The notes under the pieces: generated by a model
The model's database searches: none
What the model was told of the DNA's origin: nothing
Seen by the model: only the letters and a program-made list of their open reading frames with translations
Assembly: GCA_045117135.1 (NCBI GenBank)
Contig: JBGUNA010000086.1
Location: 2,638-66,637, forward strand
Length of the DNA: 64,000 bases
DNA from: Candidatus Limivicinus sp.
Lineage (GTDB): Bacteria > Bacillota > Clostridia > Oscillospirales > Oscillospiraceae
Reading direction: 5' to 3'
Part shown: piece by piece, positions 1 to 64,000 of the stretch
Layout of the letters: each line of letters starts with the position of its first letter
Position numbering within the stretch: position 1 is the stretch's first letter
Program-made: the position numbers and the translations under genes

Positions 1-713
1 ACAATCAGTACTTCCAGGTTCGGCATGTAACGTACGAAATCTACTGTCGTCATGATGTTGTTATGGCCAAGGTCCAGGTTGACAACATCGATGCAGTAGG
101 TGAGCGGTTTGCAGCTTTCATCATCGGTCAGCCCGAAATCGCCGACATAAGAGGCGAGAATCGTCTTTACATCCGTGCGCACACTGTATCCCGTGCTGAA
201 GCTGACACGCCAGATCACCCTGATCTCCGGGAACATCGCCCGGATTTCCATTATTCGCTCTTCAGGCAGATCACAGGTGTCCAGATCCAGGAAGCGAGCC
301 TGTTTCAGGCACGGCAGGGCAGAAATCAATGTTTCGGCATTATCTTTGATGGAAATTCTTCTCAGGTCGATATACTCTTCGTCCAACGTCATCGGCACAC
401 CATAGAGCTGGAAGCTGTAATGGAAACGCGCTTTCGGAGCGGCATTCATCATTCGTGCAAGTGCCTCCCAGGATAATGAGGTGACACTCTCATCACCTAA
501 CACTACCGTTCTGAGCCGTGTCAGTTTAGGTGCAGCTTTAATAAATGCTTCCACATCCGCGCCGTCTTCAATCCCTGTCAGATCCAGCCGGGACGCCTTT
601 TCCTGAACCTCCTGTCCGCAAAGCACGAAAGTTTCTGCGTGAGCGGGCAACACAAAAAAGGCTGCGCACATCAGTACTGCAGCCCATATAAAAACCCACC
701 GAAATCTTTTCAT
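1..713 (-). CDS. Leucine-rich-repeat (LRR) surface protein, paralog 1. The 3' end runs off the window, so it is absent from the ORF track.
   Basis: Manual reverse translation from the ATG at 713-711 gives MKRFRWVFIWAAVLMCAAFFVLPAHAETFVLCGQEVQEKASRLDLTGIEDGADVEAFIKAAPKLTRLRTVVLGDESVTSLSWEALARMMNAAPKARFH... The frame stays open to position 1 (..GHNNIMTTVDFVRYMPNLEVLI). It has a signal peptide and is colinear with the two downstream LRR ORFs. Confidence 0.65.
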   Translation of the reverse strand, partial: MKRFRWVFIWAAVLMCAAFFVLPAHAETFVLCGQEVQEKASRLDLTGIEDGADVEAFIKAAPKLTRLRTVVLGDESVTSLSWEALARMMNAAPKARFHYSFQLYGVPMTLDEEYIDLRRISIKDNAETLISALPCLKQARFLDLDTCDLPEERIMEIRAMFPEIRVIWRVSFSTGYSVRTDVKTILASYVGDFGLTDDESCKPLTYCIDVVNLDLGHNNIMTTVDFVRYMPNLEVLI

Positions 714-741
714 AATGATTATCTTCTCCCTGCTGCCTGTT

Positions 742-2046
742 TCATCCATAGAACCATCTGACACGTTCTCCTCCGACAGGCTCGCCGTGAGCAGCTGTGT
801 AGTACGGATCATTTTTGGAAAAACTGTAGTTTGAATTATCTTCAGCACCGTAATGGAAGATGTTCACAATCTCCCGATACGCCGGGGTTCTGTTCTCTTC
901 TGTGTTGAAGGTATGAATCGGATCAATAAACCGCCAGTAATATCCTACCGAATCATCTGTGTCATTGATCTCACAATAGGGGTGGTTCTGTTTGAACGCG
1001 TCGATCTGTTCCTGCGGAATATAACCGGGCGTCAGCCACAGGCGCCGTATCTTCGGCACACGGTCAGCAGGAATAATCGGAGAAATATCAGTCAGGTTGT
1101 AACATCCGCCGATCTGCAGATCCGTCAATTCAGTTAATTCCGCAATCGAGTTGATGTTGTACATCGAACTGCCAAAGAGCTCCACATACCGGAGTTTTTT
1201 ACAGTATGCCAGGTCATCCACATCCCTGAGATAATTATTGTATGTGATAAAAATTTCAAGGTTTGGCATGTATTTGAGAAAACTCAACGTTCTCATGTTG
1301 TTGTTGTGGCCCACATCGAGGTTCACGACCTCTGTACAATAGGTTAGAGGGCGGCAGCTTTCCTCATCGGTCAGCCCCGCATCGCCGGCGAGAGAACAGA
1401 GAATCGTTTTTGCATCTGTCCGGCAGCTGTAATCGAGTGTGCTGAACCACACGCGCCATACCACCTTTATGTTGGGGAAGGCGTCGCGGATTATTGCCAT
1501 ATGCACGTTGTCCACGCCGCTCTGATCCATGTCGAGCGTGGTGCAGCGCTTCATGCAGGGCAGAGCTGCCGCAACAGATGCGCCGTTGTCCTCCACGCGA
1601 ATTTTACGCAAATCGATGTATTCCGTGTCCAGCGTCATGGGTTCCCCGTAGAGGCTGAAGCTATAGGTAAAGTGCACATTCGGCGCTGCACTCTGAAGCC
1701 GTGCAATCACATCCCAAGAGACAGGACTGCTTTTTTCATCGCCTAAAACAACATTTTTCAGATTCACTGCATAAGGTGCTGCCTGGCAGAATGCCTCGAT
1801 ATCTCCGTCCGAAGAAATCCCGGACAGATCAAGCTCCTCAGCATCAACGGTATAGTGCCTACCCAGCAGGTCAAAACCACCGGCATACGGATGTGCTGTC
1901 GGTTCCGTAGTTGGAATGGGTGTAGGGTCTGGCGTAGTTTTCGGCGCGGCGCCAAACCATGGCAGCAGGCTTGGAAACCCCGACACGGAAATCAGGGCGA
2001 TAAAGATCGCCAGGAGGAGAAAGAGTATTCGCAAAAAACGCAGCAT
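742..2046 (-). CDS. LRR domain surface/membrane-anchored protein, paralog 2
   Basis: 434-aa ORF. It has an N-terminal hydrophobic anchor (ILFLLLAIFIALISV), a Pro/Thr linker, and LRR-type repeats (LDVGHNNNMRTLSFLKYMPNLEIF, LTELTDLQIGGCYNLTDISPI). It is colinear with 1-713 and 2065-4092. Confidence 0.7.
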   Translation of the reverse strand: MLRFLRILFLLLAIFIALISVSGFPSLLPWFGAAPKTTPDPTPIPTTEPTAHPYAGGFDLLGRHYTVDAEELDLSGISSDGDIEAFCQAAPYAVNLKNVVLGDEKSSPVSWDVIARLQSAAPNVHFTYSFSLYGEPMTLDTEYIDLRKIRVEDNGASVAAALPCMKRCTTLDMDQSGVDNVHMAIIRDAFPNIKVVWRVWFSTLDYSCRTDAKTILCSLAGDAGLTDEESCRPLTYCTEVVNLDVGHNNNMRTLSFLKYMPNLEIFITYNNYLRDVDDLAYCKKLRYVELFGSSMYNINSIAELTELTDLQIGGCYNLTDISPIIPADRVPKIRRLWLTPGYIPQEQIDAFKQNHPYCEINDTDDSVGYYWRFIDPIHTFNTEENRTPAYREIVNIFHYGAEDNSNYSFSKNDPYYTAAHGEPVGGERVRWFYG

Positions 2047-2064
2047 CAGAGAACAGTCTCCTTA

Positions 2065-4092
2065 TCAGCCATAGTTCAATTCGTCTTCCGGATAGATCGG
2101 CTCGAGAATGTCGTGGTCATGCCACTCTTCAAACAGAATGGATACGTCTACAATCTTCATATGAGCCGGCTCTACACCCTCAACATGAGCGTCGTACAGC
2201 GGATCATTCCAGGAAAAGGCATAGGACGCATCTGCCAGATTATACTGGAAGGCATTATAGATCACTTTGTAGTATCCCAAAGGCCTCTGCGCCGGGAAGT
2301 TCTGATTGTGTGCGCTGTAATAAGCCCAGTCCTGTGTGAGGTAACGCTGATAGATCTTCCAGTTTTCAGAGGTATAGCCCTCATTTTGAGCGCTGCCGTC
2401 GGCGTTGCGTTCCAGTCCGGTCGGAACTGTTGTGTTGACTTCGCACTCAGGATGCAGGCTGCGATAGGTGTCAATCTGATCCTGCGGCACCGGATCGCCC
2501 ACGCCGATCCAGAAACGGATCAGAGGAATGTCGTACATCGCCGTAATGTCGGAAATGCCTTTATTTGTGCCGATGTTGAGATGGCGGAGCTTTGTGCAGG
2601 AGGCAAGGGGAGAAATATCTGAAACCTTTGTGTTGCCCATTTCAAGATAAATGAGCTCAGAGCAGCTGCTGAACGGGGAAAGATCCGAAATGCCCGTCAT
2701 TGAGATTACGACCAGCTGCAAATCCGGCATGTTGCGCACAAAGGAGAAATCGGTCAGCTCGTCATTATGGCCGAGATCCAGATAGCGCACCTTGGTGCAG
2801 TAATAGAGTCCGGCGGAATTTGCGTTGGTGATGTCTCCACCCTTGGAAGGCTTCGAGGCAAGAATTTTCACTACGTCCGTCCTGACGCTGTATTCGCTTC
2901 CGAACCACACACGCCATACCACATTAATATTCGGAAATGCATCCCGGATTTCCGCCATTGCCTGGTCAGGAACTCCACACGAATCCATGTCCAGTATTTT
3001 CAGGTTCTTCATGTACGGCAAAAAGTTCTTCACATCTGCTCCGTTGTCCGTAACCCGGATATGGTTCAGGTCAAGAACTTCATCTGCCAGGTTGAATTCC
3101 TTGTCATAAACTGCGCATACCATTGAAATAGTAGCCTGTGGGCAGGCATTTGCGATTGCCTGCAGATCGGCAAAGCTGAGGCCGTTGCGGTAGTGTCCAA
3201 GCTCAAGATACTTCAGCTGGGTCATCCCGGGCAGCACAGCCACCAAGCTGCCAACATCCGCCGGTGTAATGTTGCTGAGATCCAGGCTGGTGTCCGCCGT
3301 AGTGGCGTTTACCCCGCATACGGAGAATTTATAGTCCATAGCAGCATTCGGCGCTGCGTGTGAAATCACGGTCAGATCATTCCACTGCAGGCTTCCATCC
3401 GTTGTAGCGTTGTCAGCAATTTTGATGCTCTTTACATTTGGAAGCAGTGAGATCCCTGTTGCCGCATCGGAAACCTGGACAGAAGTCAGGCCTGTAAGGT
3501 CAACCGTTTCTGTTGAAATGGGCCATGATCTGCCGAGAAAGTCAACGGAATAAGAGATTGCAGCCGCAGGATATGCAGCCTGAAAGGCAGCTACGTCCTC
3601 TGCCGTGACGGGAGAAGAGGATTGGGAAGAGCTGCCGAGATTGATCGCCGTGACCTGAGGCAGGCTACGGAGGGCGGAAATTGCCGTCCCAACATCTTCG
3701 TGCCGCAGAGAAGTCAGATCTGCCGCAGAGGCTGTGTTTTCCGCAACGATTCCGTTCGGCAGGGGAACTGTGTACCGCACGCTTACGCCCGGATGTGCTT
3801 GTGCCCACTGCATGATTTCACTATAGCACGTGCTTCCGCTGAAATCCGCGGAATTCAGTTCAGTAAACTGATCAAGTAAAGCGAGGTCTTCCGCACTCAC
3901 TACCGCTTTCAGCTCTGCCGAGCTCTCAGGATATTCTCCCGAAGACAGAGTGATAAAATTCTCCCCATAGAGAAACGGAATCTTCCTGGTCAACTGTCCG
4001 CTGAACGAAAGCCCGAACAGCAGAATCGCTCCCAGAAAAATAAATATTAGCAGAATTTTGAAAAAATGGCCCACAGCTCTTAAGAAACGCAT
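2065..4092 (-). CDS. LRR domain surface/membrane-anchored protein, paralog 3 (internally duplicated LRR module)
   Basis: 675-aa ORF with an N-terminal TM anchor. It contains two copies of the module seen in paralog 2 (..FPNINVVWRVWFGSEYSVRTDVVKIL.., LDLGHNDELTDFSFVRNMPDLQLV, ISDLSPFSSCSELIYLEMGNTKVSDISPL). Confidence 0.7.
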   Translation of the reverse strand: MRFLRAVGHFFKILLIFIFLGAILLFGLSFSGQLTRKIPFLYGENFITLSSGEYPESSAELKAVVSAEDLALLDQFTELNSADFSGSTCYSEIMQWAQAHPGVSVRYTVPLPNGIVAENTASAADLTSLRHEDVGTAISALRSLPQVTAINLGSSSQSSSPVTAEDVAAFQAAYPAAAISYSVDFLGRSWPISTETVDLTGLTSVQVSDAATGISLLPNVKSIKIADNATTDGSLQWNDLTVISHAAPNAAMDYKFSVCGVNATTADTSLDLSNITPADVGSLVAVLPGMTQLKYLELGHYRNGLSFADLQAIANACPQATISMVCAVYDKEFNLADEVLDLNHIRVTDNGADVKNFLPYMKNLKILDMDSCGVPDQAMAEIRDAFPNINVVWRVWFGSEYSVRTDVVKILASKPSKGGDITNANSAGLYYCTKVRYLDLGHNDELTDFSFVRNMPDLQLVVISMTGISDLSPFSSCSELIYLEMGNTKVSDISPLASCTKLRHLNIGTNKGISDITAMYDIPLIRFWIGVGDPVPQDQIDTYRSLHPECEVNTTVPTGLERNADGSAQNEGYTSENWKIYQRYLTQDWAYYSAHNQNFPAQRPLGYYKVIYNAFQYNLADASYAFSWNDPLYDAHVEGVEPAHMKIVDVSILFEEWHDHDILEPIYPEDELNYG

Positions 4093-4141
4093 ACTATCTC
4101 TCCTGAAATAACTAATCTCTCTATCTAAATTTCTATAATAC

Positions 4142-5806
4142 TTATGATTTGACGGTAATAAAAACTACAAGCGGAAATGCAAAAAACAACGCTGCAAAGT
4201 ACCGTACAAGGATCACCGGCACCAACATTGAAACCACAACATACAACATAAGAATTCCCAGTGCCGGCAAAGTACTGCCATCCTTTCGAAAAAGAGCAAA
4301 GAACAAACAGCACAGCAAAACCCATACGTAAAATGCTGGAGAAAAGAACCACGCTACAACGGGAATTTTTTCAAACGAAATATCATGTGCAATATGAGCA
4401 TAAAAACTGTGCACGGCAGGCAGTTTTCCGTTGAACTGAGCCGGAGCATCCAGATAATCGGAAAAAGAAAAGTAAGATCTCTCGTAGTCCTTGTAGGTTG
4501 GGTAAAGGCTGCCTTCGTAATTGTATCCGTCAATCGCTGCCCCGGGGTACCAGAGCGGCTTTGTATTGGCAAGCCAGGCATTCAGGTAACTGCCGGGATG
4601 CTTTACGCCGGTTTGCAGCCAGAATTTCAGAAAACCCATTCGGCTCCCATCACTGTCAACAGTGGTTTTCAGCTTTGAAGCGGATATGTCTCCCAATCCT
4701 TCTGCATAGAGCAGCCCATCTGTGGCAAAATAGTATTCATATTTTTCCAGTTCCGCCTTGCTCCATGTGTCTCCTGTTTCCAGATAGGCGCGGGTAATCG
4801 GCTGCGTCAGGAAAGAGAGAGAGGTATTGCTAGGCAGCATCGTCTGTGGCTGGCACGCAAGTGAAAGCAGTGTTGATAGAACTGCATAAAACGTGATCAG
4901 GCAAACCGAAAACGCGGCTGCTCTGCTCAAATACTGCCGCCCTGCCCATAGAAATACGAGCCCGCATAGAATCACCAGCAGCACATAAGCAAGCTTGCTG
5001 TTGCTGTTGTTCCGTGCCAGTACTGTCAGTGCTACCGTAATGGCTGCTCCAATAATCCCTCTGCGAGAAAAAAAGTTTTCCCTGGCCTTCATAGCAACTG
5101 CGGTTTCAAATACGCAAAGCGTCAGCAGAGCACTGAACAGCACGTCCCGAATCGGGCAGGTTACGAGCAAGTGAATGGTGGGAAATGCCGCGTAATACCC
5201 CAGCATGATAGCAAGTAATGATGAGTTGACACCGGCTTTATAAAAGTGCCGCAAAATCACCGCGAATAAACCACTCAGAAGAATCATCTGGCCGATCGTC
5301 AGCACGGCAATACCTACTGCGGCTGACCCTGTCATCGCCATCGATTTTAAAAGTACATTTACCAGCAGAAAGGAATGCAGAAACGGCATCGCATTGTTAT
5401 ATCCATAGGCACACTGGTTGTACTCAATCCCTGAATCATAGGAAAAGTTACCCGGGTAAATGCTCAGATAGCAGGGCAGCCAGCAGATGAGCAGTATCAC
5501 CATCAACAGCCATGTTTTGCCGAATAATAATCGAGTCCAACCGGATTTTGGCCGCTCCGGATGCGATCTTTTCTCGAGCCACTGCCACAGCAGCATCAGG
5601 ACGACAGTAAAAACAGCCGTCCAGATCATAAACGAGACAATAAACCATCCATCTTTCAGGGAAACAGTCCCGGATCTGTCCATTGCCTGCCCACAGGAAG
5701 CCATCAGCCCCCAAAGGGTCCCGAGCCCCGCTGCAAAGCGGAGCATTCTCGTCCTACGCTGTGCCTGGACCTCAGGCATTTCTGCTGTTGTATTGTTCAA
5801 GGGCAA
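4142..5806 (-). CDS. Large polytopic integral membrane protein (GT-C/DUF6020-like; family assigned by recollection only)
   Basis: 554-aa ORF with many hydrophobic helices, a ~190-aa soluble-looking segment near the C-terminus, and terminal TM helices. The first 35 nt overlap the end of the aminotransferase gene, so an internal Met (MPEVQ.. or MLRF..) may be the true start. Confidence 0.6.
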   Translation of the reverse strand: MPLNNTTAEMPEVQAQRRTRMLRFAAGLGTLWGLMASCGQAMDRSGTVSLKDGWFIVSFMIWTAVFTVVLMLLWQWLEKRSHPERPKSGWTRLLFGKTWLLMVILLICWLPCYLSIYPGNFSYDSGIEYNQCAYGYNNAMPFLHSFLLVNVLLKSMAMTGSAAVGIAVLTIGQMILLSGLFAVILRHFYKAGVNSSLLAIMLGYYAAFPTIHLLVTCPIRDVLFSALLTLCVFETAVAMKARENFFSRRGIIGAAITVALTVLARNNSNSKLAYVLLVILCGLVFLWAGRQYLSRAAAFSVCLITFYAVLSTLLSLACQPQTMLPSNTSLSFLTQPITRAYLETGDTWSKAELEKYEYYFATDGLLYAEGLGDISASKLKTTVDSDGSRMGFLKFWLQTGVKHPGSYLNAWLANTKPLWYPGAAIDGYNYEGSLYPTYKDYERSYFSFSDYLDAPAQFNGKLPAVHSFYAHIAHDISFEKIPVVAWFFSPAFYVWVLLCCLFFALFRKDGSTLPALGILMLYVVVSMLVPVILVRYFAALFFAFPLVVFITVKS

Positions 5807-6971
5807 TTTTCAGAATATCCAGCGCCCTCTCCAAATCTTCTTTCTTCAAAACATATGCCATCCTGACTTCGTTTTTACCTCTTCCCGGGGTGGCGTAAAA
5901 CGGTTCTCCGCATGCAAACATTACTGTCTCGCCGTTGTCGTCAAACTCGTTCAGCAGCCAGAGCTGGAACTTGTCAGCATCATCTACCGGCAGAGCAGCC
6001 ATGATGTAGAATGCACCTTCCGGGCGGGCAAACTGAACGCCTGGAATCTGCTCCAGCTTTTTTACCATTGCATCGCGCCTTGCCTTGTATTCTTCCCTCA
6101 CGGCGGCGAAATAATCACTCCCGACGGAGTACAGCGCTGCAGCTGCCGCCTGGTCCGTTGAGGAAACTGCCAGCCTGCACTGACACCATTTCAGAGCTTC
6201 ACTCATGAATTCTTTGTTTTTGGAAATCAGGATGCCGATTCTTGCTCCGCAGGCGGAAAAACGTTTGGAAACTGAATCGATTACGATAATATTGTCTTCA
6301 TAACCGGAAGACTGCAATGCACTGACAAGCGGTTCTCCTCCGTAAACAAATTCACGGTAAACCTCATCACATAAAATGAAGAGGTCGTGCTCTTTCGCAA
6401 TGTCAAGCATCAGCTGGAGCTCTTCCCGGGAGAGGACAGTTCCTGTCGGATTTCCGGGGTTTGTAACCATAATAGCGCGAGTGTGTTCATTAATCAGCGG
6501 CTCAATATTTTCTCTGCTGGCAAACCGGTATCCGTCTTCCGGAGCAGAAGTCGGGATCGGACATACAGAGGCTCCTGCCAGAGTAACGGATGTATGATAA
6601 TTCGGATAAAAGGGTTCGGGGATTAAAATCTCATCACCATCGTCAAGTATAGAGGCAAGCGTCATCTGCAGTGCTTCACTACCGCCGGTTGTAATCAGAA
6701 TATCTTTTCTTTCCAGCGCAACACCGATTCCTACATAATAAGTTCGCACCGCATCCAGCAAAACAGGGACGCCCTGTGAAGGTGCATAGGAGATAACAGG
6801 GTCGGAATACTCTTTTAATGTGTCATAATACGCTTTCGGAGTATGGATGTCGGGTTGGCCGATGTTCAAATGATAGATTTTGATTCCGCGTGCTTCGGCG
6901 TTTGCTGCGAAACCGTTAAACTTCCGCATCGGGGAAAGCCCACATCGCTTCATTTTTGATGAAAATTTCAT
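5772..6971 (-). CDS. PLP-dependent class I/II aminotransferase (aspartate-aminotransferase-like)
   Basis: The ORF track gives 5772-7013. I trimmed it to the ATG at 6971, which is preceded by GGAGGTGG. Motifs: NIGQPD, TNPGNPTG, and the PLP-lysine region SVSKRFSACGARIG. Confidence 0.85.
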   Translation of the reverse strand: MKFSSKMKRCGLSPMRKFNGFAANAEARGIKIYHLNIGQPDIHTPKAYYDTLKEYSDPVISYAPSQGVPVLLDAVRTYYVGIGVALERKDILITTGGSEALQMTLASILDDGDEILIPEPFYPNYHTSVTLAGASVCPIPTSAPEDGYRFASRENIEPLINEHTRAIMVTNPGNPTGTVLSREELQLMLDIAKEHDLFILCDEVYREFVYGGEPLVSALQSSGYEDNIIVIDSVSKRFSACGARIGILISKNKEFMSEALKWCQCRLAVSSTDQAAAAALYSVGSDYFAAVREEYKARRDAMVKKLEQIPGVQFARPEGAFYIMAALPVDDADKFQLWLLNEFDDNGETVMFACGEPFYATPGRGKNEVRMAYVLKKEDLERALDILKIALEQYNSRNA

Positions 6972-7124
6972 TGCAGCCACCTCCTGAAAATAATCCAATC
7001 TATTATACCACAAGCTCCCATTTAATCAAGAAAAACATGTTAAAAAGGCGGCGGTTATCTCAAGTTGGAACTTGCCATATGACAGCTTTTTGAGTATACT
7101 TCACGTATAAATTGTGTTGGGAGA

Positions 7125-10100
7125 ATGGAAATGCTCAGAATGATCACCGGAAAGGCACGGTCGGGAAAAACGGCAGCGATCAACAGGGAAATTCAGCAGG
7201 CTGTGCAGCAAAAGCAGGGAAACCGAATTCTGCTTGTGCCGGAGCAGTATAGCCATGAGGCTGAGAGAGAACTGTGTGAGGTATGCGGGGATGCATTTTC
7301 TCTTTATGCAGAGGTTCTGAGTTTTACAGGCCTGGCCAGGAAGATAGCTTCTCTCCTGGGGGGAATTGCCGTAACTTATCTCGACGATGGCGGACGTACA
7401 CTTTGCATGGCGCAGGCTATGAAACTTATCGGGGGAAACCTCAGGATATTCCGAAATGCTGCTGAAAAACCGGAACTTCAGCGCATACTGATTGCTGCTG
7501 TCGACGGGATGAAAGCGTCAGGCATAACACCAATGGAGCTTGAAAAGGCTTCCCATCAGTGTGGCGGAGATCTGGCTGGAAAACTCTCTGACCTTGCTGT
7601 CGTCAGTGAAGCATATGAAACCGTGCTTGGTGATTCCCAGGTTGATCCGGGTGACAGGCTGGCGATTCTTGCTGCCAATATTGAAAACAGCTCTGTCATG
7701 ACTGATGCTGTTGTATATGTCGACGGCTTCATAGATTTTACAAAAACCGAGCTTGCTGTTCTCACTGCAATGCTGAAAAAAGGTGTGAGTCTGACCGTCT
7801 GCCTTACTATGGAAAAAGAAAACAGCGCAAATGAACTCTTTGCGCTGTCACAAAACAGCGCCGGAAAGCTTGAAGCGGCTGCAAAAGAACTTGGTGTGCC
7901 TATCGAGTATCGCCATTTTGAGGAAGACTGCACTCCGGACGATCCACTTCTTTTCTTCAGAGAACATGTCTTTACCTATACAGGAAAAACCTTTTCTTCC
8001 AATGGAGAGATTCAGCTTTTCCGGGCAGAAAATATTGCGGCCGAATGCGAGCTGGCAGCGTCTAAAGTGCTCGAGATAGTGAGAGAGTCGGGGTGCCGGT
8101 GGAGAGATATCGCCATAGCCGTCCGAGGGTTTGACGATTATGCTCCGCTGCTGGAGAGTACCTTTGAAGATTACGGCATTCCTTACTTTACGGCTCGAAA
8201 ATCCGATCTGAAAAGCAAACCGCTTCCCGCGCTGATTTCCTGCGCTTACGCCATCATTCAAGGGGGATGGAAAAGTGACGATGTGATCAGCTATATGGGC
8301 ACCGGGCTGACCGGACTTACAAGAGAGGAATGTGATCTTCTCTCTGCGTATCTTTTTCTTTGGGAGCCGGATGAGAGAGCGTGGAAACGAAAAGCTCCGT
8401 GGAGACAACCGCCGGACGGTTACGGGAAACAGCAGGACGAGAAATCCGATGAACGTCTTGCAAAAATCAATCTGCTTCGGGAAAAGCTTATCGCACCGCT
8501 GTTCCGCTTCGAGGAAGCTTCCAAAAAAGCACATACTGCTGCCGACCACGCAAAGGCGCTCACATCTCTTCTTGAAAAGCTGGATATTCCCGGCCAACTG
8601 GGTGAGAAGGCAGAACGGCTTTGGAATGAAGACAAAAAAAGCGATGCAGAGGAATACCGCCAGTTATGGGAAATTATCATTTCTGCTCTGGAACAGTCTG
8701 CGCAGGTGCTCGGCGATTCTCCAATGGAATCGGAAGAGTTTGCACGGCTTTTTCTGATTACCATCTCGCAATATGATATCGGAGTTATTCCGGCTTCAGT
8801 AGATGCCGTCGGTGCCGGAGACTTTGACCGCATGAGGCGCCGCAATATTAGAACCCTGATTATACTGGGTGCCAATGATGTACGTCTTCCTTCTGTGCCT
8901 GAAGAGACAGGCGTTTTCTCAGAGGAGGAGCTGAGACTTTTACACAGATCCGGGACTGAACTCGGCATGGACCCGGATCTTGAGCTGTGGAGAGAATATA
9001 CGCTCATTTACAACTGTATTTCTTTGCCTACTGACAGGCTGATTCTCTGTTATCCGTCACTGGATACAGACGGGAACGAAACACGCCCATCCTTTCTGAT
9101 CACCAGAGCGGAAAGGCTCTTTCAGTTGAAAACCATAAAAATGAATAAGGAACAGGCAGAACTGTCTGCCGAAAATCCGGCATTCCGTCTTGCTACAGCA
9201 GGGAAGAGCAAAAGTGCTAAAGCCGCAGAAGCCTTTTTTTTGCAGCATGATCCGGAAAGACTTCAGAGGATTCGGCAGGCGGCCGTCCAAATCCGAAACC
9301 CCATTTCACCGACAAGTGTTGAGACCCTATACGGAAAAAGACTAAAAATCAACGCATCCCGAGCAGAAAAGTTCTTCTCCTGCAAATATGCTTTCTTCTG
9401 CGAACATGGCCTGCAGATCAGACCGCACAGGAAAGCAGAGTTTTCTCCGGCAGAATACGGCACGTTTGTGCATTTCATCCTTCAGCAAACAATCGAGGCA
9501 GTCCTTTCGGGAGAAGGTTTCCGGCACACCGATGACAACCGCATTCAAGTTCTTGCGCGGAGCTTTATACATCAATATGAGCAGGATGCCCTTTCTGATT
9601 TCGCAGAAAAAAATGAGCGCTTTGTTTATCTCTTCAAGCGGGCGGAAGAAGATGCTGTCCGCGCTGTGCTGGATACAGCGAGAGAGCTCAGAAAAACTGA
9701 TTTTGTTCCACTCGCTTTTGAGCTGAACTTTGGTGACAGATCACTTTTCCCACCGATCCGGCTGAAAAACGATAAGGCTTCCGTTTTGCTTACCGGTGTT
9801 GCTGACCGGGTTGACGGCTGGGAAAATGATGGGATCGTGTACATCCGCATCTTTGACTACAAAACGGGAGAAAAAAAGTTCTCATTCTCGGATCTCTGGT
9901 ATGGGATGAGCCTGCAGCTCGTACTGTATCTGCTTGCGCTGGATAGCAATCCGGAAGCTGCCTCTGTGGCGCTCAAACTTCCGCAAGGTACAAAAGTATG
10001 TGCTGCCGGGGCTGTTTACCAGCAGGCACGGAGCAAGTATATCAGTCTGGACGGTGGGGCAGATATAGCAACCGCCCGGAAAGAACATGAAAAAAAGCTG

Positions 10101-10481
10101 CGGCGCAGCGGGTTCGTGCTGAGCAGCAGCGGTATACCGGATGCCTGGGAAATCGGAGAGGAAAAGCTCTACAGTCCACTAAAGTATAACAAAAACGGAG
10201 AGCCTACCGGAGATTCCCTTCTCACTTTTGAAGAGTTTGACCTGCTTTTCAGGCACACCAAAATTCGTCTCAATGAAATGGCTGAATCGATCAGAGCGGG
10301 GGTTATTACAGCGGATCCGTGCCGCATGGGCAGTGAAGAACCTTATTGCCGCTTTTGTAATCTGAAAGGATTTTGCGGATTTGAAGACGGTGAAAACGGT
10401 GAGTTCTGCAGGGTGATGACGGAACGCAAAAAAGATGCTGTGATGGAAGATATGGGAAAGGAGAGCACTGATGATGCCTGA
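7125..10481 (+). CDS. addB: ATP-dependent helicase/deoxyribonuclease AddAB, subunit B
   Basis: 1118 aa. It has an N-terminal Walker A (GKARSGKT) and a C-terminal RecB-type nuclease with Fe-S cysteines (FSCKYAFFCEHG ... DPCRMGSEEPYCRFCNLKGFCGF). It overlaps the addA start by 11 nt. Confidence 0.9.
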   Translation: MEMLRMITGKARSGKTAAINREIQQAVQQKQGNRILLVPEQYSHEAERELCEVCGDAFSLYAEVLSFTGLARKIASLLGGIAVTYLDDGGRTLCMAQAMKLIGGNLRIFRNAAEKPELQRILIAAVDGMKASGITPMELEKASHQCGGDLAGKLSDLAVVSEAYETVLGDSQVDPGDRLAILAANIENSSVMTDAVVYVDGFIDFTKTELAVLTAMLKKGVSLTVCLTMEKENSANELFALSQNSAGKLEAAAKELGVPIEYRHFEEDCTPDDPLLFFREHVFTYTGKTFSSNGEIQLFRAENIAAECELAASKVLEIVRESGCRWRDIAIAVRGFDDYAPLLESTFEDYGIPYFTARKSDLKSKPLPALISCAYAIIQGGWKSDDVISYMGTGLTGLTREECDLLSAYLFLWEPDERAWKRKAPWRQPPDGYGKQQDEKSDERLAKINLLREKLIAPLFRFEEASKKAHTAADHAKALTSLLEKLDIPGQLGEKAERLWNEDKKSDAEEYRQLWEIIISALEQSAQVLGDSPMESEEFARLFLITISQYDIGVIPASVDAVGAGDFDRMRRRNIRTLIILGANDVRLPSVPEETGVFSEEELRLLHRSGTELGMDPDLELWREYTLIYNCISLPTDRLILCYPSLDTDGNETRPSFLITRAERLFQLKTIKMNKEQAELSAENPAFRLATAGKSKSAKAAEAFFLQHDPERLQRIRQAAVQIRNPISPTSVETLYGKRLKINASRAEKFFSCKYAFFCEHGLQIRPHRKAEFSPAEYGTFVHFILQQTIEAVLSGEGFRHTDDNRIQVLARSFIHQYEQDALSDFAEKNERFVYLFKRAEEDAVRAVLDTARELRKTDFVPLAFELNFGDRSLFPPIRLKNDKASVLLTGVADRVDGWENDGIVYIRIFDYKTGEKKFSFSDLWYGMSLQLVLYLLALDSNPEAASVALKLPQGTKVCAAGAVYQQARSKYISLDGGADIATARKEHEKKLRRSGFVLSSSGIPDAWEIGEEKLYSPLKYNKNGEPTGDSLLTFEEFDLLFRHTKIRLNEMAESIRAGVITADPCRMGSEEPYCRFCNLKGFCGFEDGENGEFCRVMTERKKDAVMEDMGKESTDDA

Positions 10482-13400
10482 CTTTATACCGACCCCATCT
10501 CAAAAAGAGGCCATCGAAGAGCGCAACGGTGCTGTGCTTGTCTCGGCAGGAGCAGGCAGCGGAAAGACAAAAGTTCTTACGGAACGACTGATGCGATATA
10601 TTCTCGATCGGCAGAATCCATTAAGCATTACGAAATTCGTCGTGATCACTTTTACAAATGCAGCTGCTGCCGAACTGATGAGCAGAATTACCGAAGAACT
10701 CTCCCTGGCGGAAGCGAAACTTGCGGAGGACGAAACCGTGTCACAAGAATTTCTTGAACACGTGCGCCGCCAGCAGGCTCTTTGTCCGAAAGCGCAGATC
10801 GGTACCATACACCATTTCTGCACATCCATCCTCAGAGAATTCGGACAGCTGATCGGGCTCGATCCCGGCTTTAACGTGGTCAGTGACGAAATTGCCCAGG
10901 CCATGAAGGAGGAAGCACTGAACAGGGTGCTTGATGCAAGATACCGGAATATTCAGGAGTATCCTGGCTTTGAAAGCCTCGTGAATTCGGTCGGAACAGG
11001 CAGAAATGATGACCGCCTCTTTACCCTTGCACTTTCCCTGTATGAAAAAATGCAGTGCCATCCGCGGCCGGATCGTTGGGCAGAAAAGTGTGTCGCTGAT
11101 CTGACAAAACACTATCCGGACATAGGGAGTTCTCCATGGGGCAGTGAGATCCTGTCATATGCCTGTTCTGAAGCAGACTATTGGATTTGCGAACTTGATC
11201 GTTTGATGGCTGCCATTGCTGCAGATGAGGTTGTTTCCTCCGCTTATATGAGCGGTATCGCACAGGGAGCAGATGGCGTCAGAGAACTGGCGCGATCTCT
11301 CCGCAAAGGATGGGACGAAGCAAGGAAGTGCCCACCGGTTGCTTTCGGCAGGCTTTCTGCAGTCAGAAAAGACCATGCTCCCGAGCTCACGGAACTGGTA
11401 AAAAAGCGCAGGGATGCCTGCAAAAGAGCTATGGGAAAGATCGCCAGCATGTTCTATGCCGACTCAGATACGATTTCTGAGGAGCTGCAGAAGACAGCCC
11501 CTTCGATGAAGGCACTTTTACAGCTTACACTTGATTTCGAAAAGCAGTACGCGTCCGACAAACGACGCGACGGGTTGGTTGATTATGCTGATCTGGAACA
11601 CTTTGCCGCTGAACTTCTCACGGAAGATGACAGCTCTCCAACGGATCTCGCCTCTGCAATCGGTTTGCGCTACACTGAAATAATGATCGATGAATATCAG
11701 GATGTCAGCCGTGTGCAGGAAGCTGTCTTCAATGCAGTTTCCGGTTGCGGGAGCAGACTTTTTATGGTTGGGGATGTTAAGCAGGCTATTTATCGGTTCC
11801 GGCTTGCAGATCCTGAAATCTTTAATGAGAAATATCGCTCTTACCCTCTGAAATCCGCTGCGCGTCCTCATCAGCCCGGAAAGATCCTTTTGCGCGAGAA
11901 TTTCCGCTCCAGAAAAGAAATACTTTCTGCGGCGAACAGTGTTTTTTCCTGCTGTATGACAGAGCAACTCGGCGATGTGGCCTATGATGATGAGAGTGCG
12001 CTTATTTTCGGAGCGAAAGGATATACAGGGGAGGTTCCCGTTCCCGAGGTACATCTTCTGCAGCTTCCGGAAGCAGACGAAAACGGTTTTGTTCCGGATA
12101 AATCGGCTTACGAGGCGGAATGTGCAGCAGAGATGATCCTCTCCCTTATGCGGGATAATACATGTGTTACCACGCCGGACGGTGAGCGGAAGCTGCAGTT
12201 CGGAGATATTGCTGTTCTCCTGCGCAATGCAAACTCAGTCGGTGGTGTATACACCAGAATCTTCTCAGAGAAGGGGATCCCTGTCGCGGGCGGTCAAAAC
12301 GGAGGCCTCTTTGAAACAAAAGAAGGTTCCTTCGTCCTATCCATGCTTCAGATTATGGATAATCCGCTAAATGAGGTTGCACTGCTCTCTGTGCTTTCTT
12401 CTCCTGCAGTCGGCTTTTCCGGGGATGAGCTTGCCGCAATACGGGCTACAGACAAAGATGCCGGATTTTATGACGCCCTGAAAGTTTATTCCGGCGAAAA
12501 TAACAAAGCCGGGCAGTTTCTTGCAATGCTGGATGCTTTCCGGGATGCTGCACCGGATCTGACTGCCGAGAAAATCATTCGGATGATCCTGTACCGCACG
12601 GATATCCTTGCTGTATGCAGTGCCATGCCTGATGCTGAGAGAAGACTTGCCAATCTGATGCAGATGCTCAGTTTTGCTTCCCGTTTTGAAAAGGACGGTT
12701 ATCACGGCCTTCATCGTTTTGTCTGTTATCTGGAAAAGCTGAAAAATAAGGATTCCATTCCCCCTGCACGTATGGGTGAAGATTCTGCTGTGCACATAAT
12801 GAGTATCCACCGCTCCAAAGGGTTGGAATTTCCCGTGGTTTTTCTCTGCGATACGGCAAGAAGGTTCAATCTGCAGGATACGTTTGAACCGGTTCTCGTC
12901 CATCCGGAGCTTGGGCTTGGCCCCAAAATAGTGGATAACGATCTGCTGGTGCAGTACCCGACACTGGCGAGGAAAGCAATCGCGCTTCGCCTCAAGCGCG
13001 AAACGCTGTCTGAGGAATTGCGGCTTCTGTATGTAGCCTTCACAAGAGCAAGAGAACGGTTGTTCGTTACCGCGGCAATGGATGATGTCGCTGCCTTTCT
13101 GGAAAAACAGAGTTACCTTGTTCCGCTGCCCGGAGAGCAGGCTGAACCGGAGGCACTTGCCAGTGCCCAAACACCGATTGAATGGATTACCATCGCTGCC
13201 CTTGCAGATCAGAACAGGAATCTTTCCCTGCATTGCGGCGATTATCAACCGGGTCATGAAGAAGAAACACCGGCAGAGCAACAGATTACTGCGGACGAAA
13301 ATGAAGTGCTTGAGCTGCGTCAGAATCTTTCCTGGTCGTATCCGTTTTCTCTTTCCCAGGAACTGCCTTCAAAGGTAACGGCAACAGAGCTGAAAAACCT

Positions 13401-14007
13401 GAAAATATCTGAAGATTCCGAAGCTCTTTCACTCATAACTCCTGCTGCCAATCGATCTTTCCGTATGCCAAGCTTTGCCACGGCTGAGAAACGCATCACT
13501 GCTGCAGAAAGGGGTATTGCCACTCATCTTGCCCTGCAGTATATGAATCTCTCCAAAGCTGATTCGCCTGAAAATATCCATCGGGAGATTGAGCGCCTCA
13601 AAGCAAAAAAATATCTCTCTCCCAGAGAAGCATCTGCTGTTAATCAGTCGTCAATCGTCAGGCTCTTCCATTCTAACCTGGGGCTCAGAATCCTAGGGGC
13701 GGATAAACTTCACCGGGAATTCCGCTTTTCGCTTCTCTGTACCGGCAAAGACCTTTTCGGAACTGACTCAGAGGAGAAAATCCTTTTGCAGGGGGTGGTC
13801 GATTGCTGTCTGGAGGAAGCCGGAGAACTCGTCATTATTGATTACAAGACCGATGTAGTCCGTACCGACGAGGACCTTTCCCGGAAATGTGACCTTTACC
13901 GCAGCCAGATTCGTGCCTATTCTCTTGCACTCGGACGTATCTTCGACAAACCGGTAAAAGAAACCATTCTGTACTTCCTCTCCTGTGATCGCGCTGTCTC
14001 TGTCTAA
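10471..14007 (+). CDS. addA: ATP-dependent helicase/nuclease AddAB, subunit A (UvrD/Rep-type helicase + RecB nuclease)
   Basis: 1178 aa. UvrD motifs: AGAGSGKT, TIHHFC, IDEYQDVS, FMVGDVKQAIYRFR, ENFRS, MSIHRSKGLEFPVVF, LLYVAFTRARERL. C-terminal nuclease motif: GVVDCCLEE..IIDYKTD. Confidence 0.92.
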   Translation: MMPDFIPTPSQKEAIEERNGAVLVSAGAGSGKTKVLTERLMRYILDRQNPLSITKFVVITFTNAAAAELMSRITEELSLAEAKLAEDETVSQEFLEHVRRQQALCPKAQIGTIHHFCTSILREFGQLIGLDPGFNVVSDEIAQAMKEEALNRVLDARYRNIQEYPGFESLVNSVGTGRNDDRLFTLALSLYEKMQCHPRPDRWAEKCVADLTKHYPDIGSSPWGSEILSYACSEADYWICELDRLMAAIAADEVVSSAYMSGIAQGADGVRELARSLRKGWDEARKCPPVAFGRLSAVRKDHAPELTELVKKRRDACKRAMGKIASMFYADSDTISEELQKTAPSMKALLQLTLDFEKQYASDKRRDGLVDYADLEHFAAELLTEDDSSPTDLASAIGLRYTEIMIDEYQDVSRVQEAVFNAVSGCGSRLFMVGDVKQAIYRFRLADPEIFNEKYRSYPLKSAARPHQPGKILLRENFRSRKEILSAANSVFSCCMTEQLGDVAYDDESALIFGAKGYTGEVPVPEVHLLQLPEADENGFVPDKSAYEAECAAEMILSLMRDNTCVTTPDGERKLQFGDIAVLLRNANSVGGVYTRIFSEKGIPVAGGQNGGLFETKEGSFVLSMLQIMDNPLNEVALLSVLSSPAVGFSGDELAAIRATDKDAGFYDALKVYSGENNKAGQFLAMLDAFRDAAPDLTAEKIIRMILYRTDILAVCSAMPDAERRLANLMQMLSFASRFEKDGYHGLHRFVCYLEKLKNKDSIPPARMGEDSAVHIMSIHRSKGLEFPVVFLCDTARRFNLQDTFEPVLVHPELGLGPKIVDNDLLVQYPTLARKAIALRLKRETLSEELRLLYVAFTRARERLFVTAAMDDVAAFLEKQSYLVPLPGEQAEPEALASAQTPIEWITIAALADQNRNLSLHCGDYQPGHEEETPAEQQITADENEVLELRQNLSWSYPFSLSQELPSKVTATELKNLKISEDSEALSLITPAANRSFRMPSFATAEKRITAAERGIATHLALQYMNLSKADSPENIHREIERLKAKKYLSPREASAVNQSSIVRLFHSNLGLRILGADKLHREFRFSLLCTGKDLFGTDSEEKILLQGVVDCCLEEAGELVIIDYKTDVVRTDEDLSRKCDLYRSQIRAYSLALGRIFDKPVKETILYFLSCDRAVSV

Positions 14008-14077
14008 TAAAGAAAAACATAGATGGAGGAAATCCCAAAGGGACAGGTTGAGCCATCTACCCAACAATTCATGAAAT

Positions 14078-14109
14078 CAAAAAAGAGACGTGTTTTTATA
14101 CACGTCTCT
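14078..14109 (-). terminator. Intrinsic terminator of rpmE
   Basis: Perfect 9-bp stem AGAGACGTG (14084-14092) / CACGTCTCT (14101-14109). On the minus strand it is followed by a T-run (A-run 14079-14083 on plus). It lies 25 nt downstream of the rpmE stop. Confidence 0.7.
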
Positions 14110-14133
14110 AAAAAACTGCAAATCCGAGAGAAA

Positions 14134-14334
14134 TTACTTGATACCGTACTTCTTGTTGAATTTATCAACACGGCCGCTCGTATCGACGAGCTTCTGCTTG
14201 CCTGTGTAGAACGGGTGGCACTTGGAGCAGATTTCAACAGAAATATTCTGCTTCGTGCTGCCGGTCTCGTAAACAGCACCGCATGCGCACTTTATAACAG
14301 TGGGTTTGTAGTTGGGATGAATGCCTTCCTTCAT
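14134..14334 (-). CDS. rpmE: 50S ribosomal protein L31 (Zn-binding type)
   Basis: [65 protein letters not shown] placed the start at 14334 (GGAG RBS) rather than the track's 14343. Confidence 0.9.
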
Positions 14335-14474
14335 AATGTTCAACTCCTAATCATGTGCTGCCTTGATTGTGCCTGAAAAGACATAGTTACAAGACGCTCG
14401 CTTATATTAACACAGTAGAAGAATGAATGCAAGAGGGAAAATGTACAGTTGAGAAAACTTTTTTCAGGGGTTTC

Positions 14475-15785
14475 TCAATTGAGAAAATCTTTCAGCTTTT
14501 TGCTTCTGGAAGGATGACGGAGCTTTCGAAGCGCCTTCGCTTCAATCTGACGGATGCGTTCACGCGTGACGTTGAATTCTTTTCCTACTTCTTCCAGTGT
14601 ACGGGTACGCCCATCTACAATGCCAAATCGGAGTTCGAGAACTTTCTTCTCACGGGGTGCGAGCGTGTCAAGAACTTCTTCGAGCTGCTCACGCAGCAGC
14701 GAGAATGAGGCGGCTTCAGCAGGCTCGGAAGCATCTTCGTCCGGAATAAAATCACCCAGATGAGAATCCTCTTCCTCACCGATCGGCGTTTCAAGAGACA
14801 CAGGCTCCTGTGCAATCTTCAGAATATCGCGGACTTTGTCAACCGGCATGTCCATTTCTTCAGCAATTTCTTCAGCTGTCGGATCGTGGCCGAGCTCCTG
14901 CAGAAGCTGACGGGAAACCCGGATGGTCTTGTTGATTGTTTCCACCATATGTACGGGAATGCGGATGGTACGCGCCTGATCGGCAATGGCCCTTGTAATG
15001 GCCTGGCGGATCCACCAGGTGGCGTAGGTTGAGAATTTGTACCCTTTGGTATAATCAAACTTTTCCACCGCTTTGATCAGGCCGAGATTGCCTTCCTGGA
15101 TCAGATCAAGGAAAAGCATCCCGCGTCCGACGTAGCGCTTCGCGATAGAGACAACGAGACGGAGGTTGGCTTCTGTCATGCGCTGCTTGGCAACTTCGTC
15201 TCCGTCTGCCATGCGTGTTGCAAGATCGACTTCCTCCTCAGGAGTGAGAAGAGGGACTTTTCCGATCTCTTTGAGGTACATGCGGACAGGGTCGTCGGTA
15301 GAAAAGGTATCAGCCAGAGAATCCGGATCGGCATTAAGCTCTTCCTCTGTAACCTCCTCAATTTCGGCAATCTCTTCTATTTCAGGGAGAAGGTCGTCAT
15401 CGAGCGGGGGCAGAATGTCCGCATCGGGAATGTCTATGTCGATATTGTTTGTTTCCAGATCTTCATAAAACTTATCGAGGGCTTCTTCGGAAAGACCCAG
15501 TTTATCAAGAACCTTCAGATCATTCTGTGTCAGCTTGCCATTCTTTCTGCCCTTTTTCATCAGAGCTTCAATCTGCTCTTCAGGCGTTTTCGCAGGCTTT
15601 TTCATTTTCGCCGAGCGCGGCACTGCAATTCTGACACCCTCTTCATCAATGACGTCATCCAGATCAGAATGGCCGGCTGCGTCTTCTGCCAGGAGGGCAT
15701 CTGCTGCCGCGGAAAGCTCTTCCGGGGTCATTGTTTCATAGGTTTTGATTTCTTCCGATTCGGTTTTTTCTTTTTTTGTGCTCAT
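14475..15785 (-). CDS. rpoD: Primary RNA polymerase sigma factor (sigma-70 family, SigA/RpoD)
   Basis: 436 aa with an acidic N-terminal region. Region 2: [54 protein letters not shown]. Region 4: [30 protein letters not shown]. Confidence 0.93.
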
Positions 15786-17524
15786 GAGCGATATCCTTTC
15801 CCGCTGTTTTTCAGCTGATCTGCAAGAGAGCGAAGGTCAGGAGAATTCTGAGAGAGCTCCTGCTGCTCTTTGATGGTTTTGATATAATCCTGTAAGGTGT
15901 TTTTTGCGTTGGTGAGATTTTCCGGTTTATTCAGGATGCTGACAAGAAGGTTCATTTCAGAGGCTGAAAGAACCTCACTCAGCACGGTAGTATTTACGGC
16001 ACGATTTGTCCGGATACGTTCCAGAAGCAGAGAATAGAGGTGACCGAGAGCATCCGATGTGAAGTCATCTCTGCTGATGGAAGTTTCTGCCGCTCCGGCA
16101 AGGGAAGGTTCCAGATAGAGAAGCCGGATAATTCCTTCTTCGGCTGTAGCGGAAGGCAGATTCTCGTACTTGAGCGCTTTATCCGGCGGTTGGGCGGTGT
16201 TGAGAGGCCTGCTGCTTCGCTCTGCTTCACGCCTTGCCCCGGAAAGAAGACGCCTGCGTTGCTGGGATACCTCCTTGGAAACAGCGTCAGCAGGGATACC
16301 AGCCAATTCTGCAACCCGGACAGCATATACCTGGCGTTCCACACTGCCGGGAAAAGAAGCTATCAGTTTCGTGGCTTCACGGAGAAAATCCACTTTCTGC
16401 TCGGGAACATCAAGATTATACTTCTTCTCGATGTTCATGAGGCGGTAGTCAATCTGGGATTCTGACTTGTCAATCAGGTTCTGAAAAGCATCTCCGCCGC
16501 GCATTTTAATGTATTCATCGGGATCCTTGGCACCCTCCCAGCGGAGAACCTTTACTTTCACATCAAGTTTTTCCAGAATGTCTATTGCTCGCTGAGAGGC
16601 CTTCAGCCCGGCTCCGTCGCTGTCATAGGCGAGGATGACTTCTTTCTTATACCGGGAGAGAAGCTGCGCCTGCTCTTTCGTTAGCGAAGTTCCCAGGGAA
16701 GCGACTGTACTGTCAAAACCTGCCTGATGCAGACTGACAACATCGACATTCCCTTCTACAAGGATGATGTAGTCTCTCTTGCTCTTCCTGGCAAGATTTA
16801 AACCGAAAAGAAGTCTGCCTTTGGTGAAAACCAGAGTATCGCGGGTGTTGAGATACTTCGGTTCTCCGTCTCCGATGATTCTTCCGGAAAACCCGGCTAC
16901 ATTACCGCGAACATCAATCACCGGGAACATCAGGCGGTTGCGGAAAGTGGAATAAGATCCGCCTTTGCTGCCGGGACGAATCAGGTCGGCATCGGAAAGT
17001 TCATGTAAAGAAAAACCCTTGGCAAGCATTGCCTTTTCAAAGACGTCATAGCTGTCGGGAGCATAACCGAGGCCAAAAGAAGTGGCTGTTTTGCGGGAAA
17101 TCTGTCTTTTAACAACATAGTCCCGCGCTGCTGCACCGATCGGAGAATTCAGCTGCTCATGAAAATAGAGAGCAGCGGCTTTGTTTACTTCATAAATACG
17201 AGCCCGTCTGCGGGACTGGACATCGTTTTCCTGTTCGGGAACAGGAATCCCGGCTCGCTTTGCAAGACGCTCAACTGCTTCCGAGAAAGTCAGCTGATCG
17301 ATTTCCATGATGAAATTAATAACGCCTCCGCCTTTGCCGCATCCGAAACAATAATAAATCTGTTTATCGGGAGACACGGAAAAACTCGGCGTTTTTTCAT
17401 TGTGAAAGGGACAGAGACCGAAGTAATTGGCTCCGCTCCGCTTTCCGAGAGAAACATATTCCGAAACGACGTCGACAATATCATTCCGGTCGGCGAGTTC
17501 CGTCAGAAAGGCTTCAGAGAACAT
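15782..17524 (-). CDS. dnaG: DNA primase
   Basis: 580 aa. It has a zinc-binding domain ([29 protein letters not shown]) and a TOPRIM domain ([26 protein letters not shown]). It overlaps the rpoD start by 4 nt. Confidence 0.93.
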
Positions 17525-17525
17525 T

Positions 17526-18530
17526 TTACTTCACCGTCCAAGCAAAGGGAATAAACAGCTCGCTGTATTTTTCCATGGCATAGCCATCCGTCATACCGGA
17601 AATATAATCACAGGCTGCACGCTGAGGGCTCTCCAGCAAAGCAATGGCGGCATATTCTTCCGGGAGAGCACCAGGATCAGAAGTATAATAGTGAAAGAGC
17701 TTTTCAATAATACCGTCGACTTTGCTTTCTTCACTCTTCGCAACAGGATTCACATAAATGTCCGAGTACATATAAGAATGGAAAAACTCAAAAGTGTCCT
17801 GCATAGAAGGGGAAAATGAAATCTTTCCGTTTTTGCTGTTTTCAACCAGATCTTTCACAAAAGTGTTGATCCGCTCACTATTCCGGGAACCGCATTCTTC
17901 CCGGATCCGCTCCGGAACATCATATTCAGTGATAATTCCTGCACGGATAGAATCATCCAGATCATGATTGATATAAGCAATCCTGTCGCTCAAACGGACA
18001 ACAGTAGCCTCACAGGTATCATCCGGGGAACCATGCGTATGATTGAGGATACCCATTCGTGTTTCATAGCAAAGGTTTAAGCCGCGCCCGTCTCTTTCAA
18101 GGTAATCAACGACGCGCAGGCTCTGTTCATAATGTTTGAAGCCATCGGCAAAAATACGGTTCAGGGCTCGTTCGCCTGCATGGCCAAACGGTGTATGACC
18201 AAGGTCATGGCCGAGCGCTATTGCTTCGACAAGGTCTTCATTCAGACGGAGCGCTCTCGCGACAGTTCTTGCAAGACGGCTTACCTCCAGCGTATGCGTG
18301 AGGCGTGTACGGTAATGGTCACCTTCAGGCCGGAGGAAGACCTGCGTTTTATGTTTGAGGCGTCGAAAAGACTTGGAATGGGTAATACGGTCGATATCCC
18401 TCTGGAAACAGGTTCGGATGGTGCATTCCTCTTCTTCAATACGGCGGCCGTTGGATGCATCTGCGAGAACACCATAGGGGCCAATCAGAACATGTTCCAG
18501 TTTTTCCCGTTCTTCTCTGGGACAGGACAT
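17526..18530 (-). CDS. dgt: dGTP triphosphohydrolase-like HD-domain protein
   Basis: 334 aa. Motifs: FQRDIDRITHSKSFRRLKHKTQVF, RTRLTHTLEVSRLARTVA, LGHDLGHTPFGHAGE. It sits directly upstream of dnaG-rpoD. Confidence 0.85.
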   Translation of the reverse strand: MSCPREEREKLEHVLIGPYGVLADASNGRRIEEEECTIRTCFQRDIDRITHSKSFRRLKHKTQVFLRPEGDHYRTRLTHTLEVSRLARTVARALRLNEDLVEAIALGHDLGHTPFGHAGERALNRIFADGFKHYEQSLRVVDYLERDGRGLNLCYETRMGILNHTHGSPDDTCEATVVRLSDRIAYINHDLDDSIRAGIITEYDVPERIREECGSRNSERINTFVKDLVENSKNGKISFSPSMQDTFEFFHSYMYSDIYVNPVAKSEESKVDGIIEKLFHYYTSDPGALPEEYAAIALLESPQRAACDYISGMTDGYAMEKYSELFIPFAWTVK

Positions 18531-18723
18531 TGTATACCCTCCTTCCGTTACCAGTCAGTTGAACCATGCTTTCTTAATATCTTATACGGGACAAAAAATA
18601 AAATTACTTTATTTTATTTGAAAATATTTTTAACATTTACATCATACCGTTGCCAGTGTGACAGAAGTGTGATACTTTATTTGATAGAATATGCTCACAA
18701 ATAATAAAAAGGAGGCAAAACAA

Positions 18724-19017
18724 ATGGCTGACATGAATACTATGAATGATCAGGAGCTTGAAAACGTTGCGGGAGGTTTCGGAAATCAGAACGGCAGCTG
18801 GAGAGTTGTTGCAGGACTGCAGAGTGGATGGCTTGCAATGCGGACTACCCCGACATATGATTACAGCAACGAGATGAGGGGAAATGAGCTGTATAACGGA
18901 GACCAGGTTCAGATTCTCAGTGCTCCTGTTGTCGGCAGCGATAACCGCACTTATATTATGGTGTATTCACCGAAAACAGGAGCCAGAGGATATGTTAATG
19001 CAAGCTTTCTGAGGTGA
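18724..19017 (+). CDS. Small secreted protein: double-glycine (bacteriocin/ComC-type) leader fused to an SH3b-like domain
   Basis: AAGGAGG lies 10 nt upstream of the ATG at 18724. The leader MADMNTMNDQELENVAGG (18724-18777) fits the LSxxELxxIxGG consensus. The 79-aa mature part (GWLAMRTTPTYDYS..GDQVQIL..TYIMVYSPKTGARGYVNASFL) looks like a bacterial SH3 fold and has no Cys. Confidence 0.6.
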   Translation: MADMNTMNDQELENVAGGFGNQNGSWRVVAGLQSGWLAMRTTPTYDYSNEMRGNELYNGDQVQILSAPVVGSDNRTYIMVYSPKTGARGYVNASFLR

Positions 19018-19030
19018 TTTCCTAAAAATC

Positions 19031-19594
19031 CTATTCCTGAAGCCGCTTTCGGACATAGTCGAAAGCGGCTTTTTCTCCGTTTTCTTTCAGAACCGTCAGC
19101 ATCTTTTCAATTTCTTCAGCTGTCTTCGGATGAATGAGGAGATTCATTTCGTGAGAAGTATAGTATTGAAGAGGCGCCCCATCATAGTATTCTTCGCCTA
19201 GATAGATTTTGCTTGCCGCAATACGGTCACAAAACATTTCGGCAATAAAACGAATCGGCATCGGATTTCCACCGTAGACCCAGGTTCCATCCGGCTCCTG
19301 CCGGTAGTCAACCCAGTATTCCAGATGATGGCGGTTTCGACCTTTGTGGTGAAGCCAGGCCAGAGAGATACCGGTTTCATTTCGCTCCGCATCATTCGGA
19401 CTCCTGTGCCCCTGATAATACTTTGCCCCGGGCAAAAACTCGACCGGTGAATATTTACTGAGATCATGCGTCAGCCCCTGCCATATCAACCCCAGCTGAC
19501 AGCAGTAACGGCAGACAAGATGACGATGCCGTGTGATGGTAATAAAGTGTTTCAGCGGATGCGGTTTATGCGCATCTATTTTTACAGAATGCAT
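19031..19594 (-). CDS. Conserved hypothetical protein (DUF5662-like; assignment by recollection)
   Basis: The ORF track gives 19031-19687; I trimmed it to the ATG at 19594 (MHSVKIDAHKPHPLKHFITITRHRH...). Conserved-looking boxes: THDLSKYSP, GHRSPN, WLHHKGRNRHHLEYW. Confidence 0.5.
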   Translation of the reverse strand: MHSVKIDAHKPHPLKHFITITRHRHLVCRYCCQLGLIWQGLTHDLSKYSPVEFLPGAKYYQGHRSPNDAERNETGISLAWLHHKGRNRHHLEYWVDYRQEPDGTWVYGGNPMPIRFIAEMFCDRIAASKIYLGEEYYDGAPLQYYTSHEMNLLIHPKTAEEIEKMLTVLKENGEKAAFDYVRKRLQE

Positions 19595-19786
19595 GATGAC
19601 TCGATCCCTGCCTTCCGGATTAGTTTGGGGTTGACGGTTTGGGAAAACGGCGGATGAAAGCTTATCATAAAACTTAGAGCAGCGCAAGCAAAATTGAACG
19701 CCTGGTGCATCAAAAAGGATTGAAGAAGACGGGAATTTCTGTTATATTTCTGTCTGCAAAAGAGACAGAGAGGGGATGGGATATCG

Positions 19787-21079
19787 GTGAGTTTAAACTG
19801 GTTTGGTTATCCAATGCCGGGCTTTCGAATCGCGAACCTGATCATACAGTCGACTTATCTTGTTTTCCATTTCTTGTTTATCCTCTCCCTGTATCGAAGA
19901 CGACAGCCTACCCCGGTGTGGAACTGGTTTTTCTATCTATCTGTTTCTTTGTGGATCTGGGTGTCCGGCCGGTTCATGGAAACGATTGTTTATCTTTTCT
20001 TTCCAGATAACAATGATGCTTATGTGTTTGCAGCAAATTATCAGTACATAGGAAATACGATTGCAGCAGTGGAATATGTGATCTGGGTGCTCTACCTATC
20101 GGGACATGATCGGGTCGCTTCAAACGGATGGTTTCGCATCTTCCTGTTTTCGTGCCCCGTTATAACCTGTACACTTGTTTTTACCAATGATCTGCACCAT
20201 CTGTTTTATACAAAGCTGGTTATGGGAGAACGGGTCGGACATGGGATCCTGTTCGCCCCCTGTCTCATCTGGATGTATCTGATTCTGCTTTCTGGATATG
20301 CCGTATCTGTGAAATATGTTTTAAGATCCGGGAAGGATTGTGGCAAGCAGATTTTTATGTTTTCGCTGTTTCCCATGCTTCCCGCTGTCGGAGTCCTTAT
20401 CCGCTCCATCAGTGGTATTGACAGACTTGACTATACACCAATGTATATGGCGGTTGCCATTATTTGCCTTTATCAGATAATTTTTCGCTATCACTATGTG
20501 AATATTGTCCCGGCATCCATTCTGGAAGCTTTGGAACAGACTGCTCATCCCATTGGTATTTATAACCCTCGGAAAAATGAGCTGTTATACAGCAATCAAG
20601 CTGCTAAGGGCTATTCTGATGCAGCAGAGGGTTTCCTTCCCCTCTTGTCAGATTCGAGAACACGCCTGGAAGGCGATTTTGACGAGAAACATCTGCTGAT
20701 TGATATTACACCTCTTCCAAATGAGGAGCCGATTCTCGTGACAGTCACGGATGTCAGCGATGTTATGCGGCAACAGGCAGATCTTAATGCAAAGATTAAG
20801 AATCTGGAAGAACTTCAGCTGGAACTTGAGGAGGCGAACCAGAATATCGATGCATATCTCTGTTCCCTGCAAAGTATGAGAGGAATCGGGAAAAAACAGG
20901 ATCTGATTCGTGACACCTATGCAATGATCACACAGACTTTTAAAATGGTGAGGAAAAATCTTGTTGAGGCAGGTCAGAGACCTGAAGTGGGAGAAACGGT
21001 ACTTCAGGAAAATCTCCGGCTGACCAGGGAGTGTATTACAGCTATTCGAAAAGCGGTGGCCGAGCTGAAGGTGGATTGA
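19787..21079 (+). CDS. 7TM sensor module (HisKA_7TM-type N-terminal domain + small PAS-like region + coiled coil), lacking an ATPase domain
   Basis: 430 aa with a GTG start after AGAGAGGGGA. It has about 7 hydrophobic helices in the first ~240 aa, then ..LLIDITPLPNEEPILVTVTDVSDVMRQQADLNAKIKNLEELQLELEEANQNI.. I recognise no H-box and no N/G1/G2 boxes. Confidence 0.7.
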   Translation: MSLNWFGYPMPGFRIANLIIQSTYLVFHFLFILSLYRRRQPTPVWNWFFYLSVSLWIWVSGRFMETIVYLFFPDNNDAYVFAANYQYIGNTIAAVEYVIWVLYLSGHDRVASNGWFRIFLFSCPVITCTLVFTNDLHHLFYTKLVMGERVGHGILFAPCLIWMYLILLSGYAVSVKYVLRSGKDCGKQIFMFSLFPMLPAVGVLIRSISGIDRLDYTPMYMAVAIICLYQIIFRYHYVNIVPASILEALEQTAHPIGIYNPRKNELLYSNQAAKGYSDAAEGFLPLLSDSRTRLEGDFDEKHLLIDITPLPNEEPILVTVTDVSDVMRQQADLNAKIKNLEELQLELEEANQNIDAYLCSLQSMRGIGKKQDLIRDTYAMITQTFKMVRKNLVEAGQRPEVGETVLQENLRLTRECITAIRKAVAELKVD

Positions 21080-21081
21080 AT

Positions 21082-22035
21082 ATGGATGTTATCGAAAAAG
21101 CATTCCGATTACTTCCGGACACTATAATCATCACGGATGTGTACTGGTATGTCCTGGATTATAACCGGAAAGATCCCTTCTGCCCAATGCGAAAAGGGGA
21201 CAATCTGAATAGATATATGGCAGACTGCAAAAGCATGCCTAACGGCAGATATCCATATGACGGCAAAGTATACCAGCGCAGTACAACACCGGTATTTGAG
21301 CGCGGCATTCATGTGGGATACGTTGTCTATCTCGCTGATGTCACTGAAAAAGAGAGGCTGATTGAAAAAAGCCGCATAAAAAGTGCGGAATTGGAAGAAC
21401 TGACCGGGAAACAGGCACAGGCAAACGCGGAACTGGAAGAGTACGTTCGCCAGGCAGAGGCATTAGGTGAATATGAAGAGCAGGTTCGTATTGCACGCAG
21501 CATTCACGACGACGCCGGACACGCAATTACGATGTTGAATACCATTTCACAGATGTGCTTACAACTGAAAGATTCCGACCCTGCCCAATACCATCGCCTG
21601 ATTGAAGAAGGTATTGCACTATGCGACAGTAACGAAATAAAGAAGCGGTATAGCTCTTTTTCTGATATATCGATTAAAGAAATGCTGGGGAAGTTGAGAG
21701 ACGAAAGCGCTTTCCCCATAGAACTGAGAATTCAGGGAGAAGAACCACAATTTGCCAAACCACTCCGTAAGATTATCGAAAAAATCTGTCAGGAAGCCTA
21801 CCATAATACACTTTCACATTCCATGGCAGACAGAATTACCATCGAAGTAAACATGGAACCGACACTGTTATCACTCCGGATTTCCGATAACGGAAGCTTC
21901 CGGGGAACACTTGAAAAAGGGTTCGGGTTATGCACAATGGAGGAGTCAGTCAGAGCATCTGGAGGAACCATCTCTTTTGAAGCAGAAGAGGGAAAAGGAT
22001 TTGGAATTGTTACAGAATGGAGGGCAGAAGAGTGA
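21082..22035 (+). CDS. Cytoplasmic sensor histidine kinase (PAS-like + HisKA_3 + HATPase_c)
   Basis: The start ATG at 21082 lies 2 nt after the stop of the 7TM ORF; the track ORF begins at 21031. H-box: RIARSIHDDAGHAIT. ATPase boxes: QEAYHNTLSHS, ISDNGSF, GFGLCTMEE. No TM segment is present. Confidence 0.8.
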   Translation: MDVIEKAFRLLPDTIIITDVYWYVLDYNRKDPFCPMRKGDNLNRYMADCKSMPNGRYPYDGKVYQRSTTPVFERGIHVGYVVYLADVTEKERLIEKSRIKSAELEELTGKQAQANAELEEYVRQAEALGEYEEQVRIARSIHDDAGHAITMLNTISQMCLQLKDSDPAQYHRLIEEGIALCDSNEIKKRYSSFSDISIKEMLGKLRDESAFPIELRIQGEEPQFAKPLRKIIEKICQEAYHNTLSHSMADRITIEVNMEPTLLSLRISDNGSFRGTLEKGFGLCTMEESVRASGGTISFEAEEGKGFGIVTEWRAEE

Positions 22036-22661
22036 ACAAAAAGATCAGGATTGTCCTTGCAGATGATCATCCCATCATGACGGAAGGATTGAAACTGACG
22101 ATCAGTTCATGGGAGGAATTTGAGGTGATTGGGATCGCATCAGACGGAGAAAAAGCAGTTGAGATGAGTGTTAAGCTGCTGCCAGATCTTGTGATTACCG
22201 ATATGCAGATGCCAAAACTGTCCGGAGCTGAAATCATTAAACGTCTCAAAGAAAAAATCCCGGGTATCCGTATTTTGGCATTTACCACTTTCAGCGACGC
22301 AGAGACGGTTTCGAGAGCGGTGAAAGCAGGCTGTGACGGCTTCCTTCTAAAGGTGATCGAGCCGGAAAAACTGAGAGCATCGCTTCTTTCCATTGCGAGC
22401 GGACTGAACGTCTATGATGAAGACGTCATAAAGCAGATGAAAAAGGGCTTGAAAGAGGAGCCTGGAGTGGTTTTCAGTAAGAGAGAACAGGAGATTATTC
22501 GTTATATCTGTCAGGGAATGACGAATGCAGAGATCGCAGATAAACTGCATCTTCGCCCGGGGACCGTAAAAAATATTGTGTCACTTTTGCTCAGCAAATG
22601 CGGCTGTATCAGCCGTGCCCAACTTGTTAAATATGCCTCAGAGAAAGGGCTTATGGAATAG
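22032..22661 (+). CDS. NarL/LuxR-family response regulator (REC + LuxR HTH)
   Basis: IRIVLADDHPIM...DLVITDMQMPKLSGAE...TTFSD.. followed by the HTH SKREQEIIRYICQGMTNAEIADKLHLRPGTVKNIVSLLLSKCG. The likely GTG start at 22032 overlaps the kinase stop (GTGA). The track start is 22017. Confidence 0.88.
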   Translation: MNKKIRIVLADDHPIMTEGLKLTISSWEEFEVIGIASDGEKAVEMSVKLLPDLVITDMQMPKLSGAEIIKRLKEKIPGIRILAFTTFSDAETVSRAVKAGCDGFLLKVIEPEKLRASLLSIASGLNVYDEDVIKQMKKGLKEEPGVVFSKREQEIIRYICQGMTNAEIADKLHLRPGTVKNIVSLLLSKCGCISRAQLVKYASEKGLME

Positions 22662-22691
22662 ATTTCCTGTGTTTCAAAAAAATAGTGTAAC

Positions 22692-22726
22692 AGTGCCGAA
22701 TGGAATGACCATCGGCACTTTTTTTG
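22692..22726 (+). terminator. Intrinsic terminator after the two-component system operon
   Basis: 8-bp stem AGTGCCGA (22692-22699) / TCGGCACT (22712-22719) followed by TTTTTTT. Confidence 0.75.
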
Positions 22727-22797
22727 CGAAATGAATCGAAATATAATTACAAATACAATGTATAAAAATCCGTGAAATTCTAAAGGGGGCTGTGCAA

Positions 22798-24513
22798 ATG
22801 AAAAAACTTTTAACGTTTCTCTTGATGCTCACATTGATGGCCAGTTTTGTTGTTCCTGGCCTGGCGGATTACGGGGATGGTCTTGACGATTATCTGTATT
22901 CTACCGGGAGCAGCGGTGTCACTCTGACAAAGTATTTCGGAGAGGGTGAGAGCACACTGGTACTCCCAACCGAAGTGGAGGGGTTACCTGTAACAAGGAT
23001 CGGTGAAAAATGCTTCGAAGATCATGATGAAATTGAAGCAGTCGTACTTCCGGAGACCCTGAAGGTAATCGGCTACCGCGCCTTCTACGGGTGCTCAAAA
23101 CTTTCTGATATGAACCTTCCGGATTCTCTGGAGCAGACAGGCGGATGGGCGCTTGCCCACACAGGATTTACCAGTTTCGTGTTCCCGGAAGGGTTTGACA
23201 CTCTTGGATATGGAACTTTTTACGGCAGCAGAAATCTTGAGACGGTTGTTCTGCCGGAAGGAGTGGAGTCCATCGGTGAAAACACTTTCAGAGGCTGCTC
23301 GAAACTACAGAGCGTAACAATCCCTTCGGATGAGATCAAAATCGATATCAAGGGATTTGAGGAAAACAGCAAGGTGACCATAGTCGGTGTTCCCGGCAGC
23401 TATGCTGAAAAATATGCGAAAGCAATCGGCATCGGATTTGAAGAATACCACAAGACAGAAGAAGTTGAAAAAACCGAAGAAATGTTGCTTTCTGGATGGA
23501 TCTGCCCGAACTGCAGAAAAGAAAACAACGGTAATTTCTGCCCGTTCTGTGGGACGAAAAAACCGCCTGAAGAAATCATTTGCACTGAATGTGGGGAAGT
23601 ATATCCTCCTGATACAGACTATGCCTTCTGCCCGAACTGCGGAAATCCGCTGTTACAGCCGTCAGATTCTCCTAAATCGGCTTCTTCATTATCCAAAACA
23701 TCAGAACCAAAAACTGTATCTGATCCTACACCGGAGCTGACTCAGAAACCTACTCCGGAAACATCTGATGATGGGGCAATTCCGGAAGAACTGGTTGGTG
23801 ACTGGCAGGGTGTTGGGAAACCGAAAAATGGAGGGCCTTCTATTGATCTGACCATCCATGTGGAAGAAGACGGAACCGGCAAATATATGTTTGATCAGGC
23901 AGGATACCATGAGAGCTATCCGTTCACGCTTTCCCGGGACGGTAAACGTTTCTCAGTAGATGTTCCGGCTACCAGCCAGCTGGGCAGTGTTGACGGCACA
24001 TGGGAAGTAGAAGATGATGTGCTGAAGCTGGACATTACCTCAACGTTTACCAGCGGCGGAAGCTATTCCTACAATGCGGAATGCAAAAGGATCGTTGCAG
24101 AAGACAAAGGGAGTTCTGCAGCTGAAGGAAACCAGGCAGGTTTTGTGGGAGAATATTCCTGGCTTTCTTATCATTTGACGGTGAATTCTAAAGAAATCGT
24201 GCCAGGGACTGAATTGGATAAATCTCCTTTCAGTACGATTAAAGACAAAATGTTTGCTAAGATCCGTCTGATGGGAAAAGATGAAGAAATCCTCACAACA
24301 GATCTGCAGGACGACAATAAGATGGGTCAGTTTGTGCTTACAGATAAAGAAGGAAAAGAACTTCCACTCTATTCTGTGAGTATGTGGGGGATTACCTTCG
24401 ATGCCGACCTGGGATTCAGCACGAAGGAAACACAGGAAGGCTTTGATCTCATTTTTCTTGTCGGCGACAACGATCGAATCGAAGATTTGACACTTACTGT
24501 AAAAGATCAGTAA
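22798..24513 (+). CDS. Secreted modular protein P1: signal peptide + BspA-type LRR (LRR_5-like) + two Cys4 zinc-ribbon knuckles + C-terminal beta-rich domains
   Basis: ATG at 22798 after AAAGGGGG. Signal peptide: MKKLLTFLLMLTLMASFVVPGLA. LRR_5-like repeats: LPETLKVIGYRAFYGCSKL, LPEGVESIGENTFRGCSKLQSV. Ribbon A (23497-23565): WICPNCRKENNGNFCPFCGTKKP. Ribbon B (23581-23652): CTECGEVYPPDTDYAFCPNCGNPL. Confidence 0.75.
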   Translation: MKKLLTFLLMLTLMASFVVPGLADYGDGLDDYLYSTGSSGVTLTKYFGEGESTLVLPTEVEGLPVTRIGEKCFEDHDEIEAVVLPETLKVIGYRAFYGCSKLSDMNLPDSLEQTGGWALAHTGFTSFVFPEGFDTLGYGTFYGSRNLETVVLPEGVESIGENTFRGCSKLQSVTIPSDEIKIDIKGFEENSKVTIVGVPGSYAEKYAKAIGIGFEEYHKTEEVEKTEEMLLSGWICPNCRKENNGNFCPFCGTKKPPEEIICTECGEVYPPDTDYAFCPNCGNPLLQPSDSPKSASSLSKTSEPKTVSDPTPELTQKPTPETSDDGAIPEELVGDWQGVGKPKNGGPSIDLTIHVEEDGTGKYMFDQAGYHESYPFTLSRDGKRFSVDVPATSQLGSVDGTWEVEDDVLKLDITSTFTSGGSYSYNAECKRIVAEDKGSSAAEGNQAGFVGEYSWLSYHLTVNSKEIVPGTELDKSPFSTIKDKMFAKIRLMGKDEEILTTDLQDDNKMGQFVLTDKEGKELPLYSVSMWGITFDADLGFSTKETQEGFDLIFLVGDNDRIEDLTLTVKDQ

Positions 24514-24541
24514 ATGAGTATTTAAGGTAGGAGAACGAGCA

Positions 24542-25675
24542 ATGAAAAAACTGATTTCGATTCTATTGTGTACATTGCTACTTGTCGGGATCCTGGGAAG
24601 CTTTGCTATGGCAGAGAATGCGTATTGCTCCAACTGCGGAGAAGAATATCCCCCCGGAGAGGGTTATGCTTTTTGCCCAAACTGCGGTGAGCCTCTGTCA
24701 GGGGATAACGAGTACGACTTTATGATTCCAATGGTTACGAAAGCAACTGATGAAGAAAAATATGATGAGTTGCCGGAGGACGGAAGCTTTGACCTTACGG
24801 ACTATGTGCTGAACCAACTTGGAAATTCTCTTTATCGTGAAACTTATGAAGCACTTGCCGGAGGAGAAACTGTTTCCATGGGCGGCTGGGGCACAACGGC
24901 CAAGGGCCTGCAGCAGACGCTGATAGACTTTGGGCAAAAGCTTTCGGCCGACGGACAGGCGGGGGGAAAAACCTTTGAGGCTCTCCATGCAGTCCAGGAC
25001 GCTTTCGGCATGGAGCGCACAGACAAAGTTGACAGCGAAGCCTACTCACATCTGCTTCTGCGTCTGCTGGTGCTCAAAGAAATGGACGAGGATGAATACG
25101 GAGTGACGGACAAACTCTGCGATCTGCCCGGCGAACTGATCGACTATGATGAATGCAGCTATATGATGGCATGTGCAGATTATCTGAAAGGGAACTACTA
25201 CAAAGCAAAGGAACGGTTTGAATCCTGTTATTGGGGAGACGCGGAAGAGCGTGCGGAAAAATGCGCGCAGCCCTGGCCGTCCACCGGGCAGCTCTGGAAA
25301 GACAGCAGCCTCGGAGCAGGAACCCAGCTGACCATCACAGTGAATGGGGAGCCGGACGTCGGGATGCATGTCAAAATCTATACAGAGAGCGGAAAGCTTG
25401 CCGCAATGCTGTTTGTCGGAGGATCGGGAAGCGCTTCCACATGGCTGCCGGGAGGCACCTATACGATCAAGGACGGCACGGGAAGAGACTGGTACGGCCA
25501 GGAAGATTCCTTCGGGTATTACGGAAATTATGAAGTGATGACCTTTGACGATTACGGCACAACAGAGGTGGAACTGAAAGCGGGTTATTCTTACACGATT
25601 ACAATCAACGTGCAGAACGCTTCTCCCGATGCCTCCAATGTGGGAAGCATGTATGATTCCTATGATGACTTCTGA
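24542..25675 (+). CDS. Secreted modular protein P2: signal peptide + zinc ribbon B + peptidoglycan-binding-like helical domain + beta domain
   Basis: AGGAGAA RBS. N-terminus: MKKLISILLCTLLLVGILGSFAMA ENA YCSNCGEEYPPGEGYAFCPNCGEPL (ribbon at 24623-24697). The segment GLQQTLIDFGQKLSADGQAGGKTFEAL resembles PG_binding_1. Confidence 0.75.
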   Translation: MKKLISILLCTLLLVGILGSFAMAENAYCSNCGEEYPPGEGYAFCPNCGEPLSGDNEYDFMIPMVTKATDEEKYDELPEDGSFDLTDYVLNQLGNSLYRETYEALAGGETVSMGGWGTTAKGLQQTLIDFGQKLSADGQAGGKTFEALHAVQDAFGMERTDKVDSEAYSHLLLRLLVLKEMDEDEYGVTDKLCDLPGELIDYDECSYMMACADYLKGNYYKAKERFESCYWGDAEERAEKCAQPWPSTGQLWKDSSLGAGTQLTITVNGEPDVGMHVKIYTESGKLAAMLFVGGSGSASTWLPGGTYTIKDGTGRDWYGQEDSFGYYGNYEVMTFDDYGTTEVELKAGYSYTITINVQNASPDASNVGSMYDSYDDF

Positions 25676-25723
25676 GATATAAAACCGGAAATCAAAAAAC
25701 AAAAACAGAAAGGACAAATCAAG

Positions 25724-26443
25724 ATGAAAAAACTGATTGCACTGCTTCTCTGCACAGTTCTGCTGGCAGGGATGACGGTATGCTTCGCAGATTCTGATAC
25801 ATGGACCTGCGAGAGCTGCGGAAGAGAAAGCAGCGGGAAATTCTGCCCGTACTGCGGAGCAGCAAAACCGGAAGAGGTGATTTTCCCGGAGGCACCGGCG
25901 GGGACTTTCTCCATCCGAAACGGGATCCGCTGGGGTATGAGCGGGTATGAAGTGGAGACAAGGGAAGCAAACCCGAAAAGTGATGAGGAGAGATATTATT
26001 CCACCGAGGATGGGTATGTGATTACAAATCTCTACTATGACTCGTACGAGAAAAAAGCGAGTATATTCCCAGCCAGCATCAACTATCAGTTCTCCAGGGA
26101 TAAGCTGTTCATGGTTACATACCACGCAGAGTATGAAGGATCCTATCTGGAAAACCTTGAGATGAACACCTATCTGAAGAATGCAGTGACGACAAAATAT
26201 GGTAGCGGACATGAGGCCACATTTGGAGAGAGAGAAAAAATCAGGAATGTAATGAATGTGATAGATAATTATTTCTATGATGAGGATATCAAACAAATCA
26301 CAGTATGGGATCTCCCGGAGGACACCACAGCGGCTTTCATCGAGGGGTATTATCTGGAAGACTGCAGGCTTGTGTACTTCCACTATAGCACCATGCTGAA
26401 CGGCCTCCCGGAAGACGGTGTTTATAACACCAACGGACTGTGA
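25724..26443 (+). CDS. Secreted protein P3: signal peptide + zinc ribbon A + unknown domain
   Basis: N-terminus: MKKLIALLLCTVLLAGMTVCFA DSDT WTCESCGRESSGKFCPYCGAAKP (ribbon at 25802-25870). RBS is GAAAGGA. Confidence 0.7.
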   Translation: MKKLIALLLCTVLLAGMTVCFADSDTWTCESCGRESSGKFCPYCGAAKPEEVIFPEAPAGTFSIRNGIRWGMSGYEVETREANPKSDEERYYSTEDGYVITNLYYDSYEKKASIFPASINYQFSRDKLFMVTYHAEYEGSYLENLEMNTYLKNAVTTKYGSGHEATFGEREKIRNVMNVIDNYFYDEDIKQITVWDLPEDTTAAFIEGYYLEDCRLVYFHYSTMLNGLPEDGVYNTNGL

Positions 26444-26523
26444 TTCTCTTTGTAAAAAACTTGAACACAAACATTTTGTCACTTATAATAGGAAATACAA
26501 AATTTGAAAGGATGATCCCGATT

Positions 26524-27393
26524 ATGAAAAAACTGTTCGCATTACTCCTCGTATTCTGCATGCTGCTGTCGGTAACAGCGATTGCTGAAGCAATCGGCCC
26601 TGAGGAAGCTATTGACGCTGCCTTTGACGAGTGCCCCATTGATATTATGCTTGCAGAGGGAATCAAAGTGTCCCAGACAGGCGGAAACTGGAAAATCTCC
26701 TTCGGGTCAAAATACGGAGATTTCAGTTATGTGGTTGATGGATCGACCGGAGAAATCCTGGAAAAGAATGAGCCGGAAATCGATGAAAAGCCGGCCGATC
26801 CGGCATCAGATGCCCTTGACGCCTGCTTTGACGCCCTGGATGGATATAACGGGGGAGCAGAAAACATCAAGCTCAGCATGAAAACTATTGACGGCGATTT
26901 GAATGTCGCTGTGACATTTGACTGGAATGGCAAAGCATATGATATGCTTTACAATACTGTTACCGGAGAAGTAATTGATAATAGCGAGGAGACAGAAGAT
27001 TCTTATTATCTAATCGGCTCCAGTGAAAACACCTTTGCTGGGCTGCATAAGAGAATGTGCATCAATCTTGACCTGAAGACCAACCCAATTCCGGAACCGG
27101 ATGAGGATATGGGAACATTTGGCTCGGAAACAGTGCATGCGAAAGTGCTGAAGGATGATTCTGAATCTTACGAGTATATTGGATATTGCCGTGGATGGGA
27201 CGGAAAAGACCGTTATATATGCTGGGCCTGGACAGGATTACACGAGGATGGGTCTACCATCGGCATGCTTGTCTTCTATACGCCGGATGGGAAGTATCTC
27301 GGAAATATCCAGAGAGATCTTTCTGCAGGTACATCAACATCTTCTCACAATAGTCCATACTATGTCCCGGGCGAACCAATCAACAAGAAATAA
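26524..27393 (+). CDS. Secreted protein P4: signal peptide + PepSY-like region + shared C-terminal module X (no zinc ribbon)
   Basis: ATG at 26524 after GAAAGGA (the track ORF starts at 26440). Signal peptide: MKKLFALLLVFCMLLSVTAIAEA. The C-terminal 130 aa are a close paralog of the P5 C-terminus. Confidence 0.7.
   Translation: MKKLFALLLVFCMLLSVTAIAEAIGPEEAIDAAFDECPIDIMLAEGIKVSQTGGNWKISFGSKYGDFSYVVDGSTGEILEKNEPEIDEKPADPASDALDACFDALDGYNGGAENIKLSMKTIDGDLNVAVTFDWNGKAYDMLYNTVTGEVIDNSEETEDSYYLIGSSENTFAGLHKRMCINLDLKTNPIPEPDEDMGTFGSETVHAKVLKDDSESYEYIGYCRGWDGKDRYICWAWTGLHEDGSTIGMLVFYTPDGKYLGNIQRDLSAGTSTSSHNSPYYVPGEPINKK
27001..27390 (+). repeat. Copy 1 of the duplicated ~390-nt coding module X (C-terminus of P4)
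   Basis: SYYLIGSSENTFAGLHKRMCINLDLKTNPIPEPDE...ICWAWTGLHEDGSTIG..DGKYLGNIQRDLSAGTSTSSHNSPYYVPGEPINKK aligns without gaps, apart from one codon, to 28439-28831. Similarity is visible at the nucleotide level. Confidence 0.8.
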
Positions 27394-27418
27394 AATACTA
27401 AAACACTTCTAACACACC

Positions 27419-27447
27419 CACTCCCCTGCACATAAAACAGGGGAGTG
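27419..27447 (+). terminator. Terminator-like hairpin after P4 (weak U-tract)
   Basis: 10-bp stem CACTCCCCTG (27419-27428) / CAGGGGAGTG (27438-27447). The downstream sequence ACCTTATAT is only weakly T-rich. Confidence 0.4.
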
Positions 27448-27520
27448 ACCTTATATCCGCGATGATTCTATGGAACTGAAAGAAAAAGCTATACTGAAAA
27501 GAGAAGGAAAGGACAGAGCT

Positions 27521-28834
27521 ATGAAGAAGCTGATTGCAATCCTTTTATGCACCGTAATGCTGGCAGGTATGACAGCAAGCATCGCCATGGGGGAGAGCAG
27601 GTTTTGCCCCTATTGCGGGCAGGAATATCCTGTTGAGCAGGGTTATGCTTTCTGCCCGAATTGCGGGAAAGCGTTGCCTCAGGCTGAATCCAAACAAAGC
27701 GCAGAGACAAAAGAGCAGGTGAACAGCGAAGCTGTGGCTGTTGGGGATGTTGTGAGATTCGGCAGATACGAACAGGATAATAACCGATCCAACGGGGCCG
27801 AAGGAATCGAATGGACCGTTCTGAATATTCAGGGCAACGAGGCACTGCTGCTCAGCAAATACGGGCTGGACTGCAAAATATACTATAAATTCAAGACTTC
27901 TGTGACATGGGAGACATCTGACCTGAGGGTATGGCTGAACGGAGAATTCTTCGATTCGGCGTTTAATGCGGACGAACAGGGGAGAATCCTGACAACAAAC
28001 GTCACAGCGGACAAAAATCCCGAACACAATACCGATCCCGGCAATGACACAAAGGATAAAGTTTTCCTGCTGTCAGGCGTGGAAGTGAGCCGGTATCTGA
28101 CCGAAGAAACAGCGAAGTGCAAGGCAACGGCCTACGCATTAGCGGAAGGTGCATCTTCCGGGAAGAACGGCTATTCCTGGTGGTTCCTGCGCACACCCGG
28201 TTCAGAACAGAAAATGGTTATGATTGTAAAGACAGACGGCACGATGAATACAGGCGGCGGAGTAACCAATGGGACGGGAGCACTCGGAGTTGACCGCCCG
28301 GCAATATGGATTGATCTCAGCAACTGGGAATCCTATGAACAGCCTCCTGCACCGGCAATCCCAGCGGAAAACGTTCAGACAACTCCAATACCCGAGATAG
28401 AGACCCTTCCCGCTCCCAATGCTGAAGAAGTGACTGATTCCCCGTATGTGATCGGATCCAGTGAAAACACGTTCGCGGGTCTGCACCAGAGAATGTGCGT
28501 CAACCTTGACTTGAAGGCCAATCCGATTCCGAAACCGGATGAGAAGCTGTCAACCTACGGAACCGGTGATTATGAATACGTTAAAGTACTGAGAGATGAT
28601 AGTAAGAGCTATGAGTTCATCGGCTATGTACGCGGGGTGACAGGCGAAGACCGCTATATCATCTGGAGCTGGACAGGTCTGCATGAGGACGGATCCACCA
28701 TCAATCAGACAGTCTATTATATGCTCGATGGAAAGTACCTCGGCAATATTCAGCGTGACCGCACGGCGGGAACATCCACATCCTCCAGCCGCTGCCCGTA
28801 TTACGTCCCCGGTGAACCGATTAACAAGAAATAG
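27521..28834 (+). CDS. Secreted modular protein P5: signal peptide + zinc ribbon B + DUF6273-like domain + linker + module X
   Basis: ATG at 27521 (the track ORF starts at 27470). N-terminus: MKKLIAILLCTVMLAGMTASIAMG ESR FCPYCGQEYPVEQGYAFCPNCGKAL (ribbon at 27602-27676). DUF6273-like boxes: IEWTVLNIQGNEALLLSKY, VWLNGEFF, VFLLSGVEV, WWFLRTPG. Confidence 0.75.
   Translation: MKKLIAILLCTVMLAGMTASIAMGESRFCPYCGQEYPVEQGYAFCPNCGKALPQAESKQSAETKEQVNSEAVAVGDVVRFGRYEQDNNRSNGAEGIEWTVLNIQGNEALLLSKYGLDCKIYYKFKTSVTWETSDLRVWLNGEFFDSAFNADEQGRILTTNVTADKNPEHNTDPGNDTKDKVFLLSGVEVSRYLTEETAKCKATAYALAEGASSGKNGYSWWFLRTPGSEQKMVMIVKTDGTMNTGGGVTNGTGALGVDRPAIWIDLSNWESYEQPPAPAIPAENVQTTPIPEIETLPAPNAEEVTDSPYVIGSSENTFAGLHQRMCVNLDLKANPIPKPDEKLSTYGTGDYEYVKVLRDDSKSYEFIGYVRGVTGEDRYIIWSWTGLHEDGSTINQTVYYMLDGKYLGNIQRDRTAGTSTSSSRCPYYVPGEPINKK
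28439..28831 (+). repeat. Copy 2 of the duplicated coding module X (C-terminus of P5)
   Basis: SPYVIGSSENTFAGLHQRMCVNLDLKANPIPKPDE...IIWSWTGLHEDGSTIN..DGKYLGNIQRDRTAGTSTSSSRCPYYVPGEPINKK. It is the paralog of 27001-27390. Confidence 0.8.
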
Positions 28835-28949
28835 GAAATGAGCTAATAGTATTAATCTCATCTAGATCAAAGAAAATATGGAGATTTCCAATTTACATCA
28901 TAAAACTGAAAAAAGCTCTCAAAAGAGAAGAAAAAGAAGGGAAAATGCA

Positions 28950-30788
28950 ATGAAAAAACTAATAGCATTCCTTTTATATATAATGTTGTTGGCTGGGATG
29001 ACAATTAGCTTTGCTGATGGTGAGAGTTGGATTTGCACTGAATGCGGGAAGGAAAGCGACGGAAACTTCTGCCCATATTGTGGAGCTAAGAAACCGGAAA
29101 CAGAAATAACATGTACTTCCTGCGGGGAAGTATATGCCCTGGATCTGGGTTATGCTTTCTGCCCGAACTGCGGAGCTACCTTGAAGGAACACGAGGAGTC
29201 TGCTCCCGAGGGGGAAAAATATTCCTTTTCAGTTGGTTACTGCATCTGGAACCTGAAAAAAGACCGCTTGTTGGAATATGTGGATGAGGATGACATGACG
29301 GCAGAAACACTTCCGGATGGGGATGTTTACGGGCCGGTGCTGACAGTCACCAATCTCTCTGGGGAAACAGTCAGGCCGGAAATCACAGCCACAATTAATG
29401 GAGAAGAGATTACCTGGGATCGAACAGAGTTCGGCCCATCAGAGGAATGGTCATTTGTTATAACAGAGAATTCTCCGGCGGGGGAATATGATTACACGTT
29501 TTTCGTGGATGGGAAAGAAGCGGCTTCGGGGCATTATACTGTGAAGAGCGAAGGCCCGCTCGGTGAAGATGCACCGACGATTGAATCCATTATTATGATG
29601 GGCAGTAAAGTTATCGTTACGTGGAAGGAAGTTCCCGGAGCGGAAAATTATACGGTTTATCGGTCTGAGGATAATGAAATTTACAGCAAGATCGGCCTTA
29701 CCATCCCACGGACATCATATACCTGCAAAACCTGCGAAGAAGGGAAAACCTATTTCTTCAAAGTGAGCGCAAACGGTTACGATGGTAAAGAAGGGCCCGT
29801 GAGCAAGGCAAAAAGCATTGACATTCCGGTTGATGTGTTCTCCCAGGGGAAAACAGAGGAGCCAAAACCGACTGTAAAACCTACACCGGAGCCGACTGAG
29901 GCTCCTACACCAGAACCGACGCCCGAACCTACCCCTGAACCAACTCAAATGCCTGAAGATGTCCTGAAAGCCGGAGAGAACGGAACTATTCAACTGGAAA
30001 TGGGATCAGGAACGGTTTTCACTCTTACCCCGGTTGAAGCAAGTGCATTCTGGAAACAGAGCGATAAGGTCAGCGTACGGACACGAATCGGAGATACAAA
30101 CCTGAACAACGGAGCCACTGCGACATCCGGAAGCAGCCTTATGCTGAGCACTATGAAGAATACAAAACAGTATTCAATGCCCATGGCAGCTTTTTCCTGG
30201 AAGAGTGACGTTTCTGGCGATGAAGCTGCGGGAGCAGTCGGAAAAATCGGAAGATCAACTATTCTGTTGCTTGATGGGAAATCTTATACACCACGGGTAG
30301 CCTGGAGTACGGATGAGATGGGTTGCTTCATTTTCGATTGTCCGGAGCTGCCGGAACAAGTTCCGGTTTTCCAGATTCAGGATCAAAAACTTGTTATTTC
30401 ATATGAGTTACCTGAATTGCTGGCGAAGGAAGAACCTCCTGTGAATAATGAACCGATCACGCTTCATGTCAAGACGGCCAAATATACCTTTGATGCGACA
30501 GTTGTCGATGTTACAATTGAAGACGGTCAGCTGCATGTGAGCCTGGAAATCAAGAATAACGATAAATGGGCGTTTGAGTATAATCCTCCTTTGTGCTATG
30601 CATTGATAAGCGGGAAAAAGTACGAGGTGGATACATATAATGCAACGCAGCACATTGACACAAAAGGAATCACGCTTAGTTCGCTGACCTATAATATCCC
30701 TTATAAATCAGATACGCTTCCGGACCAGGTTCTGATGGATGTATCCGGAAATGGTGACTATCAGGTGATTTGGAATAACGCAAAGTGA
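28950..30788 (+). CDS. Secreted modular protein P6: signal peptide + zinc ribbons A and B + Ig/Fn3-like domains + Pro/Thr linker + C-terminal domain
   Basis: ATG at 28950 (the track ORF starts at 28878). Signal peptide: MKKLIAFLLYIMLLAGMTISFA. Ribbon A (29028-29096): DGES WICTECGKESDGNFCPYCGAKKP. Ribbon B (29112-29183): CTSCGEVYALDLGYAFCPNCGATL. Fn3-like segment: VTWKEVPGAENYTVYRSEDN. Linker: KPTVKPTPEPTEAPTPEPTPEPTPEPTQ. Confidence 0.75.
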   Translation: MKKLIAFLLYIMLLAGMTISFADGESWICTECGKESDGNFCPYCGAKKPETEITCTSCGEVYALDLGYAFCPNCGATLKEHEESAPEGEKYSFSVGYCIWNLKKDRLLEYVDEDDMTAETLPDGDVYGPVLTVTNLSGETVRPEITATINGEEITWDRTEFGPSEEWSFVITENSPAGEYDYTFFVDGKEAASGHYTVKSEGPLGEDAPTIESIIMMGSKVIVTWKEVPGAENYTVYRSEDNEIYSKIGLTIPRTSYTCKTCEEGKTYFFKVSANGYDGKEGPVSKAKSIDIPVDVFSQGKTEEPKPTVKPTPEPTEAPTPEPTPEPTPEPTQMPEDVLKAGENGTIQLEMGSGTVFTLTPVEASAFWKQSDKVSVRTRIGDTNLNNGATATSGSSLMLSTMKNTKQYSMPMAAFSWKSDVSGDEAAGAVGKIGRSTILLLDGKSYTPRVAWSTDEMGCFIFDCPELPEQVPVFQIQDQKLVISYELPELLAKEEPPVNNEPITLHVKTAKYTFDATVVDVTIEDGQLHVSLEIKNNDKWAFEYNPPLCYALISGKKYEVDTYNATQHIDTKGITLSSLTYNIPYKSDTLPDQVLMDVSGNGDYQVIWNNAK

Positions 30789-30870
30789 CTTGAGATGTCA
30801 ATAAAGCTGATAAATACAGCATTCATAGATTATGGTAAACTAAATTTAGTTAATAAAATTATAATCAACC

Positions 30871-30906
30871 AAAAAAGAACTGCGCCACAGGTTTCCTGTG
30901 GCGCAG
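30871..30906 (-). terminator. Intrinsic terminator of the LysM gene
   Basis: Perfect 12-bp stem CTGCGCCACAGG (30880-30891) / CCTGTGGCGCAG (30895-30906). On the minus strand it is followed by TTCTTTTTT. It lies 16 nt downstream of the stop at 30922. Confidence 0.75.
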
Positions 30907-30921
30907 ACGATTGATTGTGAA

Positions 30922-32220
30922 TCAGCTTTTTGCAAAAGAGCAGTCGTTGGCGATTTCTTCTTGGTTGTCGTGCCAGATTGCAATTTTGTTTGCGATGTAA
31001 AGATAACCGGAACCATTTTCGTAATAGGTGGTACGCGTTTCTGTTCCATCGGCATTGAAATGGATAGAAGTCTTGGTGCAGTCTTCGTATGTGAGAATTC
31101 CGGCCTGGGTGAAAGTGCCGCTGAAGTTCCATTCATCCGTTTCTTCGGCACCGTTCGGCCAATGCACAGTGACTTTTTTCAATTCATCGGTTCCTTTTAT
31201 CTCGATGACAGCTTTTCCGGCAGTTCTCTCAACATAGATACCTGCATAAGTGTCAGGCTCTTCAGCAACCTGCTGCTGCGGAGCGGAAGTAGCAACCGGG
31301 GCTGCTACCTTTACGGGAGCAGAGACTTTGCTGAGGAGGTAGATGCGCCCGCCTTTTGGAATCGAATCGAGCTTCAGATCAGGGTTGATACTTGCCAGCA
31401 GATTCTCAACGGTTGCAAAATTGATCCCGTATGCTTTGCAAAGCTTACCTGCCGTATCTCCGGTAGTGATATCGTGGGAATAGACCGCGTAGACAGCATT
31501 ATCAGCTTTGGCAGAAGGGAAGAGGTAAGCTTTTCCGGTGGAAAGAGACTTGAGATTTACGACATCATTGAGAGATTTTACAAGTGCATCAATTTCAAAG
31601 GAGTATGGGGCTCCCAGGGCTTCACAGACTGTCTCAACGGTTTCGCCGGGCTCTAATTTATGCTCGACTATGAAGTATTCCAGCCTATCGCCTTCAATTG
31701 GGGGCTCAACAGTTGTGCTAATCTGCAGGAGAGGGGCATCAAGAGGGATATAAATGATCTGACGGGCTTCTATGCTGTTAAGCTCATCATCACTTTCCCA
31801 TCCGTTTAATCTTTTAATGGTTTCTTTGTAGTAATTGTAGTTCAGATGCTGTGCTTTGCAGATTTTAAACATTGTGTCGCCCTTTTTAACTTTATACTCT
31901 ATAGCATTCGCAGGGCAATTCTGGTCATGAAGGGAAACAATGGCTAGTGCATCTTCATCAGATTTGGGAAGATAAATTGTCTGCCCGATTGCCAGGGTTT
32001 CAAGAGAAATCTCTCTCGAAAAACCGTTTAGAATAAGAATTGCCGTTTTGTCAGCACTGTAATCCAAACCGAGTTTTTTACATAGGGAAACAACGGAATC
32101 GCCTTTTTTTGCAGTAACCTGCTGGGCGTATGCGGAATAGTCCGTTTCGGCAAAAGCCTGAACAGAAATGCAAGTCAAAGCGATGCAGATCAATAAAACA
32201 ATGCTTATTACTCTTCTCAT
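30922..32220 (-). CDS. Secreted protein with four LysM repeats + C-terminal beta domain
   Basis: Signal peptide: MRRVISIVLLICIALTCISVQAFA. There are four LysM-like units (VTAKKGDSVVSLCKKLG.., YKVKKGDTMFKICKAQH.., HKLEPGETVETVCEALG.., HDITTGDTAGKLCKAYG..). Confidence 0.85.
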   Translation of the reverse strand: MRRVISIVLLICIALTCISVQAFAETDYSAYAQQVTAKKGDSVVSLCKKLGLDYSADKTAILILNGFSREISLETLAIGQTIYLPKSDEDALAIVSLHDQNCPANAIEYKVKKGDTMFKICKAQHLNYNYYKETIKRLNGWESDDELNSIEARQIIYIPLDAPLLQISTTVEPPIEGDRLEYFIVEHKLEPGETVETVCEALGAPYSFEIDALVKSLNDVVNLKSLSTGKAYLFPSAKADNAVYAVYSHDITTGDTAGKLCKAYGINFATVENLLASINPDLKLDSIPKGGRIYLLSKVSAPVKVAAPVATSAPQQQVAEEPDTYAGIYVERTAGKAVIEIKGTDELKKVTVHWPNGAEETDEWNFSGTFTQAGILTYEDCTKTSIHFNADGTETRTTYYENGSGYLYIANKIAIWHDNQEEIANDCSFAKS

Positions 32221-32258
32221 GATGGCTTCTCCTTTGGTTACAAAAGTTTACATAAAAT

Positions 32259-32287
32259 ATTATACTATAATCCTCGTTATTTGTCAA
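32259..32287 (-). promoter_or_regulatory. Consensus sigma-A promoter for the LysM gene
   Basis: The minus strand reads TTGACA (32287-32282), a 17-nt spacer, then TATAAT (32264-32259). It lies ~40 nt upstream of the ATG at 32220. Confidence 0.6.
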
Positions 32288-32330
32288 CTAAATCCGGCTG
32301 AAACAATTCAGGAAGCAAACACTTTTTTCG

Positions 32331-32359
32331 TTGACGCTGGTTAGGTCTTGTGATACCAT
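32331..32359 (+). promoter_or_regulatory. Candidate extended -10 promoter driving the structured RNA / downstream operon
   Basis: TTGACG (32331-32336), a 17-nt spacer ending in TGa, then TACCAT (32354-32359). The predicted TSS is near 32366. Confidence 0.5.
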
Positions 32360-32431
32360 AAAGTTGTAGCTAGTGACGCTTATTTCTTGTATGGTCGCCT
32401 TACGGCGATTTGATCAGTGTCACAATTCACA

Positions 32432-32570
32432 GGGCGGATAGCTAATCAGGCTTATTTCTGATTTACCAAACCGGAGATGGAGGTTCGATTCCTCCCGGCG
32501 CACAGCGCTGTAGTTCAATGGCAGAATGCCGGTCTTCAAAGTCTGATGATATCATCCGCCTTTTTGTTTT
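32432..32570 (+). ncRNA. Structured ncRNA: a circularly permuted tRNA-like module closed by a long stem and U-tract (Y RNA / YrlA-like design). The 5' end may extend to ~32366.
   Basis: Elements in order: ACCGG 32470-74; AGAT; T arm GGAGG-TTCGATT-CCTCC 32479-95; CGGCGC 32496-501; ACA loop; GCGCTG 32505-10; TA; D arm GTTC-AATGGCA-GAAT 32513-27; G; CCGGT 32529-33. The outer helix GGCGGAT 32433-39 / ATCCGCC 32554-60 is followed by TTTTTGTTTT. No ORF fits this interval. Confidence 0.55.
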
Positions 32571-32598
32571 ATAAGACGGGAAACAGAGAGGATTTAGA

Positions 32599-34674
32599 AT
32601 GAATTCCATGGAATATCCGTACCTTTCTCCAATCTATCAGGACTATCTGTTTGATAAGCATGTTCTGGTCGGGGATGAAAACCATCCGAAGGAACCTTCG
32701 GAAGCCTTCCCAACAGTATTCGCCCTCGCAAGGCTTTTTGGCATCCGAATAACCTCCGGGCAGAAACTTGCCCACAGAGAGCTGATTGAACTTGCATCAC
32801 AAAAGTTAGGCGAAGATGTACCAAAGCCGTTTTACCGCAGATTCCCGGAGAGCGTGAGGGAACTGACGCAATTCCAGCTGATTTTTGACCAGCTGCTGGA
32901 ATACTATGTTTCCTATGGAATGAATGATTTTTCAGGGGAAGGGCATTCAGTTTTTGAGAAAGACTTTGAACGCGCTGCCTTTCAGGAAGATGCGAGAATC
33001 CTTGATTTTAAAATCGTCTCCAAGGAAGAGGCAAAGAAGCTGATAGCAGAATCGGTCGATACTCTGATGCTTTCCACTCGTCCTCTGAGGCAGGATCAGA
33101 TAAATCTGGTGAAGGCTTACATACAGGAGGAAAATATCCCGGAATTTACCCATTGTGCCTGCAAGGATACCGCTATTAAACTACTCCTGGCAACGAAGGA
33201 TCTCTCTTGGCTGCGCTTTCTGCATCTATCGGATGGCATTGCCATAGTGGATGAAATGAATTATGAATGGAATGAAAGCACAGACCTGAAAAAACTGAAT
33301 CTGAAAAACCAGCAGCGTAAATTTATCTCTCAAATTCTGGACTGGTTCTTTGAAAACGGCACTCCCTCCATAAAAGCCTGTTATGAAAAAAAGGCTCTTT
33401 GGTGCAGCATTCTGCATCATACCCATTACCAGCCGAAAAACGAAGCGGCAGCACGATTCGTAAAGGGTATGCGGGGCAAGGAAAACCATTCCGCGTTATC
33501 GGCTTTTGAGAATGAAATGGGAAAGGGAGAAATAGAGAAGGCTGCTGCAGTGCTCTTACAGGAGAAAGGAAGCGGAACACTGCTCCGGAACCTGAACTAT
33601 CTGCTCAGCCGATGCCGAACAAGAGCGGAAGTGGAATCAGTGATATCCCGTATTCATACGGATAATGTTATTCTTCTGCTCCAACTTTATTTTGAATATG
33701 TGCTCTCCGCCCCGGCAGCGCGCAGGACTTTCCGATTTTCAAAGTATTCCATGCTCCATAAGCATACGGAGACGGATGAAGAGATGGCGCGAAGAAGAAC
33801 CGTTCTTCCGCGAATAATCCGGAATAGTGCGAAGGAAACGATTCTGAACACTCTGAAAGATTTGATTAAGGGGCGCCTTGGAACAGTTTACTTTGATCCT
33901 CAGCTCAACAGCCTTGCCATTCCGCTGCAGGAGGGAACATCCCTCGCTGGATTTGGGGCATTGCCGAAGGGATCCCGATTACCGCTGCCGGACGGAAAAA
34001 TCATCCGCGCTTTCACCTACTGGGAGAAAGTGAATGATATTGACCTGAGTGTGATCGGTATAAACAGGAACGGATCCAAAAGAGAGTTTTCCTGGCGTAC
34101 TATGGCATCGTCACAGAGTGATGCCATTCTTTTCTCAGGTGATGTCACACGAGGGTACAATGGTGGTTCGGAGTTTTTTGATATCAATATCGATCAGTTT
34201 TGCACGAAATATCCGGATGTCCGTTATCTGGTTTTCTGCGACAACGTTTTTTCCGGCAGTCCGTTTAAAGCATGTACCTGTACCGCAGGCTATATGCTGA
34301 GGGATCGCGTCGGATCCGGAGAAATCTTTGAGCCCAAAACGGTACAGACCTCTTATCGGGTAGACTGCGACAGTACCTTTGCACTGCTCTTTGCTTTTGA
34401 TTTGGAAACAAGTGAGTTCGTATGGCTGAATGTGGCACTGAAAGGTCAGGCAAGAATTGCAGGCACTGAGGAGATTCAGTTCGTGCTCCGCTATCTCGAA
34501 AGCACAAGGGCAATGTCGCTTCGTTCGCTGATTGAAATGATGGCACAGGAAATGACAGAAGATCCGGCAGAAGCGGATCTGATCATATCTGACAGCGAAT
34601 TGGATATTCCGACTGAAACTCCGGTCATACACAGCTATGATCTAGAGAAAATGATCGCTCTGATCAACAGATAG
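32599..34674 (+). CDS. 691-aa protein: N-terminal ~450-aa all-alpha-looking region of unknown family + C-terminal TerD-like domain
   Basis: RBS GAGAGGA. Residues ~455-620 (nt ~33961-34458) match the TerD pattern: IIRAFTYWEKVNDIDLSVIG..NG..FSW....DAILFSGDVTRGYNGGSEFFDINIDQ...VRYLVFCDNVFSG...FALLFAFDLETSEFVW. I recognise no family for the N-terminal part. Confidence 0.7.
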   Translation: MNSMEYPYLSPIYQDYLFDKHVLVGDENHPKEPSEAFPTVFALARLFGIRITSGQKLAHRELIELASQKLGEDVPKPFYRRFPESVRELTQFQLIFDQLLEYYVSYGMNDFSGEGHSVFEKDFERAAFQEDARILDFKIVSKEEAKKLIAESVDTLMLSTRPLRQDQINLVKAYIQEENIPEFTHCACKDTAIKLLLATKDLSWLRFLHLSDGIAIVDEMNYEWNESTDLKKLNLKNQQRKFISQILDWFFENGTPSIKACYEKKALWCSILHHTHYQPKNEAAARFVKGMRGKENHSALSAFENEMGKGEIEKAAAVLLQEKGSGTLLRNLNYLLSRCRTRAEVESVISRIHTDNVILLLQLYFEYVLSAPAARRTFRFSKYSMLHKHTETDEEMARRRTVLPRIIRNSAKETILNTLKDLIKGRLGTVYFDPQLNSLAIPLQEGTSLAGFGALPKGSRLPLPDGKIIRAFTYWEKVNDIDLSVIGINRNGSKREFSWRTMASSQSDAILFSGDVTRGYNGGSEFFDINIDQFCTKYPDVRYLVFCDNVFSGSPFKACTCTAGYMLRDRVGSGEIFEPKTVQTSYRVDCDSTFALLFAFDLETSEFVWLNVALKGQARIAGTEEIQFVLRYLESTRAMSLRSLIEMMAQEMTEDPAEADLIISDSELDIPTETPVIHSYDLEKMIALINR

Positions 34675-34740
34675 AAGTTACCATTTTTTATGTTTTTGTA
34701 ATAGACCTGTTGCTGGTTTCATAAAGAACAGGAGACTGGG

Positions 34741-35445
34741 ATGACGTATGCAATCAGTGATCTTCATGGAAGAGTTGATCTTTACAGGGAAATACTGGAA
34801 AAGATTTCTTTCTGTGCAGAAGATACTCTATACATTCTCGGAGATATCGGGGACCGGAATGAAGGCGGTATTCAGATTTTCAAGCAAGTTATGGACAAGC
34901 CGAACATCCATATGCTGATGGGAAATCATGAACAGATGATGCTTGATGCAATTCTGCATCCCAATGGGGTCAGCTTAAACGGGGATGAAACCAATGAACA
35001 GCTCTGGTTCCGAAACGGTGGCAGCATAACAAAAAAAGAGTACCTGGCCGAACCGGAAGGACTGCAGTATAAGATTCTGCAGTATATTGAAAGCCTGCCT
35101 CTGAATATCGAACTGAATGTCAACGGAACAGAATATCTCCTCGTACACGGAATGCCGACCTGTATGTTTGAAAAATACGGCAGAGAGTATGAAAATGTTG
35201 CAGAATTCGCTGTTTGGGAACGGATCGAAGGCTGGATGAAGGTTGAATTTCCAGCAGATGTAATGATCTGCGGTCATACTCCGACATGGTATTACCGGGA
35301 TGAAAACCCGATGAGGATTTGCAGTGTAAGAAAAAATGTGTATGACATTGACTGTGGATGCTCCACCGGAGAGGAATTCGGTGGCCGGCTTGCCTGCCTG
35401 AGGCTTGATGATATGAAAGCTTTCTATACAGGCAATACTCTATAG
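34741..35445 (+). CDS. PPP-family (calcineurin-like) metallophosphoesterase, PrpA/PrpE/ApaH/lambda-phosphatase-like
   Basis: 234 aa. Motifs in canonical order: ISDLHG, ILGDIGDRN, MGNHE, LVHG, ICGHTP. Confidence 0.85.
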   Translation: MTYAISDLHGRVDLYREILEKISFCAEDTLYILGDIGDRNEGGIQIFKQVMDKPNIHMLMGNHEQMMLDAILHPNGVSLNGDETNEQLWFRNGGSITKKEYLAEPEGLQYKILQYIESLPLNIELNVNGTEYLLVHGMPTCMFEKYGREYENVAEFAVWERIEGWMKVEFPADVMICGHTPTWYYRDENPMRICSVRKNVYDIDCGCSTGEEFGGRLACLRLDDMKAFYTGNTL

Positions 35446-35558
35446 TTAGAGTGCAAAAATAAGAGAGAGAATTTTCGAATATTTGCTACAGGCTTTTGCA
35501 GGAAATATATCAGCGCTGTCAGGTGGAAAAGAACTATTGAAGTTCCAAAATGATGATG

Positions 35559-35593
35559 GCGCTCTCCCATCCCTGATCGGAGGGCGCTGTTTT
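35559..35593 (+). terminator. Terminator-like hairpin closing the RNA/TerD/phosphoesterase unit (it sits just upstream of the lacZ start)
   Basis: 9-bp stem GCGCTCTCC (35559-35567) / GGAGGGCGC (35579-35587, one G:U) followed by TGTTTT. Confidence 0.55.
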
Positions 35594-35597
35594 ACGC

Positions 35598-38500
35598 ATG
35601 GTTTGGAGGACTATGAAAGAATTCAGCTACGAGAAAATTGTAAAAGATCCGTCTGTTTTTGAGGATAACCGCCTTCCGGCACATTCGGATCATATTGCTT
35701 ACCGTACAAGAGAGGAACTTATCGCAGGGGAGACGAGCCTGCGTATGAGCCTCAACGGGATCTGGCGGTTTCATTATGCCAGAAATATCCATGCAGCACC
35801 GGAAAGATTCTGGGAAGAAAACTTCGATGCATCCGGCTGGGACATGATCCGTGTGCCCGCTCATATCCAGATGGAGGGGTATGATGTTCCTGCCTATGTG
35901 AATACGCAGTATCCGTGGGATGGGACAGACGATTTACAGCCGGGAGGAATCCCGGAAGTCTTCAATCCGGTTGCAGACTATCTGCTAGACTTTACCCTGC
36001 CGGAGCGGTTTGAAAGGGAAGACATTAATATTTCCTTTGAGGGTGTGGAAAGCGGCTTTGCCCTTTGGATAAATGGAAGATATGTCGGCTACAGTGAAGA
36101 CAGTTTTGACCCGGCAGACTTTTGTCTCACAGATGTCCTTCACAAAGGAAAAAACCGGATAGCAGTGCGCGTCTTCAAGTGGACACCGGGAAGCTGGTTC
36201 GAAGATCAGGACTTTTACCGGTTTTCGGGAATCTTTCGCGATGTCTTCCTGTACTGTCTGCCGCATACGGCGATTACAGATCTGTCTGTTGTGCCGGAAC
36301 TTGCAGATGACTATTCCTCCGGAACGGTACGCATTACTGCCAAAGGCAAAGGGAGCGGGTCTATGCATGTTCAGCTGATGAAGGATGGACAGCTGCTGGC
36401 TGAGGGCAATGCATCGGTGGGAGAAGACGGTCCATCCGCAGCGATTTTTACAGTTGATGCACCTGCGCTCTGGAGTGCGGAAATCCCGGAACTCTATCAG
36501 CTTCTGGTTGAGGTAAAGGATGAGAACGATGAAATCACTGAGGTAATGGAGCAGCAGGTCGGTTTCCGCCGGTTTGAGCTGCGTGACGGGTTGATGATGC
36601 TCAATGGTAAGCGCATTGTTTTCAAGGGTGTCGATCGGCACGATTTCAGCTCGGTGACAGGCAGAGTGCCGAACCGGGAGGAATTGGTTCAGGATCTGGT
36701 GACAATGAAGCAGAACAACATCAATGCCATCCGAACCTCCCATTATCCCAATCAGTCAGCGCTTTATGAGCTTTGCGACCGGTATGGGCTGTATGTAATC
36801 GATGAGAACAATATGGAAACCCACGGCATGTGGGACGCCATGCTGAGAGGCCAGGGGGAACCGATCCCGAAAGATCGGGAAGAGTATCTCCCAATGCTGC
36901 TCGACAGAGTAAACTCTATCTATCAACGGGATAAAAACCACCCATGTATTCTGATCTGGTCCTGCGGGAATGAGTCATACGGCGGAAAAGTCATTTTTGA
37001 AATGAGCCAGCTTTTCCGAGAGCTTGATAATACCCGGCTCGTGCACTATGAAGGCATTCGTGCTGACAGAAGCTATCCTGAGACGAGTGATATGGAAAGC
37101 CAGATGTACACGCCGGTAACGGAAATTGAGGCGTTTCTAAAAGACCATCCGGAAAAACCCTTTATTCTGTGTGAATATACCCATGCCATGGGAAATTCCT
37201 GCGGGGCGATGCACAAATACACTGAATTGTCTGACCGTGAACCACGTTATCAGGGTGGGTTTATCTGGGATTATGTCGACCAATCCATCTACAAAAAGGA
37301 TCGCTACGGGAAATGGTTTCAGGCTTACGGCGGTGACCACGGGGAACGCCCGACTGACTATAATTTTAGTGGAAACGGAATCGTTTACGGCGGTGATCGA
37401 ACCCCGTCTCCGAAAATGCAGGAAGTGCGGTTCAATTATCAGAATATTTCCGTTGAATTCACCGAGACACGATTCACGGTTAAAAATAAAAATCTCTTTC
37501 TGAATACCGATGTATACCATGCTGCAGCAGTTCTGCAGAAAGACGGAGAAGAGTGGAAATGGGAAGACCTGGAGATTTCCGTGCCTCCGCTCTCAGAAAA
37601 GAGTTTCCCGCTTCCGGATTCTTTCCTCAACGGGATGGAGACTTTGGAAAAGGCTGCCGCATCTCTTGGGAAGCCTCTGCCGGAGTTTGCTGTAACGATT
37701 TCCTTTACACTGAAGAAAGACACACTCTGGGCAAAAGCAGGGCACGAAGTTGCCTTCGGCCAGAAGATTTATAAACGCGCCTTTGTTCCATACAACTGTG
37801 AAGAGGATCTGACGGTTGTACGCGGAAACTGGAATCTCGGTGTGCGTGGAAAGAACTTTTCTGCCTTGTTTTCTGCACTGCGTCCCGGTCTGACTTCTTA
37901 TGTATATAGTGGGAGAGAACTGATTGAAGCAGTGCCCATGCCAAACTTCTGGCGTGCTCCGATTGACAATGATCGCGGGAATCAGATGCAGCACCGCTAT
38001 GCACAGTGGAAAATCGCAAGCATGTATCAGACGGTGAACGGAGGCGAGAAACCGTTCATCTATCCGGATGTGGAGGAGAAAGAACACAGTATTTCTGTTT
38101 CTTACCGGTATTATATGCCGACAGTTCCCAAAAGCAGTTGCATGCTTTCCTATGAAGTGTTCGGAGACGGGACGATTAAAACCACGCTTTCCTATGAAGC
38201 AGTACCTGGCTTGGCAGATATGCCTGAATTCGGTGTCCTCTTTAAACTTAATGCTGATTTTGACCGCGTGAAGTGGTATGGCCTCGGGCCGGAAGAGACA
38301 TATGCCGACCGGCAAAAAGGTGCCAGACTGGGAATTTATGAAAAATCAGTTCAGGAGAATCTGGCAAAATATCTTGTGCCGCAGGAATGCGGGAATAAGT
38401 GCGGGGTACGATGGGCTGAGGTTACGGACCGTAAAGGCCGCGGCATGAAATTCTTCGGGGATGAGCTGTATGTGAGTGTCCTGCCCTATACACCGCATGA

Positions 38501-38678
38501 ACTGGAGAATGCGGAACACGCCTATGAACTGCCGGAGATTCACTATACGGTTGTGCGTGTTGCGCTGCAGCAAATGGGGATAGGCGGCGATGACAGCTGG
38601 GGTGCTAAAACACATCCGGAATATCTGCTGCCGGCCGAAAAAGATCTGACTTTCTCGTTCTGGTTCTGCGGAAAATAA
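35598..38678 (+). CDS. lacZ: Beta-galactosidase, glycoside hydrolase family 2 (LacZ type)
   Basis: 1026 aa. Acid/base region: IWSCGNESYGG. Nucleophile region: FILCEYTHAMGNS (compare E. coli ILCEYAHAMGNS). The C-terminal small-chain domain is present. The alternative start ATG 35613 (MKEFSY..) follows GGAGGA. Confidence 0.9.
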   Translation: MVWRTMKEFSYEKIVKDPSVFEDNRLPAHSDHIAYRTREELIAGETSLRMSLNGIWRFHYARNIHAAPERFWEENFDASGWDMIRVPAHIQMEGYDVPAYVNTQYPWDGTDDLQPGGIPEVFNPVADYLLDFTLPERFEREDINISFEGVESGFALWINGRYVGYSEDSFDPADFCLTDVLHKGKNRIAVRVFKWTPGSWFEDQDFYRFSGIFRDVFLYCLPHTAITDLSVVPELADDYSSGTVRITAKGKGSGSMHVQLMKDGQLLAEGNASVGEDGPSAAIFTVDAPALWSAEIPELYQLLVEVKDENDEITEVMEQQVGFRRFELRDGLMMLNGKRIVFKGVDRHDFSSVTGRVPNREELVQDLVTMKQNNINAIRTSHYPNQSALYELCDRYGLYVIDENNMETHGMWDAMLRGQGEPIPKDREEYLPMLLDRVNSIYQRDKNHPCILIWSCGNESYGGKVIFEMSQLFRELDNTRLVHYEGIRADRSYPETSDMESQMYTPVTEIEAFLKDHPEKPFILCEYTHAMGNSCGAMHKYTELSDREPRYQGGFIWDYVDQSIYKKDRYGKWFQAYGGDHGERPTDYNFSGNGIVYGGDRTPSPKMQEVRFNYQNISVEFTETRFTVKNKNLFLNTDVYHAAAVLQKDGEEWKWEDLEISVPPLSEKSFPLPDSFLNGMETLEKAAASLGKPLPEFAVTISFTLKKDTLWAKAGHEVAFGQKIYKRAFVPYNCEEDLTVVRGNWNLGVRGKNFSALFSALRPGLTSYVYSGRELIEAVPMPNFWRAPIDNDRGNQMQHRYAQWKIASMYQTVNGGEKPFIYPDVEEKEHSISVSYRYYMPTVPKSSCMLSYEVFGDGTIKTTLSYEAVPGLADMPEFGVLFKLNADFDRVKWYGLGPEETYADRQKGARLGIYEKSVQENLAKYLVPQECGNKCGVRWAEVTDRKGRGMKFFGDELYVSVLPYTPHELENAEHAYELPEIHYTVVRVALQQMGIGGDDSWGAKTHPEYLLPAEKDLTFSFWFCGK

Positions 38679-38709
38679 CATAATTAAGTTAACATATAAT
38701 AATACACAT

Positions 38710-38760
38710 AAAAAAGAAAGGTAAGATCCTTGGGTATGGATTTTACCTTTCTTTTTTTTC
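38710..38760. terminator. Bidirectional intrinsic terminator between convergent lacZ and yigZ
   Basis: 10-bp stem AGAAAGGTAA (38715-38724) / TTACCTTTCT (38743-38752), flanked by an A-run upstream and a T-run downstream. The stem overlaps the yigZ stop codon. Confidence 0.7.
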
Positions 38761-39345
38761 AGGAGATACGGTGCCGGAAGTCATATCGAAAATACGGGCA
38801 CTGTAAGCTTCTGCTTTTTCCGCGAGAATGCTGACGAGCATTGTAACATCGGCTTCGTAAGAGGTGTTGTCCACGGAACCACCGAAAGAAAGTGTTTCCA
38901 GGAGGATTCTTTCAGCGAGGGAATACGGACAGTGGAGGAGAAACTGTACTTTAGGGAGAATTTCTGTTGTACCGGCATTTTCAAGAGCTTCCTTTGCAGC
39001 TTTTGTGTAAGCACGAAGCAGACCTCCGGCCCCGAGCAGCACACCGCCGAAGTATCTTGTGACAACACAAACGGCATTGGTAACGCCTTCCTTCCGAAAG
39101 ACTTCGAGCATCGGAATTCCGGCTGTACCCTGCGGTTCACCGTCATCGGAATATCGCTCCGGTCCGTCCTTAATCAGATAACACCAGCAATTATGGCGGG
39201 CATCACGATGAAGCTTTTTGACGCCTGCTATGAATGCACGGGCCTGATCTTCATCGGAAACGGGCTCAACGAAACCGAGAAAACTGGAACGCTTTTCTAT
39301 GTATTCGCTTTCTCCGCGGCCTGCGGGAATCAGATATCCGCTCAT
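38743..39345 (-). CDS. yigZ: IMPACT-family protein YigZ (UPF0029)
   Basis: 200 aa. EYIEKRSSFLGFVEPVSDEDQARAFIAGVKKLHRDARHNCWCYLI..GEPQGTAGIPML..VCVVTRYFGGVLLGAGGL. Confidence 0.8.
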   Translation of the reverse strand: MSGYLIPAGRGESEYIEKRSSFLGFVEPVSDEDQARAFIAGVKKLHRDARHNCWCYLIKDGPERYSDDGEPQGTAGIPMLEVFRKEGVTNAVCVVTRYFGGVLLGAGGLLRAYTKAAKEALENAGTTEILPKVQFLLHCPYSLAERILLETLSFGGSVDNTSYEADVTMLVSILAEKAEAYSARIFDMTSGTVSPEKKER

Positions 39346-40640
39346 GATTCCCAGTCCTCCCGAGGCTCTGTCCAGCCGGGGATGAACTGTTTTATCCGGC
39401 CGAAGATGTCAGGCGTGACGACGGCATCGACTTCTATGGAAGCATCGGTATATTCCAGGTTTTCCAATATCGCTTCACGATTAAGAAGATCCGTAATACC
39501 GGCGTTGGAATAGGGAATCGAGAGATGAACATGGCGTTTGCCGCGGTCAAGCAATGCAGCAAGCTTTTCCACTAGATCGGCAGTGCCCTCTCCCGTTTTT
39601 GCGGAGATACAGACGATATCTTCTCCGTGAGGAAGGATACCCATGTAGAGATCGCATTTATTGAAAACTTTGATGCAAGGCGTCTGCTCCGCACCGAGCT
39701 GACGGATCAGGCTTTCGACAACTCGTACCTGTTCTTCCCATTCCGGGTTAGAGAGATCGATGACATGAAGAAGCACATCGGCAAAAGAAAGCTCTTCCAG
39801 GGTCGCTTTGAAAGCTTCTATCAGATGGGTAGGCAGTTTGCGAATGAACCCTACGGTGTCACTGATGAGGATCTCCTGTGTTTCATCGATGCGGAATCGG
39901 CGTGTGGTTGTGTCCAGCGTGTCGAACAGACGGTCATTGGCGGGGATGTCTGAATCGGTGAGGCAATTGAGCAGGGAGCTCTTTCCGGCATTCGTGTAGC
40001 CGACCAGTGCGACGACCGGCATGGCGTTTTTCTCCCTCCGCCGGCGCTGCGTTTCACGGTTTTTCCTTACTTCGGCAAGCTCTTCCTCCAGCTTCTGAAT
40101 CTTGCGGCGAATATGCCGGCGGTCAGTTTCCAGCTGTGTTTCACCAGGACCGCGTGTACCGATTGGGGAAGAGCCGCCGGAAGCCGTCTGGCGGACAAGG
40201 TGCGTCCACATACCGGTGAGGCGTGGAAGCAGATATTTATACTGAGCCAGCTCAACCTGAAGCTGACCTTCCCGTGTCTGTGCGCGCTGGGCAAAAATAT
40301 CAAGGATGAGGCCGGAACGGTCAAGAACCTTGACGCCGAGTTCCTCGCCGAGTACACGCATCTGGGAAGGGGTGAGCTCGTTGTCAAACACTGCAAGGTC
40401 GCAGTCATTGGCCTCAATGAGGTCTTTCATCTCACGCACTTTCCCCTCGCCGATGAAGCTGTGGGTGTTCGGAGAAGGAAGATTCTGCATAATCACAGCA
40501 ACCGGTTCGCCGCCTGCAGTCTCCACAAGAGAGGCAAGTTCCTCCATGCTGACGTCGGAAGAGCGTTCACGCACTTCCATGCTGAGTGCGCTCAGACCGG
40601 CAAGAACAGCGCGTTCCTTTCTGACGGCAGTTTCGTTCAT
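39342..40640 (-). CDS. hflX: GTPase HflX
   Basis: 432 aa. The HflX N-domain (FDNELTPSQMRVLGEELGVKVLDRSGLILDIFAQRAQTREGQLQVELAQ) is followed by G1 GYTNAGKSSLLN, G3 DTVGF and G4 NKCD. Confidence 0.92.
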   Translation of the reverse strand: MNETAVRKERAVLAGLSALSMEVRERSSDVSMEELASLVETAGGEPVAVIMQNLPSPNTHSFIGEGKVREMKDLIEANDCDLAVFDNELTPSQMRVLGEELGVKVLDRSGLILDIFAQRAQTREGQLQVELAQYKYLLPRLTGMWTHLVRQTASGGSSPIGTRGPGETQLETDRRHIRRKIQKLEEELAEVRKNRETQRRRREKNAMPVVALVGYTNAGKSSLLNCLTDSDIPANDRLFDTLDTTTRRFRIDETQEILISDTVGFIRKLPTHLIEAFKATLEELSFADVLLHVIDLSNPEWEEQVRVVESLIRQLGAEQTPCIKVFNKCDLYMGILPHGEDIVCISAKTGEGTADLVEKLAALLDRGKRHVHLSIPYSNAGITDLLNREAILENLEYTDASIEVDAVVTPDIFGRIKQFIPGWTEPREDWES

Positions 40641-41551
40641 ATGGCGTCAAGAAAGCTGCAGGCAGCAAGTGCAGCGACAGAACCGTCTGCTGCTGCGGTA
40701 GTTACCTGGCGGATGGACTTGGCACGGCAGTCGCCTGCGACAAAAAGACCGGGTGTAGGCGTGAGGCAATCTTCTCCGGAATAGGCATAGCCGGCTTCAT
40801 TCAGGGAGAGGAACGGGGCGAAAGCAGCAAGATCCGGCACATGGCCGATTGCAACGAAAAGACCGTCAAGGGACAGAACTTCTTCCTTTCCGGCCCGGTT
40901 AAGCAGAACGGAAGAGAGCTCACCTTCACCCTGGATGGATTGGATGGTTGTTTCAAGCATCATGGTAACGTTGGAGCGTGCTTTCAGAGCATCTACCAGA
41001 GCGGCCTCCCCACGAAAAGCATTGCGGCGATGAATCAGATAGACCCTGCTGCAGGTTTCGGAGAGTAAAAGAGCGTCCTGCAGAGCACTGTTACCGCCTC
41101 CGTAAACAGCAACAGTTTTGCCGTTGTAAAAAGCACCATCACACACGGCACAGAAGCTGATGCCGTTGCCGATGAAATCCTCTTCGCCGGGAAGACCGAG
41201 CATTCGTGGTTTGGCTCCGGTTGCAAGAATAACCGTACGGGAAGAATAGATTGTACCGGAATCCGTGCTGATGCAAAAACCACCGGGTGTTTTCTCAAGA
41301 GAAGTGACCTCTTCCAGCTCCACTTCAGCACCCTGATTCATAGCCTGTTCCAAAAAACGGTCACCGAGCTCTGTCCCGGTAATGGAGAGTTCTCCCGGGA
41401 AGTTTTCTACTTTCGGGCTCCATGTAATTTGTCCTCCGAAAGCTGCTTTTTCAAGCACCAGGACGGACTTTCCTGCACGGCGGGCATAGGTTGCAGCAGT
41501 CAGCCCTGCTGGGCCGCCGCCAATTATGATGATGTCATATTGTGTTGGCAT
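40637..41551 (-). CDS. trxB: Thioredoxin-disulfide reductase
   Basis: 304 aa. FAD site: IIIIGGGPAGLTAA. Redox CxxC: ISFCAVCDGAFY. NADPH site: VYGGGNSALQDA. Confidence 0.9.
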   Translation of the reverse strand: MPTQYDIIIIGGGPAGLTAATYARRAGKSVLVLEKAAFGGQITWSPKVENFPGELSITGTELGDRFLEQAMNQGAEVELEEVTSLEKTPGGFCISTDSGTIYSSRTVILATGAKPRMLGLPGEEDFIGNGISFCAVCDGAFYNGKTVAVYGGGNSALQDALLLSETCSRVYLIHRRNAFRGEAALVDALKARSNVTMMLETTIQSIQGEGELSSVLLNRAGKEEVLSLDGLFVAIGHVPDLAAFAPFLSLNEAGYAYSGEDCLTPTPGLFVAGDCRAKSIRQVTTAAADGSVAALAACSFLDAI

Positions 41552-41590
41552 TTTTGTACTCCCGGTTGATCAGAATAGTTGGTTTCATTT

Positions 41591-42544
41591 TCAGTCGTCG
41601 AAGTTCGTCGGCGTAAAGGGCGGACGAGGTTTGCTGTTTTTTTCCGGCCTCTGAGAACCTTTGCGGGAAGGCGAATCCTGCTTTTCAATTTCTTCGATGG
41701 TATGCAGCCCGGATTCGCTCCACTTCGCGAGGATCTTATTCATATAGGGAAGCGCACGTTTGCCGGTATTCTTCACGGTGCGCTCGTAGGCTAGGCGGAT
41801 AACGTCAACGCTGAATCCCATTTCCAGCCAGGAAGTGAAATATGACTCTTCTGAGGGAATCAGCTTACGGTCATAGATCTCAAGAGCGGTTTTGACATTG
41901 TTGAGACTGGAGTGAAGCTGTTTTTGTTCCTCCACATAAGCCTCTGCTTCTTCAGGGGAATAAAGCCCCTTGTTCGCCCAGAGAAAAGCTTCCCGTTCGA
42001 TGGCACGGATGGTCGGCTTCCGGGCGGCACCTTCAGGCCCGCGATACCGATCTGCACAGTAGTGGAGAAGCACATAGATTACTTCAGCCGAAAGGCCGAG
42101 ATGATTGTAGATGCCAAGCATGCGGCTCATATCATGGCGTGTGAGCTGTTTGCCGAGGATCTGCCGTGTGGCGTCAAGCACAGCTTTAAATCCGTTGTCA
42201 CTGTTTGCACATGCTTCAATTTCCGTTGAAGTATACTCGGGTAGCTCATCTGCAGGAAGCGGAATCTCTTCCGGAGCAGGAGCGGGCTGGACAGAAGACA
42301 GCTGAACAGAAGGTAACTGCTCAGGAGATTCAGCCTGGGTGTATGGCAGGAACAGCTTCATTCTGCCGAGCTTTTCCGCCGCGTCCCGAACCTGGGAAAG
42401 TGTCATGAACAGGTCACCGGCAGCTTTCTCCAGGTCATTGCTTCCGGAGAAGACCGACCAGAGATACAGAAGCGCACAGTCTCCGTCATGAGCATGAAGA
42501 ATCTGCTCTATATCTTCAGTTTTGATCAGGAATTCATTTTTCAT
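41591..42544 (-). CDS. DnaD-domain (DnaB_2) replication initiation/helicase-loading related protein
   Basis: 317 aa with two DnaD-like C-terminal repeats (..RHDMSRMLGIYNHLGLSAEVIYVLLHYC.., ..SWLEMGFSVDVIRLAYERTVKNTGKRALPYMNKILAKWSESGLHTIEEIE). Confidence 0.7.
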   Translation of the reverse strand: MKNEFLIKTEDIEQILHAHDGDCALLYLWSVFSGSNDLEKAAGDLFMTLSQVRDAAEKLGRMKLFLPYTQAESPEQLPSVQLSSVQPAPAPEEIPLPADELPEYTSTEIEACANSDNGFKAVLDATRQILGKQLTRHDMSRMLGIYNHLGLSAEVIYVLLHYCADRYRGPEGAARKPTIRAIEREAFLWANKGLYSPEEAEAYVEEQKQLHSSLNNVKTALEIYDRKLIPSEESYFTSWLEMGFSVDVIRLAYERTVKNTGKRALPYMNKILAKWSESGLHTIEEIEKQDSPSRKGSQRPEKNSKPRPPFTPTNFDD

Positions 42545-43734
42545 GGCTGATCCTTTTCTACACCGAGGAAAGCTATTACGGCTGAGACAAAGCAGATGCC
42601 GAAAGAAATCCAGAGTGTGTTGGTGACGGTGGTGTGGTCAAACAAAAAGCCTCCAACCAGGCTGGCAAGAACGCTGCCGATACTTGTCATGGTATAGGCA
42701 AGGCTTTGGGCTTTTGCAGAATCCTCGTAAGGAACGGACTCATACACGTAGGGGACGATTGCCGAGGTATAAAGCGCGAAAGAAGGTGCCTGCAGAAGGA
42801 AAGCTGCCATCAAAGTCGGGATACTCCCCGCCAAGGTAATGGCTATGGCTTTGAGAATAAAAAAGAGGAAAGCGACACGCATCAGCCGTCCGGGCCTGAA
42901 ACGCCCGAAAAGGGACTGATAGAATAACATTACCGGGATTTCCATTGCTGCCATAAAGGCGTTGATCAGCCCCATTGTCCCGGTATCACCGCCGACATTG
43001 TTTGTGATGTTGATCAGAAACGTTGCAATAATGTTATGCGAGGAGAAAAGAAGGGCAACACCGAGAAGCAGCAGAGAAAACCTCCGGTTTCCGCGGAAAA
43101 AGCCAAGGATGGAAGAGGCTTTGCGGGAAACATCCGTTGAAGGGGCTGAGGCCGGGAGCTTCTGCCTAATCAGGAAGAAAGCGGCAAACTGGGTCACGCA
43201 CATGAGGAGACCGGAAACCGGTACCAGACGAACGGAGATTCGCTCAATAAGAATGCCGAGAAACATGGAGAGCAGTACGTACGCTGCAGAACCGATGCCG
43301 CGGGCAAAACCGTAATTGATGGAAAGGCCGTGATAAACGGCATCGGAATAAAGCTTCAGGTTCAGGGAATTTGCTGTCAGAGTAAAGGCAATATATAACG
43401 TATAGGCAACGGAAGTGATTCCGCTTTTCAGGGGGTGAACAATCAGAATCAGAAGAAATACCGCCTGAAGGCTAAGCACAGGAGGGATCAGAAGAGAGGC
43501 TGAAATCTTCTCGGAACGGTCAACCAAAGCTGAAAGCTCAGGTCCAAACAGCGCACCGAGCAAATTACCCAGCGCCAGAATGAGACCCAGCTCAGTATTT
43601 GTATAGGAGAGGCCAAGTAAATAGACAGAGGCAAAGCTGACAGCTGTGCAGAAACTCATCCAGAAGGAAGCCTGGATAAAAGCGTAGGGAAGTGTCAGAT
43701 TACCGGATTTGTCAGAAGTAGGATTTTTTATCAT
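42541..43734 (-). CDS. MFS transporter
   Basis: 397 aa with about 12 hydrophobic helices. It overlaps the downstream gene start by 4 nt. Confidence 0.8.
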   Translation of the reverse strand: MIKNPTSDKSGNLTLPYAFIQASFWMSFCTAVSFASVYLLGLSYTNTELGLILALGNLLGALFGPELSALVDRSEKISASLLIPPVLSLQAVFLLILIVHPLKSGITSVAYTLYIAFTLTANSLNLKLYSDAVYHGLSINYGFARGIGSAAYVLLSMFLGILIERISVRLVPVSGLLMCVTQFAAFFLIRQKLPASAPSTDVSRKASSILGFFRGNRRFSLLLLGVALLFSSHNIIATFLINITNNVGGDTGTMGLINAFMAAMEIPVMLFYQSLFGRFRPGRLMRVAFLFFILKAIAITLAGSIPTLMAAFLLQAPSFALYTSAIVPYVYESVPYEDSAKAQSLAYTMTSIGSVLASLVGGFLFDHTTVTNTLWISFGICFVSAVIAFLGVEKDQP

Positions 43735-43891
43735 AGCTATGTGAGTATAGCTTAAAGAGGGAAAACTTTCAACTAAAAAATACAGGAGAGGACCCTTTTC
43801 CCGGGCTCTTCCAGTGAATGAAAAGCTTTACAAGAAAGACCGGATTCATTATAATGATCTCATTTCTGATTGTGAGATTGTGATATTAGCT

Positions 43892-45244
43892 ATGGCTGCA
43901 ATTGATAACAAAGCTTTTTATCGTAGATTGTATACACTGGCAATGCCGATTGTCATCCAGAGTCTGATGCTGGCGCTGGTTGCGGCCGGAGATGCTCTGA
44001 TGCTGGGCCAGGTGGCCCAGGAGGAGATGACGGCAGTCTCCCTTGCAACGCAGATTCAGTTTGTACAGAATATGTTTCTCGGTGCCATTACGATGGCCGG
44101 AGGCATCCTGGGAGCACAGTACTTCGGAAAAGGCGACCGGTGTACCATTGAAGAACTTTTCAACCTGATGCTGCGGTACTGCGGATTGCTTTCTGTTTTG
44201 TTTTTCGCGGGATGCGAATTCTTCCCTGAACAGCTGATGCATATCTTTACGCACGACCATGTCTTGCTGGAAATCGGGCGGAATTATCTGCGAATCGCCG
44301 GATGGAGCTATCTCCTGACGGGAGTATCTCAGTGCTACCTGACCGTGATGAAGGTTACCGACCACGTGCGTGTGAGTGCATGGATCAGCTCTTCGGCTGT
44401 GGTGATCAATATTGTTTTCAACGCGATTTTTATTTTTGGCCTTTTCGGTCTCCCGCGGATGAATGCACGCGGAGCTGCACTGGCAACGCTGGTGGCTCGG
44501 GTTATCGAGCTCGGGCTGTGCATCTTCTTCTCCTTTAAGGAAGGATTTCTGCGCCCGGTTTGGAACCGGTTGCTGAAAGGCGAAAGGTGGCTGACCAAAG
44601 ATTTCCTGAAGCAGTGCCTGCCTCTGATGGGCGGGTCGCTTTTCTGGGGCGTGGGATTCACTTCCTATACGGCGATTCTCGGGCATATGGGAGTTGATGC
44701 AGCTGCAGCCAATTCCGTTGCAGCGGTGATCCGCGATCTGATCTGCTGCGCCTGCAACGGTGTAGGCAGTGCGGCAGGAATTATCGTCGGCAATGAACTC
44801 GGCGCCGGAAATCTGGAAAAAGGGAAGGCGTACGGAGTCAAGCTGAAAAACATCTCCTGGGTGATCGGCTTTGCTTCCATGGCTCTGGTTTTTGCGCTGA
44901 CGCCCTTTGTAGTGCGAATGGTGATCCTGACGGAGCAGGCCCATGATTATCTGACGGGAATGATGCTGATTATGGGCGTCTATATGATCGGGAGATGTGT
45001 CAACACGGTAACCATCAACGGAGTGTTGGACGGCGGGGGCGATACGTTGTTTGATATGTACAGCCTCGCAGTCTGCATGTGGGGAATTGCTATCCCGCTG
45101 GCTCTGCTCGGTGCGTTTGTTTTCCATTGGCATGTGCTGGCTGTATATGCCTGTACCTGCCTGGATGAGGTAGGGAAAATCCCCTGGGTAATGATGCACT
45201 TCCGAAAGTACAAATGGGTGCAGGACCTGACGAGACAGACATAA
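43892..45244 (+). CDS. MATE-family efflux transporter
   Basis: I placed the start at 43892 (MAAIDNKAFYRRLYTLAMPIVIQSL.., a typical MATE N-terminus); the track ORF starts at 43814. It has about 12 TM helices and repeated ..GxGxxxAxxxLVAR.. boxes. Confidence 0.85.
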   Translation: MAAIDNKAFYRRLYTLAMPIVIQSLMLALVAAGDALMLGQVAQEEMTAVSLATQIQFVQNMFLGAITMAGGILGAQYFGKGDRCTIEELFNLMLRYCGLLSVLFFAGCEFFPEQLMHIFTHDHVLLEIGRNYLRIAGWSYLLTGVSQCYLTVMKVTDHVRVSAWISSSAVVINIVFNAIFIFGLFGLPRMNARGAALATLVARVIELGLCIFFSFKEGFLRPVWNRLLKGERWLTKDFLKQCLPLMGGSLFWGVGFTSYTAILGHMGVDAAAANSVAAVIRDLICCACNGVGSAAGIIVGNELGAGNLEKGKAYGVKLKNISWVIGFASMALVFALTPFVVRMVILTEQAHDYLTGMMLIMGVYMIGRCVNTVTINGVLDGGGDTLFDMYSLAVCMWGIAIPLALLGAFVFHWHVLAVYACTCLDEVGKIPWVMMHFRKYKWVQDLTRQT

Positions 45245-45251
45245 GGATGTC

Positions 45252-45280
45252 TTGACAAACCCGGAAAGAAAAACTATAGT
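45252..45280 (+). promoter_or_regulatory. Candidate sigma-A promoter for the esterase/GH78-like pair
   Basis: TTGACA (45252-45257), a 17-nt spacer, then TATAGT (45275-45280). It lies ~35 nt upstream of the ATG at 45316 (RBS AGGAGAA). Confidence 0.5.
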
Positions 45281-45315
45281 TGTTGAGCAAAACGCGTTCA
45301 GACAGGAGAAAGAAG

Positions 45316-46590
45316 ATGAAAGAATCCTCAACCGATCGGGTGACTTTTGTGGCACTGGTCTGCATCCTGGCAGCTGGAATTATGGAAGTGCTCGGCTATC
45401 TGGTCCTTGGCACATTGGAAGGGACAATGACTTTTCTGATCATCGAGGCGGTGTTCGCGCTGCTGGCGTTTGCCGCCTGGAAAGGCAGGATGCCGTGGCT
45501 TCATCTGGTGACGGCAGGGTTTGCTTTTGTGCTTGCCTATACCACCAATTATGCGGAAACCACGAGTTATAACTGGGGCTTCTGGACGCAGACAGGTGCA
45601 GCTGCAGCTGCGGCTATCCTGGGCTGTGCCTGTATGCTGCGGAAAAAAGAGAAGCATCGCAGCATTCCGTGGAGAGAGCTGATCCTTGCCGTATGCATCA
45701 GCGCATGTGCACTTGGTGTGTGGGGCGGATGGACGGCAAAAGACAGAAAGACCACGGGGCTTGCACGCCACACCATGTGGGCAGTACCTGCAGAGCTGGA
45801 CAGTGTTCCGTGTGAACAGCAGGGCACGCTGGAAGAACTGGTCTATGACACAAAAGCCTACGGTACCGATGAACGTGCGCTGCAGAAGAGGGCGCTGGTT
45901 TATCTGCCCTACGGATATGATGAAACCAGACAGTATAACATCCTCTACCTGATGCATGGTACCGGTGACGATGAAAACTACTGGCTGAGCACACACAGCT
46001 TCAACAAAACTATGCTGGACAATATGATCGCCCGCGGAGATATTGATCCGCTGATCGTTGTAACACCGACCTTCTATGTGGAGGATGACTTCCGTGACAC
46101 AGGGCTCGATCCGCTGACGTATTCCTTCCGCGAAGAACTCCGGAACGATCTGATGCCTGCGGCGGAAAACCGCTATTCCACCTGGGCGGAGACAACGGAT
46201 GATGCCGGATTTGCTGCTTCACGGGATCACCGGGCTTTTGCAGGCCTCTCACGCGGAGCGGTCACGACTTATCACTCGGCTTTCTGCGGTAGCCTTGACT
46301 GGTTCTCTTGGTTCGGTACATTCAGCGGAAGTCGTACAGACAGGGAATACTTTGAACAGACGATTCAAAGTGAGGAATTCCGTGACCTGCCGATCCACTA
46401 TCTGTATATCACATCCGGTGTTTTTGATTTTGCCCTTCCACGGCAGCTGCAGGATACGGATGGACTCCTGTCCATCGAACCGAGGCTGACAACAGGCGTC
46501 AACACCGATATGGATGTCTTCCCCATGCGGTACCACTCCATCGGAAACTGGCACCTTGCACTTTATAACTTTTTACAGAGGGTTTTTTAA
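45316..46590 (+). CDS. Membrane-anchored alpha/beta-hydrolase of the 'putative esterase' (CE1 / enterochelin-esterase-like) family
   Basis: It has about 4-5 N-terminal TM helices, then LVYLPYGYDETRQYNILYLMHGTGDDENYW...AFAGLSRGA (the Ser nucleophile context is GxSxG-like). Confidence 0.7.
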   Translation: MKESSTDRVTFVALVCILAAGIMEVLGYLVLGTLEGTMTFLIIEAVFALLAFAAWKGRMPWLHLVTAGFAFVLAYTTNYAETTSYNWGFWTQTGAAAAAAILGCACMLRKKEKHRSIPWRELILAVCISACALGVWGGWTAKDRKTTGLARHTMWAVPAELDSVPCEQQGTLEELVYDTKAYGTDERALQKRALVYLPYGYDETRQYNILYLMHGTGDDENYWLSTHSFNKTMLDNMIARGDIDPLIVVTPTFYVEDDFRDTGLDPLTYSFREELRNDLMPAAENRYSTWAETTDDAGFAASRDHRAFAGLSRGAVTTYHSAFCGSLDWFSWFGTFSGSRTDREYFEQTIQSEEFRDLPIHYLYITSGVFDFALPRQLQDTDGLLSIEPRLTTGVNTDMDVFPMRYHSIGNWHLALYNFLQRVF

Positions 46591-48153
46591 ATGGCACTGA
46601 TTTCGATCATTCCGGATTTTTATCCGACAGGAGATGCCCGACTGCTGGCCAGGGCAGAGGAACTGAAGCCTGTTCTGCAACATGCAATCAAGGAGCCGAT
46701 CGGCGCTTTTAAACTGAAGGAGCGGTACAGCTCGGAAAAAAATGACCTTGTGCTGCATCAGCTGCCGCACATTACCATGGGAAAGGGTGAAAATATCTGC
46801 CTGGACTTCGGAGAGCATCTGGTGGGGCATGTTACACTGGAGCTGTCCTATTCCGGCAGCCATCCGGATGCACCGGCTTTCCTGAAACTGAAGTTTGCGG
46901 AGAACTTTCGGGAACTGAGCGAAAATTCTCAGGAGTACGCCGGCTGGCTTTCCAAAAGCTGGATTCAGGAGGAATATGTACATGTTGACGTCCTGCCCGC
47001 CAGGCTGACTCTGCCGCGGCGGTATGCATTCCGCTACCTGAAGATCACCATGATGGACACCTCTCCCAAATATAAGCTTCTGGTGAAGCATGCAGAGTGC
47101 ATGACAGAGACAGCTGCAGAAACAGCCGGAGTAAAAATACCACAGACCGGGGATGAAAAGCTGGATCGGATCTACTCCGTCAGCCTGAAGACCCTTGCTG
47201 ACTGTATGCAGGAAGTGTTTGAGGATGGCCCAAAACGCGACCAGCGCCTCTGGGTGGGTGACTTCCGGCTTCAGGCGTTGACCAACTATGTCTCCTTCCG
47301 GAATTATGATCTGGTTAAGCGCTGCCTTTATCTTTTCGGCGGCAGCAGATTCCCGGACGGACGTGTCAGCGCGTGTCTGTTCACCAGACCTACGGTGGAA
47401 GCGGACGATACCTATCTCATGGACTATTCTCTGATGTACGTTGTAGCACTGGAGGAATATCTGCAGGAGACCGGGGATGAAGAAGCCCTGAATGACCTTT
47501 ATGATATCGCCATGCAGCAGATCGAATATGCCATGCGGCAGTGCGGTCCTGATGACATTGTAAATGAACAGGTTGTGAAAGACACCTTTATCGACTGGGG
47601 CGATGACATGGAAAAAACCGCCTGTGCCCAGGGGGTGCTGATTGTAGCCCTGCGTTATGCCAGAAGGCTGGCCAGAAGAAGAAATGACTGGTCGCAGGCC
47701 AACTGGCTGCTGCAGCGGCATGACGCTTTGAGAAAGGCGGCTTACCAGCGCTTCTGGAAGGAAGAAGAGGGATGCTTCGTCTCTAACGGACAGATTTCGG
47801 AAGCAAGCCAGATCTGGATGGTACTTGCCGATGTGGTGGAGCCGGAAAAGGCGGAAAAAGCCATGCGCAAAGCGCTCACCCTGCAGGAGGGGCCCGGCAT
47901 CCAGACACCGTATCTGCATCACTATTATGTGATGGCACTGCTGCGCTCCGGGCTGAGAGAAGAGGCTGTCACACATCTGAAAGAGTACTGGGGTGGCATG
48001 CTGGATGCCGGTGCAGACACCTTCTGGGAATGCTGGGACGGAAAAGACCCTGACCGCTCCCCCTACGGCGGCAGTGTGGTTAACAGCTATTGCCATGCCT
48101 GGAGCTGCACACCTGCCTATATTATCGAGCGATTCCTATCGCCCGAAGAATAA
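46591..48153 (+). CDS. Six-hairpin (alpha/alpha)6 glycoside hydrolase, GH78 alpha-L-rhamnosidase-like
   Basis: 520 aa. The box DGPKRDQRLWVGDFRLQAL resembles the GH78 'PxRDERLGWTGD' box. The C-terminus (..TFWECWD..NSYCHAWSCTPAY) is typical of this fold. The start codon abuts the esterase stop. Confidence 0.6.
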   Translation: MALISIIPDFYPTGDARLLARAEELKPVLQHAIKEPIGAFKLKERYSSEKNDLVLHQLPHITMGKGENICLDFGEHLVGHVTLELSYSGSHPDAPAFLKLKFAENFRELSENSQEYAGWLSKSWIQEEYVHVDVLPARLTLPRRYAFRYLKITMMDTSPKYKLLVKHAECMTETAAETAGVKIPQTGDEKLDRIYSVSLKTLADCMQEVFEDGPKRDQRLWVGDFRLQALTNYVSFRNYDLVKRCLYLFGGSRFPDGRVSACLFTRPTVEADDTYLMDYSLMYVVALEEYLQETGDEEALNDLYDIAMQQIEYAMRQCGPDDIVNEQVVKDTFIDWGDDMEKTACAQGVLIVALRYARRLARRRNDWSQANWLLQRHDALRKAAYQRFWKEEEGCFVSNGQISEASQIWMVLADVVEPEKAEKAMRKALTLQEGPGIQTPYLHHYYVMALLRSGLREEAVTHLKEYWGGMLDAGADTFWECWDGKDPDRSPYGGSVVNSYCHAWSCTPAYIIERFLSPEE

Positions 48154-48184
48154 TCAGAATTCAATAACTAAACGACAATACAAA

Positions 48185-48227
48185 AGTCTCCCCGCTGTTC
48201 TGAGCAAATCAGAGCGGCGGGGAGACT
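48185..48227 (-). terminator. Terminator hairpin downstream of the GPH transporter gene (also downstream of the convergent GH78-like gene)
   Basis: 11-bp stem AGTCTCCCCGC (48185-48195) / GCGGGGAGACT (48217-48227). On the minus strand it is followed by TTTGTATTG. Confidence 0.55.
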
Positions 48228-48246
48228 GGTTATCTATGTATGCGCT

Positions 48247-50061
48247 TTATGTTTTAATGGCCGGACGGTTGGCGGCTTTGCGGAGAGCATTGAATTCTTC
48301 GAGGAGCTTCGCTTCGGCTTCTTTTTCAGCCTTCTTCTGCTCTGCGGTCATCTTTGCGATACGGGCTTCTTCCTTCTTGGCGGCATCAGCCTGTTTCTTC
48401 AGCTCTGCCTGGTAGGCTTCTTCTCCTTCCTCAAGACGGATCTTTTCTTCCGCAGAGATGAATTTACGGCCTTCTGCCTTGGCAGCAGCCTTCTGGTCTT
48501 CCACAATGGCCTTATGGTCCAGTTTTCCGAACTTCTCCACTTTCATGAAGAGGAAAATCAGGAAAATTCCGAGATAACAGAGCGTTTCGCCGCCGATGAA
48601 GACCCACGGCATGGCTGAGCGGAGAGCTGTATTTGTCTGCAGGGTGGAGATATCATAGTGAACGCCGCTGAGCACTGCATTGAGCACACCGGTGGTCAAA
48701 CCGGTCATACCCGCAATGATGGCACCGTAAATCGTCATCGAAAGTCCGTCCGTGCGGGAACCGTTGACAGCTTCCTGGTGGTCAAGGATATCAGCGAGCA
48801 ATGCGAGGGACAGATACATGGCAGGGGTGGAACCGAGCGCCTTGATGACAAAGGAGACGATCACGACAACCCAGTTGGAGGGAGCCAGCATGCCGATCGC
48901 TCCACCGATGGTTGCAACTACTGCTCCGCAGAGGATCGCTTTTGATTTGCTGCCGAGCAGATTGGCAAGCGGAAGAGAGATAACCATGCCGATCGCTGTG
49001 GGGATTGCACCGATGATAGCCAGCGTGCCCTGAAGCTGACCACCGTAAGAAACGGTGTAGTTGCCGTTCGCATCCGGGAACATGGCAGTGCAGAAGTAAT
49101 TCTGGGAGACATTCTTGATCATGCCGCCGAACTGATAGAGGAAGAAGAACACCATCATGATGATCCAGAACTTGTCATGCAGGCAGATCTTAGCCTGTTC
49201 GCCGGTAGGAAGTGCTTTCTTTTCGCTACCCTGAGTTCCGGCTGTCTCCTCTGTGACGCGCTCACGGGTGAAGAAGAACTCAATCAGAACACCGATAAAG
49301 GTAATGATGATCAGTGCAATGACGAAGACCTTCCAGTGATTCTGGGAAGTCCCGGCGTCATAGATCGCGGCGCCCGTTTCATCGACGTAATATAGAATTT
49401 TGCCGGCATCGTTGGTAACCGGTGTGCCTTTTCCGCTCATGTCATAGACGAAGAGCAGATGCAGGAAGAAGGGCAGCACCATGGCACTAAGCCCCATGGC
49501 AGCAAGCATGGTGGCATTGGAGATCGTGGCAAGCAGGCCGCGGTCTTTGCTGTTGCGGGTAGAGAGGCTGACAAGCGCGGCATGCGGGGTGTAGTACATC
49601 GGGTAGGCAAATGCAAACCAGAGGTTATAGCCGATGGCAATGCATACCAGTGCACCTGTATGCCACGAATCGTTTGCAGCATTATACGGGCAGAATACGA
49701 ACAGAAACAGCAGCGCAATCAGGCTGAGAGGGACAGAAAGCAGCAGAAGCGGTCTTGCTTTACCTGCTTTGGATACATTGTTGTCCATCAGGCGGCCGAC
49801 AATGATGTTGCCGATTACAACGAAGATCACCGATATGACAGGCAGCCAGGTGAAGAATCCGCTTGCCCAGTTGTTGATGTGCAGGACATCGGACATGTAC
49901 TTGTTGAAATAGTTCGCCATGACGGAGTTGGCCAGCAGGGCAAGCGTCGGACCGGCGAGATAGCCGATTGCCCCTTCAGGGAACAGCGTTACATTGTTTT
50001 TTCTGATCAGGCTCGGTGGAAGTTTTTCGTAAAACCCGGTCAGACCGCCTTTCTTACTCAT
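48247..50061 (-). CDS. Glycoside-pentoside-hexuronide (GPH)/MFS-type sugar:cation symporter with a long charged C-terminal tail
   Basis: I placed the start at 50061 (MSKKGGLTGFYEKL.., RBS GGAGGA); the track ORF extends to 50364 across the upstream gene. It has about 12 TM helices and a C-terminal ~95 aa rich in E/K/A. Confidence 0.8.
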   Translation of the reverse strand: MSKKGGLTGFYEKLPPSLIRKNNVTLFPEGAIGYLAGPTLALLANSVMANYFNKYMSDVLHINNWASGFFTWLPVISVIFVVIGNIIVGRLMDNNVSKAGKARPLLLLSVPLSLIALLFLFVFCPYNAANDSWHTGALVCIAIGYNLWFAFAYPMYYTPHAALVSLSTRNSKDRGLLATISNATMLAAMGLSAMVLPFFLHLLFVYDMSGKGTPVTNDAGKILYYVDETGAAIYDAGTSQNHWKVFVIALIIITFIGVLIEFFFTRERVTEETAGTQGSEKKALPTGEQAKICLHDKFWIIMMVFFFLYQFGGMIKNVSQNYFCTAMFPDANGNYTVSYGGQLQGTLAIIGAIPTAIGMVISLPLANLLGSKSKAILCGAVVATIGGAIGMLAPSNWVVVIVSFVIKALGSTPAMYLSLALLADILDHQEAVNGSRTDGLSMTIYGAIIAGMTGLTTGVLNAVLSGVHYDISTLQTNTALRSAMPWVFIGGETLCYLGIFLIFLFMKVEKFGKLDHKAIVEDQKAAAKAEGRKFISAEEKIRLEEGEEAYQAELKKQADAAKKEEARIAKMTAEQKKAEKEAEAKLLEEFNALRKAANRPAIKT

Positions 50062-51982
50062 GATGATCCTCCTTATCGGTAAGAGATGAATATATATAGG
50101 GATAGGATTCAACCGAAACCTGTCCGTTATGCAAAGTGATATGTACCTGCTTTTGTCCCATGGGGAAGGTGCAGTCAAGCTCACGGAAGAACTGCGTTTG
50201 CGGAGCTGCTTCAAATTCCGTTCCACCCGGTTCAAGCGGGCGAAGGCCGGCAAAGTATCGTGCCAGCAGATAGATGGGGCTGGCTGACCAGGCATGGCAA
50301 AGAGATTTGCCGAAAGGATCGCCGTACATCTCATATTGCTGCTCAAGTGGTTTGGAAGGGTCATATTCCTCCCAGAAGGTGACAGCGCCGAGATGCAGCA
50401 TCCCGCCCCAATAGGATTTGATTTCCTGCAAAACCTCTTTCAGATAACCGAGACGGCAAAGGGCTTCCAGCTCATAAAAACGAAAGTAGGGAGTTTTGAT
50501 GGACGGAACGGAAGGATTAAACAGTACAGACGATGCGAGAAGTTGTTTGCGGGATCCATCTGTCAGGTCGAATACGATGGCAAAAATGTTGGCATGACGT
50601 GTAACATGCCGTCTGCCGGACAAAAAGGAATCTATATAAGCCTGTTTTTCCTCGTCCCAGAAAAAGCGGTCGATCTTTTCCAGAAGCTCGTCATAAAGCG
50701 AAAGATAGGTTTGCTTTTCCTCGTCCGGTGCAAACATGGCCATGATCCGGACGCTTGCAGCCAAAAGCATCTGTTCGGCGCAGAGCGGACCGTCACGGTC
50801 AAAATCTGCCCAATCTATAAACACCCAGTCCTGCTTCCTGCCGATGAGAAAACCGTTCTCATCCCGCTGGGAGAGACAGAGCTCTAGCAAAGACCGAGCC
50901 TTAGGATACATCTGACGGATAAAGCCATCGTCTCCATAGCTCTCGTAGTACACACCGAGGCTGATGATCCAGAGCAGGGAATAATCCGTAATTGTGTTGA
51001 CGTGGGTAGTGACAGGGTCGTTGCCGCGCAGAGCGAGAAGCGTTCGCTTTTCTATCTCGGCGTCAGCAGTCAGATACCGGTTGACAAACATGCTCTGATA
51101 GGCATCCCCGCCCCAGATCCACTTGTCGCGCTTGATTCCGTCCAGGAAGAAGCAACCGGAACAGAGAGAAAAGGTGTGGGCAGCAACCTGAAAAATACGG
51201 TTGAGTTCGTCATCATCACAGGTAAAAGATGCACGCTGCGGAATTTCCGTGAACTGATGGATGGCACGTACGGAATAGTCCCCTTTACGAACATCAGGCA
51301 GAAAGGCGTAGCGCACAGCCTGACGCGGACAGCGGCCGGTTGTAATGTCCGGCCGGCAGAAGAAATAACAGTTTTTCGTGTCAAGCGCTTCGGCACGGGA
51401 TTCTCCCAGATAGACAAGAGGGGAACCGGACCCAATAACCTCAAGAGAAGCGGTGAGTTCGGTTTCAAACGTGTACAGAACGCCCTGGTTGATTTCTTCC
51501 ACAGCAACGGGTTCATAAACCCTTTCGGAATAGGACCATTCCGACGGATCCTTTGAAGAATCTGTATAATACCGGTTGTGTGCAGCCGGGACGGGGGGTG
51601 CAGCGTAATCTTCTGCCTGCCAACCGTCATCCGAGCAGATCACATCCCCTGAAACGAAAACAGAGGGAACGCAGCCGATGCACCCGACATGGATGGAAAT
51701 TCTATGCCTGCCCGGTGTGCAGAAAATCAGGGTATCAAACGGGTGCTTTTCTTCATCCAGCTGGACGTAGCCGACAGAACCGGCGACGCCTGTGACAAAG
51801 AACGTGGTTTCTTCCAGCAGATCATACCAGCGGCGAAAGACAACGCGATTGCGAAAGCCCTCGCTTTTCCAAAAGGCAGGCCAAGCGCATCCGCGTTCCA
51901 CGCGGGAGAAATTCTGTTTTAATGCATGATACAGCTCGAAATCACCGGGATACCAGAGCCAATAGGAAGTTTTTTCAGACAT
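50054..51982 (-). CDS. Six-hairpin glycoside hydrolase, GH78 alpha-L-rhamnosidase-like (second copy)
   Basis: 642 aa. It has the box LDGIKRDKWIWGGDAYQSMF and the C-terminus ..VTFWEEYD..GKSLCHAWSASPIYLL. It overlaps the transporter start by 8 nt. Confidence 0.6.
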   Translation of the reverse strand: MSEKTSYWLWYPGDFELYHALKQNFSRVERGCAWPAFWKSEGFRNRVVFRRWYDLLEETTFFVTGVAGSVGYVQLDEEKHPFDTLIFCTPGRHRISIHVGCIGCVPSVFVSGDVICSDDGWQAEDYAAPPVPAAHNRYYTDSSKDPSEWSYSERVYEPVAVEEINQGVLYTFETELTASLEVIGSGSPLVYLGESRAEALDTKNCYFFCRPDITTGRCPRQAVRYAFLPDVRKGDYSVRAIHQFTEIPQRASFTCDDDELNRIFQVAAHTFSLCSGCFFLDGIKRDKWIWGGDAYQSMFVNRYLTADAEIEKRTLLALRGNDPVTTHVNTITDYSLLWIISLGVYYESYGDDGFIRQMYPKARSLLELCLSQRDENGFLIGRKQDWVFIDWADFDRDGPLCAEQMLLAASVRIMAMFAPDEEKQTYLSLYDELLEKIDRFFWDEEKQAYIDSFLSGRRHVTRHANIFAIVFDLTDGSRKQLLASSVLFNPSVPSIKTPYFRFYELEALCRLGYLKEVLQEIKSYWGGMLHLGAVTFWEEYDPSKPLEQQYEMYGDPFGKSLCHAWSASPIYLLARYFAGLRPLEPGGTEFEAAPQTQFFRELDCTFPMGQKQVHITLHNGQVSVESYPYIYSSLTDKEDHHE

Positions 51983-51990
51983 ATAGATAA

Positions 51991-54393
51991 TTATCCTTTA
52001 CAAAGCACTTCTGCGGTTGCTTCATAACCGGCAGAACGTGCCGTGACGCGGATCACACCGGGAGCTCCTGCACATACGATGGCCTGCGCTTCTCCAAAGT
52101 AGGTGGGAACCACATTTCCTGTGAAGTTCCCGCGGTAACTGCAGCTCCCGTTCACGGTACCCATCAGAGTGCCGTTTTCTGTCGTTACAGTGACAGTCTG
52201 CTTTTCCATCGGTTTTGTTTCACCGTTTTCATCCGTACAGCGGATGCGGAAATATACCATCTCGCCGGGTGCACAGTTTTCGGATTCAGCTTCCATACGC
52301 AGCTCGGTTTTCTTCCCGGCTGTGCACAGTGTATCCCGTCCGATTTCCTTTCCCGAAGCATCATAGCTGACGGCAGTCAGTTCTCCGTCATGGTAAGCAG
52401 TGCGGAAGAGAGCACGGCATCTGCCCTTCATACTTTTTTTGCCCACGCTTTGGCTGTTGACGAACAGTTCCACACTGTCTGCCCGGGCATAGACTTCAAC
52501 TTCGGTTTCCTGTCCCTCGCAGCCGTGCCAGGACCAGGAGCGCATCGCACGGGTCAGCTGCCAGCCGGTCATCGTGGGCTTCTCCTTTTCGTAAACGGGA
52601 AAAACCGCCAGCCGAGGGCCTTTATCCAACTCAAAGGCTACACGGGTATAATCTGCTTCGGCATATTCCTTGCCGGTCATATCAATGCGGTTAGTGCCGC
52701 CGCGCACACGGTCTTCAGGGTTCCCGGAAGAATAATCGGCAAACTCAGGGCTGCTGACTCCGCATTCTCCGATGTAATCCCAGCCTGTCCAGACGAAGTC
52801 ACCAATGATCTGAGGCGTTGTCTTGGCAATCTCCCAGAAACTGTAGGCATCACCGATCAGTGTTTCCGAGCCGAGGATCAGGCGGTTGGGATACTTTTTA
52901 GCATCTTTTTTGTACCGCCAGTTGCCGTAATTATAACCGGCAATGTCCATAGCGGCAAAGGCGTCCTTCGTCTTCCAGTCACAGGGGGGCAGGGAGGCAC
53001 CGAACTTCATAAAATCTGTGCCGAGCTTTGCGGCAAGGGTATTGAAAAATTCCGAACCGACCGGCTTTTTCTTTGGTTTCTTTTCCGCTGCATTCTCTGC
53101 TGCCTTAGCAGCAGCCTCTGCCTGTTTTTTGGCTTTATCGTCGCTGTAAACGCCGAGACCGATCGAACTGAGGAAATTGAAGAAAATATTGATACCGCAG
53201 GTGACCGGCCGGGTTGCATCGAGAGAGTGGAGATAGTCCGTGAAGGACTGCTGCAGCGCGATACCTTTCGGCTGTGCACTCTCTGCTACTTCATTGCCGG
53301 TGGAATACATGATCACGCATGGGTGGTTGTAATCTTTCTCCACCATATCCTTCAAATCCTGCTGCCACCAGTCCGTCACGAAAGAAGCATAGTCATGCTC
53401 GGTCTTGTGCATGTACCAGCAGTCAACATATTCATCCATCATCAGCATGCCAAGCCTGTCGCACGCATCCAGCAGATATTTGGATGCCGGATTGTGAGCG
53501 GACCGAACTGCATTGTAGCCGGCCTTTTGCAGAATGCGGATCCGGCGTTCCTCTACCTCAGGGTAGGTGCAGGCACCGAGAATGCCATTGTCGTGGTGGA
53601 TGCAGGCGCCGCGAATTACCGTGCGCTTTCCGTTGATGGCCATACCTTTGTCAGGCGTCCACGTCAGGGTGCGGATGCCGAAGTGCTCTTCCACCACATC
53701 CTCGCCAAATGTCACACGGGCAGTATATAGATTCGGTGCTTCAGGTGACCAGAGTTTTGCATCGGGGATGGAAAGCTCCGTTGCAGCAGGCACACCATTG
53801 CCGACAGTAAAGGTTGCGGCAGCCACGTGGGAGGTGCCATCCAGAATCTCAAGATGAACCGTACCCGGAGCGGAACTTTCCACCTCGATCTGAATACGGG
53901 CAGGATTGATCGCAAGTGTGCGGATTCGAACACCGTTTAGAAGAATATGATCTTTTTTTCCGGCCCAAAGCCATACCGGGCGATAGATTCCTGTGCCGGA
54001 ATACCAGCGGGAATTCGGCTGGTCAGCATTGCGGGCAAGAACCAGAAGTTCATTTTCACCGGGACGAAGGTGTGAAGTGAGATCGACGTAAAAGTTTGTA
54101 TATCCATACGGGCGGAAGGCAAGCTTTTCCCCGTTGAGAGAAACCTCTGCATTGTGGTAAACGCTTTCAAATTCCAGAATAAGCGTCTGGCCCTGCAGAT
54201 CGTCCGGGATGGAAAATACTTTGCGATATTCGTAATCGCCGCCTTCAAACCAACCGATATTGCCTTCCCCAAGGCTTGTACTGACACGCTGCTCGGTGCG
54301 CATAGCGTCGTGCGGGAGCGTCACGGGAACGGCTTCACCTTCCCGGCTCAGAGGTCGGCACGTCCAGCTGGTGTTGAAATCATATCGCTTCAT
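51991..54393 (-). CDS. Glycoside hydrolase family 2 enzyme (beta-galactosidase/beta-glucuronidase-like), paralog A
   Basis: I placed the start at 54393 (MKRYDFNTSWTCRPL.., RBS GGAG); the track ORF runs to 54696 through the divergent promoter region. Motifs: ARNADQPNSRWYSGTGIYRPVWLW, RGACIHHDNG, NAVRSAHNP, YNHPCVIMYSTGNEVAE. Confidence 0.85.
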   Translation of the reverse strand: MKRYDFNTSWTCRPLSREGEAVPVTLPHDAMRTEQRVSTSLGEGNIGWFEGGDYEYRKVFSIPDDLQGQTLILEFESVYHNAEVSLNGEKLAFRPYGYTNFYVDLTSHLRPGENELLVLARNADQPNSRWYSGTGIYRPVWLWAGKKDHILLNGVRIRTLAINPARIQIEVESSAPGTVHLEILDGTSHVAAATFTVGNGVPAATELSIPDAKLWSPEAPNLYTARVTFGEDVVEEHFGIRTLTWTPDKGMAINGKRTVIRGACIHHDNGILGACTYPEVEERRIRILQKAGYNAVRSAHNPASKYLLDACDRLGMLMMDEYVDCWYMHKTEHDYASFVTDWWQQDLKDMVEKDYNHPCVIMYSTGNEVAESAQPKGIALQQSFTDYLHSLDATRPVTCGINIFFNFLSSIGLGVYSDDKAKKQAEAAAKAAENAAEKKPKKKPVGSEFFNTLAAKLGTDFMKFGASLPPCDWKTKDAFAAMDIAGYNYGNWRYKKDAKKYPNRLILGSETLIGDAYSFWEIAKTTPQIIGDFVWTGWDYIGECGVSSPEFADYSSGNPEDRVRGGTNRIDMTGKEYAEADYTRVAFELDKGPRLAVFPVYEKEKPTMTGWQLTRAMRSWSWHGCEGQETEVEVYARADSVELFVNSQSVGKKSMKGRCRALFRTAYHDGELTAVSYDASGKEIGRDTLCTAGKKTELRMEAESENCAPGEMVYFRIRCTDENGETKPMEKQTVTVTTENGTLMGTVNGSCSYRGNFTGNVVPTYFGEAQAIVCAGAPGVIRVTARSAGYEATAEVLCKG

Positions 54394-54454
54394 CGCAAAT
54401 CTCCATTCGTTTTCTTTAAAAAATGCCAGAGTAATACAACTATTATTTATTAAT

Positions 54455-54482
54455 AGTATAGCAGAAGAAAGACTGTTTGCAA
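54455..54482 (-). promoter_or_regulatory. Candidate promoter for GH2 paralog A
   Basis: The minus strand reads TTGCAA (54482-54477), a 16-nt spacer, then TATACT (54460-54455). Confidence 0.45.
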
Positions 54483-54547
54483 GTATGGAATGACGCAAAA
54501 TGGTGTTTTTATTTCGTAAACGGTCTGCCGGAAGGGGTGTACGAGGT

Positions 54548-54576
54548 TTGAATTTGAATGCCGATTTTGTTATAAT
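54548..54576 (+). promoter_or_regulatory. Candidate strong promoter for GH2 paralog B
   Basis: TTGAAT (54548-54553), a 17-nt spacer ending in TGT, then TATAAT (54571-54576). It lies ~44 nt upstream of the ATG at 54620. Confidence 0.55.
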
Positions 54577-54619
54577 CTTCTTATCTGATAAAACAACGAA
54601 TGAAAGAGAGTGCGAGCTT

Positions 54620-56995
54620 ATGAAATCGGTAACCTTTAATGACAACTGGGCGGTTCGGCATCTGGAGGAAGAGGGAGACGGGATTCCTGTCACCATTCCG
54701 GATGATGCGATGCTCCGGGAACCGCGGACGGCAGATGCTGTCGGCGGGCTGAACGTGAGCTGGTTTGAAGGGCGTGACTACCTGTATGCGAAAACTTTTC
54801 ATTTGACGAAGGAGCAGGCCGAGGCACACAATGTGCTGGAGTTTGAAGGAGTCTATCGGAAGGCGGAGGTGTTTCTCAACGGTAAGAAAGCGGGATTCCG
54901 CCCCTATGGTTATACCAATTTCTATATAGAGTGCGACGGGTTCCTGAAGGAAGGCGAAAACCGGGTCGAGGTCATTGCCAGAAACGCAGACCAGCCGAAT
55001 TCCCGGTGGTATTCCGGCGCAGGCATTTACCGCCCGGTAAAATTATGGACTTCCGGAGAGAGACATATCGAGCTGAACGGAGTCAGGATCAGAACCCTGT
55101 CCGTGTACCCCGCCAAAGTGAAAGTGACGGTAAAGACTTCTGCGGAAGGCAAGGTCAGCGTGAAGATCTTCGGAGGGGAAACTACGCTCGCCTCTGTGGA
55201 AAGCATTGAGCGCAGCTTTACGCTTGATCTCCCGGATGCAAAACCCTGGAGCCCGGAAGCACCCGTCCTTTACACCTGCCGTGTGCAGTTTGAAGACGAC
55301 GAAGCGGTGGAGACCTTCGGGATCCGTACCTTGGCCTGGGGCAGGGAAGGGTTTTTGATCAATGGGGAGCGTGTGATTCTGCGGGGGGCGTGTGTCCATC
55401 ATGACAACGGTCTTCTCGGTGCGGTATGTGACCCGGATGCTCTGGAACGCAGGATCCGGATCCTGAAAGAGAACGGATACAATGCACTGCGCTCAGCCCA
55501 TAATCCCTGTTCCAAGACAGCGCTTGAGATCTGCGACAGGCTCGGCATGCTGGTTATGGATGAATACATTGATCACTGGTATATCCACAAAACCCTGCAT
55601 GACTATGTGGATTACTTTGCGGAGTGGTGGCAGCGGGACCTGAAGGATATGGTGGAGAAGGATTACAACCATCCATGCGTCATCCTGTATTCCACCGGCA
55701 ATGAAGTAGCCGAAACAGCGCAGCCAAAGGGGATTGCCCTGGCGAAAGAGATGACGGACTATCTGCATTCTCTGGACAGTACCCGCCCGGTCACCTGCGG
55801 TATCAACATTTTCTTTAACTTTCTCAATCACATCGGTTTCGGTCAGTATTCCGATGAAAAAGCGGCAAAGGAAGCGGAAAGAAACGAGAAAGCAAAAGCG
55901 AAGGGGAAAAAGGCAAAGGAGCGCTCGACCGGTTCCAAGTTTTTCAACGATGTCGCGGGAATAATGGGTGCAGGCTTTATGAAGACAGGTGCTACCCTGC
56001 ACGGTTCGGATGTGACGACGCGTGAAGCCTTTGCCAATATGGATATTGCCGGCTACAACTACGGAGAAAAACGCTACCGGAAAGACCTGAAAAACTATCC
56101 CGACCGGGTGATCCTCGGGTCGGAGACCTTCTGTTTTGATGCGTATAAATTCTGGGAACTTGCAAAATGCGAACCCCGCCTGATCGGGGATTTCGTCTGG
56201 GCCGGGATCGATTATCTGGGAGAGGTTATGATCGGCAGCTGGGAATATGCAGATTATGCAAAGAACTTCGGCCCGGATGTTGGCTGGATCAGTGCCGGGT
56301 CCGGGCGGATTGACCTTACCGGCAAGCCTCTCGGGGAAGCTTTCTACACCAGAGTGGCGTTTGAACTGGAAAAGGGACCGCGGATTGCAGTCCGCCCGCC
56401 CTGTCACGAGGGCAAACATTCACCCAGTGCCTGGAAGATGACAAATGCCATGCCGAGCTGGAGCTGGCAGGGCTGCGAAGGGAAGAAAACGGTTGTAGAG
56501 GTCTATGCCAGAGCGGCTGCTGTGGAACTGCTGATCAACGGCAAATCCATGGGAAAACAGAAAGCAAAGGATGATTGCGTATTCCTCTTCAAAGTGCCTT
56601 ATGAAAATGGGATCATCGAAGCGGTGAGCTATGACGAAATCGGTGCTGTGATCGGGAGAGACAGACTCGTCACGGCAGAGCCGGTGACGGTTTTGCGGGC
56701 TGTCCCGGAGGCAGAAACTGTCAAGCGCGGGCATCTGGCTTTCATTCGCCTGCAGTTGACCGACAAGATGGGAGAAGTCAAGCCAACGGAACGTAGTCTG
56801 ATCCGTGTATCCGTGAAAGGCGGAAAACTGCGGGCACTCGGTTCCGCCTGCCCATACTATGAACGGAGCTATCTCGACTCTGAGTGCGACACGTATTACG
56901 GGGAAGCCCTTGCCATCGTTGAAGTGGAGGATGATGTAACTCTCACAGCAGAAAGTAATTACGGCAGCTGTGAGGCAAGGGTTCACGCCGGATAA
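54620..56995 (+). CDS. Glycoside hydrolase family 2 enzyme, paralog B
   Basis: I placed the start at 54620 (MKSVTFNDNWAVRHL..); the track ORF starts at 54500. It is colinear with paralog A: ARNADQPNSRWYSGAGIYRPVKLW, RGACVHHDNG, NALRSAHNP, YNHPCVILYSTGNEVAE, TRPVTCGINIFFNFL. Confidence 0.85.
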   Translation: MKSVTFNDNWAVRHLEEEGDGIPVTIPDDAMLREPRTADAVGGLNVSWFEGRDYLYAKTFHLTKEQAEAHNVLEFEGVYRKAEVFLNGKKAGFRPYGYTNFYIECDGFLKEGENRVEVIARNADQPNSRWYSGAGIYRPVKLWTSGERHIELNGVRIRTLSVYPAKVKVTVKTSAEGKVSVKIFGGETTLASVESIERSFTLDLPDAKPWSPEAPVLYTCRVQFEDDEAVETFGIRTLAWGREGFLINGERVILRGACVHHDNGLLGAVCDPDALERRIRILKENGYNALRSAHNPCSKTALEICDRLGMLVMDEYIDHWYIHKTLHDYVDYFAEWWQRDLKDMVEKDYNHPCVILYSTGNEVAETAQPKGIALAKEMTDYLHSLDSTRPVTCGINIFFNFLNHIGFGQYSDEKAAKEAERNEKAKAKGKKAKERSTGSKFFNDVAGIMGAGFMKTGATLHGSDVTTREAFANMDIAGYNYGEKRYRKDLKNYPDRVILGSETFCFDAYKFWELAKCEPRLIGDFVWAGIDYLGEVMIGSWEYADYAKNFGPDVGWISAGSGRIDLTGKPLGEAFYTRVAFELEKGPRIAVRPPCHEGKHSPSAWKMTNAMPSWSWQGCEGKKTVVEVYARAAAVELLINGKSMGKQKAKDDCVFLFKVPYENGIIEAVSYDEIGAVIGRDRLVTAEPVTVLRAVPEAETVKRGHLAFIRLQLTDKMGEVKPTERSLIRVSVKGGKLRALGSACPYYERSYLDSECDTYYGEALAIVEVEDDVTLTAESNYGSCEARVHAG

Positions 56996-57011
56996 AAGAA
57001 CTGAAAATTCA

Positions 57012-57057
57012 AGCGCTGCAGATACTTCCCATTACAGGTTCTGCAGCGCTCATTTTT
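57012..57057 (+). terminator. Intrinsic terminator after GH2 paralog B
   Basis: 10-bp stem AGCGCTGCAG (57012-57021) / CTGCAGCGCT (57041-57050) followed by CATTTTTATCTTT. Confidence 0.7.
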
Positions 57058-57115
57058 ATCTTTCAGCAGAAAAGTTCAAATAACAGTGAATAAAACTTGG
57101 TTTTGAATAACAGTG

Positions 57116-57700
57116 TTATTTTAAAAGATTTACAATTTCATCTACGCATTTGTCAAGACCGAGTGAGGAGGTGCAGATCATCCGGTCATAATTGTGTCTG
57201 TCAGCCCACTTGCGGCCTGTTACATATTCATAGCTGGTTTTCCTGCGTTTGTCCATATCTTTGATTTTTTTCAAAGCTTCCTCTTCCGTGCAGTTTTCCA
57301 TGCGGCAGATGCGATCCACTTTGAAATCGGTGTCCGCGTAGAAGAAAAAGTGCAGTGCATGCGGGTTATCCCGCAAATAATAATCAGCTCGGCGCCCTGC
57401 TATGACGCAGTTGCCCTTTTCAGCCAGTTCTACAATAAACTTTCCCTGCTGGGCAAAAACAAAATCCGCATCCTGGTTTTCCCCGTTGGAAAGAATCGGG
57501 AAGGTTTCCCGGAAGATATTCCGGCGGATCAGCTTATCTTCAGTGGAGCGCATAAAAGACTCCGACACCAGAAGCTTCTCTGCAATCTGGGCAATCAGCT
57601 CTTTGTCATAGAACTTAAACCCCAGGGCATCCGCTGCCTTCTGGCCGATTTCATATCCGCCGCTGCCGTATTCACGGCTGATGGTAATGATATTTTTCAT
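57116..57700 (-). CDS. Cytidylate-kinase-like (AAA/P-loop NMP kinase fold) family protein
   Basis: 194 aa. The N-terminus MKNIITISREYGSGGYEIGQKAADALGFKFYDKELI is typical of this family. Confidence 0.75.
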   Translation of the reverse strand: MKNIITISREYGSGGYEIGQKAADALGFKFYDKELIAQIAEKLLVSESFMRSTEDKLIRRNIFRETFPILSNGENQDADFVFAQQGKFIVELAEKGNCVIAGRRADYYLRDNPHALHFFFYADTDFKVDRICRMENCTEEEALKKIKDMDKRRKTSYEYVTGRKWADRHNYDRMICTSSLGLDKCVDEIVNLLK

Positions 57701-57999
57701 TTAGGGACCTCCTTCACAATCTGGATTTTTTGTTTTCGGTTTAACACTATTATACACAGAAATAGCGGAAAGATAAACCATAATTTAAGCAATGCCGCCG
57801 GTTTTTGTGAAAAATAGATAATGAATTGCCGATCCCAGGCCAGTCAATCCTTCGACGTGCTGGGCAGCGGCAATTCCCGTTTGCCGGTTCTTTTCGGGAA
57901 ATGCGGATATCGTGTAGACGAAAAGGAGGAACTGCGCTATAATAAACACAATACACTTCAATTTTGTGATTCTGTGAAACAAAGGAGCAAAGGAACATC

Positions 58000-58707
58000 A
58001 TGACAACTCAGCAGGAAGTATTTGGTATTATCGGGGCAATGGATAATGAGATCGCTCTCTTCCGTGAAACAATGACCGTTGAACGGACAGAGCGTTGTGC
58101 GGCAATGGATTTTTATATCGGGACGCTGGAAAATACTCCCGCTGTTCTCGTAAAGTCCGGAGTGGGAAAGGTAAATGCGGGGATCTGTGCTCAGATCCTG
58201 ATCAGCAGATTTAACGTGACAAAAATCATCAACACCGGTGTTGCCGGTGCCCTCTGCGAGGATCTTGACATCGGAGACCTGGTCATTTCCACGGAGGCTG
58301 TGCAGCATGATTTTGACGCTAGTGTGCTCGGATTTGCGAAGGGCGAGATCCTCTATACCGGGATGGTGGCGTTCCCGGCTGACGAAGATCTTCGGGAGAA
58401 AGCCGTAGAGGCAATTTCCGTGCTGTATCCCGATTTTTCTGTTAACCAGGGCCGGATCTGCTCCGGAGACCAGTTCATTTCATCACTGGATCAGAAGCAG
58501 AAGATCATTTCCGAGTTCGGCGGCCTCTGCTGCGATATGGAAGGCGCTGCAATCGCCCAGGCCTGCTGGCTGAACGGCGTCCCCTGGGTGGTCCTTCGGG
58601 CAATCTCCGATAAGGTGGACGGAACCGGAGATGTCCAGTTTGAATCTTTCGCCGATCTTGCTGCCCATTGCTCCGCCTCGGTTGTGCTGCATATGCTGGC
58701 AAAGTAA
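58000..58707 (+). CDS. mtnN: 5'-methylthioadenosine/S-adenosylhomocysteine nucleosidase
   Basis: 235 aa. Motifs: GIIGAMDNEI, VKSGVGKVNA, NTGVAGAL, CCDMEGAAIAQ, LRAISD. Confidence 0.88.
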   Translation: MTTQQEVFGIIGAMDNEIALFRETMTVERTERCAAMDFYIGTLENTPAVLVKSGVGKVNAGICAQILISRFNVTKIINTGVAGALCEDLDIGDLVISTEAVQHDFDASVLGFAKGEILYTGMVAFPADEDLREKAVEAISVLYPDFSVNQGRICSGDQFISSLDQKQKIISEFGGLCCDMEGAAIAQACWLNGVPWVVLRAISDKVDGTGDVQFESFADLAAHCSASVVLHMLAK

Positions 58708-58708
58708 A

Positions 58709-59407
58709 ATGGCGTATGACTTTACGGTTCGCACCAGACAGGATCTGATCGACGCGGTTCAGGAGTACGGGATCGTTCCGTACTTCTCCACGTCCATCCC
58801 GGGATTTTCATTGGAAGAACACTGTCCTCCGGTTGTTCTGTTTTCCGATACCGGGGAGGATACCTGGGCGTGGAAAGGGCCTGTAATCCGTGCTACCGGC
58901 TGCGCTTACGGGAAGTTCTTCGAAAAGAAGTCTGCCTATGTGAGCAGAGAGATTTTTCTCGATCTGGCGAATTACCGGCGGGACGGCTATGATTTTGATG
59001 CCCGCTATGATGACGGCCTTGCGAAATTTCAGGATAAGCAGTTGTTTGACCTGATTGATGCCAACGCACCCGTCCTGTCCAAGGAACTGCGCAGAACAGG
59101 CGGCTATGCCTACAGCGGAAGATGGCAGAAGACGGAAGGGACCAAAGGGTTTGACACTTCCGTTACCCGATTGCAGGAACAGTGCTATGTGATTATCAGT
59201 GACTTTGTTTATACACTGGATAAACACGGAAATAAACGGGGCTGGGGCGTTGCGGAATACAGTACGCCGGAGAAGGTTATGGGAAAAGACTTTTCGGATC
59301 ATGTTTACCGGAGAACCCCGGCGGAGTCTCGGGAACGGCTGCTGGAGCATCTTGCGAAGCTGTTTCCGCAGGCAGTAGAAAAAGATTTAAGGCGCTTTCT
59401 GAAGTGA
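58709..59407 (+). CDS. AlkZ/YcaQ-related winged-helix protein (short form)
   Basis: The ATG at 58709 lies 1 nt after the mtnN stop (the track ORF starts at 58631). Boxes recalled from AlkZ-related proteins: IVPYF..IPGFSLEE, WAWKGPVI..GCAYGKFF, ANYRRDGYDFDARYDDGLA. Confidence 0.5.
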   Translation: MAYDFTVRTRQDLIDAVQEYGIVPYFSTSIPGFSLEEHCPPVVLFSDTGEDTWAWKGPVIRATGCAYGKFFEKKSAYVSREIFLDLANYRRDGYDFDARYDDGLAKFQDKQLFDLIDANAPVLSKELRRTGGYAYSGRWQKTEGTKGFDTSVTRLQEQCYVIISDFVYTLDKHGNKRGWGVAEYSTPEKVMGKDFSDHVYRRTPAESRERLLEHLAKLFPQAVEKDLRRFLK

Positions 59408-59423
59408 TTTGGAGGATAGTAGA

Positions 59424-59891
59424 ATGAGGCGTAAAGACAGGGAAGTTACGGACCAGAAAGAAATCTTTGATATCCTGAATCGCTGTGATACAGTGCGCAT
59501 AGCAATGCAGGGAGAAGAGTATCCTTATGTTGTTCCGGTATCCTTCGGAGCGGAGATGCAGGACGGAAAGCCGGTTATTTACTTCCACTGTGCCAGGCAG
59601 GGCCTGAAGGTTGACCTGCTGAAGGAAAACCCCGCCGTATGTGTGGAGGGCGATATCTTCCTCAAAATAGAGCCCACTGATCATGGGATCACAACCCGCT
59701 ATGAAAGTGTGATCGGCTTTGGTGAGAGCCGGTTCCTGACTGATCCGGAGGAGATCCTGCACGGCCTGAAGGTGCTGACAGAGCATTACGGGTTCTTTGA
59801 CTATCCGCTTGAGAGCTGTCGTCCGCTTCAATATGTCTTCGTGGGGAAAATTGTTCTGGATGAAATCACCGGGAAACGTAATCTCCCGTAA
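59424..59891 (+). CDS. Pyridoxamine 5'-phosphate oxidase-fold FMN-binding protein (Nim/flavin reductase-like)
   Basis: ATG at 59424 after GGAGGA. MRRKDREVTDQKEIFDILNRCDTVRIAM..PYVVPVSFG...IYFHCARQGLKVDLL.. is typical of this family. Confidence 0.75.
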   Translation: MRRKDREVTDQKEIFDILNRCDTVRIAMQGEEYPYVVPVSFGAEMQDGKPVIYFHCARQGLKVDLLKENPAVCVEGDIFLKIEPTDHGITTRYESVIGFGESRFLTDPEEILHGLKVLTEHYGFFDYPLESCRPLQYVFVGKIVLDEITGKRNLP

Positions 59892-59978
59892 AGAAAGCAC
59901 AGAGGACAAATCTGTGTTCATCGGGACAAAAGGCCATCCTGCCACAGGCAGATCAATAGGAAAGAGGAAAAGGACATC

Positions 59979-60947
59979 ATGACAGAGATCTCAATCCGTG
60001 ATATTTCCGATATCCGAATCGGCCAGGTTGAAAATGCAGATGCTGGGACCGGCTGCACGGTTCTGGTCTGCAAAAAAGGAATGCGGGCGGGCATAGACAT
60101 CCGCGGCGGCGGGCCGGCTTCCAGAGAAACACCGCTTCTGAATCCTCTTATGTCAGCAAAGAATATTCATGCTGTTGTGCTGGCAGGAGGGAGTGCTTTC
60201 GGCCTTGGTGCAGCAAACGGGGTCGTGCAATATCTGGAAGAGCAGAATATCGGTTACGATGTCAGTGTTACAAAAGTGCCGCTCGTTGTCCAGTCAGACA
60301 TTTTTGACCTGACGGTCGGAGATCCATTTGTCCGGCCGGATCCTGCGATGGGTTATGAAGCGGCAAAGAGGGCAATCGAGGCACCGAATTATACAGACGG
60401 AAACTACGGGGTCGGCTGCGGTGCAACAGTGGGAAAACTTGGCGGTATGGAAACCTGTATGAAAACCGGGATCGGCAGTTATGCGGTTCAGATCGGAGAG
60501 CTTCAGGTTGGCGCCGTTGTGGTTGTAAACGCACTCGGAGATGTCTATGACTGGAAAACGGGCAGGCAGATTGCAGGCATGCTCACGGAAGATAAAACCG
60601 CTCTTCGCAGTAGTGCGGAGTTTATGAAGTCCAGCATCAAAGCCGTGGACAACAAATTCGTCGGGAATACCACGCTCGCTGTTGTGATTACCAATGCAGA
60701 CTTTGACAAGGCGCAGCTTTGCAAAATTGCGGGCATGGCGCAGGACGGATATGCCAGAGCTATCCATCCGGTACACACATCTGCCGACGGGGACAGTATT
60801 TATGCGGTGTCGGTCGGAGATCTGCCGGCAGATCAGGACCTTGTCGGGGCGCTGGCTGCCGAGGTTGTCAGCGAAGCCATTCTCCGGGCAGCGCTGCTTG
60901 CCGAGAGCGCCTACGGTTTCCCGTCTGCTTCAGAATTTTGGAGGTAA
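59979..60947 (+). CDS. P1/S58-family peptidase (DmpA/L-aminopeptidase D-esterase-like, Ntn hydrolase)
   Basis: 322 aa. Motifs: GCTVLV, GGGPASRET, VVLAGGSAFGL, GVGCGATVGK, GNTTLAVVITNA, DGDSIYA. Confidence 0.8.
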   Translation: MTEISIRDISDIRIGQVENADAGTGCTVLVCKKGMRAGIDIRGGGPASRETPLLNPLMSAKNIHAVVLAGGSAFGLGAANGVVQYLEEQNIGYDVSVTKVPLVVQSDIFDLTVGDPFVRPDPAMGYEAAKRAIEAPNYTDGNYGVGCGATVGKLGGMETCMKTGIGSYAVQIGELQVGAVVVVNALGDVYDWKTGRQIAGMLTEDKTALRSSAEFMKSSIKAVDNKFVGNTTLAVVITNADFDKAQLCKIAGMAQDGYARAIHPVHTSADGDSIYAVSVGDLPADQDLVGALAAEVVSEAILRAALLAESAYGFPSASEFWR

Positions 60948-60949
60948 CT

Positions 60950-61156
60950 ATGGAAAACACAAAGCTGAATCGTATCAATGAACTGGCAGCGCTTGCCAAA
61001 GTACGGGAACTGACTGCCGAGGAACTGATCGAGCGGGATGCGCTGCGAAAAGAATACATTGCCGAATGGCGGCGCGGTGCGGAGCAGGTGCTGGAAAACA
61101 CCTATATCCTGACCCCGGACGGAAAGAAAACAAAGCTCAAAAAGCGAGAGAAATAA
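60950..61156 (+). CDS. DUF896 (UPF0291, YnzC-like) small protein
   Basis: 68 aa: MENTKLNRINELAALAKVRELTAEELIERDALRKEYIAEWRRGAEQVLENTYILTPDGKKTKLKKREK. GGAGG lies 5 nt upstream. The track merges it into a longer out-of-context ORF (60719-61156). Confidence 0.75.
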   Translation: MENTKLNRINELAALAKVRELTAEELIERDALRKEYIAEWRRGAEQVLENTYILTPDGKKTKLKKREK

Positions 61157-61252
61157 TATAATCTTAAACAGTATGACAAAAGGACAAAATTCCTTTCAAA
61201 CAGGTGAAGGCGCCTGCCGGGAATATTGTCCTTTATTGCGTAATTCTTTCTG

Positions 61253-62737
61253 TCAGTTAATGCAAAGTTCGTATTTTTCCACGTCTATGAGCACACTTCC
61301 GTCCGAGGAAAAGCTGATGGAGCCTGCCTCGACCGGTGTGTATAGCACGAATGAGGCTGCCTGCTCACCATCGTTTACAAACAATTCCATGCTGTAGCGA
61401 TCTAAGATCAGCCGCAGTTTCAGCTCTCCGTACTTCGAACTTACCGGGAACTCACGGACATTGACAATGTCATGCGGAAAACCGCTGTGTGTACGGTCAA
61501 CCTTGATGGTTCCCGTCTCTGGCTTAAAACGGATGAGGGTATAATGCACGCCGTCACGGGCTACATAAAGTCGAAACCATTTGTACATGTTGTGGTCGTT
61601 TCCTGGACGAACCGTAACAGTCATATCCATGCATCGTCCCTGTATGCCGCGCAAGCTTGTTTCTCCGTTGATGAGAACATTCTGATAATCGATTTTGATT
61701 CCGCGGTACTGCTCAATCTCCCGTACCGGAACCTGACAGAGGCGTCCCTTTCGAACAGAAAGTTCACGCGGCAGAGTCATCTGCCCAAAAAAGCGCATTT
61801 CTTTCTGGACGCAGGAAGATGTCTCCCAGTTTTGCATCCAGGCAATCATCACACGCCGCCCGTCCGACGTCAGGAGCGTTTGCGGAGCATAGAAATCCAA
61901 TCCGTAGTCGATTGCCTGTACACGTTGGCGATTCAGATGATGTGTATGATTGTTATACTGCCCAAGCAGACAGACGTTAGCATTGCCCGGGTGGAACTCC
62001 AGCCCGATAGCACTCATTTCCTGAGGGCTGACAAACAGCACATCATTTTCATCCAGACGAAAGAAGTCAGGGCACTCCCACATCTTTCCGTACTGGTTAT
62101 GACAAGAAGATAAGACACTTACAAACTGCCAGTGTAGTGTGTCCTCACTTTCATAAAGGAGAATTGTACCGCTGTCGTCTGCACAGCGATTGCCGACCAC
62201 TACGTAGTACTTTCCGTCTTCCCGCCAGATTTTCGGATCGCGAAAATCAAGGATACTGCCACCTTCCGGAACCATGGACCCATCTATGACTGGGTTAAAT
62301 TCATATTTTTCGTAGTCCGTGCCATCGCCGATCGCAATGCATTGGGTCTGAAAAGACTCCAGCTTTCCATCCCTGCGACGGACGTTGCGCACACCTGTAT
62401 ACATCAGTAAATGTCGCCCATCCGGCAGTTCTAAAGCACTGCCGGAAAAACATCCACCCTTGTCATAATCACGATCCGGGGCCAGAGCAGCCGGAAGACG
62501 CTCCCAGCGTATAAAATCTTTTGTTTTTACGTGGCCCCAATGCATCGGGCCCCACTTGGTGTCATAGGGATAATACTGAAAGAAAAGATGATATTCCCCT
62601 TTGTATGGTGCGAAGCCGTTTGGATCATTGATCCAGCCGATTCCTCCGGTTACGTGGAAAAAGGGCAGTTCTTTTGCCGTATAAGGAAGGTATTTCTTTT
62701 CAAAATTCCTTGCACGACGCAGTTTTTCGCTCAGCAC
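61253..62737 (-). CDS. GH32 beta-fructofuranosidase / sucrose-6-phosphate hydrolase
   Basis: 494 aa with a GTG start after GGAGGA. Catalytic boxes: WINDPNG, FRDPKIW, WECPDFF. Confidence 0.9.
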   Translation of the reverse strand: MLSEKLRRARNFEKKYLPYTAKELPFFHVTGGIGWINDPNGFAPYKGEYHLFFQYYPYDTKWGPMHWGHVKTKDFIRWERLPAALAPDRDYDKGGCFSGSALELPDGRHLLMYTGVRNVRRRDGKLESFQTQCIAIGDGTDYEKYEFNPVIDGSMVPEGGSILDFRDPKIWREDGKYYVVVGNRCADDSGTILLYESEDTLHWQFVSVLSSCHNQYGKMWECPDFFRLDENDVLFVSPQEMSAIGLEFHPGNANVCLLGQYNNHTHHLNRQRVQAIDYGLDFYAPQTLLTSDGRRVMIAWMQNWETSSCVQKEMRFFGQMTLPRELSVRKGRLCQVPVREIEQYRGIKIDYQNVLINGETSLRGIQGRCMDMTVTVRPGNDHNMYKWFRLYVARDGVHYTLIRFKPETGTIKVDRTHSGFPHDIVNVREFPVSSKYGELKLRLILDRYSMELFVNDGEQAASFVLYTPVEAGSISFSSDGSVLIDVEKYELCIN

Positions 62738-62865
62738 AAAAGCATTCCTCCTTTTCCGGATAAAGAGAAAGGCTTTCCGAGGAAAGCCTTTCTCCCTGTC
62801 TGTTTTGTGAAGCGTAACAGACAGTTTTGTGTTTGCTGAAGCTAAAAATGGAAGCGAACGAGTAA

Positions 62866-64000
62866 TCAGGCGTAATATGCATCCAGATATTTCTGGAAAA
62901 TACCGAGGTACTGCTCAAGGCCATAGGCATTAAGGTCACTCTGGAGCTTATCCCAGTCAGCGTCAGTGAAGCCGTTCATGATCCAGCTGGCTCTGGCAGT
63001 ATTGATGCACTTGTAAATATCTGCGTTCAGGTTGGAGATGGTCTTGGTATCGTCGGCAGACATGAACACGTTCGGGAAGACATATTCGGTGTTCATATCA
63101 GGGGTAAAGACGTTCTTGATCCAGTCGAGACGGTACTGTGCATCGTCCGGGCAAGTAACATAAACACCATAGTAACTGTCGAGAATAGCTAGCGGGCCGC
63201 CTACGCACTCTGCTTCACGGACTTCAACAGGAGAGGCGTCTCCAAGCCAGGCATGCTTGAGCATCGGTTCGCCCTTGTCATTGGTGCTCATTTCGAAGAT
63301 ATCAAAATCATCATCCTCACCGTAGGTACCCCAGTTGTTCTGCGGAGACTGAAGCGGTGCATACATCTGGTCGAGCCATGCACAGATCAGAGCAGGATTC
63401 TTGGCATTAGCGGTGATGACGCAGCGGCCGCGATCAAAGCCGGAAGTGAAGGAACCATTGCAGGGGGTGATATTGCGAACGTCTGCAGTCAGGGCAGGCA
63501 GCGGAGCCCAGCCTTTGCCGGCGATCAGATCGTCCATGCTGATGGAAACAATGTTTGCAACGTCCCAGGAGAAACAGACGCCATAGCGGCCGCTCTTGCC
63601 CTTAGCAACATAGGTGGACCACTCCTGCGTGAAAGCATCAGGATCCATCAGCTTCTGGGCATAGAGGTTGTGCAGCCATTCAACGCCCTTGCGGAAACCT
63701 TCGGTATTGGCGGTGCAAATAACCTGTTTGTCAGGGCTGACAACGATGTGGCGGCCGGGATCCGGATCGCCGTAACCTTCACCGAATCCATTGCAGAGAA
63801 TGGTGCAGTCTTCATTACCGCCGTTGATGATGCAGGCAAGAGGAATGATATCGCCGTCGATATTGAATTCAGCTTTCAGAGCATCCGCATTGTCACGGAA
63901 GGCAATGAGAACCTGCTCAAACTCGTCGACGGTGGTGGGCATCTCGAGGCCAAGGAACTCGAGCCATGCAACGTTGATGAAAGGCATGTTGCCGACTGCC
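62866..64000 (-). CDS. ABC-transporter extracellular solute-binding protein (large LipO-like sugar-binding lipoprotein). The N-terminus lies beyond the window end.
   Basis: The reading frame is open to the window edge. The C-terminal ~375 aa (..TVDEFEQVLIAFRD.., ..WIMNGFTDADWDKLQSDLNAYGLEQYL..) are typical of family-1 SBPs. It lies next to the GH32 gene. Confidence 0.75.
   Translation of the reverse strand, partial: AVGNMPFINVAWLEFLGLEMPTTVDEFEQVLIAFRDNADALKAEFNIDGDIIPLACIINGGNEDCTILCNGFGEGYGDPDPGRHIVVSPDKQVICTANTEGFRKGVEWLHNLYAQKLMDPDAFTQEWSTYVAKGKSGRYGVCFSWDVANIVSISMDDLIAGKGWAPLPALTADVRNITPCNGSFTSGFDRGRCVITANAKNPALICAWLDQMYAPLQSPQNNWGTYGEDDDFDIFEMSTNDKGEPMLKHAWLGDASPVEVREAECVGGPLAILDSYYGVYVTCPDDAQYRLDWIKNVFTPDMNTEYVFPNVFMSADDTKTISNLNADIYKCINTARASWIMNGFTDADWDKLQSDLNAYGLEQYLGIFQKYLDAYYA

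Follow-up and report, generated by a model that had tools for sequence, protein, structure and literature searches.

Cys4 zinc ribbons of the DZR (PF12773) and Zn_Ribbon_1 (PF13240) type are known from single-pass membrane proteins of Firmicutes, including S. aureus TcaA, L. lactis Llmg_0526/0524, and B. subtilis YdjG, in which a cytoplasmic ribbon is followed by a transmembrane (TM) helix (PMC3924330, PMC11237479), and from the C-termini of band-7/SPFH proteins, such as YdjL. The N-terminal CX2CX10CX2C motifs of Llmg_0524/0526, which are related to the knuckles studied herein, bind zinc experimentally (PMC4628341). That such ribbons are normally N-terminal, cytoplasmic, and ahead of a TM helix, as an earlier note on this DNA had it, agrees with the ribbon-TM homologues that we recovered and with the literature (PMC3924330, PMC4628341). 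The knuckles of our array are members of this known family, with which they share their sequence, the CPxCG knuckles and GYAFCPNCG signature, a 16-20 aa Cys4 unit that is often paired, and passengers of the DUF6273 type. In the array proteins, however, the hydrophobic segment comes first and resembles a cleavable Sec signal, which would therefore put the ribbon on the outer side, and some other secreted proteins carry the module at their extreme C-terminus. We found no description of such an arrangement, which recurs in many uncultured relatives of the gut Oscillospiraceae host.

The locus comprises six open reading frames (ORFs), P1-P6, all on the + strand at 22798-30788 of the window (the whole 64-kb stretch of DNA that was analyzed). 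With moderate confidence in the explanation as a whole, we read it as a chromosomal array in an uncultured Oscillospiraceae bacterium of the ruminant gut, whose six products are paralogous, modular cell-surface proteins exported by Sec. The paralogues match one another in BLASTP (E 1e-7 to 1e-22), every one starts with MKKL behind a purine-rich, SD-like stretch, and all six show one hydrophobic stretch and an AxA-type site; the start of P4, formerly only implied, is the ATG at 26524. P1 (22798-24513) consists of a signal peptide (22798-22866), a BspA-type LRR_5 domain (22993-23376), an acidic linker, a type A ribbon (WICPNCRKENNGNFCPFCGTKKP, 23497-23565) and a type B ribbon (CTECGEVYPPDTDYAFCPNCGNPL, 23581-23652; DZR match at aa 236-282, 26.2 bits), a PT-rich linker, and C-terminal domains. 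P2 (24542-25675; signal peptide 24542-24613) has a type B ribbon (YCSNCGEEYPPGEGYAFCPNCGEPL, 24623-24697; Zn_Ribbon_1, 6.6e-5) that begins 4 residues past the predicted AMA↓E cleavage site, followed by a passenger with weak likeness to PG_binding, while P3 (25724-26443; signal peptide 25724-25789) joins a type A ribbon (WTCESCGRESSGKFCPYCGAAKP, 25802-25870) to a domain of ~185 aa. P4 (26524-27393; signal peptide 26524-26592) has a weak PepSY-like region, no ribbon, and a C-terminal domain (26980-27390) that is 71% identical over 138 aa to that of P5 (28418-28831). P5 itself (27521-28834; signal peptide 27521-27592) carries a type B ribbon (FCPYCGQEYPVEQGYAFCPNCGKAL, 27602-27676; Zn_Ribbon_1, 7.9e-5), a charged linker, and DUF6273 (27836-28315). 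Finally, P6 (28950-30788; signal peptide 28950-29015) bears a double ribbon (29028-29183; type A 29028-29096, type B 29112-29183), a beta-rich region, an Fn3-like domain (29601-29798; PDB 3mpc match, 6e-4), a PT linker (29859-29957), and a C-terminal region. Among the passenger assignments made earlier, LRR_5 (3e-28) and DUF6273 (1.7e-26) are significant in Pfam, whereas PG_binding (~1e-3), PepSY (~6e-3), and Fn3 (~3e-4) miss their family thresholds.

Each of the seven knuckle spans translates to the peptide first reported for it, five of the six genes carry one or two 23-aa knuckles of type A and/or type B, and type A lies ahead of type B in both P1 and P6, where the two occur together. Across the whole window, the pattern CxxC-x(6-22)-CxxC was found only in these five genes and in one spurious antisense ORF. 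The cassettes were also found independently as DNA repeat families with 68-78% nucleotide identity (D4 for the type A ribbons of P1 and P3, D1 for the type B ribbon of P1), and a knuckle-only profile search returned 4523 cluster representatives at E<=1e-3. The knuckle family in the array is not a product of chance. The order of signal peptide and then ribbon recurs in relatives, but the knuckle types are not confined to the outside: A-like and B-like sequences are also found in cytoplasmic contexts, such as SPFH/band-7 proteins and classical ribbon-TM proteins. Since cytoplasmic proteins carry these types as well, the sequence implies no outside-specific ligand.

Signal peptides were called by hydropathy and the -3/-1 rule alone. 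Each of the six N-termini runs from a positive n-region through a single h-region to an AxA site, with small residues at -3/-1 and E/D next in line, and a Kyte-Doolittle scan (19-residue window) found this one N-terminal hydrophobic segment per protein and no later TM segment. Net charges of -16 to -48 make the mature parts strongly acidic. The layout MKK-h-AxA↓E/D-x(1-5)-W-x-C is present in 38 separate clusters, in which the spacing from ribbon to cleavage site is tightly constrained, and the homologues P0094, P0108, and P0112 have a lipobox. The passengers are extracytoplasmic elsewhere, and the ribbons would end up outside with them, because no TM helix lies in between. This topology logic supports the initial proposal that the knuckles of the array lie outside the cell membrane.

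The architecture is common to ~40 of the best 150 clusters (50% identity). All 42 signal-peptide-class homologues match DZR, and their partners, as counted among the top 25 Pfam families, are extracytoplasmic types: DUF6273 (12), LRR_5 (3), SecDF_P1_head, FMN_bind, OmpA, and DUF5050. SLH, LysM, cell-wall-binding, and LPXTG are absent from the families listed for these 42 proteins. DUF6273 has a C-type-lectin-like fold and is found in phage receptor-binding proteins and a secreted IgA protease (PMC10743442, PMC12402451). Among 120 DUF6273 homologues, the N-terminus shows only a signal peptide, lipobox, or TM in 57, a signal peptide and then a ribbon in 10, and a ribbon and then a TM in 9, which places the domain outside in every class. 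Other relatives pair the module with lipoboxes, a solute-binding protein, a TlpA-like thioredoxin, PG_binding_1, or LRR_5. The idea of a shuffled “signal peptide plus knuckle” cassette holds with regard to shuffling, as seen from DUF6273 behind three N-terminal architectures and from a fusion of P1 and P2 at the type B knuckle in the related metagenome-assembled genome (MAG) L010. The mobile unit, however, is the knuckle module and not strictly its combination with a signal peptide, as in other proteins the module is internal or at the extreme C-terminus, besides the mature N-terminus. Five ruminant-gut MAGs, the one with the fusion among them, share the array and its two-component system in synteny. 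P1 orthologues are 64-90% identical in L006, L007, L008, and L010; P2, the most conserved member, retains 75-92% identity in related MAGs; P0005, P0007, and P0008, homologues of P3, share its architecture; and an identical P6 protein occurs on 7 metagenome contigs.

Upstream of P1, on the + strand, lies a split histidine kinase, with a HisKA_7TM membrane sensor (19787-21079; Pfam 2e-25; a GTG-initiated ORF whose exact start is uncertain) as its first half and a HisKA_3/HATPase_c kinase (21031-22035; 8e-6 and 8e-5) as its second. For both halves, synteny with the array holds in L007, L008, and L010. They are followed by a LuxR/GerE-type response regulator (22017-22661, +; Response_reg 1.5e-24, GerE 1e-13), which in three MAGs keeps its place immediately before the P1 orthologue and, from this conserved adjacency, is likely the regulator of the array. 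Together, the split kinase and the LuxR-type regulator probably control it. Downstream, a GC-rich hairpin (30880-30906; 12-bp stem with 9 GC pairs, T-run) lies between the stop of P6 and that of a convergent gene and likely ends the array transcript or transcripts; no comparable + strand terminator was found within the array. The convergent gene (30922-32220, - strand) encodes a secreted LysM-repeat protein (2.6e-13). It adjoins P6 in L001-L004 and is counted here as a neighbor only.

Anchoring, targeting, and metal binding are functions that the knuckles may serve, and the most likely seems to be a zinc-stabilized terminal handle that retains or docks the proteins at the surface. Each ribbon would fold around one Zn2+ once exported by Sec, the free thiolates needed being feasible in a strict anaerobe, and the ribbons would be small and rigid, like beads set between flexible linkers of acidic or PT type. 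The A+B pair could then act as a shared terminal handle that binds a common envelope component or partner protein and holds otherwise anchorless ligand-binding domains (BspA-type LRR, C-type-lectin-like DUF6273, PG-binding-like, and Fn3) at the cell surface. We take the module to be old, kept by purifying selection, and recombined onto a range of passengers. A retention role is suggested by the position of the module, at either the N-terminus of the mature protein or the extreme C-terminus. In monoderm bacteria, solute-binding proteins and TlpA-like thioredoxins normally need anchoring, and in two independent arrays the module is the only candidate tether of such a protein, i.e., a solute-binding protein that lacks a lipobox (L021 8099-9889) and a TlpA-like thioredoxin (L023 5435-6154). 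Against a handle, lipobox homologues keep their ribbons despite having their own anchor, P4 lacks a ribbon, and in one homologue (L022 306-965) a knuckle has decayed. Further, an uncleaved N-terminal segment could itself tether the N-terminal class, making the ribbon needless as an anchor. On balance, a surface array whose exported zinc ribbons serve as a shared retention handle is, as a whole reading, somewhat likelier to be right than wrong.

Among the alternatives, one deserving weight, though improbable, is that the knuckles are outside but form disulfide-stapled hairpins (two S-S each), as oxidation-hardened structural caps rather than zinc sites. The extracytoplasmic space usually favors disulfides, and the L023 thioredoxin-fold protein, which is secreted, has a WCPPC motif, and carries two knuckles within a related array, could be an oxidoreductase working on them. 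TlpA/ResA-type proteins are, however, reductants, and the hosts are strict gut anaerobes. In 12 of 279 A-like knuckles, a single ligand Cys is replaced by Asp, including in the signal-peptide-class proteins P0035, P0295, and P0324, and each such replacement would leave an unpaired Cys under a disulfide model. In addition, the CPxCG knuckle geometry speaks for a metal site, as does the close likeness to genuine zinc ribbons of an AF2 model of the P6 A+B module (mean pLDDT 88), which in Foldseek matches PolD DP2 and, with type A, Nup153 ZnF3, and the cytoplasmic relatives Llmg_0524/0526 bind Zn (PMC4628341). We infer that the knuckles would be metal rather than disulfide sites.

Slightly less probable again is that the ribbons do nothing of their own outside: in an ancestral ribbon-TM-passenger gene, a signal peptide would have taken the place of the TM anchor, and the ribbons would persist neutrally, as a spacer only. 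The three kinds of N-terminus found with DUF6273 (ribbon-TM, signal-peptide-ribbon, and signal-peptide-only), the many DUF6273 paralogues that, like P4, manage without ribbons, and the decayed knuckle are in line with this origin. A mere spacer, however, would not be expected to retain 8 Cys and a Trp invariantly, along with several invariant or nearly invariant Gly/Phe/Pro positions, over 34 aligned modules that represent clusters at only ~50% identity. The paralogous cassettes likewise keep their amino acids while ~1/5 to 3/4 (mostly 40-60%) of conserved codons differ, and the module occurs on at least eight unrelated passenger types, at both termini, and at a tight spacing to the cleavage site.

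A more doubtful proposal makes the array an extracellular Zn2+ buffer or capture device, built from abundant surface proteins, under the control of the adjacent two-component system, given seven predicted zinc sites in one co-regulated array and the conserved sensor kinase and regulator upstream. Yet structural Cys4 ribbons bind zinc essentially irreversibly and are poor shuttles, and the bacterial zinc-uptake proteins known so far use His/Asp/Glu sites. The neighbors that were scanned showed no ZnuABC, ZinT, or Zur-like element, and the ribbons make up very little of these large multidomain proteins, the other domains of which resemble adhesins or lectins. Finally, that the knuckles are cytoplasmic, through an N-out/C-in anchor or wrong start codons, is very unlikely: in-frame ATGs do exist upstream of P5 (27470) and P6 (28878), but, in contrast to the MKK start, they are not conserved in orthologues and would merely lengthen the positively charged n-region, the positive charges precede the h-region and the acidic residues follow it, lipobox homologues exist, and LRR_5, DUF6273, SBP_bac_8, PG_binding_1, and TlpA-like domains would all be placed in the cytoplasm.

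Returning to the zinc-ribbon handle, its nearest solved match as a whole A+B module is the archaeal PolD large subunit DP2 (PDB 5ijl, 6hms, 6t8h; profile E 2e-6 over 52 positions; Foldseek probability 1.0, 31-33% identity over 55 residues), where the ribbon is internal to a cytoplasmic replicative polymerase and is unrelated in context and function. Type A alone has the W-x-C-x2-C...N...C-x2-C layout of the RanBP2/NZF finger (PF00641; Nup153 ZnF3, PDB 3gj4, 7mo3), on which its model superposes at an rmsd of 0.6 A over 27 residues (Foldseek), with 4 residues after the Asn as opposed to 6. PF00641 matches some homologues (7e-12; in L023, 26 bits against a 27-bit cutoff) but none of the window's own knuckles at E<=0.1 in Pfam, and the known RanBP2/NZF ligands (Ran, ubiquitin, and ssRNA) are intracellular and eukaryotic. 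By function only, the module can be likened to the retention modules of monoderms, i.e., type I dockerin, SLH, LysM, and CWB2. Dockerins use Ca2+ F-hands as opposed to Cys4-Zn ribbons and have no sequence or fold relation to the module. Nevertheless, dockerin and the A+B module are both short (~55-60 aa), duplicated, metal-binding (for the ribbons, as predicted), and terminal on many unrelated secreted proteins, and both belong to anaerobes of the Oscillospiraceae/Ruminococcaceae type, on carriers without any other anchor.

Six same-strand genes (P1-P6), with coordinates taken from their MKK start codons and with a purine-rich, RBS-like stretch 5' of each, fill positions 22798-30788 of the window, and five of them encode one or both of two classes of Cys4 knuckle. 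Specifically, type A (W-x-C-x2-C...F-C-P-[YF]-C-G-x-K-K-P) occurs in P1 (22798-24513), P3 (25724-26443), and P6 (28950-30788), and type B (C-x2-C-G-x-x-Y...[GD]-Y-A-F-C-P-N-C-G) occurs in P1, P2 (24542-25675), P5 (27521-28834), and P6; P4 (26524-27393) is knuckle-free. Every knuckle position in the earlier note translates to precisely the peptide it had read there, and the order that it claimed, A then B, is true of P1 and P6, the proteins with both. Its passenger assignments survived in part: LRR_5 in P1 (3e-28) and DUF6273 in P5 (2e-26) stand, and PG_binding in P2, PepSY in P4, and Fn3 in P6 fall below the Pfam thresholds. PDB sequence searches with P2, P3, P4, and P6 returned nothing informative on the passenger domains, and P4 and P5 have in common a C-terminal domain of 138 aa (71% identity). 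The clustering of knuckles in the array is not due to chance: in a pattern scan of the whole window, CxxC-x(6-22)-CxxC was confined to the five array genes and one spurious antisense ORF, and an independent repeat finder recovered the signal-peptide, type A, type B, and tandem A+B cassettes each as a DNA repeat family of 68-78% identity. The antisense ORF (25046-26482, minus strand, 478 aa), which lies opposite P2 and P3 and has one CxxC...CxxC match, is almost certainly a non-coding by-product of the purine-rich coding strand and was rejected as a gene. GC skew and AT skew are both positive over 22-30 kb.

The ribbons very probably sit outside the membrane, since, by topology logic, Sec-type export signals precede them and no TM segment lies between signal and passenger. 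Each of P1-P6 has one hydrophobic segment, at its N-terminus (Kyte-Doolittle), and after residue 40 there is none in any of the six (maximum KD19 mean, 0.97). The N-termini consist of two lysines, an h-region, small residues at -3/-1, and then an acidic residue, with rule-based cleavage sites (slash = cut) at GLA/D in P1, AMA/E in P2, CFA/D in P3, AIA/E or AEA/I in P4, AMG/E in P5, and SFA/D in P6; the mature parts have net charges of -16 to -48. Taking a Sec (SPase I) signal to comprise a positive n-region, an h-region of 12-18 residues, small residues at -3/-1, and no further TM segment, we judged all six proteins to have one. Lipoproteins (SPase II) were rejected because the Cys10 in the h-region is preceded by L-L, with no small residue, where a lipobox would read [LVI][ASTVI][GAS]C and close the h-region, and LPXTG/sortase or C-terminal TM anchoring was rejected because no hydrophobic segment lies past residue 40. 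The inverted order pointed out in the earlier note, with the hydrophobic segment before the ribbon, is found in all five ribbon-bearing proteins, which excludes the classical ribbon-TM type II arrangement (TcaA / Llmg_0526-like).

This layout extends well beyond the window. A profile built from the knuckles alone, with signal peptides excluded, gave 4523 matches at E<=1e-3 among 1.84 billion cluster representatives, and, on the question of ribbon position relative to signal or TM segments that the earlier note had raised, about 40 of the best 150 matches share the outside layout: a signal-like N-terminal segment is the sole hydrophobic stretch, and the ribbon lies directly after it or at the far C-terminus of proteins of up to 977 aa. 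The arrangement MKK-h-region-AxA/(E/D)-x(1-5)-W-x-C (slash = cut) is identical in 38 homologue clusters, and three of the ~40, the distant homologues P0094, P0108, and P0112, have lipoboxes. The strongest argument for an outside location comes from DUF6273, a C-type-lectin-like domain in phage receptor-binding proteins and a secreted IgA protease (PMC10743442, PMC12402451). Of 120 homologues retrieved with just this domain as query, 57 carry no more than a signal peptide, lipobox, or TM anchor, 9 show the classical ribbon-then-TM order (also found at several genome loci), and 10 have a signal peptide and then a ribbon without an intervening TM. The passenger is thus placed outside in every one of these N-terminal architecture classes, and the ribbon of the signal-peptide-then-ribbon class must then lie outside as well. 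Further partners of ribbons whose protein has a signal-like segment as its only hydrophobic stretch (the signal-peptide class, 42 homologues) are LRR_5, SecDF_P1_head, FMN_bind, OmpA, and DUF5050, and these partners are of extracytoplasmic types. The ribbon types themselves are not confined to the outside: classical ribbon-TM proteins carry the GYAFCPNCG signature and A-like units at their N-termini, and these sequences are likewise found behind multi-pass membrane domains and within SPFH/band-7 proteins; a profile search with the A+B module returned mostly short fragments, with cytoplasmic relatives annotated as SPFH/band-7. Long cytoplasmic proteins (P0102, P0140, P0011, P0013, and 'SPFH domain-containing' fragments) have up to ~20 tandem ribbons of the same type, so the ribbon family is much broader than its secreted subset. 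The N-termini of these many-ribbon proteins are SPFH/band-7-annotated, coiled-coil, or possibly tubulin/FtsZ-like (a glycine-rich motif, by eye only).

Two unrelated contigs carry further arrays with a recurring passenger set of DUF6273, LRR_5, and PG_binding_1. In the first (L021 853-11236; GCA_024712465.1, JAMQYI010865564.1), an independent array of 12 same-direction genes, 8 genes encode a signal peptide with an A-like knuckle immediately behind it, with passengers that include DUF6273 (five times), LRR_5, and an SBP_bac_8 solute-binding protein without a lipobox (8099-9889). The second (L023; ENA ERZ27280288, k141_1266846) has 8 signal-peptide-plus-knuckle genes, and within it lies a secreted TlpA/ResA-like thioredoxin-fold protein (5435-6154; WCPPC; AhpC-TSA, 6.5e-20) whose C-terminus carries a RanBP-like knuckle and a Zn_Ribbon_1 knuckle. 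Through this protein, the array may be tied to whether extracytoplasmic cysteines are oxidized or reduced.

The most likely role of the ribbon module, which we advance tentatively, is that of a shared retention or docking handle. First, P1-P6 and the 42 homologues have no LPXTG motif or C-terminal TM segment, and their listed Pfam families include none of the SLH, LysM, or cell-wall-binding kind. Second, the module is found preferentially at the mature N-terminus or at the very C-terminal end. Third, it is the only candidate tether on the lipobox-less solute-binding protein of L021 and the TlpA-like thioredoxin of L023, both of kinds that are normally membrane-anchored in monoderm bacteria. 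Finally, its ligand-binding passengers are many and unrelated. Against this role, the N-terminal class could be tethered by an uncleaved signal segment itself, homologues already anchored through a lipobox still keep their ribbons, and ribbons of these types also function inside the cytoplasm. We also considered that the ribbons are a neutral relic or spacer and that the array is a zinc buffering device; should the module be only a structural bead, the finding would still help to correct annotations and would illustrate clearly how domains are shuffled via a short conserved cassette. By topology logic, Sec-type signals carry DZR-family ribbons into the extracytoplasmic space of a monoderm strict anaerobe; each ribbon would then fold around Zn2+ after export, and the folded ribbons would act as small rigid beads between the flexible acidic or PT linkers that can be read directly in the sequences on either side of them.

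All seven window knuckles have the two CPxCG-like CxxC half-sites, ~8-16 residues apart, that mark the DZR / zinc-ribbon superfamily (PF12773, PF13240, PF13248). Scores for P1 (DZR, 26.2 vs 27.3 bits) and P2 (Zn_Ribbon_1, 23.0 vs 25) are just below the Pfam gathering cutoffs, and DZR is matched at E<=1e-3 by 42 of the 42 signal-peptide-class homologues (best, 5.8e-13). Eight Cys and a Trp are invariant in 34 of 34 aligned A+B modules, from clusters only ~50% identical, and Gly, Phe, and Pro positions are >90% conserved. The structure prediction that the earlier note had called for, an AlphaFold2 model of the A+B module from this alignment, gave a zinc-ribbon fold (mean pLDDT, 88) that Foldseek matched to the archaeal PolD DP2 double ribbon (probability 1.0, 31-33% identity over 55 residues); a comparison of the module profile with solved double ribbons also pointed to PolD DP2 (E 2e-6). 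The knuckles are thus predicted to belong to the zinc-ribbon fold. Foldseek also superposed the type A model, over 27 residues and with an rmsd of 0.6 A, on Nup153 ZnF3, a finger of the RanBP2 type; this likeness is structural only. Membership of the RanBP2 family (PF00641; W-x-C-x(2,4)-C-x3-N-x6-C-x2-C plus an HMM match) was rejected because type A reads W-x-C-x2-C-x3-[NS]-x4-C-x2-C, with 4 rather than 6 residues after the Asn, and no window protein matched PF00641 at E<=0.1.

The ribbons probably bind zinc, and two observations favor a metal site over the disulfide-stapled hairpins that could stand in its place. First, the knuckle geometry of the predicted model is that of genuine Zn ribbons (Foldseek). 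Second, exactly one ligand Cys is replaced by Asp in 12 of 279 A-like knuckles, mostly as F-C-P-x-D-G and including signal-peptide-class proteins (P0035, P0295, and P0324); Asp is an acceptable Zn ligand, whereas under the disulfide model such a single substitution would strand an unpaired Cys. The only biochemically studied relatives that we found in the literature, Llmg_0524 and Llmg_0526 of L. lactis, bind zinc via an N-terminal cytoplasmic CX2CX10CX2C motif (PMC4628341). The Asp variant (F-C-P-x-D-G or W-F-C-P-N-D-G) occurs in P0035, P0295, P0324, P0100, P0102, and P0140, which include both signal-peptide-bearing and apparently cytoplasmic proteins.

The exact P6 protein has matches only on metagenome contigs. 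A genome scan queried with six close module sequences found the closest genomes to be Oscillospiraceae/Ruminococcaceae MAGs from goat, yak, roe deer, and other ruminant guts, in which the array is syntenic with an upstream HisKA_7TM gene, HisKA_3 kinase gene, and LuxR-type regulator (56-93% protein identity). That the knuckles are cytoplasmic through an inverted topology or wrong start codons is very unlikely, as orthologues do not share the upstream ATGs of P5 and P6 and the cytoplasm would, on this reading, have to house lectin-like, LRR, solute-binding, and peptidoglycan-binding domains. Gene content differs between related MAGs, which bears on the question of array variability between strains posed in the earlier note: the goat MAG has one additional paralogue (signal peptide, type B, and DUF6273), and the RUG12393 and roe-deer MAGs have unrelated genes between the P4 and P5 orthologues. 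Further, the P1 and P2 orthologues are a single 613-aa gene in the roe-deer MAG (L010 8049-9890; Oscillospiraceae RGIG4485, omasum), laid out as signal peptide-LRR_5-linker-type B-P2 body, without the type A knuckle, the P1 C-terminal domains, or the P2 signal peptide. Its junction falls precisely at one type B knuckle, so the shared cassette has been a site of recombination. The P5 orthologue of the yak MAG (L006 8523-9827) has a C-terminal domain 85% identical to that of window P4, versus ~72% in other genomes (window counterparts, 26980-27390 in P4 and 28418-28831 in P5), a pattern that indicates P4-ward gene conversion between array members. Recent gene conversion was rejected as the source of the near-identical signal peptides, given cassettes of 68-78% DNA identity with many synonymous variants. 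Amino acids are kept between the window paralogue cassettes while about one-fifth to three-quarters of the conserved codons differ, depending on the pair (mostly 40-60%), so their likeness stems from old duplication under purifying selection. In a signal-peptide protein on another contig (L022 306-965), the A-like knuckle (W-Y-C-P-E-C-G-R-L-N-D-G-N-F-C-P-K-D-A-T-P-R-P) has decayed at its last CxxC half-site, so loss of the module in situ can occur.

The sensor kinase 5' of the array (19787-22035) is encoded in two pieces by overlapping genes, one for the HisKA_7TM membrane portion and one for HisKA_3/HATPase_c; a sequencing frameshift was rejected because the same split is kept in three related MAGs (L007, L008, and L010). 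The locus was also rejected as a DGR target (a DUF6273 / C-type-lectin variable protein): no TR/VR-like repeats were found in 19000-36000, where the only repeats are the paralogue cassettes (64-81% identity), and no reverse transcriptase was found among the neighbor genes scanned. An ORF at 32599-34674 (691 aa), flanked by a LysM gene and a gene for a calcineurin-like phosphoesterase, matches no Pfam family at E<=1e-3; metagenome contig L001 carries it too.

Cys4 zinc ribbons are known from textbooks as intracellular modules, and in bacterial membrane proteins they are routinely taken to indicate the cytoplasmic side. The literature on such ribbons treats them as intracellular (PMC3924330, PMC11237479), and open-access text yielded no paper in which a zinc ribbon or zinc finger is described as extracellular, secreted, periplasmic, or extracytoplasmic. 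The domain family is already known, and these proteins carry a generic zinc-ribbon annotation; what appears to be new is the systematic use of a familiar intracellular module on the outer face, in recurrent surface-protein arrays of uncultured gut Clostridia. Outside ribbons would occur in at least ~40 protein clusters at the 50% identity level, with arrays recurring in several uncultured gut lineages. If so, topology and annotation rules that equate a zinc ribbon with the inside would be unsafe for Clostridia, a candidate retention mechanism would be at hand for many surface proteins that lack an anchor in abundant but uncultured Oscillospiraceae of the rumen and gut, and anaerobes would offer a simple case of extracellular zinc-thiolate chemistry, possibly sensitive to oxygen or host zinc sequestration. 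Zn-dependent docking, if true, would make the surface display of the whole protein set sensitive to oxygen and zinc availability, since the docking module would depend on reduced thiolates and Zn. Dockerin itself (PF00404; a duplicated Ca-binding F-hand) was rejected, as dockerin and cohesin families are absent among the Pfam families listed for the window proteins and the 42 homologues, and it serves as an analogy only. By that analogy, the boldest of our proposals, and one less likely than not, is that the A+B double ribbon represents a previously unrecognized class of non-covalent surface retention or docking in monoderm anaerobes, a Zn-dependent functional counterpart of dockerin, SLH, and LysM through which domains of the lectin-like, LRR, peptidoglycan-binding, solute-binding, and thiol-reductase kinds would be attached to a shared receptor in the envelope.

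What the first reader, a model, noticed from the sequence alone, without database searches (positions are those of the whole stretch)
32331..35593. Candidate three-component module: tRNA-mimic RNA + helical/TerD protein + PPP metallophosphoesterase, bounded by its own promoter and terminator
The unit has clear boundaries. The upstream LysM gene is divergent and has its own consensus promoter. The RNA, the 691-aa gene and the 234-aa phosphoesterase are co-directional, with gaps of 28 and 66 nt. A GC-rich hairpin with TGTTTT (35559-35593) closes the unit before lacZ. Calcineurin-type phosphoesterases of this size class include 2',3'-cyclic phosphate/RNA-end-healing enzymes (for example the phosphoesterase domain of bacterial Pnkp) and Ap4A hydrolases/protein phosphatases (ApaH, PrpE). 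Known bacterial Y-RNA loci pair a tRNA-like RNA with Ro60 and RNA-repair enzymes (Rtc). By analogy, this could be an analogous but non-orthologous RNA quality-control, RNA-repair or stress/phage-response system. In that system the RNA would scaffold or gate a TerD-domain protein, and the phosphoesterase would process RNA ends or a nucleotide signal. The function is pure inference. Only the co-linear arrangement is directly observed.
Basis: inference. Interest (0 to 1): 0.8.

Follow-up and report, generated by a model that had tools for sequence, protein, structure and literature searches.

The report
tRNA-mimic RNAs paired with unknown protein
Two small structured RNAs, one a transfer-RNA look-alike, sit directly in front of a large uncharacterised protein gene, and this RNA-plus-protein pair recurs in about 70 gut and rumen bacterial species and in large phages, resembling the Ro60/Y-RNA particle but built from a different protein; the neighbouring phosphatase is only an occasional add-on.

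Summary
The co-linear arrangement is real. It reads promoter, RNA, 691-aa gene, 234-aa metallophosphoesterase and hairpin terminator. The LysM gene is divergent and has its own consensus promoter.

The RNA is two tandem modules at 32363-32433 and 32435-32558. They share a conserved "handle": stem S1, AGCUA, stem S2 and UUAYUUC, closed by AAU, S2', GAUAUC and S1'. The second module carries a YrlA-type permuted tRNA mimic.
- Covariation is very strong: 98.6% of cells are paired and 21 of 28 pairs show compensatory changes.
- The tertiary 15:48 Levitt pair covaries without exception.

A covariance model finds 1-7 such modules on the same strand, almost always directly upstream of homologues of the 691-aa protein. 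This holds in 70 of 80 species-level loci and 13 of 16 phage loci. It finds none in 715 kb of control phage DNA.

No protein-coding neighbour is conserved. The phosphoesterase (lambda NinI-like) is adjacent only in the closest relatives tested (97%, 86% and 78% identity), in different flanks. It is absent next to the 75% and 67% relatives, never adjacent in the 80 loci, and missing from all 16 phage loci.

The protein is an alpha-solenoid followed by a weakly TerD-like beta-sandwich. It is not detectably a TROVE/Ro60 protein.

Best reading: a Ro60/Y-RNA-like ribonucleoprotein pair with a non-orthologous protein, linked to tRNA biology. I found no prior description.

The parts
32331..32359 (+). 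Sigma-70-like promoter (TTGACG, 17-nt spacer, TACCAT, with TG upstream of the -10 box). It would start transcription at about 32366, which is the start of the first RNA module.
   Evidence: Consensus scan, 9 of 12 matches plus the extended -10 TG. The promoter assignment is inferred, not shown.
32363..32433 (+). RNA module 1, a short 'handle-only' module: S1, AGCUA (32368-32372), S2 (GUGACGC), UUAUUUC, an inner hairpin, then S2' and S1'. It has no tRNA-like body.
   Evidence: Covariance model R1 scores 24.4 bits, E 2e-4 in a 5.5-kb search with filters off. The same short-then-long pair is seen in relatives L086, L088, L089 and L090.
32435..32558 (+). RNA module 2, the handle plus a permuted tRNA mimic of YrlA type.
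- S1: 32435-39 with 32554-58 (extendable to 32432 with 32561).
- AGCUA: 32440-44.
- S2: 32445-52 with 32540-47.
- UAUUUC: 32453-58.
- Anticodon-stem analogue: 32471-74 with 32529-32.
- Variable loop: 32475-78.
- T arm: 32479-95.
- Closed acceptor-like hairpin: 32496-32510.
- U8 and A9: 32511-12.
- D arm: 32513-27.
- GAUAUC: 32548-53.
   Evidence: R1 scores 100 bits; the model's training alignment A3 includes this window sequence, so this score is by construction. Rfam YrlA scores 35.5 bits across the full model, below the gathering score of 69. Covariation was counted on 31 homologous modules. The Levitt pair is A15:U48 here and G:C or A:U in all 31 modules. Minimum free energy is -49.3 kcal/mol, z = -3.2.
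32559..32570 (+). The end of the extended closing stem and the U-tract (CCUUUUUGUUUU). Together with S1 it forms an intrinsic-terminator-like end for the RNA. Read-through would be needed to express the downstream gene.
   Evidence: Read directly from the sequence and from the fold. Similar U-tracts follow the last module in many loci, but not in all. Terminator function is inferred.
32599..34674 (+). The 691-aa protein. Residues 1-440 form an alpha-helical repeat (solenoid). Residues 460-612 form a beta-sandwich with TerD-like motifs (DIDLS; SGDxTxGxxGGSEFFDI). Residues 627-690 form a small alpha/beta domain. It is the predicted binding partner of the handle RNAs.
   Evidence: - ORF and ribosome-binding site.
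- AlphaFold2 model: pLDDT 79, pTM 0.74.
- Pfam: no match.
- NCBIfam NF041916: partial match, E 3e-30, far below the cutoff.
- Family size: more than 1000 close homologues and 2500 clusters at 50% identity.
- Full-length structural homologues in phages.
- TerD hhalign: E 0.035.
- TROVE hhalign: negative.
34741..35445 (+). The 234-aa PPP-type binuclear metallophosphoesterase, lambda NinI-like (motifs SDLHG, GDIGDRN, GNHE). It is a lineage-specific accessory gene of the module, probably co-transcribed with it.
   Evidence: - Pfam Metallophos: 48.2 bits against a cutoff of 21.5.
- PHROG 246, NinI-like phosphatase: E 1.5e-42.
- NCBIfam ApaH and PrpA/B: far below their cutoffs.
- Adjacent in L085/L086, L090 and L081-84.
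- Absent in L088 and L089 and in 16 phage loci; not adjacent in any of the 80 loci.
35555..35593 (+). A GC-rich hairpin followed by UGUUUU. It is the likely terminator that closes the transcription unit before the beta-galactosidase gene.
   Evidence: Sequence. The fold gives -21.6 kcal/mol, z = -3.6. The rule-based scan did not call it because its rule allows a loop of only 3-8 nt and the simple-stem reading has an 11-nt loop.

Best explanation
The core of the locus is a two-part ribonucleoprotein-type module, not a three-part one.

The RNAs (shown). One promoter drives two tandem small RNAs that share a conserved 'handle'. The handle is two covarying helices, S1 and S2, separated by an invariant internal loop (AGCUA opposite GAUAUC) and followed by UUAYUUC. 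The second RNA inserts a tRNA-shaped body into this handle: a T arm, a closed 6-7-bp acceptor-like hairpin, a D arm, an anticodon-stem analogue, and the U8:A14 and 15:48 tertiary pairs. This is the same circularly permuted topology as the bacterial Y RNA YrlA.

The protein (binding is inferred). The 691-aa alpha-solenoid/TerD-like protein encoded immediately downstream probably binds the invariant handle. The tRNA-like body would then be displayed as a decoy, tether or gate for tRNA-recognising factors or for tRNA substrates. This parallels how Y RNA tethers and gates Ro60.

Feedback (inferred). In most relatives the last handle module ends at the ribosome-binding site. In this window it ends in a terminator-like U-tract 28 nt before the start codon. 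Binding of the protein to its own upstream RNA therefore probably also feeds back on its expression.

Recurrence (shown). The pair recurs inside tRNA gene arrays of bacteria and of large phages. This points to a role in tRNA or structured-RNA surveillance, protection or turnover, possibly during phage-host conflict (inferred).

The phosphoesterase. The NinI-like enzyme joined the operon only in this Oscillospiraceae-type lineage. It acts as an accessory with an unknown substrate, either a phosphoprotein or RNA 3'/2',3'-cyclic phosphate ends.
For: RNA reality and structure:
- 31 modules give 98.6% paired cells, with 21 of 28 pairs showing changes on both sides. Controls with slid partners pair at only 34-48%.
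- The Levitt 15:48 pair is A:U in 13 modules and G:C in 18, with no exception. U8:A14 holds in 31 of 31.
- The sub-threshold Rfam YrlA alignments span the full model, with T, AS and D arms in YrlA order.

RNA-protein coupling:
- 131 hits from model R1 fall in 70 of 80 species-level loci. All are on the gene's strand, and 126 lie within 1.6 kb upstream.
- The RNA is present in all near relatives tested.
- It is present in 13 of 16 IMG/VR phage loci whose protein is only 35-46% identical.
- There are no hits in 715 kb of unrelated phage DNA.
- In the 64-kb window the RNA occurs only here.

No other conserved partner: clustering the neighbouring ORFs of the 80 loci gives no family present in more than 9 loci.

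Handle as the common denominator: 29 loci have only short handle modules and 40 have at least one tRNA-like module. Some modules carry an unpermuted tRNA-like body in the same handle.

tRNA link: the pair is embedded in tRNA arrays in L043 and L046 and in phage contigs L091/L092. tRNA genes also lie nearby in other phage loci.

Last module at the ribosome-binding site, or U-tract after it.

Accessory status of the phosphoesterase.
Against: - No binding, expression or processing data exist. The protein-RNA interaction is inferred from synteny alone.
- The protein has no recognised RNA-binding domain. Its only PDB fold hit to Ro60 is weak (E 0.017, TM 0.23-0.30) and disappears when the N-terminal domain is searched alone.
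- Ten of the 80 loci show no RNA hit at E<=0.01. Two or three of these lack upstream sequence, but the others do not.
- In L023 the RNA lies downstream of the gene.
- Helix S1 in the training alignment was delimited using complementarity, so its pairing statistics are biased.
- E-values from model R1 are rough.
- Only the best 80 of 231 GTDB matches were examined.
Confidence: 0.6

Rival explanations
1. Purely cis-acting leader. The handle and tRNA-like modules are 5'-UTR regulatory elements of the 691-aa gene. They could act as an autoregulatory operator, or as a sensor of a tRNA-binding factor, controlling termination at the U-tract or access to the ribosome-binding site. No trans-acting RNP exists.
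For: - The modules are almost always upstream on the same strand.
- There is no room for a separate promoter between the RNA and the ORF in the window, since the gap is only 28 nt.
- The last module typically ends at the Shine-Dalgarno sequence or is followed by a U-tract.
Against: - There are up to 7 tandem modules spanning 1.5 kb in L040, and in L023 the module lies downstream of the gene.
- The bodies in the same handle are diverse: short, T-arm only, permuted and unpermuted tRNA-like. This looks like a family of separate RNAs.
- Embedding in tRNA arrays suggests release by tRNA-processing enzymes.
- Full tRNA tertiary covariation is more than an operator needs.
- The two roles are not mutually exclusive.
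Confidence: 0.15
2. RNA, TerD-like protein and phosphoesterase work together, with the phosphoesterase processing RNA ends or a nucleotide signal.
For: - The trio is conserved with different flanking genes in the close clade. The window and L085 have LysM and lacZ flanks. L090 has LysM and ABC-transporter flanks. L081-84 sit among TIR-domain genes with only an 8-nt gap between the two ORFs.
- The phosphoesterase gives a weak PHROG match to the phosphatase module of an 'RNA ligase' family, E 3.8e-5.
- L043 has a distant Metallophos gene at the head of the tRNA array that contains the pair.
Against: - The phosphoesterase is absent next to the 75% and 67% identical relatives.
- It is not adjacent in any of the 80 loci. 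Only 4 loci hold a 28-32% identical Metallophos gene, and it lies elsewhere in the locus.
- It is absent from all 16 phage loci.
- Its best family match is a lambda NinI-like Ser/Thr phosphatase, E 1.5e-42.
Confidence: 0.1
3. The protein is a very divergent true Ro60/TROVE homologue in which the vWA domain has been replaced by a TerD-like domain. The RNAs would then be bona fide Y RNAs of a divergent lineage.
For: - The top PDB Foldseek hit of the full-length model is human Ro60 (9nen): probability 0.92, E 0.017, 416 aligned columns.
- The only hhalign local alignment to TROVE profiles repeatedly pairs the family's conserved 'GKGSxAxLRNLNY' with TROVE's conserved 'LTxLLRNLG'.
- The RNA has YrlA topology.
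Against: - hhalign probabilities are 0.2-0.4%, with E 0.15-0.36.
- None of 35 members hits Pfam TROVE even at E<=10.
- The TM-score to Ro60 is only 0.23-0.30.
- The N-terminal domain modelled alone does not retrieve Ro60 among its top 50 hits.
- The RNA lacks a conserved GNCGAA Ro-binding motif and scores only 33-43 bits against the YrlA gathering score of 69.
Confidence: 0.2
4. A type III toxin-antitoxin or abortive-infection-like defence module. Tandem structured RNA repeats would neutralise a toxic protein encoded downstream of a terminator.
For: - The architecture (promoter, tandem structured RNAs, terminator-like U-tract, protein gene) resembles ToxIN-type loci. This comparison rests on my knowledge of type III toxin-antitoxin systems.
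- Genomic contexts are variable, and one is rich in TIR-domain genes.
- The pair is present in phages.
Against: - There are no PADLOC hits.
- The modules are not near-identical repeats, and 27 loci have only one.
- The protein is 680 aa long with no nuclease-like match.
- The window's neighbourhood is ordinary chromosome, with HflX, TrxB-like, DnaB_2 and MFS genes.
Confidence: 0.05

Closest known systems
Bacterial Ro60 (Rsr) with the Y RNAs YrlA/YrlB (Chen et al. 2014, PMC4201824; Rfam RF02553)
   Same: - One to several small RNAs are encoded next to the protein gene on the same strand.
- One RNA carries a circularly permuted tRNA mimic, with T arm, closed acceptor-like hairpin, D arm and Levitt-pair covariation. 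A companion RNA lacks it, as YrlB does.
- The RNAs are modular: a conserved protein-side stem plus a variable body.
- The system occurs in bacteria and in large phages.
- The protein is an alpha-helical repeat followed by a globular domain.
   Different: - The protein has no detectable TROVE or vWA domain. Instead it has a weakly TerD-like beta-sandwich.
- The handle is AGCUA...UUAYUUC/GAUAUC rather than GNCGAA.
- The RNAs lie upstream of the gene and abut its ribosome-binding site.
- There is no linkage to RtcB or RtcA.
- Scores against the Rfam YrlA model are about half the gathering score.
TerD-domain proteins of the tellurite-resistance (Ter) system, and the NCBIfam NF041916 MXAN_6230/SCO0854 RING-domain family
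   Same: - The C-terminal beta-sandwich aligns TerD's DxDLDAS and GDNxTGEGxGDDE calcium-site motifs with the family's DIDLS and SGDxTxGxxGGSEYFDI.
- Residues 298-619 match NF041916 positions 388-712 at E 3e-30.
- Some database entries name members 'TerD family protein'.
   Different: - There are no other ter genes nearby.
- The Pfam TerD gathering score is not reached.
- The acidic calcium-binding residues are largely replaced.
- There is no RING domain.
- I know of no RNA partner for TerD proteins, and none appears in the literature I could search.
Lambda NinI / PPP-family phosphatases, and the phosphatase module of bacterial Pnkp (this applies to the 234-aa gene only)
   Same: - It has the binuclear metallophosphoesterase signature motifs DxHG, GDxxDR and GNHE.
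- PHROG 246 (NinI-like) matches at E 1.5e-42.
- A weak match exists to a phage 'RNA ligase' family that contains such a module.
   Different: - It is a stand-alone 234-aa protein with no kinase or ligase partner.
- It is below the cutoff for the ApaH and PrpA/B equivalog models.
- It is linked to the RNA-protein pair only in one narrow lineage.
Type III toxin-antitoxin loci (ToxIN, CptIN)
   Same: Tandem structured RNAs followed by a terminator-like element and a protein gene on one strand.
   Different: - The RNA units are heterogeneous, often single, and tRNA-like.
- The protein is unrelated and about four times larger than the toxin.
- No defence-model match exists.

Membership tests
Ro60/TROVE - Y RNA ribonucleoprotein | The protein contains a TROVE domain (Pfam PF05731), shown by sequence homology to Ro60/Rsr. 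| tested here: not met
   None of 35 family members matches PF05731, even at E<=10. hhalign of the family profiles A1 and A6 against 3- and 20-sequence TROVE alignments gives probability 0.2-0.4% and E 0.15-0.36. The TROVE alignments were built from PDB-verified Ro60 sequences and TROVE hits.
Ro60/TROVE - Y RNA ribonucleoprotein | A ring-shaped HEAT-repeat fold closed by a vWA domain. | tested here: inconclusive
   The full-length AlphaFold2 model has human Ro60 as its top PDB hit, but weakly: E 0.017, TM 0.23/0.30. The model of the N-terminal domain alone gives no significant hit, and Ro60 is not among its top 50. The C-terminal domain is a beta-sandwich, not a vWA domain.
YrlA (Rfam RF02553) | The score reaches Rfam's gathering threshold of 69 bits. 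| tested here: not met
   The window scores 35.5 bits. Relatives score 33-43 bits. There are no gathering-level Rfam hits anywhere in the window.
YrlA (Rfam RF02553) | A permuted tRNA-like domain with the T arm, then a closed acceptor-like stem-loop, then the D arm, plus tRNA tertiary pairs including a covarying 15:48 Levitt pair. | tested here: met
   The alignment to the YrlA model spans positions 1-114 with T, AS and D arms in register. The helices covary. The 15:48 pair is A:U in 13 and G:C in 18 of 31 modules, and U8:A14 holds in 31 of 31. ARAGORN calls no canonical tRNA here.
YrlA (Rfam RF02553) | A conserved GNCGAAN0-1G Ro60-binding motif in the 5' strand of the closing stem (Chen et al. 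2014). | tested here: not met
   In the 31-module alignment the invariant 5' element is AGCUA followed by UUAYUUC. There is no conserved GNCGAA at that position.
YrlA (Rfam RF02553) | Encoded within a few kb of its partner protein gene and on the same strand. | tested here: met
   126 of 131 hits lie within 1.6 kb upstream on the gene's strand. The partner, however, is a different protein family.
TerD domain (Pfam PF02342) | Sequence match to the TerD profile, and conservation of the TerD calcium-site motifs. | tested here: inconclusive
   The best Pfam TerD E-values are 0.096-0.097 in 2 members, below the gathering score. HMMER finds no hit to the PDB TerD chains. hhalign against 4 PDB TerD sequences gives E 0.035 and probability 1.5%, but it aligns DIDLS with DLDAS and SGDxTxG..GGSEYFDI with TGDNRTGEGDGDDE.
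NCBIfam NF041916 MXAN_6230/SCO0854 RING-domain protein | A full-length match above the curated cutoff of 600 bits, including the RING domain. | tested here: not met
   The score is 105 bits. Only residues 298-619 align, to profile positions 388-712 of 842. No RING region is present. The protein is homologous in part but is not a member.
PPP / calcineurin-like metallophosphoesterase (234-aa gene) | A Pfam Metallophos match above the gathering score, plus the motifs DxHG, GDxxDR and GNHE. | tested here: met
   PF00149 scores 48.2 bits against a cutoff of 21.5. SDLHG, GDIGDRN and GNHE are visible in the translation. PHROG 246, NinI-like, matches at E 1.5e-42.
ApaH / PrpA-PrpB equivalogs; Pnkp-type RNA end-healing phosphatase | The NCBIfam equivalog cutoff is reached. 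For Pnkp, the phosphatase is fused to or adjacent to a kinase and a ligase, and it acts on RNA 2',3'-cyclic-phosphate or 3'-phosphate ends. | tested here: not met
   ApaH scores 44.5 against a cutoff of 176, and PrpA/B score 36.7-42.5 against cutoffs of 326-332. There is no kinase or ligase gene in the unit. Enzymatic activity cannot be tested with these tools.
Type III toxin-antitoxin / known anti-phage defence systems | The protein matches a known toxin or defence model, and the RNA is an array of near-identical repeats. | tested here: not met
   PADLOC gives no hits for either protein. The modules differ in sequence and class, and 27 loci have a single module.

The most novel reading that the evidence does not exclude
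This is a previously unrecognised class of ribonucleoprotein, widespread in gut and rumen Clostridia and in their large phages.

A family of 'handle' RNAs presents interchangeable bodies: none, a T arm only, a permuted tRNA mimic, or an unpermuted tRNA mimic with an anticodon arm. They would present these bodies to a dedicated alpha-solenoid/TerD-like protein that is unrelated to Ro60.

The system would have evolved convergently with Ro60/Y RNA. It would act on tRNAs, by surveillance, protection or sequestration. That would explain why it rides inside bacterial and phage tRNA gene arrays.
Probability: 0.4. Interest if true: 0.88.

Novelty: new variant of a known kind. Interest (0 to 1): 0.78.

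Why it matters
tRNA-mimicking Y RNAs are so far known only as partners of Ro60. Here the same RNA design is coupled, with very strong comparative support, to a different and uncharacterised protein superfamily. The superfamily comprises about 2500 clusters at 50% identity and matches at least 231 GTDB species.

Three consequences follow.
- It gives a concrete, testable hypothesis for a large 'hypothetical protein' family of the human and ruminant gut microbiome.
- It adds a new structured-RNA class, with several sub-types, that is absent from Rfam.
- It suggests that 'a protein plus a tRNA-like tether RNA' is a solution that evolved more than once.

Placement of the pair inside bacterial and phage tRNA arrays links it to tRNA-targeted phage-host conflict, a field of active interest.

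There is also a practical point. Gene callers currently place spurious ORFs over these RNAs.

Tried and rejected
- ARAGORN finds no tRNA in the window, so the RNA is not a canonical tRNA.
- Rfam at gathering thresholds finds nothing in the window.
- The only Rfam lead is a sub-threshold YrlA match.
- HMMER of the protein and of its family profile against all PDB sequences gives no hit at E<=10.
- Pfam gives nothing for the 691-aa protein.
- PADLOC gives nothing for either protein.
- I tested whether the protein is a divergent Ro60.
  - The full-length Foldseek lead was not reproduced with a model of the N-terminal domain alone.
  - hhalign against TROVE alignments was negative.
  - Membership was therefore rejected, but distant homology is not excluded.
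- I looked for a conserved protein-coding neighbour by clustering all ORFs of the 80 loci. None was found.
- I tested the phosphoesterase as an obligate partner. This was rejected.
- I attempted a reverse search, looking for the RNA without the protein, by scanning IMG/VR for CAGCTAN{5,7}TTTACTTC.
  - None of the 80 loci searched with the model gave a hit.
  - The scan was uninformative for its purpose but serves as a 715-kb negative control.
- For phage LpeD, the two weak R1 hits upstream of the homologue contain GCUUACUUC, but they are below significance (E 0.13-0.29). I kept them as a lead only.
- Five of the six literature searches, using the terms TROVE, TerD, Y RNA, tRNA-like, SCO0854 and Lachnospiraceae, found no description of this pairing. 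The library holds only open-access papers and bioRxiv preprints.

Full report
**1. Observation**

- The LysM gene (30922-32220, minus strand; Pfam LysM) is divergent. It has a 12/12 consensus promoter at 32287-32259.
- On the plus strand there is a TTGACG-17-TACCAT site with an extended -10 TG at 32331-32359.
- A structured RNA region follows, ending in a U-tract at 32561-32570.
- The 691-aa ORF (32599-34674) starts 28 nt later. The 234-aa ORF (34741-35445) follows after a 66-nt gap.
- A hairpin at 35555-35591 followed by UGUUUU (-21.6 kcal/mol, z = -3.6) lies just before a GH2 beta-galactosidase gene.
- The surrounding genes are ordinary chromosomal ones: BspA-type LRR, DUF6273, IMPACT/UPF0029, HflX-type GTPase, a thioredoxin-reductase-like gene, DnaB_2 and MFS. 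This is not a prophage or a defence island.

**2. The RNA**

ARAGORN finds no tRNA in the window. Rfam at its gathering thresholds finds nothing. A permissive Rfam scan of the intergenic region gives one lead. YrlA (RF02553) scores 35.5 bits against a gathering score of 69, aligned across the whole model with the T arm, a hairpin and the D arm in YrlA order.

I then fetched 80 species-representative loci that encode relatives of the 691-aa protein at 44-51% identity.
- A T-loop motif was present in the 500 nt upstream, on the gene's strand, in 42 of 80 loci. It was never present on the other strand.
- ARAGORN called almost none of these as tRNAs.

Reading the sequences revealed a common framework:
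- S1, AGCUA, S2 and (A/G)UUUACUUC on the 5' side;
- AAU, S2', GAUAUC and S1' on the 3' side.

In many copies this framework encloses, in order:
- an anticodon-stem analogue;
- a 4-5-nt variable loop;
- a T arm;
- a closed 6-7-bp acceptor-like hairpin;
- U8 and A9;
- a D arm.

Covariation on an alignment of 31 such modules (A3) is very strong.
- My hand-drawn structure gives 98.6% standard pairs, against 78% for column shuffles and 34-48% when partners are slid.
- Compensatory changes occur on both sides in 21 of 28 pairs.
- One caveat applies. I delimited the 3' end of S1 using complementarity, so helix 1 is biased. S2, the acceptor-like hairpin and most of the T and D stems were not selected for pairing.
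- The tertiary Levitt pair 15:48 is A:U in 13 modules and G:C in 18, with no exception. U8:A14 is invariant.

This is the same kind of evidence that Chen et al. used to call YrlA a tRNA mimic (PMC4201824).

In the window, the covariance model R1 built from A3 finds two tandem modules.
- A short, handle-only module lies at 32363-32433 (24.4 bits).
- The tRNA-like module lies at 32435-32558 (100 bits).
- Because A3 contains this window's own tRNA-like module, its 100-bit score is expected by construction.

The handle motif AGCTAN{5,7}YTTAYTTY occurs exactly twice in the 64-kb window, at these two places. The expected number is 0.02.

**3. Linkage of the RNA to the protein**

R1 gives 134 hits at E<=0.01 over the window and 83 loci, about 954 kb searched on both strands. 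Every hit is on the strand of the protein gene.

Parsing the 131 hits that fall in the 80 species loci gives these results.
- 70 loci have hits, and 126 hits lie within 1.6 kb upstream of the gene.
- Modules per locus: one in 27 loci, two in 32, three in 8, four in 1 and seven in 1.
- 40 loci have at least one tRNA-like module. 29 loci have only short modules.
- The last module usually ends at the Shine-Dalgarno sequence or is followed by a U-tract.
- Of the ten loci without a hit, two or three lack upstream sequence.

The association extends beyond the 80 loci.
- The same short-plus-long pair as in the window is present in all close relatives examined.
- Sixteen IMG/VR phage contigs, 18-233 kb long, encode relatives at 35-46% identity. 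Thirteen of them have R1 hits directly upstream on the same strand.
- As a control, 715 kb of unrelated phage DNA gave no hit at E<=0.001.

Clustering all ORFs of the 80 loci shows no conserved protein-coding neighbour. The most widespread family is present in 9 of 80 loci, at varying positions. The conserved unit is therefore the RNA or RNAs plus this protein.

**4. The phosphoesterase**

The 234-aa protein is a PPP-type metallophosphoesterase.
- Pfam Metallophos is above its cutoff.
- The motifs SDLHG, GDIGDRN and GNHE are visible in the translation.
- Its best family match is PHROG 246, the lambda NinI-like Ser/Thr phosphatase (E 1.5e-42).
- It falls far below the NCBIfam cutoffs for ApaH and for PrpA/B.

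Its linkage to the pair is narrow.

| Relative of the 691-aa protein | Phosphoesterase immediately downstream? |
|---|---|
| 97% identical, same flanks as the window | yes |
| 86% identical, different downstream genes | yes |
| 78% identical, completely different context (TIR-domain genes and a kinase-WD40 gene), 8-nt gap | yes |
| 75% identical | no |
| 67% identical | no |
| 80 species loci at 44-51% | never adjacent; four loci hold a 28-32% identical homologue elsewhere in the locus |
| 16 phage loci | absent |

It is therefore a lineage-specific accessory. Within its lineage it does move together with the pair, but it is not a defining component.

**5. The protein**

The family is large.
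- There are more than 1000 close homologues, mostly of 680 aa. Those that carry a source name are labelled Oscillospiraceae, Lachnospiraceae, Eubacterium or Clostridia.
- A profile search finds 2500 clusters at 50% identity at E<=1e-3, and 774 at E<=1e-30.
- tblastn finds partial relatives in 11 records of the phage collection, mostly large phages; two pairs are duplicate records of one phage.

The AlphaFold2 model (pLDDT 79, pTM 0.74) shows three parts.
- Residues 1-440 form a helical repeat.
- Residues 460-612 form a beta-sandwich.
- Residues 627-690 form a small alpha/beta domain.

Foldseek against the viral library BFVD finds full-length structural homologues in phages.
- The best is an uncultured siphovirus protein named 'tellurium resistant like' (E 8e-39, TM 0.72).
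- Campylobacter virus IBB35 and Lactobacillus phage LpeD also match.

*Ro60 test.*
- The full-length model's top PDB hit is human Ro60, but the match is weak: E 0.017, TM 0.23/0.30.
- A separate model of residues 1-440 (pLDDT 80) retrieves only generic solenoids. Ro60 is not among its top 50 hits.
- I verified Ro60 and Rsr sequences against the PDB and collected TROVE proteins.
- I then compared profiles. hhalign probabilities were 0.2-0.4%.
- The only recurring local alignment pairs the family's conserved '...LRNLNY' with TROVE's 'LLRNLG'.
- No member hits Pfam TROVE.
- Conclusion: the protein is not a detectable TROVE member, although distant homology cannot be excluded.

*TerD test.*
- Pfam TerD reaches only E about 0.1, in two members.
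- hhalign against four PDB TerD sequences (verified) gives E 0.035. It aligns the TerD calcium-site motifs in register.
- The TerD-like assignment is plausible but weak.

NCBIfam NF041916 (the MXAN_6230/SCO0854 RING-domain family) matches residues 298-619 at E 3e-30. That score is far below the family cutoff, and there is no RING domain.

**6. Context clues to function**

- In L043 the RNA-protein pair sits inside a 28-tRNA array, and in L046 next to six tRNAs.
- Phage contigs L091 and L092 have 11-14 tRNA genes around the pair within about 10 kb. L093, L094, L102, L103 and L104 also have tRNA genes in the locus.
- Several other bacterial loci have a tRNA gene downstream of the protein gene; in L010, L035 and L036 it lies about 100 nt after the gene.
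- Some modules in L040, L025 and L052 carry an unpermuted tRNA-like body with an anticodon arm inside the same handle. They score above the gathering threshold of the Rfam tRNA model, yet ARAGORN reads aberrant anticodon loops.
- The handle is thus a general adaptor that presents different tRNA-like bodies.

**7. Mechanism**

*Shown:*
- The RNAs are real, structured and tRNA-shaped.
- They are genetically coupled to this protein family across bacteria and phages.
- The phosphoesterase is facultative.

*Inferred:*
- The protein binds the invariant handle.
- The tRNA-like body recruits, or competes for, tRNA-recognising factors or substrates. This would parallel the way Y RNA tethers and gates Ro60.
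- Binding to the ribosome-binding-site-proximal or terminator-forming module feeds back on the protein's own synthesis.
- The system acts on tRNA or other structured RNA.

I put 0.6 on the RNP reading. The rivals are listed with their tests:
- a purely cis-acting leader;
- an obligate trio including the phosphoesterase;
- a true but very divergent Ro60;
- a type III toxin-antitoxin-like module.

**8. Novelty**

- Rfam 15 has no family for this RNA at curated thresholds.
- Five of six full-text searches targeted this pairing and found nothing.
- The searched library is limited to open-access papers and preprints.
- I therefore rate the finding a new variant of a known kind: a Y-RNA-like tRNA mimic RNP with a different handle and a non-orthologous protein.
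- There is a substantial chance that it is a distinct, convergent RNP class.

Noticed in passing
L040 5063-5134, 5460-5530, 5841-5903; L025 about 2795-2888; L052 600-728: Some handle modules carry an unpermuted tRNA-like body with D arm, anticodon arm and T arm. In these the handle replaces the acceptor stem rather than the anticodon loop. They score 38-46 bits on the Rfam tRNA model (gathering score 29). ARAGORN reads them as 'tRNA-???' with 2-nt anticodons, or as tRNA-Ile(aat). This is a fourth module class, alongside the short, T-arm-only and YrlA-like permuted classes.
   Followed up: partly
L043 3067-8952; L046 2693-3177; phage contigs L091/L092 787-9755: The RNA-protein pair is embedded in large tRNA gene arrays. 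L043 has 28 tRNAs, with a distant Metallophos gene and a PF04308 RNaseH-like gene in the same block. Two IMG/VR phage contigs have 11-14 tRNAs around the pair.
   Followed up: partly
L087 (Lactobacillus phage LpeD, MF787246) 3369-3526: There are two weak tandem hits from model R1 (E 0.13 and 0.29) directly upstream of the phage homologue (orf166, annotated 'cytoplasmic protein'). Each contains GCUUACUUC flanked by complementary arms. This suggests that the RNA-protein association extends to very distant phage homologues.
   Followed up: partly
window 33574-33597 (protein residues 326-333) and family alignments A1/A6: The family's nearly invariant 'GKGSxAxLRNLNYxxSRC' is the only segment that hhalign ever aligns to TROVE. 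It pairs with TROVE's conserved 'LTxLLRNLG'. The match is not statistically significant, but it recurred with two of three profile pairs. It is also consistent with Ro60 being the top PDB fold hit.
   Followed up: partly
L081-L084 1-13283: In the 78%-identical relative, the RNA, protein and phosphoesterase trio lies between TIR-domain proteins (778 aa and 545 aa) and a 1277-aa kinase-WD40 protein. This is a defence-island-like neighbourhood, unlike the window's housekeeping context.
   Followed up: no
L081/L082 5822-5953 (minus strand); window 32168-32344, 32569-32775 and 32594-32824: The gene caller places a spurious 43-aa minus-strand ORF on the tRNA-like RNA of relatives. Mechanical ORFs also lie beside or partly overlap the RNA region of the window. 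These RNAs are probably mis-annotated or masked in public genomes.
   Followed up: no
L023 8124-8252: This is the one locus where the only hit, a tRNA-like module scoring 105.8 bits, lies about 90 nt downstream of the protein gene instead of upstream.
   Followed up: no
window 22792-24513 and 28878-30788: Two large proteins upstream of the LysM gene both carry double-zinc-ribbon segments. One combines it with BspA-type LRRs. The other combines it with an Fn3 domain and a PT-repeat linker. They may be surface or secreted paralogues and appear unrelated to the finding.
   Followed up: no

What the first reader, a model, noticed from the sequence alone, without database searches (positions are those of the whole stretch)
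32432..32570. Circularly permuted tRNA mimic with all conserved elbow nucleotides (Y-RNA/YrlA-like architecture) in an intergenic region
Read 5'->3' on the + strand, this ORF-free segment contains every element of a class-I tRNA body, but in permuted order. The elements are: ACCGG (32470-32474, anticodon-stem 3' strand); AGAT (variable loop); GGAGG-TTCGATT-CCTCC (32479-32495, a canonical T arm with T54 T55 C56 R57 A58 and G53:C61); CGGCGC (32496-32501, acceptor 3' strand); an ACA triloop; GCGCTG (32505-32510, acceptor 5' strand, 6 bp including one G:U); TA (= U8 A9); GTTC-AATGGCA-GAAT (32513-32527, a D arm with A14, G18 G19, A21); G (= 26); and CCGGT (32529-32533, a perfect complement of ACCGG). 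The acceptor end is capped by a loop and there is no CCA, so the RNA cannot be charged. The anticodon loop is replaced by the RNA's own 5' and 3' arms. Those arms are closed by GGCGGAT (32433-32439) / ATCCGCC (32554-32560), followed by TTTTTGTTTT. This matches the design described for bacterial Y RNAs of the YrlA type, which combine a tRNA-like module with a protein-binding stem. However, I see no Ro60/Rsr (TROVE+vWA), RtcB or RtcA gene anywhere in the 64 kb, and I cannot recognise a Ro-type bulged helix in the stem. This looks like a tRNA-mimicking RNA recruited by a different partner.
Basis: partly seen in the sequence, partly recalled or inferred. Interest (0 to 1): 0.85.

Follow-up and report, generated by a model that had tools for sequence, protein, structure and literature searches.

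The report
tRNA-mimic RNA paired with unknown protein
This gap between genes encodes a small RNA that folds like a transfer RNA with its parts in rearranged order. It belongs to a large RNA family I could not find described, and that family almost always sits beside one uncharacterised protein in gut bacteria and large phages, much like the known Ro60/Y-RNA particles but with a different protein.

Summary
Window 32432-32560 (+) holds a tRNA body in permuted order: T arm, loop-capped acceptor stem, D arm, and an anticodon-type stem made from the 5' and 3' segments.

It is not a chance match. A covariance model built from 41 relatives without the window sequence finds only this site in 64 kb (91.7 bits, E~1e-19). 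Across 45 homologues, five helices covary (96% of cells paired against 36-47% in slid controls). The tertiary Levitt pair 15:48 also covaries (G:C 30, A:U 14).

Rfam's YrlA model matches below threshold (35.5 against 69 bits). There is no TROVE/Ro60 gene in the window.

The tRNA mimic sits in a conserved frame: outer stem, AGCUA/RAUAUC internal loop, 7-9 bp stem, then UUACUUC. RNAs with this frame occur in tandem (1-6 copies), with or without a tRNA-like insert, just upstream and on the same strand as orthologues of the 691-aa gene. This holds for 71 of 80 species genomes and 16 of 18 phage contigs. A second, short unit lies at 32360-32431.

The protein family has about 2,500 clusters and no Pfam domain. 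Distant phage homologues carry their own versions of the frame. RtcB, RlaP and tRNA gene arrays recur nearby.

Best reading: a Y-RNA-like ribonucleoprotein with a non-Ro partner. Binding and function are inferred, not shown.

The parts
32331..32359 (+). Promoter-like site TTGACG-17 nt-TACCAT with TG upstream of the -10 box. It would start transcription a few bases before unit 1.
   Evidence: Consensus scan. A -10-like box lies 7-28 nt upstream of AGCUA in 57 of 141 units, against 11 of 141 in control windows. This is a consensus match only.
32360..32431 (+). Unit 1, a short framed RNA with no tRNA body. Short P1 UUGU 32364-32367 pairs with ACAG 32429-32432. AGCUA is at 32368-32372. P2 is GUGACGC 32373-32379 with GUGUCAC 32417-32423. 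UUAUUUC is at 32380-32386. The inner hairpin is 32393-32410. AAUUC is at 32424-32428.
   Evidence: Regex frame scan. Fold. R1 gives 19 bits, E 2e-4 in a local unfiltered search. Analogous short units are seen in most loci.
32433..32439 (+). Unit 2, P1 5' strand GGCGGAU. It pairs with 32554-32560.
   Evidence: P1 covaries in all 6 pairs.
32440..32444 (+). Unit 2, invariant AGCUA: the 5' side of the frame's internal loop.
   Evidence: Invariant in 45 of 45 aligned units. Conserved in gut-phage units.
32445..32453 (+). Unit 2, P2 5' strand AUCAGGCUU. It pairs with AAGUCUGAU at 32539-32547.
   Evidence: P2 is 98% paired, and 7 of 8 pairs show double changes.
32452..32458 (+). UUAUUUC (family consensus UUACUUC). 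This is the most widely conserved element of the frame.
   Evidence: Variants are CUUACUUC (Weasels2), AUCCUUC (RcXuper), UUCCUUCU (L081) and YUUCAU (WXIN).
32470..32474 (+). Anticodon-type stem, 3'-strand equivalent ACCGG. It pairs with CCGGU at 32529-32533.
   Evidence: own-partner against swapped-partner control.
32475..32478 (+). Variable loop AGAU. U32478 is position 48 and pairs with A15 (32518) as the Levitt pair.
   Evidence: Positions 15:48 are G:C in 30, A:U in 14, and other in 1 of 45.
32479..32495 (+). T arm GGAGG-UUCGAUU-CCUCC.
   Evidence: G53, T54, T55, C56, A58 and C61 are invariant.
32496..32510 (+). Acceptor-type stem CGGCGC/GCGCUG capped by the triloop ACA. There is no free 5' or 3' end and no CCA.
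   Evidence: All 7 pairs covary.
32511..32528 (+). U8 and A9, then the D arm GUUC-AAUGGCA-GAAU, then position 26.
   Evidence: The window carries a compensated U-A pair in the D stem where the family consensus is C-G. U8 and A14 are invariant.
32529..32533 (+). Anticodon-type stem, 5'-strand equivalent CCGGU.
32539..32547 (+). P2 3' strand AAGUCUGAU.
32548..32553 (+). GAUAUC (family consensus RAUAUC): the 3' side of the frame's internal loop.
32554..32560 (+). P1 3' strand AUCCGCC.
32561..32570 (+). U-rich tract UUUUUGUUUU after P1. It is a possible 3' end or terminator.
   Evidence: T-runs follow only 37 of 139 units and 21 of 71 last units, so this is not a defining feature.
32599..34674 (+). 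The 691-aa protein 'X', the proposed partner. The predicted structure has an N-terminal alpha/beta part, a helical repeat at about 142-425, a beta-sandwich at about 427-620 with conserved acidic motifs, and a small C-terminal domain.
   Evidence: No Pfam, PADLOC or PDB sequence hit. PHROG phrog_33734, unknown function. AF2 pLDDT 77. 2,478 clusters at 50% identity. Framed RNAs are adjacent in 71 of 80 genomes and 16 of 18 viral contigs.
34741..35445 (+). A 234-aa calcineurin-like metallophosphoesterase. It is a lineage-specific companion of X.
   Evidence: Pfam Metallophos, E 2e-12. It is 81% identical and directly downstream of X in the 78%-identical relative L246. It is not conserved family-wide.

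Best explanation
Window 32360-32570 encodes two small non-coding RNAs of one family. I could not find this family in Rfam 15 or in the searchable literature.

Each RNA is built on a common frame. The frame is an outer stem P1, an asymmetric internal loop AGCUA/RAUAUC, a 7-9 bp stem P2, and then single-stranded UUACUUC. The distal end of the frame carries a variable insert.

In the flagged RNA (32432-32560) the insert is a complete tRNA body joined to the frame through its anticodon-type stem. Its acceptor end is closed by a loop. It can therefore adopt the tRNA L-shape but cannot be aminoacylated.

The most likely mechanism is as follows:
- The frame is the binding site for the 691-aa protein encoded immediately downstream. 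This is inferred from linkage and from co-variation of frame and protein lineage.
- The insert presents a tRNA look-alike to enzymes or toxins that recognise tRNA shape, such as RtcB ligase, RlaP, modification enzymes or anticodon nucleases. This is inferred from neighbourhoods.
- The pair would then work as a ribonucleoprotein in tRNA/RNA damage surveillance or repair during phage-host conflict. This follows the logic of Ro60 with YrlA/YrlB Y RNAs, but with a different protein and a different recognition motif.

Shown: the RNA structure, its conservation, and its linkage to the protein.
Inferred: the physical binding, that the RNA is released as a stable species, and the cellular role.
For: Structure and tRNA mimicry
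- Five helices covary.
- The anticodon-type stem beats the swapped-partner control.
- The Levitt pair covaries and the elbow nucleotides are invariant.
- YrlA is the best Rfam match for the window and for every relative tested.
- The leave-one-out model gives a single hit at 91.7 bits.

Linkage to protein X
- R1 gives 141 hits in 81 sources. All are on the gene's strand and almost all lie within about 500 nt upstream.
- The frame motif occurs in 71 of 80 genomes: 142 motifs in 70.9 kb upstream, against 14 in about 1.04 Mb elsewhere.
- 16 of 18 viral contigs carry 3-6 tandem units.
- The 78%-identical relative has the orthologous RNA at 95 bits.

Linkage survives deep divergence, and the frame changes with the protein lineage
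- Rhodococcus phage Weasels2: RNA at 65.7 bits, just downstream of its homologue.
- RcXuper: 48 bits, upstream.
- WXIN: five hairpins with a GCUC/UUUCC loop and YUUCAU.
- L081 and LpeD carry their own variants.

Discrete-RNA behaviour
- In L041, eight units each have their own TATAAT box and T-run.
- -10 boxes are enriched before units.
- The RNA lies downstream of the gene in L023 and Weasels2.

RNA-repair and tRNA context
- RtcB is adjacent in 7 of 80 genomes and in Weasels2.
- RlaP is near the homologue in RcXuper, Xoo-sp13 and L246.
- The module is embedded in tRNA gene arrays in L044 and L047 and in many phages.

Precedent
- YrlA RNAs are tRNA mimics encoded on the same strand within 4 kb of Ro60 (PMC4201824; bioRxiv 10.1101/312249).
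Against: - There is no direct evidence of binding, of a stable processed RNA, or of expression.
- Protein X has no recognised RNA-binding domain. It has no significant match to Ro60 or to any solved structure.
- In most loci the last unit ends 5-15 nt before the gene's ribosome-binding site, and only about 30% are followed by a T-run. That also fits a cis-acting leader.
- RtcB and RlaP adjacency is a minority feature, and neither gene is in this window.
- Many units carry no tRNA-like insert, so tRNA mimicry is not essential to the family.
- RNA-first database scans were uninformative.
Confidence: 0.6

Rival explanations
1. Cis-acting autoregulatory leader. The framed hairpins are operators in the 5' untranslated region of the X mRNA. 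X binds them to repress or activate its own translation or termination. The tRNA-like insert would be a secondary elaboration, or a sensor of a tRNA-binding factor.
For: The units lie on the gene's strand, directly upstream. In most loci P1 ends 5-15 nt before the Shine-Dalgarno sequence. A promoter-like site precedes the first unit. In the window a U-tract lies between RNA and gene, which could act as an attenuator.
Against: The RNA lies downstream of the gene in L023 and Weasels2. Up to eight units occur, each with its own promoter-like box and T-run, up to 1.5 kb from the gene. A full tRNA tertiary signature with a covarying Levitt pair is unnecessary for an operator. Inserts differ among tandem units. 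This rival is compatible with, and does not exclude, a trans RNP role.
Confidence: 0.2
2. RNA-protein toxin/antitoxin-like or abortive-infection pair, with type III TA logic. A tandem RNA array upstream of a protein gene yields RNA units that neutralise the protein until infection or RNA damage disturbs the balance.
For: The architecture of promoter, tandem RNA units, occasional terminator and protein gene on one strand resembles ToxIN-type loci (my own knowledge). In L246 the locus lies among TIR, STK-WD40 and RlaP genes. Homologues occur in phages.
Against: The units are diverged paralogues with different inserts, not near-identical repeats. X is about 690 aa with no recognisable nuclease domain. 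There is no PADLOC hit. Many genomes have a single unit.
Confidence: 0.08
3. A true but very divergent Ro60/Y RNA system. X would be a cryptic TROVE-type protein in which a TerD-like beta-sandwich replaces the vWA domain, and the RNA would be a divergent YrlA.
For: The RNA's best Rfam match is YrlA. hhalign's only aligned stretch places three conserved TROVE motifs (LLRLSH.KP, LLRNLG, IHPxxxL) colinear with LLHHIHY, LRNLNY and IVLIQLL in X. X combines a helical repeat with a domain carrying conserved acidic motifs (my reading), in a layout similar to Ro60. RtcB linkage resembles the Salmonella rsr-yrlBA-rtcBA arrangement (PMC7790460, my own knowledge).
Against: hhalign probability is 0.2%, P 0.27. 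No Pfam TROVE hit in 33+3 members. Foldseek against the PDB, which holds Ro60 structures (1YVP and 2NVO are in the PDB sequence set), shows nothing at E<0.03 and no Ro60 in the top 50. The Ro-binding motif GNCGAAN0-1G is not conserved.
Confidence: 0.1
4. Rearranged remnant of an ordinary tRNA gene, or two abutting tRNA fragments, with no function.
For: The module often lies in or near tRNA gene arrays. Tandem tRNAs can give weak partial hits to the model.
Against: There are compensatory changes in every helix, including the capped acceptor stem, which tandem tRNAs cannot form. The frame is conserved. Linkage to X is conserved across phyla and phages.
Confidence: 0.01

Closest known systems
YrlA-type bacterial Y RNAs with Ro60/Rsr (Rfam RF02553; Chen et al. 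2014, PMC4201824; Wang et al. 2018, bioRxiv 10.1101/312249)
   Same: - tRNA mimic in the order T arm, loop-capped acceptor, D arm, joined to a protein-binding stem through the anticodon-type stem.
- No CCA end.
- Conserved tRNA tertiary nucleotides and a covarying 15:48 pair.
- Encoded on the same strand next to the partner protein gene.
- Accompanied by shorter sister RNAs that lack the tRNA body (as YrlB is).
- Recurrent RtcB linkage.
- Also present in phages.
   Different: - Below the Rfam gathering score (35.5-49 against 69 bits).
- The stem carries AGCUA/RAUAUC plus UUACUUC instead of GNCGAAN0-1G.
- The adjacent protein is not detectably TROVE/vWA.
- Up to 6-8 tandem units.
- Some frames hold a non-permuted tRNA body attached by its acceptor end.
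- Hosts are mainly Lachnospiraceae/Oscillospiraceae and large phages.
Deinococcus radiodurans Yrn1 and metazoan Y RNAs
   Same: The modular logic is shared: a conserved protein-binding stem plus a variable effector module. Some units here carry only a T-arm-like hairpin, as Yrn1 does (PMC4201824).
   Different: The binding motif and the protein differ. No PNPase link was seen.
Type III toxin-antitoxin RNA arrays (ToxI/ToxN type; my own knowledge)
   Same: A tandem array of structured RNA units upstream of, and on the same strand as, a protein gene. Sometimes a terminator lies between them. Found in phage-conflict contexts.
   Different: The units here are 55-140 nt, diverged and modular. The protein is large and has no nuclease signature. 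No defence-model hit.
Circularly permuted tRNA genes of Cyanidioschyzon merolae, and two-piece or permuted tmRNA (my own knowledge; Rfam RF04321)
   Same: The 3' half of a tRNA body is encoded before the 5' half.
   Different: Those precursors are processed into molecules with free acceptor ends that can be charged. Here the acceptor is closed by a 3-9 nt loop with no CCA, and no tag reading frame exists. The tmRNA models score at most 12 bits.

Membership tests
YrlA / bacterial Y RNA (RF02553) | tRNA-like domain in the order T arm, closed acceptor-type stem, D arm, with tRNA tertiary nucleotides | tested here: met
YrlA / bacterial Y RNA (RF02553) | Reaches the curated Rfam gathering score (69 bits) | tested here: not met
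   The window scores 35.5 bits. Eight relatives score 36-49 bits. No hit at gathering threshold in the 64 kb.
YrlA / bacterial Y RNA (RF02553) | Encoded within about 4 kb, on the same strand, of a Ro60/TROVE orthologue (PMC4201824) | tested here: not met
   No TROVE in the window: tblastn best E is 0.05, and a TROVE profile gives no hit at E<=10. The adjacent protein has no Pfam TROVE match. hhalign against Ro60/Rsr gives probability 0.2%.
YrlA / bacterial Y RNA (RF02553) | [quoted passage not shown] | tested here: not met
   The P1 sequence is variable. The conserved elements are AGCUA, UUACUUC and RAUAUC.
YrlA / bacterial Y RNA (RF02553) | Bound by Ro60/Rsr in vivo; Psi55 and D modifications | not testable with these tools
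   Needs RIP, CLIP or modification mapping.
Canonical tRNA gene | Cloverleaf in 5'-to-3' order with a free acceptor end and a 7-nt anticodon loop | tested here: not met
   ARAGORN finds none. No Rfam tRNA hit at gathering threshold. The acceptor is capped by ACA.
tmRNA / permuted tmRNA | tRNA-like domain plus a tag-peptide reading frame and pseudoknots | tested here: not met
   cyano_tmRNA scores 12 bits, E 0.34, over the T arm only. ARAGORN finds no tmRNA.
TROVE/Ro60 protein family (for the 691-aa partner) | TROVE HEAT-repeat ring plus vWA domain, detectable by profile or fold | tested here: inconclusive
   Pfam and PDB sequence searches find nothing. Foldseek against the PDB has no Ro60 in the top 50. 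hhalign gives P 0.27, but three TROVE motifs are colinear.
TerD domain (for the C-terminal beta-sandwich of the partner) | Significant match to Pfam TerD PF02342 or to TerD structures | tested here: inconclusive
   One of 33 members matches at E 0.096. One homologue is named 'TerD family protein' by NCBI, and a BFVD match is named 'tellurium resistant like'. No TerD structure appears among the top 50 Foldseek PDB matches shown. The DxDLS and SGD...E..D motifs are my own reading of the sequence.
Type III toxin-antitoxin | Near-identical short direct repeats, plus a small endoribonuclease toxin known to defence-system models | tested here: not met
   The units are diverged and modular. No PADLOC hit.

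The most novel reading that the evidence does not exclude
This is a Ro60-independent, Y-RNA-like ribonucleoprotein family. A roughly 690-aa helical-repeat/beta-sandwich protein (about 2,500 sequence clusters, no characterised member) binds a modular set of small RNAs through a conserved AGCUA/UUACUUC frame. The frame displays tRNA mimics, permuted or not, or other inserts. The particle acts on tRNA damage, repair or decoying in conflicts between gut Clostridia and their large phages.
Probability: 0.5. Interest if true: 0.9.

Novelty: new variant of a known kind. Interest (0 to 1): 0.8.

Why it matters
Bacterial Y RNAs are so far defined by Ro60. The function of the YrlA tRNA mimic, and the factor that reads its conserved D/T elbow, are still unknown (bioRxiv 10.1101/312249).

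A second protein family that has independently, or very anciently, acquired the same RNA design would show that tRNA-mimic scaffold RNAs are a general strategy rather than a Ro peculiarity.

It would give a function handle to a large orphan protein family found in gut and rumen Clostridia and in jumbo or tRNA-rich phages.

It would also offer comparative leverage. There is one RNA design, two protein partners, and a shared association with RtcB, RlaP and tRNA arrays. That comparison could help find what the tRNA mimic recruits.

Practically, the frame motif and models R1/R2 could be used to annotate many intergenic regions that Rfam 15 left unannotated in the loci tested here.

Tried and rejected
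1. Rfam at gathering threshold over the 64 kb gave nothing.
2. PADLOC, NCBIfam, Pfam and PDB sequence searches of protein X gave only a partial NCBIfam match to the uncharacterised 'MXAN_6230/SCO0854 RING' family. No paper mentions those locus tags.
3. Foldseek of the AF2 model against the PDB returned only generic helical-repeat noise. The BFVD search was the productive one.
4. The metallophosphoesterase as a universal partner was rejected. It is conserved only in the window's close lineage.
5. No universal protein neighbour other than X was found in genomes or phages.
6. RNA-first scans were uninformative.
   - A 14-base frame pattern in viral contigs gave 120 chance matches, none with X.
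   - A strict frame-plus-T-loop pattern gave 0 viral matches.
   - The same strict pattern gave 18 metagenome matches. 17 looked like chance or coding sequence. One true-looking unit (L245) lay on a contig too short to show a neighbour.
7. TROVE homology by hhalign, with 3-sequence and 19-sequence Ro/Rsr profiles, was not significant.
8. The P1 plus U-run as a general terminator was rejected as a family feature, since only about 27-30% of units have it.
9. Literature searches for YrlA, TROVE+TerD, and RtcB+tRNA-like+Clostridia found no description of this RNA or protein. A catalogue of about 10,000 anonymous phage RNA candidates (PMC10690425) might contain some units, but its supplements were not available. 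Burroughs & Aravind 2016 (PMC5062991) and Sim et al. 2020 (PMC10870794) could not be read, so prior mention there cannot be excluded.
Full report
**1. The observation**

- P1: GGCGGAU 32433-32439 pairs with AUCCGCC 32554-32560.
- Anticodon-type stem: ACCGG 32470-32474 pairs with CCGGU 32529-32533.
- Variable loop: AGAU.
- T arm: GGAGG-UUCGAUU-CCUCC, 32479-32495.
- Acceptor-type stem: CGGCGC/GCGCUG, closed by ACA, 32496-32510.
- U8 and A9, then the D arm GUUC-AAUGGCA-GAAU at 32513-32527.
- A U-rich tract at 32561-32570.

No ORF of 50 aa or more covers the segment. ARAGORN finds no tRNA or tmRNA in the whole window. Rfam finds nothing at curated thresholds.

With relaxed thresholds the only meaningful Rfam match is YrlA (RF02553) at 32447-32548. 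It scores 35.5 bits, E 3e-6, against a gathering score of 69.

Thermodynamic folding gives z-scores of -3.2 to -3.5. It recovers P1, P2, the T arm and the acceptor stem. It does not recover the D arm or the anticodon-type stem.

**2. It is a conserved RNA, not a chance cloverleaf**

The downstream 691-aa protein has more than 1,000 close homologues, mostly from Lachnospiraceae, Oscillospiraceae and other Clostridia. I fetched 80 species-level genomic loci.

A frame-motif scan found 139 framed units in 71 of 81 sources. I aligned 45 tRNA-like units (A2).
- RNAalifold and pair counting give five helices: P1, P2, T, acceptor and D.
- 96.3% of cells are paired, against 36-47% when partners are slid.
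- The covariation score is 0.68 against 0.08-0.15.
- 25 of 30 pairs show double substitutions, and 0 of 500 shuffles reach the observed values.

The anticodon-type stem could not be fixed in one alignment register, so I tested it separately. The contiguous helix averages 3.6 bp with a sequence's own partner and 2.0 bp with partners swapped between sequences. Helices of 4 bp or more occur in 47% against 13%.

The tertiary Levitt pair covaries: G15:C48 in 30, A15:U48 in 14 (the window is A:U), and one exception. U8, A14, G53, T54, T55, C56, A58 and C61 are invariant.

A model built without the window sequence (R2) finds 32432-32560 as the only hit in 64 kb, at 91.7 bits and E about 1e-19.

**3.

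The closing arms are themselves conserved. The frame is P1, then an internal loop with invariant AGCUA on the 5' side and RAUAUC on the 3' side, then a covarying P2 whose last two pairs are U-A, then single-stranded (U)UACUUC.

The same frame encloses other inserts.
- Simple loops, giving hairpins of about 55-70 nt.
- A lone T-arm-like hairpin.
- In some genomes, a tRNA body in normal order attached by its acceptor end (L025:2792-2924, L054:597-730, L041:2423-2559).

Units occur in tandem. Among the 80 loci, 20 have one unit, 32 have two, 18 have three and 1 has four.

The window has two units. A short one lies at 32360-32431 (frame motifs at 32368 and 32380; 19 bits with R1 in a local search). 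The flagged tRNA-like one follows it. A promoter-like TTGACG-17-TACCAT site lies just upstream at 32331-32359.

**4. Linkage to the 691-aa protein**

Model R1 gives 141 hits in the 81 sources. All are on the gene's strand and nearly all lie within about 500 nt upstream.

A loose frame motif occurs 142 times in the 70.9 kb lying up to 1 kb upstream of the gene. It occurs 14 times in the remaining sequence of about 1.04 Mb, counting both strands.

The 78%-identical relative has the orthologous RNA at 95 bits.

The linkage holds at much greater distance.
- Foldseek against predicted viral structures gives full-length matches (E 8e-39 to 7e-21) to phage proteins.
- tblastn finds homologues in Rhodococcus phage Weasels2, Mycobacterium phage WXIN, Rhodobacter phage RcXuper, Ruegeria phage RpAliso, Xanthomonas phage Xoo-sp13, Lactobacillus phage LpeD and Salicola phage SCTP-2.
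- Weasels2 has a permuted tRNA-like RNA (65.7 bits, with CUUACUUC) about 165 nt downstream of its homologue.
- RcXuper has one about 500 nt upstream, at 48 bits.
- 16 of 18 IMG/VR contigs carrying the gene have 3-6 tandem framed units upstream.

More distant homologues have units of the same architecture but with their own sequences.
- WXIN has five hairpins, CAGGCUC..P2..YUUCAU..P2'..UUUCCCUG.
- L081 has four units with UUCCUUCU.
- LpeD has two units with GCUUACUUCU.

The frame sequence changes with the protein lineage while the architecture stays the same. That is what direct recognition predicts. It is not proof of binding.

**5. The protein**

X has no Pfam, PADLOC or PDB sequence match. 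It falls in PHROG 33734, of unknown function. It partly matches an uncharacterised NCBIfam family.

A profile search counts 2,478 clusters at 50% identity with E<=1e-3.

AlphaFold (pLDDT 77, pTM 0.67) predicts four parts:
- an N-terminal alpha/beta part;
- a helical repeat at about 142-425;
- a beta-sandwich at about 427-620;
- a small C-terminal domain.

The beta-sandwich carries invariant acidic motifs (D480, D482, S513-G514-D515, E525, D528, D601). By my reading these resemble TerD calcium sites, but the Pfam TerD match is marginal.

No solved structure matches.

I tested TROVE homology against human, Xenopus and Deinococcus Ro60 and 16 further Rsr proteins. hhalign is not significant (P 0.27). 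Its single aligned stretch does place three conserved TROVE motifs colinear with conserved motifs of X. I treat that as a lead only.

No TROVE protein is encoded anywhere in the window.

**6. Context**

There is no universal protein neighbour. Recurrent neighbours are:
- RtcB, adjacent in 7 of 80 genomes, twice flanking both sides, and 3 kb away in Weasels2;
- RlaP, next to the homologue in RcXuper and Xoo-sp13 and in the island of the close relative;
- tRNA gene arrays around the module, in L044 and L047 and in many phages;
- metallophosphoesterases in a few lineages, including the window's own (34741-35445, 81% identical in L246).

L246 also carries two TIR proteins and an STK-WD40 protein. 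The window itself has no RtcB or RlaP.

**7. Trans RNA or leader?**

Evidence for discrete RNAs:
- L041 has eight units, each with its own TATAAT box and T-run.
- -10-like boxes are enriched just upstream of units, 57 of 141 against 11 of 141.
- The RNA lies downstream of the gene in L023 and Weasels2.
- The window's unit 2 is followed by a U-tract.

Evidence for a leader:
- In most loci the last unit ends 5-15 nt before the Shine-Dalgarno sequence.
- Only about 30% of last units have a T-run.

Co-transcription followed by processing, as for the Salmonella rsr-yrlBA-rtcBA operon (my own knowledge), would reconcile both sets of evidence. I cannot test it.

**8. Interpretation**

Best-supported reading (confidence 0.6): a Y-RNA-like ribonucleoprotein with a non-Ro partner. 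The frame binds X. The insert, here a non-chargeable tRNA mimic, engages tRNA-recognising factors in RNA damage or repair during phage-host conflict.

Shown: structure, conservation and linkage.
Inferred: binding, processing and role.

Rivals:
- cis-autoregulatory leader, 0.2;
- cryptic TROVE system, 0.1;
- type III TA-like pair, 0.08;
- tRNA remnant, 0.01.

**9. Comparison and novelty**

It works like YrlA/YrlB with Ro60 (PMC4201824; bioRxiv 10.1101/312249). It fails three defining features of that family: the Rfam threshold, TROVE adjacency and the GNCGAA motif.

I found no description of the RNA or the protein in the searchable literature. Two key papers could not be read.

I rate it a new variant of a known kind, bordering on a new RNP class. 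Interest 0.8.

Noticed in passing
window 32360-32431 (+): A second, short framed RNA (AGCUA 32368-32372, UUAUUUC 32380-32386, inner hairpin 32393-32410) lies immediately 5' of the flagged RNA. It is preceded by a promoter-like TTGACG-17-TACCAT at 32331-32359.
   Followed up: yes
L025:2792-2924, L054:597-730, L041:2026-2163, 2423-2559, 2794-2927: In MAGs labelled Chloroflexi, Leptolinea or Flexilinea, the same frame encloses a tRNA-like body in normal (non-permuted) order. It is attached by its acceptor end and exposes an anticodon-type loop. ARAGORN calls one 'tRNA-Ile(aat)' and two 'tRNA-???'.
   Followed up: partly
L041:1490-2930: Eight tandem units alternate between permuted and non-permuted tRNA-like inserts. 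Each has its own TATAAT-like box and T-run, as if each were a separate small transcription unit.
   Followed up: partly
L084:3729-4113 (Mycobacterium phage WXIN); L081:1720-2040; L083:3360-3540 (Lactobacillus phage LpeD): Distant phage homologues of the protein are preceded by tandem hairpins of the same architecture but with lineage-specific frame sequences (GCUC/UUUCC with YUUCAU; UUCCUUCU; GCUUACUUCU). This suggests RNA-protein co-evolution.
   Followed up: partly
L246:1-18082 (relative with 78% identical protein): The RNA-X-metallophosphoesterase module lies in an island with RlaP, a PTP-SAK-type phosphatase fragment, a 1,277-aa Ser/Thr kinase-WD40 protein and two TIR-domain proteins.
   Followed up: no
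L044:67-5952, L047:2693-3177; phage loci L089, L090, L092, L101, L102, L082, L085: The RNA-X module is embedded in large tRNA gene arrays, 28 tRNA genes in L044, both in bacterial MAG contigs and in phage genomes.
   Followed up: partly
L081:808-1108: A human-gut phage contig carries a tmRNA gene (94 bits) and several tRNAs directly upstream of its homologue of protein X.
   Followed up: no
window 32599-34674, residues about 268-368 of the protein: The conserved motifs LLHHIHY, LRNLNY and IVLIQLL line up colinearly with the TROVE motifs LLRLSH.KP, LLRNLG and IHPxxxL of Ro60/Rsr. The profile comparison is not significant (P 0.27).
   Followed up: partly
L007:1073-1201, L013:286-416, L025:2472-2606, L082:5963-6093: A subset of permuted units has, 5' of the variable loop, a local hairpin with a 7-nt loop CUCUUAA or CUUCUAA. 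This looks like an anticodon loop (CUU or UCU), and it competes with a very short anticodon-type stem.
   Followed up: no
window 26440-30788 (+) and 30922-32220 (-): The upstream neighbours are zinc-ribbon/DUF6273/fn3 proteins and a LysM protein. lacZ (GH2) follows the metallophosphoesterase at 35598-38678. None is conserved next to the module.
   Followed up: partly
L024:6530-6625: A c-di-GMP-I riboswitch (62 bits) lies about 1.8 kb downstream of the X gene in one Lachnospiraceae MAG.
   Followed up: no
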